A stretch of DNA of 64,000 nt from Catajapyx aquilonaris (taxonomy: Eukaryota), in contig KZ538198.1 in assembly GCA_000934665.2 (NCBI GenBank), forward strand, positions 1-64,000, in the 5' to 3' direction. Positions 1 to 64,000 of this stretch are shown in pieces; position 1 is the stretch's first letter; every line of letters begins with the position of its first letter. Under the pieces are notes generated by a model. It saw only the letters and a list, made by a program, of their open reading frames with translations. It searched no databases and was not told the DNA's origin. Both the position numbers and the translations under genes were made by a program.

Positions 1-26
1 GACTCAATGTACAAAGTCAATCCCCT

Positions 27-79
27 CCCAGGTTCTCTCCTGCCAACTAGTGAGGGACGTCACATTCTACAGGGTCACA
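27..79 (+). repeat. Short dispersed repeat fragment, copy 1
   Basis: cccagg..c.ctcctgcca.ct.gtgaggg(g)acgtcaca... aligns with 57564-57618 in the same orientation. Confidence 0.6.
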
Positions 80-3000
80 TATAGGGTTGTGGTCTAATAA
101 GTGCGCATTTTCCCCAGGTCTTAAAATGTGTGAGCGACAACTCAATTTTACAGTCGTCCATTGCCCCCTGCTTGCTCCCTAAGGCTGAGGTTGCGTGCTT
201 TACATACTCTTATTAGGAGAGCTTCTTAATTTGCTTAATGGACAGCTATATATCATCTCAAAAGTATGTATGAGATCTAATCAGTGTGCATCCACACACG
301 CACACAATTGTCATTACTCCTCCAACAGCAAGCGTCCACAACACCAGATGTGACCATTTCATTTTCAGCGCAGCAATAAGCTTATTATGAGACAGGTATG
401 GCCGGATTATTACAGCGTGTATGTCAGGTCCGAATTTGGAATTACACTGCTTTTTTTTTAGCGGCAGAGGTAATGGGTAGGATGGTAATGAGAAGCAAAT
501 GACTCTCACTTGTGTTGGTGTAATGGCAGGCAGGCATGCGGACATTGGTAGTGTGCAAGCACCCGGTTTTTTTGAGAGTCAAAGTATGGGAAGGGAGTAG
601 TGCTCACTTATTGGTGGTCAGCCAGCGTGACCCCTGATGGGGTTGGCGTTAATGACTGCCCTCGATCTGACTGATGATGCTGCGAATGATGCCACCGCCT
701 GCTGTGAAAATATTTATGCTCATTTTTTATTATTGATATTTGCATTTAAAGATATAGGTGACGTGTTATGCTGATGTCGAGGTATAAACACTGCTTTCCG
801 CATGTGACTGTCGTAATGATTTTTAGGGATGTAACGATATGCAGAACTATACAGTAGGAGCTTCAAGTACACTCGGGGGTCCGTGCATGTGAAAGTGTCC
901 AAAAAACGCAATCCAATTTTGTTCCGAGTCTTCCTCGAATGTCAACGACAGGGAGCATGGCCCGACAGCTTTTCATTACCTCAAGTGACTGTTTAACTGC
1001 CACCGTGGCAGTGGCGAAAGGCAAATGATCAATAGAGCAAAGTTCAGAGGTGAAAGTGGCACAGGTCTGATCTTGGATTTGGCGCTTTGGTTTAGGGAAA
1101 TTGTTGCGGTGCATATCGCATACGAAATCGATTAGTTGATTGGAGCAGCAGGAAGTATCCGGGACATTTTATCGGAGGAATCCAGGGGTTACTGCAATCG
1201 AAGTTTGGAGTGGTTATTCAGCAGCCAGAGGCTTCAAGCACTGATGTACAGTACAGTGCAGGGTACACTTTATACAGCCTATTTATGATTATTAGCTCAT
1301 AACTAATTTACTTGCTGCGGTTGGGTTGGTGCTCGGTTGTTCTGTAGAGTATGTTTCCTATGTATACACAAAGTGGAGGAATATCGAACAAGAAGGTACT
1401 TTTTGATTAATAATAATTATACTGTATAGCTAATGCTCAGAGGTCTTACTCGTGGCTCGTACTTGAATGTAATATTTTATTCTAACGTTTGGAGAAAATA
1501 ACATACTGATTTCATGTGTGCTGCATGTTTCTGCCAGCACCTAATTTGCAGGTTGAGGGTCGTCACTCGTCGTATGAATTATCAATATCGATTTTCCGCA
1601 GACTGTCGGAGAGACCCTTAAAAATTTATTGTCGGTGTGCCGCTACCAGCACTCACAACAAAGGATCCACAAATTCTGCATTTTTTTGATGATAAACTAA
1701 AGCATGCCGGTAAATTGAGATATTTTTTACTTATCACATGAAACGCATTTTTTTGTCAAAGTTGTGTTTTCAATATTACGACCACGAGCCAATGACGGGG
1801 TGTATCGACGATCCACTTTGTGCTTCAGTTTTGTGTTAGATTTTTTAAAACACCGTGTGTTTGCGCAGCTGCTGGTTTAGTACACCAGGAAATGCAGTCA
1901 ACCATTGTATGGGTATACTAGTGACTTTCCACTTGATTTTGAATGCTAAGTGTAGTGGTGGTACTGTACGCCTTGAGATTCAACCATACGTAGTGTACAT
2001 AACCCGATTAAAATTTTATACAAAAGTAACAATTATGACATTATTAGACCAATACCCACATGACCACAAACCTTAAAGTGCAATGATAAGAATATGGCAA
2101 AATAACTGAATACTAGTTATGTAATCTAAGAATAGAATTTCTCGCAGAATTCTGTAGTGTTGCAGAGCTGCATATATCCGGGGGGGACAATTTATGCCAG
2201 GGCTCCTAACGATATCTTTTATCGTCCTGAGCCGTTAAATGCTCCGAATTCGAACGGAACGGCCTCTGCCAGAGACTTGACTCAAACGATATGGTGGCAA
2301 CCATGAATCACGAACGATCTCATCGAACCGGGTACTGCAACGGCAGTTAAGTATGATAAGGAAAAATCCAACTGGAGATAAGCTGGAAAATAAGTGCTAA
2401 AGGCAGGAAATTCGGCCAGGTTTCTACGATCTGGGCTCAGAAAAACTAGAGCCTTTTCAGCGAACTTTAAAGCTGGCTTAGAGAACTACGATTCCATCCT
2501 GCAACATTATAAGGCACGTTTTCTTTACACTGTATTGGGCAGCAATACTGTACCGCTGACAATTATTTTACTTTAGCATTACATACACGCTTCGAGTATT
2601 TCCGGCCTACATTTTGGAACTATGAAGAAGCTCATATGCTATTCACAGTAATGTATGCAGCCTAATTCAGTATTAATGGCATATAGCAAGTTGGTAGGTC
2701 TATTGTAAACTTTTAAAAATGTAGTGTGTACAAACATCATAAATCATACTGCCTGAATACTGAATACAGATATTGCAAAATTAATATAGTTGTTTGTTTT
2801 TATTTTTTCCTTCTAAATGTACGCTATACGAGTACTTTCCGGAGCAGGACTGCATATATGTATGAATGCCGTCAAGGTACTTCCCATGATTCAGTTAGGC
2901 GCATTGTCAATGTTTAATGCCAACATAAAAATTCTCGTTTGCTGTCATCATATGTGCAGTATGCATGACATAATGGGCAGCAATGAAACTATGATTAAAA

Positions 3001-6000
3001 GGCTTGTGACGTTACTACCAATCTCTGCATCAATAATGTACCTATATCATATTTTATGCTTTTTCAGACGTTGTGTTTGTGTTGAACTACAACAAAGTGA
3101 ATATATTATATTATTATTCAGCTTTTATCACCCCTGCGGTGAATTCAAAAATTATGTACTTTCCTGTGCATGTGTTGTTCACATTTCCCCGACACAAAGC
3201 CTGCTTTACATTTTGCGACAACTTGGCGAGGCCATGTTTGGAGTGGCCTAAAGTTTGAGCCTCTTTCTGTCGTGTAGATCTTGAGCTGACCTCAGTTAGA
3301 ATTAGCCAGGCCATCCGGGCCTCTTCTCTCTTCATCCCCAGCATCCCTCCTCAATCCCTTATCCTTATTCGGGCCAGCTATGTCCCAAGTTGGCGGTGGG
3401 CCGGGGTGACAAATGGCGCCGGCGCTTCTCCCATGTTTCATTCCTCTGGTCCAGAAGGCTGGATCTGTCCGCTTGGGTTAGTTCGGCCGTGTTGGCCCCG
3501 AATAAAAGTTGCCGGATTCCAGGCAGCTCCGGAGCACAAGGCGAGGAGTACAAAATGGAGGAGGTGTCTGAAGGTCTCCTTCGACTTCTAAGAAAGAACA
3601 AAAAAAAAAATTGGGGGGCCGAAAACAGAGCGATTTGTTCCACAATTCTGACAGGCACGTCCGAGAGAAAGATTCATGGCCTGCTTCCACATTTGGAATG
3701 CGATGGTGAAGCGTAGGTCAGAGCAGGAACCATATGGCGTCGTGCTAGGGGATGATTCGCTCCATCCGGGGGGAGTTGGGCGCAAGTGTGTCAGAACGTG
3801 GTGTGTCCAATGCAAGCTAGGTGGCAGCAGTTGCTGGGACAGAGTGGCCAATCTCACCCCGTTCATATGATCTCGATTAAGGGCTTTCATTATTTCCAAC
3901 CGGGGACCTTATTTCGATTCCGATGGAGAGAATAGGGAAATTGGAGTTGCGGGATGGGGGCCTGGGGTATGGTGCACCTAATTCCCAGAATGACTGAGGC
4001 GGTTCATTTTGTGATACGGGTATACGGTCCCTGGGTTTTTGAACCCGGGGATAAAGGGGGGGACTTACGAGGCAATTGGAGAGGTAATAAGTACGGGGGT
4101 TACGCCTAGAGTGCACATGAACTGCATATTGCAGTTCGCTTTATGAGCTGAAAAGACTGCCTTCTGCAGGGTATCGTACTCGTGTCGTGGAATGGGCCTG
4201 ACCGAAATTGCGGCGCGAATTGACTATGACGTTTCTGTTTAATCCGGTAATCATAGAGCAGGTAGAACTAGCGATAGAACGTTTTCGCCGATTAAGAGAA
4301 CGTATAGGAATAAATCGCGACAATCTTGCATTTTGATAGCTAGGCTCATAATTAAAAATATATGTTGCGCAATTCATTCATAGTCCGCTCTGACAGTAAT
4401 CCCGCCAACATTGAACATGTTGAATGTAACTCGTAATTGACGGGCGTTAATGACATTTTATATCATCCAGATTGATGGGTACGACTGTGTAAAATAATAT
4501 TAATAATTTATCAGTACCCGATCAGAATATTTTTGCGGCGTCAATCACCATGCTATTGCATGTTGACGGCTAAATGGAAATTATCACCTGTCAGTCTACG
4601 AACTGCAGTGATACATTTTTACACTAATAATAATATGTGACAACCTGAATTGTCGCCATTGAAGCTAGTTTTATGTGGAAGGGACTATTTTCTGATGAGA
4701 TTTTTGCACTTTGGCTTTGAGATGCAGCTGCCCAAACATGCCACTCTCCTTGAACCTATCTGAAGAGGTATCCCACATAAGTTGCATGAATCCCCTGCTG
4801 ATTTATTTGCACCCCTTTCGTGCTACGGCCTGACCAGGATTGTAAGCGAAAATGTGCAAAACGCAGTCTCCCTCGTCTCTCTCCTGGAAAATTTGCGAAA
4901 AAATTCCACCCACCTCGTATCTCATGCTGTCTCGGCATATTGCCGAAATAGAGCCTTTTTTGCGTGTGATTTATGTCCAGTCTCTGCCATCCGCATTTTA
5001 TGCGCTTGTAGATGAATAGTCGGCGATCCTCTTTTTTTCCTACATTCTTATTTTAGCATGCGGATCAATGGCTTTGCGACCTGTAGGATGGTGCAACGCA
5101 GGCTAGTTACAGCATCAAATCAAAATCCCTTTTTGATGAGTCTTTCAGAATAAACAAGCTTTAACTTTAAGGTATGTAGATTAGTTGCAGTCCAGGCCAA
5201 ATCGATATAATTTCAGTGTTGTATAAATTTTTCCTGGGGTTATATACGTCCCTAAGGGGAATTTGCAACCCTATATGGCCAAATGATGATGTAAAAATGT
5301 AATCATAAATTGGTATGGTGATTACGATGCTAATGTATAAATTATTTTTGCAGAAGTATGTGTGGGTATGCAAAAATGATTGCTAATGTAAATTTATTTT
5401 TACGAATTCTTATGCAAAATAGCATAGTAAATTATAATCAGTTAATAAAATAAGTTGAATATAAATGAGCCTTTTAAAAAATTTAAATGTATCGAGTAGA
5501 CTTTGTTAAAAATAGTTATATACGTACGTGAGACCAGAGTGGTTGTAGATCTGATTTCATGCAGTCACATTTTGAGTAAAATAGTGTTTTATCTGATAAC
5601 CTTGTGACACTTAGGTTTTTTCTTCGCCCTTTTTTTTGCATCACCTGCTCCGACAACAATAAATCTGCATTCTCAGCAGAAAGCGAATTCAGACAGCGGA
5701 GGAAGTCGCCCACAAGTCTGGAGGAAGTTTCCTAAGTCAATACGCCCAAGGTTTTGAACGTTTGAATTGTTCTCATTCATTCCAAACACTCTAGGATGCA
5801 CTTGAACTCTGAACTACCTTCTTCATGCCATGTGCACAACACCACCGTAACTTCTTAATGCGAATCGTTAACAATGCATGGGCGAATTATAAGTGTGATA
5901 CAAAGAATACGTGGAAGTCTTTATGCTAACGACGTAGATAATGTTTCAAGGTTCCAGCAAAGGTCGTAAGTGATAGGAGTCAATGATGTACTACAGTAAT

Positions 6001-9000
6001 TAAGATCACAGCATTCCAAGTTATTTCGTATTCATATATGGCTTCATTTATTTCACTTTTGTTAGTAGCTGATTATAACTCCACATTGTTCGTTTAATTG
6101 AACGTTGCCGTAATATTTATTTATTTTAAACCCATGCTGTAATTGTTACACAGGTGTTCAGTGATCAATATTAATGGCGTGGGATTTTAATTTTTTACTC
6201 CATTTGGCATGCATATGGAGTGTCACGATTTCGCTTACCTAATTACAATTTATGCACATTTAAAATAGATTTTGAAAGTACGTTTGGGTTTATTTTAACA
6301 CGGTCGGCTACACTCTGAAATAAGTTCGGAATTGAAATATCGGGATTTTTTTTTTTTCGTCATGTTTCTGCAGTATATTAAATCCCACCTGGATATATAG
6401 CTAAAGGCACATATGTTTCAACAAAGGGCATAGTTTTTATTAATTTGTGTTTTGTGGTGAAACGCAAGATCTATGACCTTTTTTTCAATAATCACAGCAC
6501 ATTCTGCGATTGATAATGACTGACTCCGTAGACACTATTAGGATAGTTTCATCCGGGCCAGGGCCATAATTCCGTCCACCATAAAAAAAGACGGTAAACT
6601 TTGCAGACTATACCAGCACGATTGATTTCTCTTCCCCGAGTGACGTCACGTGGGACATAATAATAGGACTGGAGGGGTGGTGGTGGTAGGTTTATTTCTG
6701 CTTAATGGCAACCCCCAAACGATGACCGCCAAAAAAACAAGACGTGCTCTATGCAAAAAAAGAGGCCAGGGTTGCAAATCGTCTACCTGCAAAGGTTCCC
6801 TCGGCCGCAGAAGGATCCTTTAAAAAGATCATGTTGCCCAGGACGAAAAAAAGCACTAGGACGGCCGACTACTAGGCGACTGTTAAAATTAGCGGCAGCT
6901 GAGTGGTCTACCCAAAATGCACCTTCAATCTATGGCTGGAACACTCACCTTGCTTGCCGCCGCGTGTTTTCAGCAACCTGGGCGCATTATTGACATGCCG
7001 ACTTGTGTCAGCAAATTGTTCGGTTGTTCGGGAGGAACTTACTGATGGGGGTGATGTTGACGTTGGTTTGGATCTGATTGTAGCGTATTTTGAGGGTTGG
7101 TGTACTACATGCTTTTCTCAGAGTTATCTGAGGGTTATGTATACAAGGTGAGTGCACCTTTGCCAGGATTTGTTGGGTGGATTTTGAAATACATTTAAAA
7201 GAAGGTTATTGGACCACACGTTTTAAGAGGTGGTGGCTGATGATTGCTTCAGTGTTGAAAACAAGAGGGCGGCTTCAATTACCTGAACTATGGAACGGGA
7301 AGCTCTGTGCACGGGCAATTACTGTGTTAGGAAGCATGTCGGTGTGCTTTGGAGCAGAACACCAACACGATCAGGTCTAATATGACCACCCCAACCTTGG
7401 CAGCCTTATACAATCTCCAGAGCATGATCCTGTTTGCAGACTTGAGATGGGACATTGTTTTGTTTTTTTAAATCCGGAATAGAGAAGCTGAAAAAGGCCG
7501 GATACCCAATCCCGCTGTTGAAAATCGAGTGACACGGTTGAGTTCCGACCATGGTGGCCTTTGCCATAGCGGCCGAGGGAGTCTTGCGAAATGTTTTATA
7601 TCCCTCTGGTCACTGGGTCCGGTATCAATCAGTCCTGTGAAGGGTGGTCCGCGTAACTTCCTCTCCATACAATCAGGCGTGACGAAGCTTGTCCATTAGC
7701 TGCAGATAAATGCTGTTTCCCCGGCATCCATTTGTCTCATACACGAATTGCCTGCCAAGGAGAAAGAGCTTCTCCAATTACACCGATGCTGCTTCGCGGC
7801 TGCCGGAGTACAAATGGGATTCGTACTGTAATCGCAGAATCGGGTACTCGTTACATTGGGCAGCTCACAATTTAGCAGATCCAACTGGCAACATTTATGA
7901 CGAGCCAGAGGCGTCTGGGCCAATCAGCGCGACTGGTGAGACATCAGTCGCGATGAGTGATTGGCCGGAGTGTCGCTGGGGACTGTGCTGTTGCCAAGTT
8001 GGAGACGGAAGCCGTTTCCGGAGTAGTGGGAATTAAATTAAATTAATTATTTAGGCCAATATTAACTAGGAGAAGTGAAATGCGTATTCGATACACAAAT
8101 AAGCAGTACCTGACATGTTACATTACCTTTAACGGGTTTCTCTTACACCGGCCACATGTGTAAGCGGACTGATGAAACATTGTTGAAGAGTTTTCTGAAG
8201 AGTACACCATTGTTGAACATGCCAGAATGGATGTAATTTTTGAGTGGATGTGGGTCTGTGTGTGTGCCGCTCGATTCCAAGGCACTAATTGCTTTAATGA
8301 GTTGCCCAATTAAAATAGTTAGGTGAAAGGCTGTGATGGAGGCCACAAAAGGGATTCTGCAAACGAGCAGACGAGGCTTGTCTGCCGCTCCTTTTTTGCT
8401 ATTTTGCTTTTATCAATACATCTTTGGCACCAGAGGACCCTATCAAAGGGCTCCTCCTATGCTAAGATTAGTCTTTCGATCAATCTCATGGACGCCTAAA
8501 GGTGAGACCTGAAGGAAATAAACGAACAGGCCTCGCAACACCTCCAACCCCGCCCTGGAACCTTCAGCACGATATTTCCTCCGTCACATTTGGAGATTAC
8601 GTTACTGCATGCAATTTTATGCTGTCCAGAAAATCGCTGTTTGGACAGTATTTCCACTCTCATTGTCAGGTATACTGAGCACACCAGTGTATGTCTAGTG
8701 GCAATAAACCGTCACGTGAGATGGCAATTTGGGTCTCCTTTGTTAATAACTAATATTTTTGTTGGAGTTGCACAACATGCATTATGTCTCACGCGACTGT
8801 TTCGTTTCCGTGGATGTATATGATGTGTAATGTGGAGTACTTTTAAGTTTTGTAACGTGATTTTTTCAGTACTTTTTTGACGGCAAAAGACGCAACATCC
8901 CAAGTGGATTAAATAATATACTGCCGTTTCATGTATACAGATGGTCAGGAAGTGGATTACCATATTTTGAAGGCTATGTCAAGGGGAGAGAACATACATA

Positions 9001-11012
9001 GAGATGAGAAGGAGGAAAATTTGTTTGTCGGGGGAACACTGTCCTATTACATTATTCCCTCTTTCTTACAAGATAGAAAGACGACGTAGGAGTGTCTCAT
9101 TCTATGGCGTGTCCTTAGATGTTGTGTTTGTTGTCATTCAGCTGACGTCGATTGAATGTAAACATGGTATTGCATCACCATGCATTCCACTGCCAAAACC
9201 TTTTGAAGCCGTATCATACCTGTTTTGAAAAGTAGCCAATCGCAATATGTCTCGAGCCTTGTTTATGGCATGCAGTCAAACTATCAGTACTGTATGAGCC
9301 TAACAATCAGTCGCGAAAAACTATTTCTGTCAGCACGCTCAGTAGAGTTGTTCCTCGTACTGACACGCTATTTATTCAGCAAGAAACGATTGGAAATTTA
9401 TCCGAGTTTATGTCGGGTCATTTTAAAGTCTATTCCTTTTCCGCCTACCACTTCCTATGTATATACCACACCCCTCCCCTTTTCCCCAAACTGAATTGGA
9501 CATGAATCATTTGTTGGCTTTAGGGAACACGGGAATATGGCGCTGCAGTAAGGACAAAGTACATCGGTCGATAGCGTTTACTGTCTGAAAGGTACCGAGT
9601 GTTCAGAAAATCGTTACTTGAATATTCAAGAGTGAAACCTTATTTTAAAATATGGGGTGCTGAGAGCCTGGAAAATGTTGCCGGATTTTCCCCAGAATAT
9701 TCCATGAATTTTGTAACACTGTATTGTTCCGAAGCTAGGTCGGTTCTCATGTTTGATATTATAAGCAGTGTGTATGCAAATTATTGCATATGCACTCAGG
9801 TGGCTGACCTCGTTCAATGTCACGTTCATTCAGTATTACATCCCATCTGATTTTCAAGGCATATTGAGCACCTGTCAGAACCCCCTTTATTCTCGTCGAT
9901 ATATCAGAGCCATAATGCGAATAGTTCCGAATGACTATGATCTATCGGCGAAGAAGGCATGCAATATATGTGCTGTGCCATCGGAAATGGGATGTTGAGG
10001 GCAAAAGCAGTTTGAGGGGGTACAAAAAAATAAAGGACCGTGAGTAGACTCGAGGTGAGATGTATGTAGGCCCATCCACCTGGCGGCCTTGAACTGGCCT
10101 TGAAGTGGTGGTTGACCAGGGAAAAGAGGGAAAGGGAGAATCACAAAGGAATTCTCTTCGCTCACTTTCTCGCCCGCGCTTCTTACGTGAGGACAAGGAC
10201 TGGAATCCAGTTCAAGGAATAGCCGGCCTACCAATCATACGGAACTTATTCCAATATATTATGACATATTTACCCAATTGGGTAGTGTGTATAGACAATT
10301 TCCATATGGTGGACAATGGCCAGTCAGTCAATAGCCATTGATGTCTATTGTGATGTGTGTTACATTATGTATAAGTCCTAAAATGGAGAGGCATGACACC
10401 ACATTTGCAAGGCATAGGTCCGATTTAATGCGTGTCTCAAACATGTATGACAGGCCTTGGTCGAAGGTTGCTTTGTGCGACATGGGCTGTAACCAAACCC
10501 CAGGCAAGGACACACTTGAGTGTATTTGCAGACAACGTGGTGTGGGTGTGAAATGTCCGGGTAAAAGTGCAAACAACCGTCCTTATGAAACACACCCAGG
10601 TGGTGTCAACGATGGATGAAAGCTTGGGGAGAAAATTTTTCAGGCTGCTCCGAAATATTACGTCGTACTCTGCAGTGCAGATCGACAACCTTTTTGGCTC
10701 CGTGCACGAGTGCCCCCGCCAACAGTCGGTCCCTTTTCTTGGAAACCTTGCCAACAATTGCCAACTTCTGATATGACCTTTTTTTTTCTCATGGGGCGGT
10801 AAATAAGCTCGAACTTTTCAGGAGGTAATTTATCCACCTGTTTTTCCTCTTACGAATTCATGTTCGTATTGTTGCAGGCATATTATACTGAAGAAAAATT
10901 GATTAGGTGTGGCTAATATTAATTCTATTAGTTTATTACTAAAAATGGCTCAATTTGGGTTTAAATTTATTTAGACAGTATACACATGACCTTGTTTAGT
11001 GCTGCCATCTTC

Positions 11013-11079
11013 CTAATGTGTCTTTTCTTATCTTTGCAGGTAAGAGTGTTCCAGTGCCTATATGATGCATGCGGTGAGT
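11013..11079 (+). other. Recursive splice site 1 (CAG|GTAAGA at 11039/11040) with a 34-nt cryptic RS-exon (11040-11073)
   Basis: Branch-like CTAAT 11013-11017, tract tcttttcttatctttgcag, immediately abutting GTAAGAG, and a downstream donor GCG|GTGAGT at 11074-11079. No AG between 11000 and 11037. Confidence 0.75.
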
Positions 11080-14000
11080 TCAGATCACATTTGGGGCAAT
11101 ATATTGGGATGTTTTGAACCCGCACATATTTGTGCGTGTTGTCGTCGCGGAGGGTTTGCATCCCCGTGAGAAGGTGGAATGAGGTTGGGATAGGAAGTGG
11201 ATTAGGATCTGATGGAGGCAATCAGTCGGAGGATGAGCTTGGAATTGGGTGTGGTATATACGGAAAGGAATAGAAGGTGGGTGGGTGTCTGGAATGGCTG
11301 AACTTGGGAAATGAGGATGGTGGCGAAGGATCGCTTTTTCAACCCCAAAAGTGGATGGGGGAGGAGAGTCTTCTAGCCGTAATTTGGGAGGAAACAGGGC
11401 GTCTTCACCTTTGATTGCGATATGAATCATCGAAGGACTTTCATTTCGAGGGGTGGGTGGGCAGACGGGTGGAATTCCTTTTAAATACTCGGTCCAAAGG
11501 GTCCGGGACCTATCTGTGCGTTCAAAGGAATTGAAGCGGAAACCCTGCCATCGATATTGCTCCACCGGAGGATTGAAGAAGCCAGACGCAATATTTTCTA
11601 CGTATAGGCCTATTCAATCGTGCTCACTGCATCACAGGGGCTTCCTATACAAAATAAGGCATGAAACATGAGGAAAGATATACGCTGGGGTTTTACTCTG
11701 CAGCAAGAAACTAGAGACACGCCCAATATAGAGAGGCCCTTTCACATTATTAGGATAATTCAATATAGCGAGCGTCACGAAACTTTCGGCGGTGGATTAC
11801 AGGTTCTTTGTTAAAAGTACTCCATGTGATTATAATGCACCCGGGAGTCATTCATTAGGGGAGGGTTCAATTATGAGGCGGAATTCGCAGCATTATGGGA
11901 ATCTTTGTACTGATTTAGTTTCTGTTATGGATTCATTTGTGTGGAGCAGTTTCTGTTAGTTTTGCCCAAATGGGAGGCGTAACAATATTTGGGCTTATCT
12001 CTAGGAATGAAATACGGTATACCAGAAGCGAGCTTAACAATGAAAATATTATTATTAAACTCTGTTTCGAATCTGGTATGAAATTATGATAAGCACTAAC
12101 TTGTTGAGAGCTTATTGGTATTATAATTTCAGGCCAACCGTGATGTAGCATAATGAATATGAGTATGTCAAGTTGTGGATACTATAAAAAGAGTATTGAT
12201 TCTGCTTGTTCAGTCACGTGTAACAAGAACAAAATTTTCGTCCCGTCGTGGAGACCTGGAAGACAATATCTCCCGCGGTCGGCTAATGGAAGTGTCAAAA
12301 CTCCAGAAGCATTCCGAGAAAACCCCCCTCAGGATTGCAATAGGATGACGTCACATGATATTTCTCATCTCTTCTACCTGTCTGAGCCGAGGATAAAAAT
12401 GAAGCTCCCCCACCGGGACTGTATTACATTCCATGCAGGTTATGCATGAGCTCACATTCAAGCCGCATGTGACGCGTCCGGGGGTCAAACTTCTGTAACG
12501 ACATTTTCTGTTAGGTGTCGAAAATTTTGCAGGGGGGTGCTCTCGAACGTGACTATTATTTACAGCTTCATTTCGCAGACCCCTATCCGCGAAATAAAAA
12601 ATTCCTCGGGCCTCGGGCCACTTTTATTGCCAATATTTTATGCTCCGTAAGAGATCCTCCACTTTTGAAAACCTAATAACTTCCATGCATTAAGTTCAAA
12701 TATTGAAGCAGATTTATGAAGCTTCAGCGCGGGGCTTTTAAAATTGGGTGTTTTGGTAGCGGAGCAATTTAAATCCAATGAACAAGTAAGGGCCTATCGC
12801 CGTTTGAAGGACGAAATCTAATTGTGCCTTAAATGTTCGCACTTGAGAGGGTTGAAGAATAATGGTTGAGACTCTTTTTATGTTGTTGGATGTTCTTGGG
12901 AGGATTCTGCTTCTTTTGGCGCTCAAGCTGCTGACTAGGAATTGATGCTTTCCTTACTACGGAAATAGAATAATGCGGGCCTCCTCGTAAATTCCGGGTG
13001 TAGCTACTTAAAAGCGGCGGCCATTTTACCCTCCTCCGGGCGAGAGATTTAATGCACGTCTACAATAATGAAAAAGAAAATCCTCGGGAAGTTAAGGAGT
13101 TCGCTTGTCGCGAGTTCTGCAATAATGGCGTCCCGTTTTTCGAACATAAATCAAAAAAAGGAGTGCATCAGCTGAAGTTACAAATTGGCCGTTTTGTCAT
13201 GGTCAGAAGCTGTTCTTCAAATGCCCGCAGACAAACGATTACTGCTGGAGCGGAGAAAGTTATGGACCGTTTATATTGTGCTGGATTGTTGGGTAATTTT
13301 TGCTGTCAATTTATTCGCGGTTTCGGTTAGCATGATTGAAATTTAGACTTTGCGCGGGGATTTAATATTTGGTGTGTACTTTTCGTCGTATTTGAGCGCC
13401 ACGGGAAATAATGCATATTAACTGAGTGCATTGTTTGGTAGTGTTTTGGTTAGTTATGCCTCGAACTAGATTTCATGCTGTTTTATACTAATGATAATAA
13501 TTGTATGTGTGCATGCTGATAAATATACGACTAATGAAAAGCATGATTGTTCGGACTGTGCGGTTCATTTAATTTGCGCAGTATTATATTGAATTTATGA
13601 TACTTGGATTTAAAGGCGTAATTAAATTTATCGACATTCCTAACGATAATAGTTAATGCTTACGTTAGTGCAACTTGTACAGAAATTTTGAGCCGAGCTG
13701 CTGAATGTTATATGATGTTTTATCATAGGCGTGTATAATATATATATGTGCAATACATGCACAACAGAAGCCTATACTGCTATACTAAAATATTCAATAT
13801 GGTTCCAATATGCTTAATTTGGCGTAAATCAGACTTTTAATCATGCAAATGTTCATTTGCGCGCTATGATGACATTGTTTACTATGTGTTTCCATTATAC
13901 CAACTCTGTCAACATAGGTGACTTCATAATATGAACAAACTTGCTTATGGCCGTCAGTGTTACACCTGCAGCATTTTAACTTTTAACCGAGTTTCTCTTT

Positions 14001-16088
14001 TCCATGACATTACATGTGTTACATGACTGTATACATGGCATACAGTAGGAACAAGGTAGCTTGTAATGAAAGAGCAACACTTGTTGTGTCACAGGTGAGA
14101 CTGTGCGCGCCTTTATGAGTTAACTCGAGTGGTCTGAAAAGTGGCGTATATACTGTACAGTACGTGGGCCACATGCTGACAAGAACATACACTGTAACAA
14201 GTACAGAGAAAGCAGCCCTTATGTAACGGTCTTTATCACAAGTCACATTACTGTAGGCTACTACGCCTTATCTACGATTTTTTGAGGCGGTTGTGTTGGG
14301 CACCTGTGTTGCTGGAATCCTTGCTGAATATCCTGGAGGCATTTGGAGAAATAAGCTGGTGGGGGGATCTTCTCATGTCACCCGCGAGGAAGACTTTAAA
14401 AAGTTTTCCGGATCTCATTACATCAAAATATGCACTTACTCTGGCAATGTGCCTGGCAACCACATCTGGGCTTAAGATGGCTCCCGTTCAGCCTCTTCTC
14501 CTAGGGAAGTGCTCATGTTTGTCTTTGTTACTTTTTAAATGAGTTTCTTTCTATCTCGCCCTCCAACCAGCAGGCATGCTGGTGCACAATATCTGGTGAT
14601 ATTAAACAGAAATCTGATGCAAGGTATTCTGAAAAAAAAAAAAGTGAAATTTCTTCTCCTCTGGTGTTCTTTCCGTTGGCACTCTTTTCATGTCCCTACC
14701 CCTCGTCACCTTCTTGATAACATTGTGCCCTGCGAACTCCTTTTTACTTTCATGTGGAAATTCCCGCAGAGAGGGGAGGTTTTTACTTTGTTAGGACCGG
14801 AGGAGCAACCAGTTTTCTGCAGTGCAAAAAGGAGGGTCTGCTGGGAAGGCAGAGATTTTGGGAGAGGAGTAAGGCCAATCAGGAAATTCCGTACAGTCTG
14901 AGCGCCTCTGTCTGGTGGTATTAACGGAGGATTAAAACCGAGGAAATGTGCACGGTATGTTCGGTGGAATTGCAAAGAAATCCTTTTGAGCAAAGGAATA
15001 AACAGACTTGTTTCGTTGAAACCATTATGAAATTAGCTCTTTGAAGAAACTTTTGCTGGAGGCGACTTAAAACGCCGTCTCAGCTCTATTTGTTTAATAA
15101 GAGTATACACACAGGGCTTAGGTAAGCAATTCAATATACCTTCAGGGAATATGGAAAAGTTGAAATAACAGGTAGCTGCAACAATATAGGCCTGTCTCAA
15201 GCAGAGTTGCACTGGGATTATTGACAGTGAATTCTAGGAACAGTGATGGGCAGAGGTCAGATTCCCCAGAGTGGCTATGGCGAAACTGGAGAGGTGCTTT
15301 TTGTTCGAGGGCTTTTGATCCACAGCATCAACGGTGTATGTACACCGAGAAGGCGTTGTGTAACAGGTCCCGTCTCTCGGCGGTCATTTTCTCCGAAAGT
15401 CGGTCTGATGCCGAAGTTTCATACAGATGCGGTGGATAGATGGGGGAAGGGAGATGCACCCTGTACCCAGTTGTGGCTCAGCGGGTGGTGTTAATTGGGG
15501 AAGATCAAAGGAAGGAATCTCTTTGGATGTCAAAGGCCTTAGCACATTTCCACACCATCATTTGCTGAGATTTAATCAACGTGCTTGGGTCCAGGACGCA
15601 ATTATATAGGCGAATTGTGCTAGCCCGAACCGCAGACTCTCAGCTATTGTTCCTGGTCGCAGTATGCAAAATATAGGTAACATGTACTTGACGTGGGTCG
15701 TAGTAAACATGACGTTGATACCTGGCAAATTTGAATCTTGCTTTGTAACCAGTTGATATCACGCTTTTTCATTATTGAGGTTTGTGGGTCTGCCACTGCG
15801 GCTTCCGTCCGGAACTTTAATTTACAATATCGGCACGGTATCCAGGGTTGTCAGATAATAACAACAAATGTGCAGATCGACCAATACATTCCGGATAAGG
15901 CCGGCGAGAATTTACTGCTCCGTGTAGGCTGAAAGTTTGCCAGGCTATAACCGTGAAAGTCGCATCCATATTTCTTTTGGCAGTATTCCTACAAAGAATG
16001 CACATTTCACGACCACCCAGCACCCTGAAGTGATTCCGATTCATTCGAACCCGTGTCTCTCTGCTTGAACATGATTAAAATTACATAC

Positions 16089-16343
16089 CTGTGAAAGGGT
16101 ACTTTGGCTCAGTTCCTGGCGCATAGTCTGCAGAGATGCATTTGAATTCACACGTAGTTCTCCCACCAGGAAAGTCCCATCTCTCACTATCTTCACCTCC
16201 CCAATACCTACTTTCCTCAGGGGGAATTCGGTGGCTCCTTCTACCTTTTTCTTCTTCTTCTTTTTTTTCTTTAACTCCCTATTTTGGCAAGGTTCCGCTG
16301 CTGACACGTTGCTATCAGCGAACGGAGGGGACACCATTTCCAT
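16089..16343 (-). CDS. Candidate antisense (nested) coding exon, unknown product
   Basis: 85 codons from ATG (MEMV...KKKKKKKKKVEGATEFPLRKVGIGEVKIVRDGTFLVGELRVNSNASLQTMRQELSQSTLSQ) end in phase 0 at CAG|gtatgt. An upstream acceptor, tcaaattttcag, precedes 16558. No recognisable homology. Confidence 0.25.
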
Positions 16344-19300
16344 TGGTTTCCGCCCAGAAATCGACTAGACCTGAGATCCATTCTGGCTCCAGGCAAGCTC
16401 CTGGGGTTCTTCTCCCAGGACCCAGCTCGCCCTGACGAATTATCTCCTCTGGAGGCCCATTCCTGGGGATCTACTCCTCTCCGGTGATCTGCCTTCATCG
16501 CGTTAATGAATAAAGAACAAGTCCCTGGAAGCTTCATGGGGACTTGTACAGTGGAGGGCTGAAAATTTGATGAACCAGGGCCCAGGACAGGCCTAACTTG
16601 CGAGTTTTTAGTGACGAGCTGATTAGAGTCGTGATAAGGATGCAGGCTCAGTCGCATTTACGTAAACAGGATTATATGCAAATTTATGGGCTCGGGTCAA
16701 GGTTAGGGAGATGCGCAGTAACATGCAGCTGTGGTGACATTGGCCCAGATATGCCTGAAGAAATATTTTCCTTCGTACGAGCAAATGAATAACTAACATA
16801 TTAATTTAAAATCTAATAAGTGTCCTGTATATAGGACATTAGGCACATATCTGAAAAGTAGTGTTGACATTTTCTGGTGAAGGCAGCAGTAGAGGATTTG
16901 CAATTTTAGCTCCTGCCTAACTTCATTTCCGATCTCACCGGATATAGTTTTAGTGACTGGCCATTGACAAATGGAATAATGAAGCAGCGATGGGAAGTGC
17001 TTAATTCAGTTCCATGTGAGTGATGAGTGATGAGACACATGCTGTCAGAGGTAATGGATGGGCAATACGGGTACGGGGATGGGATTTTGCCCCTGCTTGG
17101 TGATTGTTGGCTTTGATAGGATTAACAATGCTATATGGGTAACTGGATTACGGCGTTACGCTTTTGCATACGATAATAAATTGTTGTTTTTTACAATTTG
17201 GGGGGGGACACGGCACCGAGTTATAGTTTTAACGTCTGGTGGTAAACTGCGGCGCATACTAATGTTTCTATTGGCGGCACAAAAGAGAATGAAGTGACAC
17301 CGTTTTGGTGGCGAGTAGATCTGCATAACGGGCGGTGAAAAATAGAGTGGAAATTCGTGTAAACAATGGAGGAGGTTAGGCTTAGAAACGTGTACGGCGA
17401 AGAGGTAAAGAGGATGGCGGAATGCTGTTCTACCTCTCAGGACGTCCGTTAGTGTCAGTTTGACGGACACAAAAAGGCCGTTTGTCGAATTTTCGCGGAT
17501 ACTTTTGACATCGCCTACGGGTACAACTGCATTGTTGCAGAATATTTTTTACCCCATTTACAAAGCAAAAACCCGGCAGTAAACCCGCCCTAAAACTAGT
17601 CGCATATTTTCACGACAATTGAATGCCATTGTGTACACTCGTTAATTAGAGTCATTCTTGCGAAAAATCGGTTTCCGGCGATACCACCTCCGCAGTTCGA
17701 TGCACTCTTGCCCGGTTATAAACCCAGCGATTTCCAGCACGAAAGCAAGCCTTGCTTCGGTATCCTTTGCACAGGTAATTTGCTCGGAAGATTCTGTTTC
17801 GATAAGCTAAAATGGCAATTCCACGTCTGAATGTAGTGTATAGAACTTTGAATGATCTTGGGGGCTGTGTGGCCCTGGTCGATATGTTTTGTGCAGGTTG
17901 GCACCACGACCTCCCCCCTCCCCCATTTTCTTGAAAACAAAGCAGTCTACTACACAGGGCTTTAAGTCTATGAATAACTTACGAAGGCTGGCCACAAAAT
18001 GAATTTTTTAGGGAGCATTCTTCCATCATGCTTGAGTGGGAGTGCTGGTAAACAGCTTTGAGATGTCGCCTTGAGTGAATGCAGGGAGAGAGGAAAGAAT
18101 AGTGCGTACACTTGGGGGTTTCGTGTGAATAGTCTGAGAGTAACTTTCTCAAACTTTGTGAATGATCAAGTTGCGAAAGATTACTCGGGAGATTCCATCA
18201 GGCTGACTTTCGACTTACAACTTTGACTTGGAAGTTTGAGGAGGTAATTATGAACCTAGGTCCTAGGGTACTATTTCTTGTGCTTAAAGGTGTTATAATT
18301 GCGATATGCGATGGTTGACAGTTTTAAATTTTCAGTTTGTAAAAAAATTAATGTGGGGAAACCAGTAGTGGCACGTTTAGTGTCACTTGCGGGTCTATTA
18401 TGTAATTAATCGCCCAGTCAGTGTGACACAATACTGAAAGAGACACTCGGATTTGCTCAGTTTCATCGGAGGACTAGTTGACTGGCAGTTAATTGACGCT
18501 TTATAAATTCCGTCCCCACAATGTGATGACAGTATGTTTTTTTCTCCCGAATTTAACACATTTTTCGATGTCACATTTATTCGTCTCTCCCTCCTAGCTG
18601 GTGACGGCGACAGTCTTTTGTGTGTGGCGTAACACATCTGTCAATCAAAACCGTTTAATATTCAACATGGAGTAGCGTGGGTTGAACCAGCAACTCCATT
18701 TCCATACTTAACAGGAAGTAAGGCCTAACCATCCATCCAGCAGCTCCGTATTCAAAATGCAAATGCAACTCTGCGGAGCAGTCGGGCGCGGAGCAACACT
18801 GATAAGGCGAAAAAGGAGGAAGACCACACAGTAAATGAAAACTGAGGCGACTTGTGTGAGAGAGAGAGCCTTCATGTAATACATGTTGCACTTTGGCATA
18901 TGACACAGGGTTTCCTTTGATGCGTTTCACATCAAGCAGAATGCTTAATCAGCTGGAAGCTACTCTAATGGAACTCACCTGTGTGCGCCATCTTTGTATT
19001 ATTGCATACATATAGTGCGTGGAACTGTGGACTTAACCTGCACCAACTGAGGATAATGATATTGGGAAATGATGTCAGACGCTCCTTTCCCTCTCTCAAA
19101 CTTCAGCAGCTCTTCAGGAGAAGTTGCGCCAAGGCTTCAATATCCAATTTGGCGTGTAAGTACTTAAAGCGACAATGGAACTCACTATGGGTAGATAACG
19201 TCGTGGAAATTGAAAGGATCATTTTTGCTAAGAGGATTTCCGTGCTGCAGTGCTTGAGAGAAAACCTTTTCTGAAAGGTCTCGATGGCCAGGCTAAAGTG

Positions 19301-22300
19301 TGCTTTGGGAGCCCTCAAAGAGAATCATACACCTCGAGTGTACGCTGGATCCGGGATGTTCATCAAATTCTGGGTCCGGAACTTTGATTGCAATTTGGCG
19401 CCTGGCTTCCACCTCAAAAACCGCGACTATTTCTGGCCCTTTGGAGGAAACGAGGGTATTAGTGGGGGCCAGCGGTTGGGTCTAAAACTGTATGGAGAAC
19501 CTCATTCAACTTATCAAAAAGAGATGAAGTGCTAGTTTATCAGGCATTAAATGAGTATTATTTTGCGTCTGTTCGTAGCATGAACCGATGTAAAGGGCCG
19601 TTTTATTTACTGGAGGGAGCAGCCATGTTTGACAGAAAATCATTTTTTCGCTGGTGTTGTTTTCAACTTTTTTCCCCCCCGATATTGTGGTTTTATACGT
19701 ATTGCAACAATCCAGCCGATACTTTTATTGGAAACGATCGACCATAATTTGCGGAAACACCATCTGAGAGTTGGTACCAGGCACTGTTTGTGAAGAATTT
19801 CCAAGAATAGTACTACAATGTAGGATGAATTTAGATGGAGTGATGATATTGTGGTGGTTTTTCGTGGGTGTCGATTCTTTCACTGTTTCAGGGAAACTAT
19901 ATCGTGGGTTTCCTCGGGAATTGTTTTGGTGAGCCCGCAAAATCCGGGCCTGATGCCAGGACAAAGCTTCATGTTTGTAGCGGCTGATTTTTATTTTCCA
20001 GCAGTTTTAGAGTTCAGAATTTGTCGAACGTACAAACACTCAACAGCATTACGTGGAGATAAAATTGTGAGCTTCTGCCTGCTTTGGATCACAAATATGC
20101 AGCGATTAGATTTGCCGGCGGATTTCACCTTTCTCGATAAGTTTTTTTTGGCCCCCTTTTTTGCGGAACAAATCGAATATTTTGGCTACCACTCTGCCTT
20201 TGAGCGCCAAATGGTTATATAGAGTAATCGATTTGATGGCCTAAGCTGATGGGTTTCGCCTCTTTGAAAATAACATTTCTGTTCATTCATGCGAATTGTT
20301 ATGGTGCTTTATAACAAGTTGATTGGAAAATTTGCGGTAATTTTTGAAATTAATTCGTGCCCATATATACTAACAATTAATTTAGTTACATAAACATGAT
20401 TCAAACTGTTAAATAGTTTCTCCTATGCGCCCCATTACACTCGTTAAGTTATCAGGGTAATGGGTAAAATTTTGATGTAATTGTAATGCTGCAGTTCATG
20501 CTGCATGACTCTCATTACCATGGGGAACTGTTGGTTTGCCCAAATTAATTGTTATTACCGTACCAGATAAAGTTCTGTATTAATTCCATTTCTGTAGCAC
20601 AGTCATGCATTGTTCTCGAGGGACAATAGATTTGCACAGGTACATGTTCCCTACTTTTTTTTGTACCTCGTCTAGACGAATCGATTCTTGTCGGCAAGAT
20701 TCAGACAATTAGGATTGTTACAACGATCTTTCCGGACAACGGCCTTTGCTTTGACCAAATAAGTGTTTGACTTGGATTCTGAAAGGAGTGGTTAGGAGGT
20801 TTCTGACTGCTTCCTCTTTGATGATAGCAGCTTCAAGTTGTTTAAAAAAAAGAAAGACTCTGTGCCTATATGTAAGTGCAACTGAGATGTCGGCAAAATG
20901 AGACGGTCGATAACGAACATGACATAGTCGCAAGGGAACAAAGATCTTAATAAAAGTTAGAATGGTCTTTATGCTATACGCCAACGAGTTAAATTTAGCG
21001 AAAAATTAAGGGGGGCATCAAACGAGCTTGACTTCTCCACAGTCGCTACCTTAATGAAATACCGGGAGTCGGAAAGGAATTTTTATTCTCATTTTTTTGT
21101 GCCAGGCCACCATTGTGCTGTAGTTATTTCGGAATGAGACATTTATCTCCGGAGTTTCCTCCTTTCTAGTTTTTTCCGCCAATTTTTTATCTAGGAGAGA
21201 TGAGACTTAAGTGGATTAGTAAGCTCCGTGATTGGATTGTTCTGTAATTCTATTTCTTTGCCATCAACCCCCAGCACCACTGCTGACTTGGCCAAAAGAA
21301 GACCTTGGCCAGTAGTGGATCCAATTCATTAATCGTTTGCCGCAAAGTTTATAAAGTCGTTTTTTTGGTCGTACATTGGTATAGGGTGAGAAATTGCAAC
21401 GAAACGATATTCGACATATTTCTCATGAATATAAATCAGAAACATTGTGAAACAAGAGGTGACATGTGGTCACTGTTGATATAGGTTGGCCCAGCTTCTT
21501 CCCAGCACGTTCTTATCATATGTATCCAGGAAAGTGCAGGCAATATGCGATGCGGAACTATCTATAGTCGCCGATACCCCCTCCACACTTGCATATCGAT
21601 TTATTCAGCCCATTGGAAATCCTTATACACAGACAACCGAGGACCCCCAGCCATTCTTTGAAAATAATCGGATCAGGGGCATTTCCATTTTCCGGAAGGT
21701 GTTGGTTCTTGGGAGAAAACGACAACTGTGCGGCGTGGGTTGGTCGTCCAATCCTAAGGAAAAGTAGAGGGGGGAACGAGAAACTGGATTATGGTCGGTA
21801 ACGAAGGAAGGCCTGAATGCGAAAGCCCAGCTGGCGTTTCGCATTCATGGCCCAAGTTCCATTCAGGAGGCATTGTGTCATCCGAAGTCCTCGGTCGCCC
21901 CCCGCCCCCCAGCAAGGCTGATGGGGGAACATGCTCAAGTGATTTCCTACCCCCAAAGTCGAGACTCGAGACGCTATCAGCTCACGCCATCTTGCATTTC
22001 TAAGGAGGCAGGCATCCTTTTTTTTATAAGGGACCGACGCTGCTGCTTTCTAATTGTCGAGACAGCAAAAAGTTTTGTTCGCACTATGTCAAAAACCGCT
22101 ATCGCAATGGCGGCGCGACGGAATGGAAAAATAAATTGCGGAAAAAAAAACTTGAGAAATTATTTGTGGCGGTTCCGAACAAGAGGCAGTAAATTTTCAG
22201 ATATTGTTGGAGGAAGACAACAAAAGCTTTCCCATCCCGTGCCAAACAAGCAATTAGCGTATTCGTGCCTCTTTATAGATGGTGCAAATGGCAGTGGGAG

Positions 22301-24315
22301 TTCGGCCCAAATGCATTCGAGCTATTGTTCCATAGAAATCAGCGGCACCTGCGTTACCTCCTACCGTTGGTGAAAACGAGGAATGAGTATTGGAAGAGTG
22401 TATGTGCTAGCAAGCTCGAAGGGAGATAATGCATGAGTTTTTCAGGTTCGTGATAATTGGTGGGAAATTTCACCAACTACAAATGCTCTTGCCTGATTCT
22501 CTTCTGGCAGATCTTCATCAGGTCTGCTTGAGATACGTCGATAACGACTAATATGTATCGAGCTTAGAACATTGAGAAACTATTAATACCGGTATTGTAA
22601 CAGTAGTTCTACTTTAGGACGTTACCGCTGGGTTCGTGGTAATTTCCCTTTCAGCACCACATACAGTAATCAGCATTTCACATTTATGTACTGTACATTG
22701 ATAGGCCTACTGTAGCTTCTAGAACGGCGCAACCGTTGTATTCATGTTTTTGTGCATGGAATAATTCAGTGGAAGATGTGGTGTGTAGGGGAGTAATTCG
22801 ACGCCAATTCTACATAATCTGCTTAGATGTCCTCTGTAGCTTATATACTGCACTTCCTTGAGCGGGACGACAAAGAGCAACAACTACACTGCGAGACACT
22901 CGAGGGAATAATTATGCAGGATACACATACGAAATCTATCTGTAGATGAAGTACCAAGGCTGCAGTGTGGTGCTTATTATATAACAACTGTTATGTCTAC
23001 TCTACTAACAGTCTACTACACTATTTAGTGTGCAGATTTGTACTCTTTAAATTAGTAAATCAGAACTTCATAATAAGCGACTATAGCTGCAAAATATGTA
23101 TGGCAGTCATGATTTTAAAATTATGAGCGTGTGTTATGGATATTTAACAAGACTAGGCCAGAAAAGTCGTTGTGTTAAAGCTGATTTATTCACGTTCTTG
23201 CGGCTGAAAAACAAGTGATAAAGGAATACCAGGGAATACCACTGTGCACTGTTGCAGAATGACATGACCAACTCTTCATAATACATAATTATACGTTTTG
23301 CCTGTACCTAGACATTTCATTGCTTCCACTGCTTGTATATTATCGTACGTACTATACGTATAATCTACGTTACAGTCACTATATACGCCATCAAAAATCG
23401 AACCTCTGATGCAGCAAATGGGATGTGATTTTATTTTGTTACGAGAAACACAGGATGATTGTTTCTGACGGCAAGCCCCGAGTGCAGAAACAGGGTATAG
23501 GCAGCCCATTTTGCTCCTACAACCATCCTCTTCCTTTTTTTATCCACTTTTCCTTTTTTTCCGGAGCTCTCACCGGAGAAAATTGTTCCCCCCCGGCTGC
23601 CTTGCTTATGGACTTCCTCTTGTGGAAGGAGAATCACTTGGCTGTTGTGTCTCCATCGGGAGTTCCATTTAATTCCCCTGTTCTCTCCTTAATGGTGTTA
23701 TTTCAGATATTTAGAGTGGGCTGCACTGCATCAAAGCGTTTGTTATTCCACCTGACGACCTCCCTGTTTTTTCTTCTTCTTCTTCTGGTATTCCCAAACG
23801 TCCCATTATTTTCAAAAGCAAGAAACAAGATTTTTTGACTGCAATTGCGATTGTGTGTCGTGAATGGTTTTCTTCTCACCCCACGAAAATGACGTATGGC
23901 CATCGACGCTGCAATTTTCCTCTCCAGAGACCTCGAACCATTACGTCCCGGAGACTGCACCGGTGCCCCCATTTTCAATCGGGAGGAAACGTGGGGGCAT
24001 CGCCTGGACCACCATCATCTCTATCCAATCTGGGCCTCTTCCCACACCCTGCTTTGTTTTCTGGACTCGTGCCATCCTCACTCAATTGACCCCCAGGCTT
24101 TCATCCAGGGGAAGTAACGCTTGATTCCTGGGAGTAATTGAGAATTTTCGTACCTTTGAAGCATTTTATTTATTTAGCTTAAGATCAAGGAGCATTTTCT
24201 TTTATCCAGGATATAAGTGTGGTGAGGCTCCCCATGCAGTGTATTAGGTCTCGTGCAGTATTTAGTGCTCCCGTACAGGCTGTATTTCTTTTCCGTACCC
24301 CGGGTGCATCGTATA

Positions 24316-24382
24316 GCTTTCTTTATATGGCACTGTACAGGCCTGAAAATTTCAGGCCTGTACAGTGCCATATAAAGAAAGC
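24316..24382. repeat. Perfect 67-bp palindrome (33-bp arms, 1-nt spacer)
   Basis: gctttctttatatggcactgtacaggcctgaaa-a-tttcaggcctgtacagtgccatataaagaaagc. The arms are exact reverse complements. Confidence 0.97.
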
Positions 24383-24465
24383 GGGAGGTAAATAGTGGGC
24401 TGGGTACAGTACGACCGTGTCTGTTTTTGTAAGGGATCTGGATTTTAAGGCTCGCAGCACAGGTA

Positions 24466-24749
24466 CAGTGTTGGACATTAATCGCGTCATACTACTAGCG
24501 ACATTTTCCGATGCGGCAGACGTGCTAATCGAAGAGACAGAGTGCGAGCCGCGCGAGAAAGAAGTGGTAGCCCTTGGGGGACGTCACTGGCTGGGGACAA
24601 GCCCTTTTCTCCATTACCCCTCAGCCGGTGACGTCACTCAAGGCCTACCTCTTCTGATTCGCACTGCTCGCACTCTATCACTTCGATTTGCACGTCTGCC
24701 GCATCGAAATATGTCGCTAGCAGTATGACGCGATTAATGTCCAACACTG
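24466..24749. mobile_element. 284-bp palindromic MITE (Tc1/mariner-type non-autonomous DNA transposon)
   Basis: Perfect 28-bp terminal inverted repeats (CAGTGTTGGACATTAATCGCGTCATACT) continue as imperfect arms of about 130 bp. TA lies on both flanks (24464-24465 and 24750-24751), and the termini begin CAGT. Confidence 0.88.
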
Positions 24750-27330
24750 TACTGTATGATGGTATCATACGTGTATAGTAAGGAGCAAACCATCTGGCAC
24801 ATTGCAACGAAATTAATACTGGTTTTAATTGCATTTTGGGTAAACACAATTACTCCATCGACCTGCGCGAATGCACACCTATACGTACTGCAGGCAATAC
24901 GGTGCACTGTGTGCCTTTGCACATTTTATAAACCCATGAAGAAAACAAGGCAGGCGCACACGCCCGCACAGACGACATGGCTGGACGCACAAACACACAG
25001 TAGCATTGTATTTGGGCTCAAATCGCCCGGATTCCTACCCTTTCACCGTCCCATTGACAAACCGGGTAATAATCAGTCCCGATTACGCCACAGCCATCCC
25101 TTTGTCGCCAACTCGCAACAAAAGGGGAGCAGCATGCAAGAGGCCCTTCACGGCCTGGAGTTTGTCACCACACCAGCCTGATGTGTCACGAGGCTTGGCA
25201 ATGCGACGGGGGATGACTTATCTGCATTCCAGTTTCCCGCCAAAATCTCAACCTTTTGATTCGTGGTCCTCAGTCGGACTATTTTAAGCCTTCTGCTGGA
25301 TAAAGGAAGCCAAGTTGGATTTAATATCTCAGACTTCATCCACTTCGAGGAATGCATTGTGCCTGCAATTATGGAGCTCTCTGCAGATGAGATATAGAAA
25401 TAAGTCTAATTATCTCCTGGGATTTTATTGATTAATTCCTTCTCTCCTAATTAGCAATGCCTGTACTCTTGAAGAAGCCTGGTAAAAGGGAATGATTAAC
25501 GCTAGACATCTTAGCCTGATTGCGGCTTTTATTGCATTAGGTCCTTCAATTTCGTTTAATTTCTTTTCCGCCTTAGATAACTGTCTGAATTCTTAACTTT
25601 TGGATGGAATGTGGAAGTTTTGGAGGGGGAGACAGCGTAGACGGGAATATTTATTAGATTATGCCTGGCATTCATGTCAGCCGCAATCAGGGCAAGAGAT
25701 TCTCAGGAATTCCAGATTTCTGGGGAAGATCACTTTTCTAGAGAGGCTCAAAAGTCATATTCGCTTAGTTGGAGCGTAATGTTCGCAGACTGCGGTCAAG
25801 TATGTATAACTTCGGCATTAACTGTGTTGTGATGAAAGCTGGCGTATGCACATAGCCTGGTAATTACATGAACAAATATTTTGCAAAGGGGTGAAGCCCA
25901 GTACTTATACAAACCGGAAGAGTAAATTATACGCTGTCGGTCAACATCAGAAGCGAAGTTCTGTACAGGCACGTATACAGTATCTATTGCCAGTTAAAAA
26001 TTCGCCAGGTATTGACTTACGGAATGCAACGTGCATAAATTTTGTACGTTATACGAATTTAAGATTGCGTGCAACCCGCATTGCACCAAAAATCGTGGTC
26101 TGGATGTCGGAAGTGAGCAGGTCTCACCAGAAAGCCACGGGGAAAACTCTGCAAACATGTGAAACGGACGTATTGGACAGGTGACAACTTGTTAGACGCC
26201 AGAGAAGTGCGGTGTCCAAGTGACAGCAGGAGGAAACTTGCCTGTTCCGACGTTAACTCGGTGTCCCATCATGCATATAGTGTAAACACAATGCAAGCTC
26301 CATTCTTAACCTCTTAAGTTGTACAACTTCATAGTTGAGAAGAAAAATTGTGTCATTGCGAGGTAATACACTCGTAATGAACATTTTGTTCAAGATGTTG
26401 AAGAAGAGAGTACTCAAATGCCAAGGCCGTAAACCTGTGTAATTATGCGTATATAGCTTCTTAGGGAACCAGACACTGCGGAGATCTACCGGAAGACTTC
26501 TTGAGTACGTCGTAAATTCTGGGCAGTGTTTGTTACTTTTCTCTAGTCTGCCTAGTTGGAAACTTTCACGCAGATAAGGCCATTGAAACCCCAACTTGAA
26601 GAGCCCGAAGTTTAATCCACCTCCCCCTTACTCCTCCAACTTAACTTGGGTTTCTAACTTTGTCGATACAAAGTGTATCAAGTACAGGACCGAGATTCAG
26701 TATCGGTGGCAGCAGGGAAATGCGACTTCATCTCATAGTCAGTGTAGGTTTGGTCTACTGCCTCTTAAGAGAATTGGGTTTTCCACGGGGAGAAGGTAGG
26801 ATTACCAGTTAAATTCACAATAGGGTTGAAGTTGGAGTCATTCAAAGTGTGGTTACTGCAGCTATTCAGACGAGTTCAGGTTTTGGACTGACCGGCTCTG
26901 TTATTTAAATTAATTCCTTATTTGGGACACCTCTATTGTAATAAGGGCTGCATTTTCAGCAGTTTGTTTGCTTTTTATGGCCTCTACTTATTATCAGCTT
27001 ATCCCTCCTAACAAATTTCACATTCTTGGTTATAAATATGAAAATGTTATCGCATTGTCCACAAACGATAGTTCATTGACCTAATCCACACATCACCTCA
27101 ACGTAAACAAACACTCGAGTGGTAAACCAATCGAAGGCAAAAATTGTGTCCACCCCCTCTAAAATGTACGGTGCCTATTCCGCCAAGAAACACAATCTCA
27201 AGGCTTGTTAGCACAAGAAACTAGGTTTTAGGTGAACCTAGATAACACAGTTTGCTCACCTGATAGTCTGCTGATACAGGTCTGGGGGTAATACACTTCC
27301 AAAGTTTACTGGGTCAGTAATATTTCACAA

Positions 27331-27414
27331 ATGGAGGCTGTCGAGTGGACACGGTTGTTCGGATGTCCCTTGGACATTTCGGTCAGAACCAGATGGAAAC
27401 CATTCAATGCGAAG
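27331..27414 (+). CDS. Candidate alternative first coding exon of the NOS1AP-like gene
   Basis: ATG at 27331 is open for 28 codons (MEAVEWTRLFGCPLDISVRTRWKPFNAK) to AAG|gtaagg. It is phase 0 and ends in F-x-A-K like the canonical first exon. The rest shows no similarity. Confidence 0.22.
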
Positions 27415-28486
27415 GTAAGGTACTGTCCAAGTTTTTCGCTGCTGGAAGGGTGAGGCTTAGTAGGTTATCGTACCATCTATTTCGGGTTCCGGAGGCGCCA
27501 ACATCGTTTAGTTTGATGCCGCGGATTGCGGCGGTGGCAGGTTTGGGAAAAAAGAATAGACGTGGAGGAATTTGGCACGCGAAACCACCTCACCCTTCTT
27601 TAAGATTACTCGCGGAAAAAAAAGAAGTAAAATGCTCCACGCTTTAATTTCCCGAGGCCCTCCTTGAGCCAGTTGGCAAAACTTCTTGTGCTCTGCTGGA
27701 CTCCCTTGTCACACCCTTGGCAAAAAAAAAGAGTGTCATTTCGAACCGCTTGATTTGTGAGAAGTCTTATGCCGGCCTGAAGTGTGATATTACCGGACTT
27801 GGTTTTATCTGGGAATGAAAAAGAGTTGGGGATTACCAGTCTCTTGCAGGTCAGAGAAGATGGGTTGGACCCAACAAAAAGAGGGGCACTGGATGGATTG
27901 CATACGGGAGAAACTTACGGTGTGCTCGTAAATTACATGTATAAAGCCCCGGCACCCGGCGGGAATTACTGCCGGCCGAGTTGGTTTCATGTTAAACACG
28001 TTGAAGGATTACGGACAGAGCGATATGAAAATTGCAACCGGTTTGTTTCCAAGCGCTGGGCTGATGCTAACTGTGGGTTGGATCATAATAATGGGGATTC
28101 TAGTGCTGCAGATCTAGGTCGGATATAAGTCTGCATTATGGTGGGACGGAGGGAACTGTGATGAACTGGGGATGAGTAATTTTGTCACTTTTTTGATTAG
28201 TATATATGGAGGGTTATTTTGTTTGGACTGATTAACCGACTTCCCATGTATTGTGTGGGAAACGGAACAAATCTGCAATAATACAGGAAGGAAGGGTTGT
28301 GGACTGAGTTTATGGCATCATACACGTGTTAGACTGGCCTATATTTTCTGGTCATTAGGGCTTCATTAGTTCTTGGTTTCCTATCAAAAATAATGGGCTG
28401 AGTTAGATGAAGCATATATGATTCACCGTTATAATGAATAGCTTTATAGTGGTCAGTTTTGATATTGCGAGACTATTTCACATGTA

Positions 28487-28560
28487 TTAACTATGCAATT
28501 TTCCCTTTGTTTTACAGGTAAGAGGCGCTTAACTACTACAGTATACTCCTGTGGGTGAGT
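28487..28560 (+). other. Recursive splice site 2 (CAG|GTAAGA at 28517/28518) with a 37-nt cryptic RS-exon (28518-28554)
   Basis: Branch-like TTAAC 28487-28491, tract ttttccctttgttttacag, abutting GTAAGAG, and a downstream donor TGG|GTGAGT at 28555-28560. AG-free zone 28472-28515. Confidence 0.75.
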
Positions 28561-30840
28561 GACATATACAGCGTTATTTTGTGGTAAAAAAACTTGTGCC
28601 CTGCAGAACTGTAGAAGCATTAATACTCCACTCATGGGGGATATTCTTCTTCGCTGTTCTTGCTGCTGCGGCAGAAGAGGGCTTATATGAGCGTGCAAAA
28701 AAGGTAGACACGAAGCCCCAAGAATGATGGCTGTAGAATTCTTGTGCTGTTGAGCCATCTCTGACGACAACTGATGACTGCGGCTTCTTTCACCATTTAC
28801 CATTTATCATGTGGAAGTGAGTGGTTTCCAAAACGTTGAGTTTGCTGCCACAGTTTGACCCCGTGCAGTCTATTTGGGCTAACTCGCGATCCATTACGGC
28901 CGACATAATCTTCCGCGGACATAGTCTTGTTATCCCGGGTTGTAATTGAAGTTTGGCACTCACCTATATATTTTTAAAGCCCGGTTGTTCTATAGGCTTA
29001 AAATGAGGCTGGGAAATGTCGGAGGTCGACGGAGCGAGAAATACAAATCGACATGCGTGTAATCGAAATCCAGTCCAAAAACAAAGCTTTCGTAATGCAG
29101 CAAGTGATGGGTGATAATCTGACTCCACCACTACCACCACCTCCTCCCTCTCCCCAGCCTCCTTACCACTCCCCAGTCCCACCCCCAATGTGCCCGGCTG
29201 ATTATATCCCCGCTGCATAATTCCTGATCGAGTTGGATTACCTGGCGAATTTTTCAGGGATTACTGGCAAAATTCGCGCCCCCGTGGGATATCTGCGAGC
29301 GCCAATGACGTGAAACCATTCGAGTGAATATCATGATAGCCTGTGTCAGTGTAGTAGTATCATGGGCATGAGTAGAGGCTCAGAGAGGCTAAAATCGGAT
29401 CCAGTTTTATCATATTTTGTGTCGTATTAAATTCAGAGTGACTGGGATAGGATTTTAATTTTGGAAGTTTCAAGAAGATAGGTTGTGAGGGCTGACCTCC
29501 CAAGGTCGTCACCTACCTCGATAGGTCACCTCAGAGTAGTAATAATGCACAGGTTGCCAACAACTTATTAATTAGACTTGCCTCGCTCCAGGCTGTCTCA
29601 CGACTGATTCACAATGTATGAACCCGTATCCACGCCATCTCTTGGCAAAATTCACACAACTGCAAGTCATATTCATACGAATATCAATTTTTTCGCGTTT
29701 TATGTCCACTTCGTTGTTTGAATGCGCAGAACCGTCTCATCTATGATTTCATATAGGGGCGCATTATTTATGGAATTCGAGAATTTTCATATTTGGAGTT
29801 CGTGTTGGAAGCCTGAGGCGTAATAGAGTGATTTGCGGGGAATGGGCATATAGCTATTGGCGAAAAAGGCCTGGCTCAGCAGCCCTCTTTTCTGAGCCAT
29901 TGACATGCAGACGAGTTTTATGAGTCAGTTTTAATATCGCTGGAGGTGCCTTGGAATTTCAGCTCCGAATCAATGGCTGAGTTAGCGGCATCTTCTTTTC
30001 CCTAAGCGTCTTTTAGTTGAAGAGCAAACTTCTTGGACTGTGAAAAGAGAAAATTTAAACGCGTCGTTGTGAAGAGAAAAGATGAAAGTGGGAGTCCTGG
30101 TTAATTGGACTATAAAGTGTTGCATCTCATTAGTTGAGATGCCATTCAAAGTGGGAATTTAATCCCGCCTCATAGAATTCCTCGGGACAGTTCTGAACGC
30201 CTAACAAGTTTCTTAATAATCCCCCAGTGTATGTTACATATAATTCTGAGAGACAAATGAACTCGACTTTTGCCGGAGTCAACTTACTGCAGTATAACCT
30301 GACTCGGAGCAATTTTTTCTACTGTAATATGACTGGAAATTCCTCAGCTCCATTTCCTTTGCTAGAATTAATAAGTGTGTAAAGAGACTCATTAGCATGT
30401 TCCAAACGATTTTTTTTTTTGCCCTGTATTCCCCCTTTTAAAATTTTCGTTTTTTTTCATATCCAAGTGGGCGCCTCGTTGACATCGTAAAGATTTTCAC
30501 CTCCAAAACGTAATGAGCAATTAGCATACTGATTATTAGCTAATGTATGCCTGGCACGGCTTTAGGGAAAGGCTCACTCTAAATTCTGCGCGCCAAGGTG
30601 AAGATTTCCGGAGGCACCGAGCTGACGTAAGAAGTTTGTCCCCGGAGACAAATTTGTTAAACGCGGCAGGAAATGTGTGGGCCTTTCGAGCGAAGTGGAT
30701 GAAACTTGCAGATACAGTTTGTCACCATGAGAGACATGAACGTCTTATTTAGTCATTTATTGAGAAGGTGAGAAAAGAGTTTGCTTAAGTGTGTGGATTT
30801 TTTTGGGGGTTTGTTTAATTTCTTCTGGTGAGTCTTCAAT

Positions 30841-30854
30841 CCACTAGATGGCGC
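30841..30854 (+). promoter_or_regulatory. CTCF-type core motif
   Basis: CCACTAGATGGCGC fits the CCASYAGRKGGCRS core without mismatch. Motif only; binding is not shown. Confidence 0.55.
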
Positions 30855-30867
30855 GGATGCGGGGTGT

Positions 30868-30899
30868 GTGGCGGTGGCGGTGGCAGTTGCGGTGGCGGT
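30868..30899. repeat. Imperfect (GTGGCG)n microsatellite
   Basis: gtggcg gtggcg gtggca gttgcg gtggcg gt. Confidence 0.8.
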
Positions 30900-33800
30900 T
30901 TATAGCCAGTCGTGAGACAACCGGAGAGGAGGCTAGTCTAATAAGCAGGTTGTTGGACCACGACCACGACCTTGGGGTCGAAGATGGACGATCTATAGGC
31001 TAGGCAGGTCAAATCTCACAGTCCATGTAATTTGGTATAGCTGATATGGTCAGCCAACATGGCTAAAGAGATGCCAGGATCGATTCCTCACGCTTCTGCC
31101 AGTCTGCCACACCTTTCTGTAAAAATGTGTGGATCATGTCCAGAATGTAGAGTTCCATTTCAGACCTTGACCGCAAGGCTTTAGTATTCTGTTCATTGGT
31201 GGAGCTCCGCCGGGATGGGGGATTACACCAGGGATTGCTGGCCATCGTCTTTTGTCCATTTCACGTAGATAGAGGATTGAATGGAAGTGCAATTTGCTTT
31301 ATCCCGAGTCGTGGTGGGGGCGAGAAGAGGGACGGACCTGGCTGGAAATGCTCACGCCCGTGCTCGTAATGCCAATTTTTATTTTTTTTTTTGCAAACCC
31401 CTCCCGGGCTATTTGGCGGGGCTAGAAAGGTTGTTTCAGTATTTGCGTCAATTGCACTGTCATGGACCTTTACAATCGCGCTATCAATCTGGTGGAGGAC
31501 GAGCTGTCAATGGTTTTATTGCAGATGCTCATGATGTGACGGGGTGAAATTTTGTCGGTTTTCCTCAATTGTGGGTGATGTGGCGAATATGGATTAGGAG
31601 GGAAAACATATATTTATTATGATTCGTGTTTTGAACATACTGCGTGGCCATATACCTGCAGGAACAATGCTTCTTGCTAGTATTTTTTGGCAGGCTGTGT
31701 ATCGCTATTTTGAGATAAATGAGCGTTAAGTTACTTTTGGCCCGAGCTTTCGAATCCGCAGCACTGACCTACTGAATTGGAAGTGTCTGTCTGGAGAATT
31801 CAGTGTCGGTGCCAACTTTTTTGAATGCCAACCAAGACTTGCGATTATGAGGCGTCTCCTCTCGCATTGGATTTACGGCCCGAAGGTGTCGTCACGGAAA
31901 TTGACTATTCATAATCTGGGTCCCGAGCATCAGACTGTGCCAGTGGGAAATCTACACGCTAATTAATCCCGAAATACATCTGAGCTGAGGTGTCGAGCCA
32001 TCTTGGATGGTCTCGTGTGTTCGTGAAGGTACCAGACATGCTTCACCGCTGTAACATTATCGGGATGGATTTTTTTTTAACCAAAAATTGGATCCAAATA
32101 TGTAACGTGCAAAATTAATCTGCATGTACAGTGGATACCGAGAGCGTGAATTTGATGCAGGCGGGCGTTAATGATATGTCCTTGAGGTGCATGATTTGAT
32201 TATTATAGTTCCCATTAATTTGCGCACCGTTGCATAAAGCTGTACTGTAACTGGAGCAAAATAACCTGGAATAATTTATTTTTTTAAACGACGGTCATAT
32301 AATTACCTTTTGTGTTTTGATGCGTTGTGTCGGAACTAAATGGACCGAGTTCGCACGTCCGAATTAGCCCTTTTAATTGTCACTTATACTGGCATGGTAG
32401 AATAATTCAATATCATAACGAAATGGATAGTCCTCAGTAATACTGATTTTTATTGCAGGGTCATAAAGATGGGATCCTTGTGTGCAATACAGTTTAGTTA
32501 GTCGTAAAATATGAGATGCCCAATAAATCATGAAAGGCGGAATGAATTAGGGCAGGAAACGACTGGTCCATCTGTCTCTAACGATCTGAAAACTTTTGAA
32601 GGTGTTTATGCGTATACAGTCCAGGCAATAACCGGCCTATCAAGTTCGCCCACTTAACTCTTATTGATATTTTACATCGAATTTTATTGCAGTACATTTC
32701 CGTACATTTTGCATTATTGTCCCACCCCACACAAAAAATCAGCTTCTCACAATCAAAGTTCAAGGTGCTAAATGCATTCTCGAATTTTATATCTGAATGT
32801 CTGCATACCCAATCCCGGTCGATTCCGCTCCACATTAATCTCTATCACTACCGAGAACGGCATGGATAAGTGGCTTTCACCCTCCCGCACTGTATCAGAC
32901 CGAAACAGTCAGTATATTGACTCTGGAAGGCTTTATTTACCTTTCGGGAGTCCCCAGTTTGATTTTTGGTCCGTGATGAAGGAGCAAGGGAAAGAAAGAA
33001 ACTGAAAAAACACATCGATGTTATTCGTCTCCTTCCATAAATCCTCAGATGAGCCTGGAGCAAAGATGTGGATTTTCAAGGATCAGACGGCTTGATTGGT
33101 GGCCTGTAATCCAATAAATTACAAATCAAGGAGAGAACCGGGGGCAAAGGCAAGCATTCGACAGTTTGGAATTCTATGGAGGAAATTTCTGGGTATATAG
33201 CTATAGAAAGGCCCAGGGTTTCGAGAAGGGGGGTGGTTGCGACGCCTCTTCGGAAGGAGGTTTTCGGATGGATTCCGTTCTTTGCATTTAAAAGCCTCTT
33301 ACAGCCTCCTCTTGCTAAAGATCTTCCGGGGGACATTCCACAGGCTTTGCCGACTCAAGTCGCGACCCCCCAGCCCCCGTAATTGCTTCTGTCTGAGAGG
33401 CGGCAGAGATTGCGTCCCAATTGCCTTCTTTCTTGCCATCAGACGCGGGGGTTAATTGTTTCATGGGAATGGAAGAGAGACGAATGAGAAGGAGGATCTT
33501 CTCCATTGTCCCCCCTTTTTTTGGAGGGGAGACCAGGAGGACCATTTTGGGTTCGAGGTTTCTCCAGAATTCCTGCGAAGTGTGACCAAATCAAGAATGA
33601 ATATTGTGCTTCAATAAAATTGTAATTATGCTCCTCACCAGAGGGCAGTGACGCCTGCTGGGTGTGAGTCAGTCGTGAAACAGCCTGGATGGGGGCTGGT
33701 CGCAAAAAATGGGTTCTCCCGAACCACGACCCTGAGAGACCATGTAGGGTCGGAGGGATGACCTGTGGAGGTCAACCTTCGAAAATTGTGGTGAAAGACA

Positions 33801-36800
33801 AATTGGCGTTGTATGCCATCGTGATGTATAAGGAATTAATATTTGAGTTAGTGTATTGCCAATTTTAGCTTCTAATTAAGTGAATGATCATTAGGCAAAT
33901 TGGGTAATCGAGAATGTGCGTTAATTATGGCTGGGAAAAACAGTAACTTACCGCTCTGCAGCCGCAGAGGCTTGTTCCGCTGCAGGTATCGTATAAATGC
34001 CGTGATTTCATTGCACTAGTGTTCCTCCTGATATAAGCTCGTTTAGATCGCACTAATTATATTCCCGTTGGGCAGTCGATAATTAGGGCGCTAATCCGGA
34101 AAACGATTTCGAAATTCATTAACGTGTTGGGTGGCTAGGACTTGAGGTTTTTTTCATATCCTGAGTGGGGGGATATAGTCAACAACATTGCAATGGGCCA
34201 AAAAGTCGATGCTTGGAGCTATTATCCCCAACGCATTTTGTTATTACGCCAGAGCTTTCAATGTTTAAACCCAGATGCACCGATATTTTTGTACTATATA
34301 ACTTGCTGTACACTGCGCAACCGTTCATTGCACCCTGTTAAGCGGCCCCCCATCCATTTTCTGTATTAGATTATAAATTAGCTGACCATACACGAGCATA
34401 CATTGTGTGAGCTTAGCCCCTGCGAGCTTTGTGTCATTCGCGTAAAGCCGAGTAATTCATCGAGCAAATAGTTAAAAAAATAACAAACACCACCTCGGAC
34501 TTTTTCCAAACATTTTTCCACGGGCTTACAAACCCACCCTTGTTTACCGCATTAATATTGGAGTGTGTTCAGCGGAGCGATTCGGAAAATTCTGGCCCTG
34601 ATCAAAATGCATTCTCTCGCCTGCAATTTGGGTTGGCGAACGTGTGATTTTTTGATCACCCAGCAGCGGGAGCGGCATGGCGGAATGGCACCGTTTATGG
34701 ATTCCCTATCTAGTTTCGAGGTAATTATCAGGAGTCATTTGGAATAGGAGAGGCTTAAACTGGAGGGAATGTAGAACATGTTATCAGTGAAAATAATTGT
34801 GCATGGGGGCTTAGTTGTCAGTGTGTGCGGTGGGTTGGCCCCAATTCTAATCAGTAGAGTTACAATCCTGGGAAGAGATATTATTCAGGGATTTTTTTCT
34901 GCATTAACTGCCTGGGTGCGAAGTGCGTCAAAATTGCACCGATTTTGGGGCGTAATACTGTCCGGATGCGAATTATTTTTGCAGGTCGCATGCGAACTGC
35001 GATGTACTGCCGGCCGGAAGCGGTGGATGGTGGCATAACTACCTAGCGGCGGATTTTTACGAGTAGTCGTCTCTTTGGAATTGTCAAACAATTTATGTGT
35101 GTCATGCAGCTGATGGCATTTCAGCGCGACGGAATGGTTGGCATACTGTATGGGTGCAGTACTGTACCATGTCAGATACAGTGTACCATAATGATGCAAA
35201 TTAACGTTTAAGTGAATTCTAAGTTTCACTTATTGTAGGTACTGTACAGTACACTACCGTATGTTATTTTTGTAGCAGGAAAAGGCAAGGTCGCGTGGAG
35301 GGATGCATACCTGGCAGGATATTTTACAGCCCACCTGTGCATATATGCGATGCTGGGATTCGCACTAGTTTGTCAGATTCATTATGGGACACCTTGTGTA
35401 ATCGATCCTGTGCATGCCTCACCGTCATTGTGCACACCCATTCTTTCCTGTACGCCATACCTTCATTGGCAAGTGAGTTCCTATGAATAGCGCACCGCAC
35501 GCTAATGGCGGAACCTCTGTGCCTGGAAAATTTAATCACCAAGATTCAACTCTGTCCTTGCTCTGATTAGTCTCAATAGGGAGGAGGGCATTGAGCCCAT
35601 TTTTCATCTCGGCTAATGAAAGCCCTATTGTATGAGCAAAAATCTATTATTTTTTTAAAGGCCGGACTTGTGCAGTTTCATATAAATGTCCCTGATTGGC
35701 ACGCGTCTTGTGATCCGTTTCAACAATGAAGGTTGAGTCCCTCGAACCCTGATCGAAGTGTTGTTGCATCAGATGGTTACAGGGTAGTCGAGCCAATGTG
35801 AAAAGTGGGCCGACTCGTTCACTCCTCCGAGCGATTAATCAAACGCTCTGGCTTTTCACATCCCGTCTGATCCTCCGTCGATACAATTTCCCTTTCCTCT
35901 GGAGCTCACATAATTACAGGGAGATTTCATAGGCTCCTATAGACGGCATTGCTGCTTTGAGGTCCATTTTCATCACAAGATCTGAAAGGAGGCTGCCGGA
36001 GTCGACTTGTCAGGTTCCGGATTTACACACCATCTTGTATCTAGCAAGAGGGCTTGTATTATTTATACAGTCTAATTGCTATTCTGATGCACAGAGCGAG
36101 CACGCTCTATTGAGTCACCTTTGGAAGCCGTGTAATTAGGCTGCTTAGTCTCGCTCACTTCGGATTAAGTGTCGGTTTCACCACGTCGGATGCCGTCGAG
36201 CTTATCCGAAGGATTAGGCCGGAATACCCGTAAATCATGGACCAGAAATTGAATTATTTGCATGTGCCATGTTGACGCTGCTGCTATGTTACGAAACGTA
36301 TATTTTTTTTTCCATGAAGCCTAGTTAGCCGCACGCACTTCTGTTCACACTTTAGGGCTCCCAGGCCCCCGAAACGAAGCGCGACAGTCTTTTCTCAGCG
36401 GGCTTTTGAAAATCCCCGAAACGGCACATTCGGCAGCCAGGCGGTTTTTGGGGGGCGGTCGGCCGAGTTGAAAATGGTTCAAGAGAGAAGGGGGCGCTTG
36501 GATTAAAGTCAGGCCGGTATATGTACTGTATAAAAGCGTGGTGCGGGCGTGTGCATCGGGGCTGCATGCATAATTCAGCAGGGTATGCTCGGTTGGGCGG
36601 TGCAGATTGGTCTGAAGGCTGGGCTGTACTTAAGTATGCAGCCAGGCTTGCAGGGCTAATTCGCGGGGTTGCATATGCGTTAGGAGAGAACGCCAGGTAT
36701 GCTCTGGGTCACTTCCAAGATTGTGCAGGTTGTGTCTGTTTGGATGAGGGTGTTGTTGCCCTTGCCAAGATTAGGGGGTGCACCAGCTTATTGAAGCTTG

Positions 36801-39800
36801 ATGGTCGACCTTCACCTGAAGGGTCGTGGTGCATAATGTACTTTAATTCCTTATGCAGAGATAAGGTGCACGTGCTTTGGGGCCATGTTGCTGTCACACT
36901 GACAAGTACGGAGTCGGCAGGAAAGGGACTTTGTGGGTTGGAACAGGAATTAAAGATAGATATGCTGAGTACGTAATTGTGTACGTGACTTACCCATGCA
37001 TTGGATAACAGCAGACACATGAACCATGTATTTTTTAAAGCTTCCGACAATATTGCATCCTGCTTATTTCAGCTTTCATCTTCCTCGAGTTCAGATGGTG
37101 GCATAGTGCCAGAAACTATTTTTTATTAATTTTATCTGACAAAACATGAACCTGGGAATTGGAAAAAAAAAGTATAGAGTAGGCTACTTCGTTGTAGAAT
37201 TTACGACTAGCAAATCATACTCTTTGAGGTCACTTTATGTGCCGCCTCTTTTATTTGATTGCGAGTGCAATTTATTATGTGTAGTCTACTGTAGACTGAG
37301 CAACAAGCTACGTTATTGTGCTTGCCAACTCAATAACAGAGCAAATGCCTGAATTGCCTATATAATGCTATTTATTGATACTGTATACTGCTGCATACAA
37401 TATAACGTTTCTCTCGGACTTTCAGCGAAGGAAATCGTTTCTTATGACATATACATCCTTGGCTGGAGCGGCATGAGGGAAATTCGATTGATTCAAAGCG
37501 TTTTGCCGGGCCTGCTTTTCAAGTGGCTGAGTCTCCGTGGAATGAACAATTGGTTCCTTCCCCCCGCATCCAACCATCCCAGAAGCATCCTTATTTATCA
37601 CATTGAGGCTGGAGGGATATGCAAGTCAACACAGTCGTATTTATTACCGAGCCCCCGACGCCAAGCTCCCTTTGAGGCCAGCACGCCACAGTCAGATTAA
37701 ATTGAAATGGTAGAGGAGCGACAGGCAATTTCCATGGAAATGGTCCCAATGTTGCCTCCGAGATGCATTGTTTGGCGCCGGTACGGAGCTCAATTGTGCC
37801 CGCAAAATGGCGTGTTGTGGGGACAATATGTTGTCTCACTCACAAGCAGGATGGACGCTGTTAACATTTGTAACCGCTGTTTTCGTCGCGATCATTTATT
37901 CCCGCGGTGACATTGTCTGCCGGAGATATATGCGGCTTAATGCGACAAGCCCGAGCTGTTTTTGGGCCTTATTGCACGCGCTGATGGGGATACCAAAATG
38001 ACATCATTTCAGAGAAATATGAGCGAGTGTTGTATGACAAGACCATATGACAGAATCTGGAATGTCTTCGACTCCCTCCTTTTTCAACCGTCTACATTTG
38101 CCTTCGCGGCTTAATATGGAGCCCTGCACGTATATCCTGAGAGAAATGGATTCCTCACACGAGATCTGTCCTCTTATGGGTTGCTCCCATAAAGATTCCT
38201 TTTAGTCACCCGGCAAATCCTTTTCTTGGTTAGGCCTTCTTTAGGACTTAGTGTTAGTGCAGGACCTGCCCATGGGAAATGGCTTTACAAAAAAATTCTT
38301 CTTAATAGCATCCAGACACGGAAAGTGTATGGTAGGTTTCCATCATAGAGACGGAAGAAATTTAAAGGCTGCTTTAAACTCCCTTTAAACTTATGATGGA
38401 GCTGCAGGACTTCTGGGTAAAAAATACTGAAAGTATAAAAGTTGGTTACTCGCATAATTTCGAATGGAAATGTATTCGAATAACGTTTGATCGGTGAGTG
38501 AGACGTGTAAGCTGTACACGAGAATCAGAGCAAATGCACATCTCTGATAAAATGAATGCATTACAGTATCTTTAAAGTTGGGCACGTGTGCTGCTTTAAT
38601 GATGATATTTATGCGCTATAACCAGCGCTGACGTAATTTTGCATAATTTTTTATGCAGCCATATGAATCAAAGCGTGACAAATGCTGTTCTGCATATTCT
38701 GCTCACTGCACATGTTCATAGTAGTATTGTCAAATACACGCCTTAGGTTGTGAAATCAGAATTTTGAAGTTGCCTGCGCAAACTTTTGGTACTCGACGTA
38801 ATTATATACTCTGCATCTGGAGTGAAATATTCGCATGTTTCACTGTATAACAGTAATGTTACATGTCCAATTTTATATCAATTTTTTCCCCATTAGTCAG
38901 ACCTACACTAGCAGTACCTTGTTGAAGTAATTTCTCCTCCTCTGCATGAAGCAAAATATGTCGTTAAAAATCGCATTATGCCTGTTGCACTCTCATAACC
39001 TAGTATTCCGCATGAGTTGTTTTCATAAGTCAAGGCCGTCGCTCACATTGAAACTGTCTTGCAGTGCACCGCACTTACATTTTTACTGCCGGCAAATGGA
39101 GCGTAGTTAGCCCGGAACCGTTTTCACCGAGACTTCCATCCCATGATGGGTCCCGGGTTTAAATTTTCAAAAAATTCCCCCTCCGGTCCCCGCGCATTTG
39201 GAAGTTATCCAAACTCGCACGGACAGTTGGGCATTTCCCGAATTCAAAACAGACACGATATAATCCTCCCAACCAGACATTTTGATTCCCTGGACTGCCC
39301 AGTTTTCTAGGATCCCCTCGGTCCCTCCCCACGTTTTATGCGATCGGCGGAATAGTGCGCCTAAATAATTGAACACCGTGAAAACGGGGATACTGGAAGA
39401 GGATTGTTTTAATGGATCTGTCTCTACCTGTGCAATTTGCTCCCTGCGCCTAACTGTTAATTATTCATGGCAATCCTCCTGGTAATCCCTGCTGCGGCAA
39501 TCGAAGGAGGTTTGGGATTCCATTTTGCTCTGTACTTTACACCAGGGGCAGAACCTCGCATCGTCTTGTAATAATGTCTTGAACCTAAGAAGGCCTGCAA
39601 TTAAATTATTTGAATAGAATTTGAATTAAATTATTAATTTAATTTAATTTCGTGGGTTCGAACAGGTGCGAAATGATCTACGGAGAATCTATACGGTCGA
39701 ATATGGTGCGAATGCTTGTCGCAAACATGAGGTGCTATTTTGAGGGCGAAATACGTGATTAATGCGGTGCCATTACCGTAATCTAATATTTACCGCGGTC

Positions 39801-42800
39801 ATTAATAATAATTTGCGCATATTAGCTATTCGGGTGCAATTAATAGCCGATTAGCCTAATTACTATTGCAATTGCGTGTGTCAGAATGGATTTTTTTTGA
39901 ACTTCTGATTTTTTTTAACCTACGAAAGCTTCAGATTTTAGCAATATTTAAATCAAACTCGGTAGTAAAAAATTCCGTACTGTGAAAAAGTAATGGGGTG
40001 TGTATTCTAGCAATCAGTTGAAAATGAACCAACACAGGTCCATATCATTGGGGATTCTCTTGAAACCGGTTGTTAGCGCAGTGCAAATAGTCCATAATTT
40101 TATCCCCATCTCTCTTGAACTATGAACTTCCCCACACTGATGTATCGACTTACTTATAATCCTCATTATTTACATTTTGCGAAATATTCTCTATATTATC
40201 CATAATTTAATCTGATGCAATTTTTGCAGCCGTGTTAAGTTTTGAATGCACATATCGGAATCAAAGTAGGTGTTACTTCCACCGGGTGTGCCCTGCAGGG
40301 GTTTTCATCAATCATATTTTCTCACAAACACACAAGGCAGAGGAGCTGGGCATGATTGGTGTGGGTGGCGTCCTGGTGACAAATTATCCTCCTGCCCCCT
40401 GCTTGCATCATATTGAAAACTGGCCGCTAACCTCCCTCTCTCTACCCTGCACCACCTACGTGTGAATCTATATATATCCCCGTCGATTTTGTCGTTGGTG
40501 CAAGTGACAGGTCTCCGGGGAAGTGTCACCTGCCATGCGAATCCCGCATTGGCATTCTCAATAAAAAAAAAACAGGTTTGCCTTTGAAGCCGTCGGCCGT
40601 TTGATTGGGGCATTCGGAATTTCCGCCGGGAATTAATGGCGGTTTCCGGTTTCCTCTCTAGTCAGGCCGCCGATGAATTCATGCCCTCTGCACATACGTT
40701 CTATATATACTGGATGCGTGAGGTTCAACCGCAGTCTGTGTACACTCGCTGGCCTCATCTCGCATAATATGTGGTCACTACTTGAACACCCCCCATTTCC
40801 AGGATCAAAAGTCTACACGTTCATTGCTAGGGTGCACTTGGTCGAAAGCGTAGTATACACTCCTGGCTTTATTGAACTTTGAGTATGACGAAAACTACAG
40901 CATCAGTGCAGATCATCTGGGCCGCGTCTCAGTCCATTCGCCTTCAGCTATACCCCAATATTGTTGGCCCACATTCGAAGAAAATATAGCCTTATGTGAC
41001 TCGCGGACTGAAGAAGTTGCACACAAAAAAATATACCGATCGGTTGAAACTTTGTGTAGCTTGGGGCTCATGGCTAAGGCCTGATGTGTGCAATGATGGA
41101 GAGAAGCTGGAGCTGCAAGCAACACTCCCAAAAGTACCAAAAAGTTTTCTTATGCATTCATATTTCCATATAAATAGCAGTAATCGCAAAATATGTTAAA
41201 CTAACTTTCTTAGGGTGCTGCAATACGAAGGGCTCGAATCGCTTCATGAATTTTAATACTACGGCCCTTTTTGCTATTGCCACTTGAGTACTGAATATTT
41301 TAGCAGTAGTGTGTATACCTTTGGAGCATCTGCTATACGAAATATGTATCAGGTGATATCGAGTAGGTAAATTTGGAGATTTTTTAAAACAATTTCTGTG
41401 GCATTGTGTAATGTACTTGGTATTTATACATAGGCGCACTGTGAGTGAGGTATAATTTACGGTGATTAATGGCTTTTCGATATTTTTGCCATAATAATCG
41501 TTACTGTTGCTAATGCATGCCGGCCGGTGTTGATTCTGAAATCTCTTTGACGATAATGATGCCTATGATCTCTGAACATGAATTCAAAGTGCATCCTTCT
41601 ACCGACTACTTAATGGCACTCTTGGAAGATGGATGGCTGTAGTGAGAACTGCGGAAGAAAAGATAGTGACGTTCTATTTGCATTGCAATTGAGATTGATG
41701 CCAGATCCATATTCTTCCTTCCCTATAGCTGGCATAGGAGGGTCTATGCAGCCCTGCAGCGCAAAGATCGATTCAGAAGGAACTTCCTGATTGGACAGGC
41801 GAAAGCCCTTCGTAGATATTTTACCTGGCAAACTTCATGCGGCCCCGTAATGAACTCATTTAGCGTAATTACCGAACGACCTTCGTTTGGATGCACAACT
41901 GTCTTGGCAAGAAAGACGAAATGCATGATTTATGAAGATGTTGTTTGCACAGTTTCCGAACCCGGAAGTGACGGGTTGGGAGTGGTGTATCCAATCCCGG
42001 GCCCTGTAATTACATTCACTGCAGGAATAAATCCGTTTACCGAAGGCAGTTGAGGTATGATAATTACGTAATCACCGCGCGAGGTTTGTCAGCTGCTAAT
42101 TCGGCAAAAGGCCCGCCGAGTCGATCCCAAACCCAGGCTAATGAAATATTTCTTCTGCAGGTTGCGTTCGTTTATTGTCATCATGACGAAACAATGTAGT
42201 GAAAAGCCGGTGCTTGGAAATTAAAACCCTAATTGTGCGCAGTGCAATAGAATCGACCGTTATTAATTACCGATGGATTTCATTTATGGTTTTCTAGCTA
42301 ATATTGGTGGCCTTATTGGGGTCAACGGCGCAAGGCTAATTGCTTGCCAGATTGTTGCTTTAATTAGTCACTGGTTGACTCCAAAAACTATTGTATTGCA
42401 TACCAGCTGATGCGTTTATTACTGTGTGTCAATTTTACGGATTCATGGCGATGTGAAATAATTATTAGGATAGCGTTATTATTAACATATAATTAACGTG
42501 AATAATTGTTGAAGGTGGTGTGCCAAAAAATTGCACGAGAGCATGCATTGTTATTATTGGTAGACATGTGTTTGTGTGTTTTAGCGTAATGTGTATATAT
42601 AACTACAACACATAAAAACATTTATGTTAACTTTAAAACAACATATACAGTTTTGGATAAAGCAACAAAACCTTTCAGCAACCCTTTTGTATTTGTAACA
42701 TGGAACAATTGTTTAGTTGACTTATAATAACAAAAGGATTTTCTGGCATAACGGAATTTTGTGGTTTTGATAAACTTTTTAGGTGCATAGTATGTGTAAC

Positions 42801-45800
42801 TGCGCATGATGCACTAAATAGTGGGCGTAATAATTTTTACAGTTTTTACTCATTTTCTTCTCGTCATCCCTGTGCAAATGTATAGTTCTAAAATAATGGC
42901 CTCGTGTATTTCAAAAAATGGCTAAAATATGCGATTCCTGTGCAGTTATTTTTTGACATTACAATTTCGTGTCTACAAAGTAATGCCTATGTGAGGCTTG
43001 ATAATAATCGGCAATGCAGTACTTACTGGAGCCTGCAACGAAAAGAATTTCATGAGTCATTGTTTTTAAGGCAGCAAAATATTATTGCATTCACAATAAG
43101 TACTTTTGTTGAGTGAAAGGTAAATGGTGAATTTCCGCGATTGAAAATTATTGAAAAAATTGACAGTAACAAATTGGAAGTTTATTTTTTACCTCTTAGA
43201 GCAGAACGGCATTGCTGTCTTATGGTTTTGCGTCTGTGTTTTATATCGTTTGAAGGAGCCAGCGGAATTAGTTATTAGCATTTGCTCTAATCAGTGTGAT
43301 TGCAACTGTTGCTAAATTATGATTATTAAATAACACATTACACTGTATTATAACACATTGGTGTTTAATAATTGACTTTGTTCACCAGCCGTGAATCAGA
43401 ACGATTATGTAATTAGAGCGGTGTCATTTTTCAAGGCAATGGCGTAATGAAATCGAATTATCCTGCTTTTTTTTTGTCACAGCCTATATACTATGCAGCC
43501 AATAAACCGTTTCAAGCCCATGGTGAATAACAGTTTGGCGTGGATACATGCACTTTTCAAGAATATTAAACAGGGCAGAGCAATGCAGTGCAGCTATGCC
43601 CGGGTGTTCATTAGGCAGCCAAGCCAAAGGAAGCGGAGGTCGCGAGCATGCATGCCTTCTGCGGTCATTTGCGAAAGGAACATAACCTGTTAATGTGAAA
43701 GCACATGGTGGGCAAACTCGGTGGGCAAAGGTTCCAACCTGGTGTTTAAATGGCTGGGATCCCCCCGGCCAGGCTCATATACATGATATTGCATGTAGGA
43801 GCACAGCGTGCAAACAGCCCAGTGCAAACAATCCCCCCTTCCCTGGCTGATATCGCCAGTTACGAAGGGTTTGCTGTTCTTACCGGTCCAATCATGCAGG
43901 TATTCCGATTGCTTTTTGATTACAAAGGTCCACCTGATCTTCCAGCAAAGGACTCATGTCAGTGACGGTTATCATTGGCTCAGACGGACCAGACATCAAA
44001 GAGAGTCAACATATAGGATAGGGTTGCCGTCTATTGAAGCGAGGAAGTCCAAGTTCCCACGTGCAGTCCGATTGGTGAGTCTGCAGAATTACGTTTCACA
44101 AAGTCTGCCCAATCCCTATGATAAGAAGGTGACCCTGCATGACCTCGACCAGACTGCACCATGAACCGTATACAGTAGAGGTGGATTTGTGCAACGTGCC
44201 GCCGGTAATTAATTACAATCCGGTGCTCGTTTGGAGACGAAACGTCATCCAAGAGGTGTAATTAGTATTACTTGGGAGCCCCGGTGCTGGTAAAGCGCGC
44301 CTATTCCCTTTTCCTGAAGGGAACTGGTAGCCATCCGTCTTAATATTCGTACACTTGTGCCACTGCGGCATCCATTATCTACCTCCAGGTTTAAGAGCGG
44401 CCTGTGTGACGGCTCGCGGAAGGACGCCATTGTTCCTACTTGGCTTTATGGCCGACGGGGGCAAATTGGACCTACTCTTCCGCTTTGTGGCAGCCATTTT
44501 GTCCCCCGACATGCTACCTGACTACCTGCTGCTGCGGTGATGGGAATTTGCACCATCCGAGACCCATCTAATTGGAATATAAATGTGCGAAGGAGAATAC
44601 AACTATGCAGTTCGTATAGCGTCACGTGATGCGATTCTGTCGTTCGGTTGGGTGGGTGGCCTCCTACATATTGATTGGCCATGTAGGTTATTTATAACAG
44701 TATATGCTTTTAAAGCCATTGAAAGTTTACATTGGCGTGCTTCATTTATTGTTGAAGGCCATTTGCAAACACCCATAGTGCAATGGGTGTTGACCTAGTG
44801 CACTTTCAACTTAGGGTTGTGCAATGATGGGGGGTTTTAACATTTCATTCGATATATCGGTTTACAAAAACGATACTGAGCTAATCACATACTCGATATA
44901 TCGAAATATTGCAGTGAGACCCGAAGGATATGTCTACACCACCAAAGTTCTGGTTTGAATCGCCTCGCAGCAACGCAATATTCAGTGCACATGTTTCGCA
45001 AAGAAGCCTGGATGACAATGCCAACTAAGTACTGAAACGGAAAGTTGGAGACGAGTATGACGACGGATAATAACGAGACTGGGAAGCCCCCCAAAATATT
45101 TTTTTTTCCTTCTCCCTTTCCCTGTAACACGTACTGTAATGAGAAAACTTTACTCCGCAAAAACTTGGGTACGGAACAAAACCTCACTCCGCACAAGTTT
45201 CGCCCCCTCGAGAGTTCAGACAATTGGAAACTGGACTTGCCCATTGGAATGTTCGAGACCAAGTTTGTTCTTCATTCATGGTTTGACTGCCTATTGAGAG
45301 AGCGCAGCAATGGAGGGGATGGGTGGGGAGTTTGGGGGAAGGCGGGGAGAATGTTCTGACTTTGCCTTCTGCTGCCTAAGACTTGGTATCTGATGGAAGG
45401 ATGGAGGCTATTCTGGCAGCTGTGCCTTTTGCAGCCGTAATTCTGGGGTGATTTGCAGGGCTGGTAACTTTTACGAGGACAATTTATTAGCTTCTCATGA
45501 AAACAGTGGGGGGAGATTACGACCTATATTTGCAAGTTAAGTGGCCATGGTTGGAGGAAGAGCGTTTTATGAGGAGGAAATCAGAGGCCTCTTTGTATGT
45601 CTGCGATGATTGACTTGCTCCACCAAAAACCATGTCCAACCAAGAGACCCAGGGTTCTTACATTGCTAATGCCAAGCGGTAAACAGGCGGTGCTTTGGCC
45701 CAAGTCCTCGCAATTATTCGGGTTCATATCTATATACTCCAGTGTGAGGAGCGCCTGTGGTTTACAGACCCGCGCCAAATCTGCATGGTCTATGCGGTAG

Positions 45801-48800
45801 GCGGGTGTGTAAATTAAGTTGAAGCTTCATATATTATTTGGCAAACGCGATTTGTGTGCAGAATGCGGTGGATTTGCTGCCATGGGGATAAATCCCAGGG
45901 ATTGACGTAGCGTGGTTAATTCGGCCGAACAAAAAACGATGAAAGATTGAGATGCAGGGACAATAATGTGATTTCAGGCTGCTTTCAGTTGGTGATTAAC
46001 CAGAAGTTTGAGCCTAATTACAGCCTTTTTGGTCTTTCAACAGGTGGTCCCTGCATTGCGTGTACATGCGGGTATTTAGAGTGAGTGCAAGGCTCCAAAT
46101 TCGTCTGAGAAATGTAACATGCGACAATCCGTGTGGGTGTGACATCTAAAAAACATCTTCTATTGTCGCTTGTCCTCGTTTCCTAAGTCGGCAAATTCCG
46201 CCGTCTCTGTGAGAGCTTTCTTAAAGCTGCAACTTTTTTTTTCGCAAATGCCACTTCGAGCCACAAATTTTCTTTGTGACACCTTCGTCTCTCCACTGAA
46301 GTTGTCAATCAAATCAGCTTGGTTGCGACATAAGAATGTACTGTATAACACGGAGTTTCCTATAAGATGCACTTGAGAAGAGAGTGGTGCGAAAAATGAA
46401 ATTTTGGCTTCAAAGTGCCCCAAAATTAGAGGAGCGATACAGAATCAGTGCCTGGGCCGCTTCCTTCTAGAGAGGCTTAATACACTGCGGGTAATTCTGT
46501 TTTAATGTTTGCAGCGGCGAAACTGGCTCAGCGAAATGGCTGCCGCCTTTTAAAATACTCACGTAAGTGCATTTTTGTTCTGATAGTGCCTCGTTTCCAT
46601 GGGGACTAATTAAGCGAGAGAAAAGGGGCTGACTTTGCATAAGGGGTAATTATTCTTATGCACCGATGCAATCTGGTTCATTGCACAGCTTTGTAATGAA
46701 TTTTTAAAAGCATTGTAAGCACATTTGTTGCTGGTGCAAGTTTCCGTTTTAAAATGCATATTGTCTATCACAGAATCATGTGTTGGCGGTGTGGGAAAGA
46801 AGACACCAAGAGTCAGATAGTACATTTAAATGGAGGATTTAGGCACATCCAGGAGCCTAGTAATTATTTGAAATGTGATCAATGACGGGTTTACGCGATG
46901 TCAAATAGGATGTTTTAGTAAATGGATACCCCTGACATTAACTACAATTTGTACGTGGCATGCGGGAGCAGCAAATAATGAAAATGACTGTTGAGAGTTA
47001 CATCCGTTTTTATCCCCATTTTTTGGTTCAAAAATTAAAATGTAACTGCAAATAAACAAGGCAAATAGACCATGTCATCGGGTGTAATTTATGCTGTTTG
47101 CATCTGTTTGGAGTCAGTCGTATAGGGGTTCATTTACTTTACAGACTGTCGCAACATGCTGGAACATTTGAGTTTGCAGATAGAGTCAGGTCGATCCTGA
47201 TGTACTATTAAATAATAGAATGCTGATTGGCCTTAAGTCAAAATTTGAATTGTAGGTGCGACTTAAAACAGATGTTACAATGACGCAGGTCAAGTCGTTT
47301 GGCCCAACGTTTTCCTATTTTGGCGGCAAGAGCACAAAAGGAAAGCGTAGAAATCTGTATTGATCAACCGTTTCCCCCCGGCAAATCAATTCTCCTCTTT
47401 GTTCGCAACATCAACCGACGACAAAGCATTTGTACATAGTTAGCAGGGCACTCCAACCCTTATAAAAGCCACTCGGGGAGTGCTTTCAACCTGGACTGGT
47501 TGAGATACAGCGCAGTATTGCTGTAGTTGTACGCCCGTTTGTAGCATTTTGTAATATGCCTGATGGCCTAGTAACCGCGATTCAAAAAGCTAGATGCTAC
47601 CCATTTAGCTGGTACGCAATGTTGGTGTCGGCAGTAATGCTGTATAGGGTTTGGAAAAAGTAGGACATTCGGTAAGGATCTTACGAAACTCATCTGGCTG
47701 GCTGGATTTGGTGGATTCTGCGTCAAATCCGGAAAACTTAAGTGTGGTTGCTACCATCCAGTTTCTTATCTACACTTTGATTGCTTTTTTCGATCTCTCC
47801 GAGGTGCTGGGATCATGCACTGTTGAGTAAGCACTAGATGGTTCGTGCGGGATTGGGAACTTGGCAGCCGAGCCGGTTTTTATACCCAGTTGGCTGTGGA
47901 CTTACTTTTTGGACACCTTGTATATCACGTGGGAGATCTGTATAATCCTCCAAAAATGGCAAAATTGCAACAAGTTTCGTGGGTCTGCAGGAAAGGCATA
48001 GATTAAAACCACAGACTTTCACTTAACCACAAATGCACTTTTCTTGCACTATAGTGCATTTCATAGGCTTTACTCCGTTGAAATTGACGGAGCAGTAAAG
48101 AAGCACTAAAACGTCGTCGACGCCGGTTTTCAGCGAAGGAAAAAAAAGAGTAACTCCATGATGTGAATTGACGTGGAGTCACGCCTAGAGCCTGTTGTCG
48201 ACTATTTCTTTGTGGGTGAGAATTCATGCATTATTCTGGCATAACATCTTTTGTGCTGGAGGCTCACTCTGCTGGAAACTCCTCTCTCTCACTCTCCTTT
48301 TCTGGGAGCGTGCTTATAGTCAGTTGGCGTGGATAAATTGCTCGTTGAATGGACGTCGCCTAGCGTCGCAGGCCGTCGCCGCCATTTGTCACTCGATCAC
48401 GTCGCTTCATTTTTCAATATTATATGAAGCAGGACATACTTGCGAAACTTTCGGAGAGCTGCATTGTCCCGGTACAACGGAAGGTAACGGGCATTGTCTG
48501 CCGACTGCATAATGCAGGGCACGTGACTTGTTGATGCGGACGGGGGATTAATAGAATTACCCTGCAACGTCCTCCATTATGTGCAGTCGGTAAATCGCAC
48601 ACATCCACTAAGTAATTTGTCGCTCTGGGATTGAATGGCTGTCAATGACGGCGCGAAGTGACGGTAATTTTTCGCGTGTCGGTGCGTCACCCTTGTTCGG
48701 ACATGTTCACTTTTGGCTGCTCTTTAATCTCCGATGAACAAAGCGCGAAAATGGCGGAGAACTCATTGTGTCAAAGCCAGCTGCGGGTAAGTGACATCCC

Positions 48801-51800
48801 ATGTATCAGTTGGGAGTCAGAAATACTTGCAAACCACTGACGTCGTCTCCGGCTGTCTCACGACTCTCTACACAACCCACCGCATTCACGCCATCTTTTG
48901 GCGAAACTGCCAACTCGCAACTTACTCCATCTACTGGATGCGGGAGATGCCACAGCGCTGCTGCTCGTGTCTGCGGGTTGTCTTAATGGCTCTAAGTTGG
49001 TGTAAACCACGGAGGCTCGTTTATGAAGATGAAATCAGGCAGCTTACCCGGGGCGTCTTCACACACAGCAGAGCTAATGCAGGAATTTATCATGGTTTTT
49101 CCCATCCACATGTGACGCCGGACAGGATGGGTGGTATCATAATGTAGCGTGACAATGGCGCTTTCGCGCCAATAGGCGATTAATCCGCGGTGCGATCTGA
49201 ATGGCGGTGGTGCTGCATGTCTAGAATTATAGCCGCCGCACCCCCTGCACATTTTGGCCATTCTGTCAGTGGAGCATGTCATTTGAAGCATTATGGCTAT
49301 GCGAGAAGGTGACCTTGTTAATGGCTTATTCCAGGGGTATGCCAAAGTGTTAAAAGGCACAGATATGGTGTGCCAACACATGACTCTTATCAACAGGGCG
49401 GGCTGGCAAAATTTACGGACAAATTATTCAGTAGCGGTATGTCACGAAAATGCTTCCGTCTGATCAGATATGTTTGGCCATATTGGTAGGCAACAAGAAG
49501 CCTAACTGAAATATGTATAGCTATACAGTGCTGTGACATGTGAATGGCCGGAAGCAATGCGGTCTTGATTTGGGTATTCGATTTCTTCATCGAGTTTTGA
49601 GATAAGAGGGAAGTTTGTGCACATAACGAGACGAGGAAGTTTCGGATCTCAAATATGGATGTTTAAACAGGAGGGCTAAGGGTGCAGTGTGTTGTAGAAT
49701 GGGCTTCATTATAGGGCGGGTGAGAGCACTCAACTCGTCCTTACTGTGTTCAATCTGGAGCTGAATTTACTCATTCAGCTCAATGGGAAGCATCAACCCG
49801 GGAAGCTGGATCGATCTTGTGTAACTGCACACAATTTTCACAATTTAAAAAAATATATGTGCAGACTATTACTGACTGCACCGTTTGTCAATGCTACTGG
49901 CACTGCAAATCCCTCCAGGGTACATATCAGGATATTATTTGGGTCCCTTTGTTGGGTTTCCGCAGGCTTGCTTACTTTATAGCTGGGAGATAGCGAGAAT
50001 TGTCCGGTACATTACACAAGTTGATTTTTCCGAACCGTAATTTTCCGGTGCTATCGTGGCCGATCGGCCTCTATATTGCCAAACCACCTTCCTCGCCGGA
50101 AATGAATCCCATTTACGGCCAGTACTTTGCCACCAACTCTCTCCCAACACCCCCCACATTTACTGCGGGTTCTAATTAGACGAGTGTCAAGTCGACGACG
50201 CCGAATATTCTTGCCATTAATTATGAACCGTGGGTTTTGGGGAGGGTTGGAAGGCCGCTAGAACACGTCGCTCTTGAGGATGAACTGTGCAAATGGGGCT
50301 CCGGATAATTACGTTTGGTAATTTACGACACTGAGTTTGCTGTGACGTCCCATGGAGATTGTGGCAGGTACCCGCCTCTTCCCTGCTTTTTTTTTTTAAT
50401 CCAATGATTACTCTTGCCCCGTATTTGCGTATTTGCCGTGGGTGTTGTTTCGGGACATCCAGTTCACAGGCGAGAGGTAAATTATGCTAGTTGCATGTCT
50501 AATAATAGTCGGAGCATGGGATTCGTAGACCGAATCCAGCAGGCAAACTGAAATGAAATCAAATAAACAATCCCACTCCAATTGATGCCATCGGGATCAA
50601 TAACACCGAGGGCTTTCTGCAACACAAAGATCCATTATGACCACCGCTGGATAATATACACACGATTAATGAGGCGGGGTTAAATTGAGCACCATGAATA
50701 TTATCCGGATGGAGAGGGGAAATTTCAAACGCATACGTATGAAGCTGGACCGCATTTTCTACATTTCTGTGGGTAAATATTGTATCGGAAATAAACATCG
50801 ACTGCTTTTTAAGGTGACGTCATGGCAGCCAAAATATTACAGCTAGTTCTTCCCAGGGTCCGGACCATTTCCTCTGTTTTACAGCCGAATCCTATCTTGA
50901 TTTTTGCCACTAACCGATTCGAGTCAGAACCAATCTCACATTACAGCGGCACCCCGAATCCCCTAGTTGGCGCTAAAACTTTCATTGGTCGGGGAGATTG
51001 CAAAACTCGGCATAGCCGTACAAGCCACCGCTGCCTGGGGCAAGTGATATTAATATGCCATCGCATGGCGTAAAATAGGAGCCGTGTTTGCGAGGAAGAA
51101 CGACCCGCTCTGGGCACTTTCAGCTGCTGCAGTTATACCTTTCTGAAGGCCATTCCGACAAAAATGGCATGGAAGGGATCCAGAAGGCCTGCCTTTTGTC
51201 ACTGCCTGATTTTTATTATGTTGGTGGATTTTTTTGGAGAGTTTTTGAGTCTTTTAATGAGAGCATCGGGATCGACATATCCATCCCGTTTTTTTAATAC
51301 GATGAAAACTTTATTTTAATGAAAAAAGTTCAGAAATTAGCTAGCAGATGTGGCAGGCATATTTCAGCGGCCTTAGGCTGAAGAGCGAGCAAAATATTTG
51401 TGAAGTGACGTATTATTAGGGCAATATTTACATTTTTTGAGGGGGAGATGTAGCTTTAAATTTTTAAGTATGCTTGGACGGAACAATTGCAAGAGTAAAC
51501 AGCCTCTTACTCATTATTTAGGCAGATTTGCTGGAATTTCTGCCGTCTCACTGGCTTTCCCTTACCTCGCCTTTTACTCTTGAATTAGTCAACCCGGTGC
51601 CTACCTGAGTTTCACTAACTCTATTTTCCTGGTCCCAAGTAGGACTCTCGGAATATAGAGAGAGAGGCGATGTAATCCTGAGTAAATTCCTCAGCTGGCC
51701 AACCCTAAACCTTGTTATGCTGGGCTTAAGGTAAATATTGTGCTCCGCAGCAAATTAATTATCAAAACTTGCGTAATACATTAGGGCCCACATGTAGACT

Positions 51801-53129
51801 ACCTGTTGTGCATTTAATTCAGTCGGGGAGCTTAAGCCAGACGTAACGGAGGATAATGCATGTGAGGGATTGAAAAGTTGCCATGGATTTAGGATGTTTT
51901 TGAAGGGGGGAAAATGGTGTTGACAACGCCTCGTCGCTTAGAAAATCAAGCTTCCTGAAATGGCGGAAAACATATTCAAGGTTGAAAATGATAAAATTAC
52001 ATGGTAATTGCCGCCCGCCTAATAAGGAAATTGGGCAAAAGAGGAACCTTTTAAGGCAGAGGATGCGACGGCTGAATCCAAACTCTCTGGTCGTCATCAA
52101 GTCTAGCAAATTCACTTCTCTGCTGTGCTTCCCCCGGATATTACTAAAGTTTCCCTGCTGTTTAAGTTCATTTTTTTTAAAAAAAACTTCCTGCTTTGCA
52201 TGTTCCACTTTTAGCTGTCGTTTGTACAGTATAAAAGCTCAATAATGTAGCGCCATTTGTATTTCTTGAGCCACTAATCCCCGCTCAATATGGAAATTTT
52301 CTTTTTCAAAAATATAATTTTGAAATGCCCTCGAACACTTGTGAATAATCCCTGCTCGAAGGGACGATTTTTTTTTGCGTAGTAATATTCTACCTACACT
52401 TTCTGTGACGTGCGCACAATCGATGTTCGCAGGTCAAATTACAATATGGAAAACGCATGTGAGCATGAACCCTTTACCCAGCAATATGAATGATTTACCG
52501 CGCAAGGCAATGGGGATGAACCCTCCCTAAAAGTCTGGCAGGCAAGCCAGAGCTCCAGATGGCGTCAGGAATTTGGGTCTCAGATTCCAGACCTCCCAGA
52601 TAGGACCTCCCCCCATCCCCGAAATTTCTAGTGGAAATATTTTCCGGCAAGAACCGCGCAGCGATTTGCAATTGGAATGGCGCGTGGAAGAGAAACGTTT
52701 TCCCTTGGCGCTTTTTCTTACTCCTTTTTTCTAATCTCCTGCATTCGAACCTTGACGGCCGCTGAAAGAATTGCGAAGGGTATGCGGAGGTGGTGAAAAA
52801 ACGCCAAGTCGGATTGTGAGGGCGCCCTGAAGGGCCATTCAGTAATGGCATTCGTCGTGTACCTGGCACATTTCCGATGGATACTTCGGGGTGTTAAAGC
52901 AGGAGAAGTACCTGCGAAGAGCGGCCATTACTGGCCCAGGGAAGGAAATAACTGCCTCGGGGAAATGCCCCCAAATCCCCCCCAGGGATAATTTATGAGG
53001 CCGTTAAGAGAGCGTCCGAGTTGTCAAGAGCTGCTGGGCGATAAGGTCTTTATGCACAGCATTGCTGACCTACACTGGGATTCTCTCAGACACCTGAAAA
53101 GCCTGCAGAAAATGTATATAGTACTCACC

Positions 53130-53212
53130 TACCTTCTATATCATACCTTCTATATCTTAGCTTTTACAGTATATCTTACCTTCTATATCATACCTTCTAT
53201 ATCCTACCTTCT
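53130..53212. repeat. Short minisatellite, 14-bp unit TACCTTCTATATC(A/T/C)
   Basis: Four good copies, one degenerate interrupted copy and one partial copy. Confidence 0.9.
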
Positions 53213-53309
53213 CAATAAAAAACTTGTCCTAAATATTGCGACCTCTGTGGTTAAGCAATACACGGTAGGTTTTCAAAATAGCATTTCTTTTGTACGGCAC
53301 TGTACCCAC

Positions 53310-53359
53310 CGATCTGATTGGTGTAGCAGACGATCCCACCCTCTGCACCAATCAGATCG
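53310..53359. repeat. Hairpin with a perfect 14-bp stem
   Basis: cgatctgattggtg (53310-53323) pairs with caccaatcagatcg (53346-53359). Extra caga/tctg pairing is possible inside. Confidence 0.85.
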
Positions 53360-53703
53360 CTTTTAGACCTTAGAGTGTCTGATGTGGAGTAGATGGTGAG
53401 AAGTTATGCTGTGGGTACTATATGCGTGTGCAAAATTATTTTTTGCTTCTAAGTTATTTCAAAAATGGAATTATTCCACTTTTGAAATAATTGCAGAACT
53501 GACTCATCCTGGCGTGTAGGCACCCCAACGGCCTCTCTTGGCTAACGGGTTACCTACATGGCAGGCTTAGAAACTTTTGCAGGATTTTGCAGTGTTTTGT
53601 GGAACCCAATTCCGAAAGGCTTTTCTGGGAGGTGCGGTGGTGGGGAAAAAAAGTAGAGCCCTGGCTCCACCTCTTTTTTTTTGTTGAGGCACGCCACGAC
53701 ACA

Positions 53704-53761
53704 AGTTTGCTCGTTTCATGAAAGTAAATGTAGAGGGGGAGCGCAGTTTGCTCGTTTCATG
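53704..53761. repeat. Exact 17-bp direct repeat around a 24-bp spacer
   Basis: agtttgctcgtttcatg at 53704-53720 and 53745-53761. Confidence 0.85.
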
Positions 53762-56700
53762 TCCTCTCCTGGTACTACCCAGGGCATGAGTTCGTCTTTC
53801 CAACGTCAATTCCCCTCTTTTTGACCCAAAAGCGGTTTTGAGGAGAACGCTTATTGAAAAGAGGAGTTGCGGGCTCCAGGCAATTTCATTTTCACAAGTG
53901 CGTCTGACGTTGCTAATCAAACTGTTGGGGGGCGAATGAGGAAAAATGGTGGCGGACTATGTAAGCAATAGGTTTTTGGCTCCAAAAGAGAAAAGAAAGG
54001 TTCTGAAGAGCAAGAGGATCTCGACTGAACTTTTCGTAACGAGTTTTCCACAAAAGTGATCTTTGGAAAGATTCTTTTTGCGGGGGCGCGGCCTTTCAGG
54101 AAGGAATTTGTGAAGGGTTGGTAAAGGAGGTTTAGGGCCCTCCTAGTAACATTTCGGGGGTCACGGATTTTCGGGCCAACACCCGATATTGATTGGAGAT
54201 TTGCTTAATCGGGTGGCCGGTGGAAATGAGCCCAATCAGAGCCGAAAGATTCGCGTCTGAGGCAAAAACATCTGGTGGAAAGAGAGTGAATTTAGTAAGT
54301 GCACATAGAAAACCCGCATTATGGACCTCAGTTTCAACGGGGATTAGTCAACAGTTGAACCGCAGTTTTCATACGCGCAATTTCCCATCACTAATTCTCT
54401 TCGCAATGGGTTGAGAGTGGTCAAGTTTGTAGTCGAATGATTTTAATCATGAATTTCCAGGGCCTGTTGTGTCAAACCGCCAAATCAAATTTGAACCAGT
54501 GTTCATTACATATGAAAAGCTGTGCTCGAATAACCACGGGTAATACTGCACCTCTTGGGAAAGGATTCGGGAATTATTTATGCTCCGCCAGTGTAAATGT
54601 CGTTTGCTGAGGTTGTGCCATGGGAATTTTACCATAACGGGATCTATTCGGATTGTGACAATTGCTTAGTGTAGATAGAGTAACAATTGCCTGCCTACAG
54701 TTACCCAAGAAGTGAGGTGGTGTAGAGTTTACTATGCCCTGTTTGCCTTCAGGCTGTGTTTCCAACTTGGTTTAGCTGTATGGGTGGTATGTGATGAGTT
54801 GCCGTTATACACGTAATTACGTTTAATGACTGGTGGAGCGGTTTACAGTATATTGGGAAGCACATGTGGAAGTAATATACCTATAGGTACTGCACATATA
54901 AATCCTGTGATTAACACTACTGTCGCGGTATCAGAATACACTGCAATAATTTGGCCCAGTATTGGTGTTCCATATGATCTTTCCGGATTTCCTGAAAAAT
55001 AGCAATACTGTATTCAAATGAATATTACGAGGAGTTAATGGGCTGCATTCCCCTGAAACAATGTGAGAATGATAATGACATTAATTTAACCCAGTATGTA
55101 TATGCTGCCATCGCATGTTTCGCATCATACACCTTTTGATGTTATTTCAGTGTCAATAAGCCAAGTACCTGATTACTTACAGTGGAGGTTGCCCTCTCTG
55201 TGTACCATGTGGGATTTATGCGCAGTGAACATTATGGTTAGGTAGTGTGTGTAATATTTTTGCTCGAAATGAAATTGTTGTTTATTTTGGGGATGACATT
55301 GCGGTTCTCATTTAACAGTCTGTCATTTTCTGCGACACAGGTTCAAAATGCAATCATATGAAGTAGTTACAGTTTACCTGTATGTACCATTCGTGGCTTA
55401 AATAGAATAATAGATCCAGTCATCAAGTTTTGTGACTAATTTTACGACCCTAACTACGTTACCGTGAGATTTCATTTCCGCCTGAAAAGCAGTCATATTT
55501 TACACCGCACCAGCAGGTGAAAATGAACAGTAAGCGGGCACAAGTTGACCTACCTTGTGCAAACCACAATAATTTATTACCACTGTAACTGTAATGATAA
55601 CAGATGAGAGACATGCTCGCCTGCTTAATTGCTTCGTCAACCTGTGGAGGTGATGTACGACAGGAAATTCTGTGATTGGTTTATGTGCGAATAACTGGGA
55701 GAAGTCACTAAAACTACTGCATTCCCATGTTTGGCTATATTCATTAAATATGTAGCTAGAGAACTGGTCACAACTTTTTTAGCTTGCGTTCGAGCCATGC
55801 AAGACTCTTTCAGACCATATGAACCTCAAGGCTTCCCTAAGTTGGAAAATCCGAATTGAAAGGAGGGACCCCTCGAAGCCTTTGGCTTGAAAAGCCGCTT
55901 CCAATATAGACCAGACGACCTTCACCACTTCATATTGCATTATTCCATCCACCTTTTTTTCCCCTCCTCTCAGACCCCGGTCGGATCCATATGCCTACAA
56001 AGTGATCTTCATTTGTACCGAGTTCTGGGACCAACTTATATCTCTCTAGAGTAGGAGAAAAGAATGATAATGTTGGTTTTTCTTCTGCGATTCTGGCTGT
56101 GCGTTGAAAGGCGACTTTGAGAGCAAAGGTCATCAAGGGTAGGAATCCGCGGGGAAACGAAAGAGGATTCCGGTCGTGATCCGGAAAGGGAGGCTGTAAA
56201 AAAAAGAGAGGAAAAGCACATTCGGAATTTTCAGGGTCCCTAGCCAAACAGAAGAGGCAATACTGTATTTTATATGAGTCTCATGGTATGGAATGGGGAA
56301 CTTTCTTGTGTGCCATGTTGTACTCAATAAAAAAGAAAGTTTAAAACCACAAGGCACATGTCAGTTGTGTACACAATTCGTTTAGGGTAAATGCACAGAA
56401 AATATGTTATTTTATTTCTACATTGTACACCTACTTTTGGAAAGCCTTATGTATATTCTAATGGCACAAAATTGCACAATGAAGCATTGTTGCAGGATCA
56501 GTCATTGTCCTGCTGTCAGGACGAAAACATGTTTTTTTCCCAGCCAATTTCAACCGCTGCGTAATGATATGTCCTGAAGGGCTGCGACGGATGTACAGCA
56601 AAAACCCTCATGTATGCACAAGCGAATCCATGCCCCAAAGTACGCATTAAAAGTTGCTCGTTTTTTCCCTGCTTATATATGGTAATATACCCTGAAAGGA

Positions 56701-57563
56701 ATGGAGCTTCAGTCGGTGCTTGATAAAATTAATCCGATATTACAGTAGTTTAAGTTAGCTGCATGGGTAGTACCAACTAACATTCTCATTGTGGTACCAG
56801 CCGCCAAGGATATAATGATAAAAAGGGAATGGTGTATGGGAGGCTGAAGTTTCCTAGTATGACATGGCGGGTTGTCTAGGCCTAATGTGATCTGGGAGAC
56901 CCCAAACATGTCAGGAGAGGAGACAAGGACAGCGGGGTTATCTGGCTTGGGGCTTTAGGTGTGTGTCTATGGTCGGAACATCGGAGCCCAATAGGACGCA
57001 AGGGAGGCTTAATTTTCAAGCAGAGGCACATAAGGGAGGGAAGGCCTCTCTTCGGCGGAAAATGGCTTTTGCCGGCAAAACCGTGGAGGGACAGAGAGTG
57101 CTGGAGGCAAATTAATGAGAGGTTCGTGTTGGAATAATGCGTTCTGCCAAATAAGATGATGCCGGGAGTCTTTCGGGTTGAAGGGTATTATCCGGTCTGG
57201 TGGGCTTCGCGGGAAGAGGCCTTGGGATTGTTATCCGGTAGGCGACGTCTGATCGATAAGCTATATTGATTTCATTATCATCCATCGGGATACTTGCAAT
57301 CCGATGTTGCACCACGCGATTCAGCCGATCGGAAAATAACAGGTGCTGTAATAATCGGTATACAGTTTCAGTGTCCACTTTGGCCAGAAAGCTGCTTTAA
57401 AATTTAATTGCGGATATTGCATCGCGCTAAGTTTTGTGAGGGTTGACTCGTGGTCGTGGTCCAATAATACATATAGGTTCGGAGCAACCCATTTATTGCG
57501 ATCAGCCTGCAGCCAGGCCGTTTCACGACTCTTCTACACAAAAGAGCTCCCCCTAGGTCCACA

Positions 57564-57618
57564 CCCAGGCGCCCTCCTGCCATCTGGTGAGGGGACGTCA
57601 CAGTTTCCAGGTATCACA
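57564..57618 (+). repeat. Short dispersed repeat fragment, copy 2
   Basis: cccaggcgccctcctgccatctggtgaggggacgtcaca is similar to 27-79. Confidence 0.6.
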
Positions 57619-60600
57619 GGTGCATCGGACGCTCGGAATATTATTCTCATTATTCGGCCAGGTTAGCTAATCAAGGCCCCCGTAAAATTCTGGCCGTATT
57701 CCTAATTAATTTCGGCTCAATTTTTATTTCTGGCCTCAAGGCCCGGTGTCTAAGGCGTTATTAGGAGCAATCAAGCATTTCGTGTTCCGCTGCTTTTGGC
57801 GGACCTTAATCCAGTCGCCGCCTAATGAGCCAGCGCACGTTTTCATGATTTGCCACTGGCTTTAGGGCCCTCTATTAGAGGCACTGTAGGTGGCAGCTGG
57901 GAAGGCTTTATTTTTATTTTTACTACAAGTCCTCCTGGGATTTATCGAGCATGGCAATCAATAGCAATCCATTGGTGAGGGGTCAGCTGCATTTCCAGCC
58001 AGGCAGTTTCACGGCACCTACAATGGTGACAAACCCCATGCTTCTTTTCCTCCAAAACTTTCCCCTTGGACCAATGGCCAGCAGTCCTGGCCTGGACTCC
58101 AATTCCGGTTCATGGTTTTGGGTGTGGTCATTACCCGTGGAGACGCGTCGCTAACGTGCCTCCGGTTGGCCCTAGGTGAAGCTCATTAGGGGGGTTTCGC
58201 CTACAAACCATGGACTGAATTATTATTAGGGCCACTGCCTTTAAGGGTGGTTAATTCCAAATGTGCATTTGGATCAGTGGTTTCGTTCGGACTGCCGCAA
58301 TTAGCCCGATTGGAAGTTTTGGAGGTGTTATTGTTCTCATTAAAAGTTAGGGACGGTTGCGTTTAATTGTTCATTTCGTGGGGGGGATAGGATGGTCCGG
58401 TTTCTATCGGAAACCTGGTTGGTTGTCCTGTCAGCTTGGTTTGCGGTTGTTGACATGGACGGACTGTTTTTGTGCGGTGGATTTGTTTGTTGGGGTAGTG
58501 GCGGCTGTGTCAAAAATCTGCCGAGAGCTTGCTTATTCCTGATTTGAAAACAGGATTTTCGACAATGGTACCAATTTTAATCAGGGAAAATTTGGTTGTA
58601 TAAAAGTAGTTGAGCATATTGCGACTCAGTGGTGAAAATTCAAACTTGACAAACAGTTCGCAATGGCAGTGGACTGAATACAACTGAGAAACCGAATTTA
58701 TTTCTCTTCCAAATGAGGCTGTCCTTGGGTTCATCACGTTTCCCAACTCTAATTTGTCATCTTTTTGAATCTTGCTGACTAATAAAGTAAAACCCCGGAA
58801 CCGGTGGGCATCATTACTGGTAGGAAGAAAAGTCCGCGGCAAGTCTTTTCTGTCGCACAAGGATATTCCGAGACATGCAAACCTCCAACTCCTCTTCCTC
58901 TCCCTAATGACGACCTACATTTTGAGTTTCCTGCGCAGTATCCCACCCAGACCACGGAGTTCTCCAGAGATAATTCCTGACGTTTCGTCCTTTAATAAAT
59001 GATCCGGAACCTAGACGGAACTGAGGGGGATCCTTTCCATTCAAGGGCTTCGCGTGTGGTGTATTTCGTCGAAATCCCAAGCGTGGGATGCGCCTTCTTC
59101 GGACTAGATTGATTCCATAAATTCATATTAGACCTGAAGGAATCTAGCCCCCAAAGGTGTGCACCTTCGGGGTATCACTGATGGTGCCACGGGAATTCTT
59201 AAATATTTACAAGCCCAGCTGTGATGTTGCGGATACACGGTGGCTGCATTGCGATGAACTGCAGCAGTACACTGTTCTTAAATGAATTGGCTCGTTGCAG
59301 TGAAGGACTGCTCTTATAAATTGTGTTTGTTGCAATCCCAATCTTGTGCAAGTGGTTTCAGCGGCATGCCCACTGCAACTGCAATCTGCTTTCTGTAGGG
59401 TGTTCTAATATAATTGCTGTAATGAATTTCCGTTGACAAAGTAACCGTAAGCTGCTACTAACGTATGGGATCAGCAAGAACATAAATTTCGAACAAGAGC
59501 ATGCGACATGTTACGCACTTTTTGTTCAATATTTTGCAGGAGAGCACAGAGTTGCAGCTCATTCGGGATCTCTATTATATACTTCCTGGTTTTATGACCT
59601 TTCAGCACCATTCTACTCCTGAAAGCGAATGGCCTGCAATAAAAGTGTGGACTGATGACTGAATAGCGACTTCTCTCGTAGATGAAATAACCTGTGACGA
59701 AGTGTGGCGCAGCAAACAGCTTGTAACATCAGTGCTCTTGTTCGGACACAAGAGTGGTAACGACGGTTGAGTGTCGCTGAAGCGAGGGATGACTAACGAT
59801 GCGCTATTAAGTGCTGGTCATCCGTACCCAGCAGTCGGTCCGCGTTCATCCAGAACACCATCGCTATATACCGATGCGGGAAGACATAAAAATTCAAATA
59901 GAACCGATGAAAACGTCCATAAACTGTTCGATATTATAAGCTGCAGGATTTATACGTCATGTCAGAAAAGTATGATTCATGGGCATCAACTTGGGTTCGG
60001 AGCAAGTTTGCCGAAATGCAATAAGAGAGCGCAATTTCGGCGTAATTAAAAGTAGGTGGCAACCTCATATCCTGCGACTTGTCTGAGCCTGGGCCCAGCC
60101 AAGCCTATACCGCCATTAAACGTGAGTTATGGCGTCGCATCTTGCTGCAAGACACTTCTCGCGGAATGTACGCCTCTTTTTTTTTTGCACTTTTTAGGCA
60201 AAAATTTTAAGCCGCAGTAAGGCCTCGACGGCGGCGGCACCATGTGCGAAATCCGTACCGTGCCTGCTGCCAGGCGCAATTAGAGTGTAAGTAATTGAGG
60301 AGATTACATTACGTGCCACTGGGTCTGCCTGCCCTTGTCTTTATGGACTGGCGACTTCTGAGAAGGCACTTCAGACGGTTTAGGGCCCCGGGGCGAAGGG
60401 CTGGGTCCCTCGGACAGCCTCCTCTCTCATCGACATGCGCGTCATTCAGGGGAATTAGGTGATTTGGCCCGTCGACGCCGTCCTTTTTGCGACTCTCATC
60501 CACCTTCTCTCTCTAATGACATCAAGCACGGAGAGGTCAGGACAGTGGCATGGGCGTCCTGTCGACGGGCTAACGGCGTCATGCAAGTCACCTTATTAGG

Positions 60601-62929
60601 GGGAGGAACTTACTGGGGCGTACTCAGCCGGCTGCAGCGTTTTGGGCATTGATCCGATGCTTTTTAGATGCTGGGTTTGGGCGTTGCCAGGTGCTATTTG
60701 GGATTTCTGTAGCTCAGCAGTGAGCGAGATACGACGTCTCGCCATGCTTTGTGGCAGCGAGTTGCACCCCATTGGCTCACGTTACGATCTTGCCTTACCG
60801 CCAGATACTGTATGCGTGAATTATTTTTTGATATATTATTTTATATTTGAAAATGAACTAACATGATAGAGTATGCTAGGCTCCATACTGAATTGTTGAT
60901 ATAATTTGTAACTTGTTGCTTAAATTTATACAGGGCTCAGAATTTTTATGTTGATGCTCCAACTATACTTGGCTACTGTGACCACTCCATAAACATGTCC
61001 ACATGCTCCATAAGTCATCAGCGGATGGTCTGGAATAGCAACCAGTTTTTTTCCAACGTTCCTGACCAATGCTCGTAACTATCAGACCGAACATTATGGG
61101 AGGGTTAGTGGATTCGCGGCCGGTTTTTTTCTGCCCATGGAAATGCACTTGCCAACTCGGGGATTCGGAAGTGCATCTACCGGAAAGGCTCATTCATCCT
61201 CCTGAAATTTGATTGGATGTCGCAGTGTAGTACAACAGAATGACTGAGAGAAATCCGTTTAAATGGAAGGGTGGGGTTTGCATCCGCATCGCGGCAGGCA
61301 CTACCCCCAAAGTTAAGCCGGATCCAAGTCACATTATTCTGATTAAAGCCCGAGTAAATATATAGGGGGAGAAAGATCTGGGTCCAGTCATAAACAAGCC
61401 CCTCCACGGCCGAATTAAAGTGCATCTGATGAACGTGTGATGCTCTGCTTTCATTGCATGGTTATATCCTAAAATGGAGACGAAGGTCGGCTAATCCTGG
61501 ATTTCATTAAAGTGAAGCAGGAATAATTAGTATGATGCCCCAGGCGACCAATTTTTGCTGTTATAATTTTTGTCGGAACTGTACTTGAATTGCTCTCCAC
61601 ATGGTCATACCCGTTTGTTCCATTCAGATCCGACTTGTTGGGAAAATGAGCTGGGGATGTGGGAATATGGAATATATGATAATAGCTATTTGCACTGCCG
61701 CCACACCATGCTTTAATTATAGGTAGTATTTGCAGTACATGCTCTAATTAAACGTGGTCGCCAGGTGCAGTAGGCTGCTTTAAATCCCGGTCTTTTTTTA
61801 GAGATATTCACTGTGAGGTGGGAAATATTGAAATCAATATTTTTCAATTTTGGCCTAAATTCATAACCTGGGAGAAGTAGAGCGACGCCGCCATCGACTT
61901 GACAGGCATTTTTATATCCCTTTTCATGCTGAGGGGAAATCTATTGCACACGTAGCCCTGGTAAATGCAAGCCCCACCCCCACATAATTTCTATCCCCAT
62001 CCCCACCCCCAAAAAAGTGCAGGCTGCCCGTGAAACAGACGCCCGCCATCTCGCCATGAAAAATGGCGAAATATGGCGGACTAAATATGACGCTGGCCGG
62101 TGTCCACCGCGTCCTGCTGTCCAGTCGCATGTTATCAGTCGCTGGAGTAATTTATTCGCCGTGTGCAGCAACCAGCCTGGATGATCTCGTTCCAACACTG
62201 GCATATACCATTGTTCTCTAGTGTATTTCTCAATCCCATTGCTGATACTATACAATATCATCCATGTGTCCTGGCATACACGCAACCCATGCGCTTCTCT
62301 TGTGCTACAGGATCCCGCATTACCAGGCGTAGCAATTTCTTTACGATGTTCTCTGCACTGTTTGAGTGTATCAAGAGAAGGCCATGAATATGAATCTGGC
62401 TGGGCTTGAACCTTGTTAAGGACTGCAGGCTGGGTCTGGTCTCGAGGGAATGGCTCGCATGACAGCGAGAGCGTCCTGCATTGTAGCGGGCTCAGGAGAA
62501 TGGCATAATGGCCCCGGAGCATTTAGCGTGTTGTTCAGAATGCTCATCCCACTGGGAAAATGTACTTGAACTTACAGTGTGCTTTCAAAGTGAAACCTAA
62601 GTTTTGGTTAACCCTCGAAAGACCACTGGAACTCTAGTTGTCTACAGTTAGTTACCTTTTCGTGCAGTAACTTTAGTTCGACGGACATGTATTGCTAAGA
62701 GGGCTTTACGCTATACGATCAAACTCGTAATGATTACTCGAGTCCATGTATACTATACGGAGACAGTTTGGGGCACAATCGATGTGGACCCGCCTTAATC
62801 TGGGGCAGGGAATGTGCGGTCAACAAAGGCTCCGTATAACAGCATGTTTGTGAGGGGATGGAGGAGGGCGTGTAATAAATTGACTTGGGAATTCCAGTGA
62901 ATATAATTTGCTTTGTTTTCCTTCCGCAG

Positions 62930-63001
62930 TACATTGGAACTTTGGACGTCCCCCGGCCTTCCAGCCGAGTGGAGATAGTGGCTGCCATGAGAAGGATCAG
63001 G
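62930..63001 (+). CDS. NOS1AP: Internal coding exon of a NOS1AP/CAPON-like PTB-domain adaptor (equivalent to vertebrate exon 2)
   Basis: Acceptor ttgctttgttttccttccgcag (AG 62928-62929) and donor AGG|gtaagt (63002-63007). The 72 nt translate to [24 protein letters not shown], nearly identical to the recalled NOS1AP motif [24 protein letters not shown]. Phase 0 at both ends. Confidence 0.95.
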
Positions 63002-64000
63002 GTAAGTAGGCGTCCCAGCAGTTCTGGCCTCTGCTTTGATATCAGTTCGGAATTATATTGTGCTGCTTCCTTTTGCTGTGCCAGGAGAATAGCGAAGCGG
63101 TGAAATTTTTGCCAGGAATATTGCGGCTCAAAGCTGCAAATTCAACAGAGGAAGAAAGTCTGATATAGATGTTCCCATTATATGCGAGTTTTTTTTGAAA
63201 ATTTGTGCTTTGAGGATTGAATTCCAAGGCTCTCTTGTGAGTGAAAGGAATGGGCGGAAAAGGGAGAAAAGAGTGTGTTCGCTGGTGCAGAAAAAGTGGG
63301 ATTAATTGTTCGATTTAATCCCATTTGAAGGACAGGCGCGCCCAGCTTCTTCGATGGTGAGACGGAAATGGAGGAGTGTTGGGAAGAAATGTTGTCAGCC
63401 TGTGTTTCCGTCAGTTGTGAAGTAATGGGTATCAAAGTTGTGGCCGCGTTCTTGTGGAATGGACTGTCTGTTTGAAAGAGAGAAAGTGCGAGGCTTTTCC
63501 GTTATGTAATCTTAAACCAAAGCATGATTATCAATTGTTGTAATAATATGGTAGCCTGTTGATTCTGAACGCATTCTGGAGCCTGAAATTAGTGGTGTTT
63601 ATTTATGAATGGAGAAAACGTTGGTCGCCGGTGCTGGGCTGCCTAATGAAAGTAAAGGCACAGTGTATAAGCCTATAGGAGAGAACTTATCGGGGGCCAG
63701 ATCGGTAGAGCCTGTCCCGGAAATCCTTTTAGATGTCACTGTAACCCTGGCCATCGATCCTGTACTTTTTTTTTACTGGTCCAGAATACATTTTCCTTAT
63801 TTGCAAATCACATTGGAGTAGGCGAGTTCATCGTGACCCGACTTCAGAATCATTTTTATGGAAGGGAGGAACTTTTAAGCGTATCCGACCTTCAGCCTTT
63901 TGGGACTTGTATCATCCCCAAAGCAGACGGCTGGGGATTACCTTCGCGAGTAATCTGATTGTCACACATAAGGACGGTTTTGTAGGCACATCACGGTTTC
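63002..64000 (+). other. Start of the next intron of the NOS1AP-like gene
   Basis: GTAAGT donor at 63002. The expected next exon (YEFKAK..KKKKV) is not seen before the window ends. Confidence 0.85.

Follow-up and report, generated by a model that had tools for sequence, protein, structure and literature searches.

Two sites within a long intron of a NOS1AP-like gene, at each of which a splice acceptor is fused directly to a donor and followed by a second donor 34 or 37 nt downstream, are on balance probably ratchet points, the recursive splice sites known from Drosophila and vertebrates. We favour this candidate reading because of the anatomy of the two cassettes, their restriction to the sense strand, their improbability by chance, their gene context and their fit to published features. 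The analysis covered one stretch of 64,000 nt (the window), and all positions are counted from its first nucleotide.

Two cassettes of one architecture in an intron of a NOS1AP-like gene

The initial annotation had described, at two plus-strand sites in an intron of a NOS1AP-like gene, a branch motif, an AG-free pyrimidine tract, a CAG fused to GTAAGAG and a downstream GTGAGT. Re-reading of the sequence recovered all of these parts at both sites (Table 1), with acceptor-donor junctions at 11039/11040 and 28517/28518. At site 1, the branch A (CTAAT) lies 23 nt before the last intron base, and 38 nt reaching back to 10999 contain no AG; at site 2, the branch A at 28490 lies 27 nt before the last intron base, and the AG-free stretch covers 44 nt. 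The lengths of the two putative RS-exons both leave a remainder of 1 on division by 3, so that each would shift the frame if retained, and RS-exon 2 has an in-frame stop in phase 0. The donors of the cryptic exons (G/GTGAGT) match the consensus at 6/6 intron positions, whereas the regenerated donors (GTAAGA) mismatch it at position +6; the comparison concerns intron positions only, as the upstream exon end lies outside the window. The ratchet donor is thus not clearly the stronger one, and the cryptic exons might be included instead of discarded.

Table 1 Features of the two cassettes, the weaker third cassette and the downstream coding exon in the window
Feature	Position	Strand	Remarks
Site 1 branch-point-like motif CCTAAT	11012-11017	+	Branch A 11016; yTnAy match
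Site 1 pyrimidine tract and CAG acceptor	11021-11039	+	16/20 pyrimidines, AG-free
Putative cryptic RS-exon 1, 34 nt	11040-11073	+	Opens with regenerated donor GTAAGAG, 11040-11046
GTGAGT donor that would define RS-exon 1	11074-11079	+	34 nt past junction
Site 2 branch-point-like motif TTAAC	28487-28491	+	Branch A 28490
Site 2 pyrimidine tract and CAG acceptor	28499-28517	+	15/20 pyrimidines
Putative cryptic RS-exon 2, 37 nt	28518-28554	+	Opens with GTAAGAG, 28518-28524
GTGAGT donor that would define RS-exon 2	28555-28560	+	37 nt past junction
Weaker third cassette CAACAG/GTGGTC	46044-46086	+	37-nt stretch; GTGAGT 46081-46086
NOS1AP/CAPON PTB-domain exon, 24 codons, phase 0	62930-63001	+	Acceptor CAG ends 62929; donor GTAAGT 63002-63007

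The identity proposed for the host gene was borne out by protein search, which showed that the downstream exon is the PTB-domain exon of NOS1AP/CAPON. Queried with the 74-aa stop-to-stop frame around this exon, the search returned 183 proteins at E<=0.01, and those with names were CAPON/NOS1AP with PF00640. Among the matches listed, the exon peptide was identical at 24/24 residues in 51/120 proteins. The exon encodes a conserved N-terminal segment of the PTB domain of this PID/PTB-domain adaptor; a PDB sequence search with the 24-aa exon peptide gave no matches. In the orthologous proteins examined, the sequence ...FQAK is joined directly to YIGTL. The initial annotation had counted a first exon downstream of the two sites as an argument against its reading. 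The coding first exon (MPS...FQAK in orthologues) is absent from the whole window and hence is not located 3' of the sites; with exon 2 at 62930 and coding exon 1 outside the window, the intron measures at least 62.9 kb. A non-coding alternative first exon 3' of both sites is possible. The CpG observed/expected ratio of the window (0.81), taken with the exon peptide, suggests a non-vertebrate animal as the host.

In some orthologue gene models (P0005 and P0033) a different N-terminus precedes the YIGTL exon, which makes internal first exons conceivable. The cassettes could on such grounds be exons of a different overlapping sense transcript, for example of a non-coding RNA or of a 5' UTR variant driven by an internal promoter, but we found no evidence of a promoter or of another exon, six long ORFs of the window matched no Pfam family and the whole window had no Rfam match. 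The fusion of acceptor and donor would moreover be left unexplained, and we consider this origin very improbable.

The cassettes exceed chance expectation on the sense strand

The two cassettes are far above chance, specific to the sense strand and not copies of a repeat. The flanks of the two sites had been called unrelated and the minus strand free of any equivalent, and both observations were reproduced. Self-BLAST of the window gave 8 non-self matches, none of which joined both sites, and alignment of the two sites showed that they have the core motifs alone in common. As their flanks are unrelated, the sharing of motifs does not come from common descent, and on the self-BLAST and the alignment we rejected an origin of both sites by segmental duplication or from one transposon. 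The composite pattern of YAG/GTRAG with a pyrimidine tract and no AG occurred twice on the plus strand and not at all on the minus strand. AGGTAAG was found four times on the plus strand and three times on the minus strand of the window, with a pyrimidine tract only at sites 1 and 2. On the plus strand, G exceeds C and T exceeds A throughout the window, a skew that is expected on the sense strand of a long transcribed region.

Chance expectation was estimated from 1000 dinucleotide-preserving shuffles of the window. With at least 15/20 pyrimidines, the shuffles contained a mean of 0.068 sites, and two or more in 0.2% of cases; with a GTRAGT donor at +20 to +60 in addition, the mean was 0.010, and two or more such sites occurred in 0/1000 shuffles. 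These figures are somewhat optimistic, because the motif was partly defined after being seen; the core Yn-CAG/GTAAG motif had already been defined in the literature before the window was read. By rough arithmetic, 104 acceptor-like sites multiplied by the probability of GTRAG give about 0.2 expected sites, and the density of 23 GTRAGT per 64 kb gives a chance of about 0.015 per site of finding a donor in the 41-nt span.

We also weighed the possibility that both cassettes are chance pseudo-sites, passed over by the spliceosome or used by it at noise level. A single 64-kb window was examined, with a pattern chosen after reading, and shuffling gives 0.54 expected occurrences per strand for the motif in its loosest form, but two four-part sites never arose in the shuffles and the antisense strand has none. 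Other acceptor-plus-donor look-alikes are present in the window (5 on the plus and 2 on the minus strand at >=14 pyrimidines), and in human most motif-defined sites are without read support, with 342 sites having junction reads against 36,870 putative ones in the available excerpt of PMC6110456. The two sites are nevertheless identical over the 10-mer CAGGTAAGAG despite their unrelated flanks, and their spacing may be near-regular. Other NOS1AP loci were compared with the window. Among 56 metagenome loci carrying the PTB exon (238,970 nt, both strands), none of which extends more than 10 kb upstream, the exon alone aligned with the window, in 16/56 loci and at 74-82% identity; a cassette with a downstream donor was found in none of these 238,970 nt, an absence that is uninformative for flanks reaching up to 10 kb upstream. 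Two sense-strand motif matches in the metagenome loci looked like an ordinary exon-intron junction of a downstream coding exon. On balance we consider pseudo-sites an unlikely explanation.

Proposed stepwise removal of the intron

Every splicing step given here is one that we infer. U2AF and U2 would assemble on the acceptor side (branch point, pyrimidine tract, CAG) and U1 on the GTGAGT 34 or 37 nt downstream, and together they would define a short cryptic 'RS-exon'. The upstream exon, outside the window, would be joined to 11040, and this junction would set the exon end immediately before GTAAGAG, by which a 5' splice site would be recreated. The recreated site, in competition with the GTGAGT donor, would then be joined to 28518, and further cycles would lead to exon 2 at 62930. 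Removal of the intron, which is at least 62.9 kb long, would thus proceed in pieces, including those of about 17.5 kb and about 34.4 kb, in at least three steps, and neither the 34-nt nor the 37-nt cryptic exon would be kept.

Comparison with known recursive splice sites and with poison exons

In the available excerpts of the fly literature, ratchet points are acceptor-donor pairs with a downstream donor and a cryptic exon that is short (about 50 nt) and as a rule out of frame (PMC8605326), and ratchet points with cryptic RS-exons are given for Ubx, kuz, Bx and others (PMC8605326, PMC6110457); the fly work cited there is that of Hatton 1998, Burnette 2005, Duff 2015, Joseph 2018 and Pai 2018. 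Excerpts of PMC6110457 and of 10.1101/2024.12.11.627982 place recursive sites in the longest introns, near 1/2, 1/3 or 1/4 positions, and the latter gives host introns as mostly >40 kb in fly and mostly >51 kb in mouse. The cassettes resemble the fly sites in their pyrimidine tract and CAG fused to GTAAG, in a short cryptic exon, out of frame and closed by a donor of its own, in a host intron well above 40 kb and perhaps in a spacing that would give segments similar in size. They differ in that their cryptic exons, at 34 to 37 nt, are shorter and that the regenerated donor has A instead of T at position +6. The RS-exon donors here are also not weaker than the regenerated donors, whereas the donor-competition model has the ratchet donor preferably stronger than the RS-exon donor (excerpts of PMC8605326 and PMC6110456). 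Unlike the fly sites, those described here are predictions from sequence, and their host is not a fly.

Vertebrate RS sites, as far as the excerpts available describe them (Sibley 2015; Blazquez 2018; Zhang 2018, PMC6110456), share with the cassettes an AG/GTAAG within the longest intron, as a rule the first, of a gene expressed in neurons. As in vertebrate RS-exons (PMC6110456, same excerpts), a downstream donor would define the RS-exon, whose inclusion would disrupt the reading frame. The CpG ratio and the exon peptide set the present case apart from these systems, since they point away from a vertebrate host.

The cassettes also resemble poison exons (regulated unproductive splicing), which are likewise short intronic exons that have good splice sites and shift the frame. 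The acceptors and GTGAGT donors might be used to include 34- and 37-nt alternative exons in some mRNAs, shifting the frame and lowering NOS1AP output, with the ratchet function absent or secondary. GTGAGT donors no further from the consensus than the regenerated GTAAGA, two frame-shifting exons and the in-frame stop of the second would suit such a role, and there are known cases both of poison exons and of RS-exons that are expressed (PMC8605326, in excerpt). A plain cassette exon, however, needs no donor consensus at its start, yet both cassettes open with an identical GTAAGAG, and in the orthologous proteins examined FQAK runs directly into YIGTL. A poison or cassette exon as the main function is in our judgement improbable, at about the level that we assign to pseudo-sites. 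The two functions overlap, as RS-exons can be partly included.

Recursive splicing in NOS1AP and in other animal lineages

Recursive splicing had been thought undescribed for a NOS1AP orthologue, and we likewise found no validated report, with human NOS1AP appearing only in a motif-based list. We take CG42673 to be the fly orthologue of NOS1AP. Neither NOS1AP nor CG42673 was found in connection with recursive splicing in our literature searches; the supplements of the mouse study PMC8797253, 2026 preprints and bioRxiv may list sites. CG42673, Capon and NOS1AP are absent from 5 supplementary files of PMC6110457, and NOS1AP is absent from 3 supplementary files of PMC10156609 and from 5 other supplementary files of PMC6110456. 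The S1 Table of PMC6110456 contains the human NOS1AP intron chr1:162040072-162124194 (84 kb) within the motif-based pool of 36,870, and the AGGT sites listed for it have an acceptor strength >=5 and PhastCons >=0.5. The likeness of these putative human sites to the cassettes described here is that of the same gene family.

The available excerpt of 10.1101/2024.12.11.627982 gives flies, mouse and human as animals with documented recursive splicing and lungfish as one with weaker evidence; the evidence for locust is likewise weaker. Literature retrieved for recursive splicing with 'echinoderm', 'mollus-' or 'amphioxus' contained the taxon term once and 'recursive splicing' one to three times. 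We put forward tentatively that recursive splicing, with ratchet points that are defined by exons and placed so as to give equal segments, may operate in the first intron of NOS1AP in a non-vertebrate, possibly non-arthropod, animal. If true, the full mechanism of flies and vertebrates, with short discarded RS-exons and a regular subdivision at about 17.5 kb, would go back to the bilaterian ancestor and would not be peculiar to two model lineages. Validation in a further group of animals would establish that both the mechanism and its regular placement are ancient and general, and NOS1AP, a neuronal adaptor gene, would join the recursively spliced genes. At present the cassettes are a well-formed, testable prediction based on motifs, not a discovery.

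Spacing of the sites and a weaker third cassette

Sites 1 and 2 lie 17,478 nt apart, and exon 2 follows site 2 after 34,412 nt, 1.97 times as far. A weaker third cassette lies at 46044 (Table 1), and its membership as a ratchet point is doubtful in view of its poor regenerated donor. A coding reading of the three cryptic stretches, which joined make 108 nt without a stop, was rejected, because any one of them by itself shifts the frame, two contain stops if read separately, and the orthologues pass straight from FQAK to YIGTL. The third cassette, which has an acceptor and a closing donor, may be a ratchet point that has decayed or a variant of one. When the weak site at 46044 is counted, the intervals become 17,478, 17,526 and 16,886 nt.

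Two candidate ratchet points in the first NOS1AP intron

Two plus-strand cassettes, at site 1 (candidate recursive splice site, junction 11039/11040) and site 2 (28517/28518), lie upstream of the NOS1AP PTB-domain exon (exon 2). On balance, they are probably genuine ratchet points with discarded RS-exons (the stretches from junction to downstream donor), and would split the gene's first intron into pieces about 17.5 kb in length. The initial annotation, which proposed recursive splicing here, had called the gene NOS1AP-like, and this identity held up: a protein search with a 74-aa frame around exon 2 returned 183 proteins at E ≤ 0.01, and the named matches were 'carboxyl-terminal PDZ ligand of neuronal nitric oxide synthase' (CAPON/NOS1AP) with PF00640. 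In full-length orthologues, a first exon ending ...FQAK is followed directly by the exon 2 peptide. When the first 140 residues of 10 orthologues were compared with the window by tblastn, exon 2 was the only match, so the coding first exon is predicted to lie upstream of the window rather than downstream of the two sites, a downstream position being one that the annotation had named as refuting its proposal. The predicted host intron, in phase 0, spans no less than 62.9 kb and encloses both sites.

The exon 2 peptide was identical at 24/24 positions in 51 of 120 proteins, among the matches listed. Thirteen of 30 proteins inspected were identical, all invertebrate, from echinoderms (sea urchin, sea cucumber, brittle star), acorn worm, amphioxus, brachiopod, scallop, snail, octopod, annelid, nemertean and barnacle. 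Vertebrate proteins, of which 12 were checked, matched at 22 or 23 positions. Metagenome loci with exon 2 (n = 56) had the exon alone in common with the window, and 16 of the 56 aligned at 74-82% DNA identity.

On the plus strand, G exceeded C and T exceeded A in almost every 2-kb bin (window totals: A 17,052, T 18,885, G 15,009, C 13,054), and cumulative GC skew climbed steadily. Such transcription-associated asymmetry is what would be expected if the plus strand were the sense strand of a transcript running through the entire window. That the cassettes are exons of another sense transcript is very unlikely. CpG observed/expected was 0.81 at 43.8% G+C, unlike vertebrate introns. Taken with the exon 2 matches, this makes a non-vertebrate lineage probable, arthropods being among the possible groups. 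Internal repeats were very scarce in the window. Self-BLAST revealed self-complementary stretches at 24463-24752 (about 290 nt at 81%) and 24316-24382 (67 nt at 98.5%), and the palindromic inverted repeats of 24316-24752 are possibly a small foldback element. A long plus-strand T-run was seen at about 16150-16250 (F runs on one strand and K runs on the other in ORF translations).

Anatomy, strand bias and chance occurrence of the cassettes

The annotated structure of both sites agreed base for base with the sequence, and the 10-mer CAGGTAAGAG was identical at the two.

Coordinates of exon 2 and of the splice-like elements upstream of it (slash, junction)
Feature	Position	Strand	Details
Site 1 branch motif CTAAT	A at 11016	+	23 nt ahead of last intron base
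Site 1 acceptor	CAG ending 11039	+	16/20 pyrimidines; preceding 38 nt without AG
Site 1 regenerated donor GTAAGAG	from 11040	+	
Site 1 putative cryptic exon	11040-11073	+	34 nt
Site 1 downstream donor GTGAGT	11074	+	interval 34 nt
Site 2 branch motif TTAAC	A at 28490	+	27 nt ahead of last intron base
Site 2 acceptor	CAG ending 28517	+	15/20 pyrimidines; 44 nt AG-free
Site 2 regenerated donor GTAAGAG	from 28518	+	
Site 2 putative cryptic exon	28518-28554	+	37 nt
Site 2 downstream donor GTGAGT	28555	+	interval 37 nt
Third, weaker cassette	46014-46086, junction 46043/46044	+	CTAAT branch motif, CAACAG/GTGGTC, 14/20 pyrimidines, 18 nt AG-free
Third cryptic stretch	46044-46080	+	37 nt
Exon 2	62930-63001	+	24 codons; strong acceptor, donor AGG/GTAAGT

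AGGTAAG occurred four times on the plus and three times on the minus strand, and among these copies only sites 1 and 2 had a pyrimidine tract ahead. The composite motif (YAG/GTRAG, at least 12/20 pyrimidines, no AG) was found twice on the plus strand of the window and not at all on the minus strand, in line with the earlier statement that no minus-strand equivalent was seen. In 1000 dinucleotide-preserving shuffles of the window, the loose composite averaged 0.54 per shuffle (two or more in 10%), the version with at least 15/20 pyrimidines 0.068 (0.2%), and that with a GTRAGT donor at +20 to +60 in addition 0.010 (0/1000), the smallest figures being optimistic because the motif was partly defined after sighting. 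Arithmetic from plus-strand counts (104 acceptor-like sites, 23 GTRAGT) gave about 0.2 expected acceptors followed by GTRAG, each carrying a probability of about 1.5% that a donor sits at the required distance. When the motif scan was repeated on other animal NOS1AP loci (238,970 nt, both strands), it gave three loose matches, all lacking the downstream donor; two of the three read as an ordinary coding-exon donor. Two unrelated metagenome loci (L001 at 4529, L009 at 10956) carried the match ...CATCATCC(C/A)AT(C/T)TACAG/GT(A/G)AG, which by our reading encodes HHPIYR, the conserved terminus of a NOS1AP exon further downstream; a coding end rich in pyrimidines can thus resemble the loose motif. 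The two-site pattern in the window is clearly non-random and strand-specific. Unused chance pseudo-sites, for which the loose shuffle figure leaves room and against which the stricter ones argue, are an unlikely explanation.

Self-BLAST of the whole window gave only 8 non-self matches, none joining site 1 to site 2, and the splice motifs were the sole common part when the sites were aligned; a repeat-copy origin is therefore ruled out, as the annotation had held.

Comparison with known recursive splicing

In the literature searched, no paper was found that pairs recursive splicing with NOS1AP or CG42673, which we take to be the fly orthologue. Human NOS1AP appears 12 times in S1 Table of PMC6110456, an inventory of 36,870 'putative' sites by motif and conservation, and the rows shown concern intron chr1:162040072-162124194; it was absent from five other supplementary files of that paper and from the supplements examined of PMC6110457 and PMC10156609. 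In the papers found, echinoderm, mollus- and amphioxus occur as single mentions beside one to three uses of 'recursive splicing'. If real, the ratchet points would bring recursive splicing to a gene for which, as probably for the lineage, no case has been reported, a useful result yet unsurprising to a splicing specialist.

A recursive site is defined by junction reads, lariats, saw-tooth coverage and conservation; by sequence-level criteria, both cassettes would qualify as ratchet points. According to PMC8605326, the cryptic exon of fly ratchet points is as a rule out of frame, and it is usually left out of the mRNA because the ratchet donor outcompetes the exon's own donor. PMC6110457 places recursive sites in most fly introns above 40 kb, close to the midpoint or, where an intron has two or three sites, at about 33% or 25%, and 10.1101/2024.12.11.627982 has the longest introns split into equal subsections. 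Like fly sites, both cassettes combine an acceptor/donor fusion with a downstream donor and a frame-shifting cryptic exon in a very long intron. Their spacing is near-regular, with 17,478 nt from site 1 to site 2 and 34,412 nt (1.97 times as much) from there to exon 2. The cryptic exons are somewhat short. The cassettes also fit the donor-competition model less well: GTGAGT matches consensus at 6/6 intron positions whereas the regenerated GTAAGA mismatches at +6, so the ratchet donor is not obviously stronger. In humans, the reconstituted donor was stronger than the RS-exon donor in 67% of cases, according to PMC6110456. The consensus match of the GTGAGT donors would suit poison exons, short and frame-shifting, that do enter the mRNA; this alternative, which overlaps the ratchet reading, is improbable.

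A third, weaker cassette

The third cassette, with GTGAGT exactly 37 nt after its junction, lies 17,526 nt past site 2 and 16,886 nt ahead of exon 2, 320 nt off the segment midpoint, giving near-even spacing of three cassettes and exon 2. Its GTGGTC is a poor regenerated donor, and generic acceptor-plus-donor look-alikes are not rare, numbering 5 on the plus and 2 on the minus strand at 14 or more pyrimidines (9 versus 3 at 13 or more). By our arithmetic, one would fall that near the midpoint by chance in about 2-6% of cases, depending on threshold. Its membership in a ratchet series is suggestive only. Joined in order, the three cryptic stretches (34 + 37 + 37 = 108 nt) have no stop in phase 0; taken one at a time, all three shift the frame, and stops occur in the second and third. 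Orthologous proteins had no insert matching the joined stretches, and the stop-free reading is probably chance. A further plus-strand look-alike (19084-19161) has 17/20 pyrimidines and a CAG acceptor without fused donor, its stretch beginning at 19107 with GTAAGT 49 nt on.
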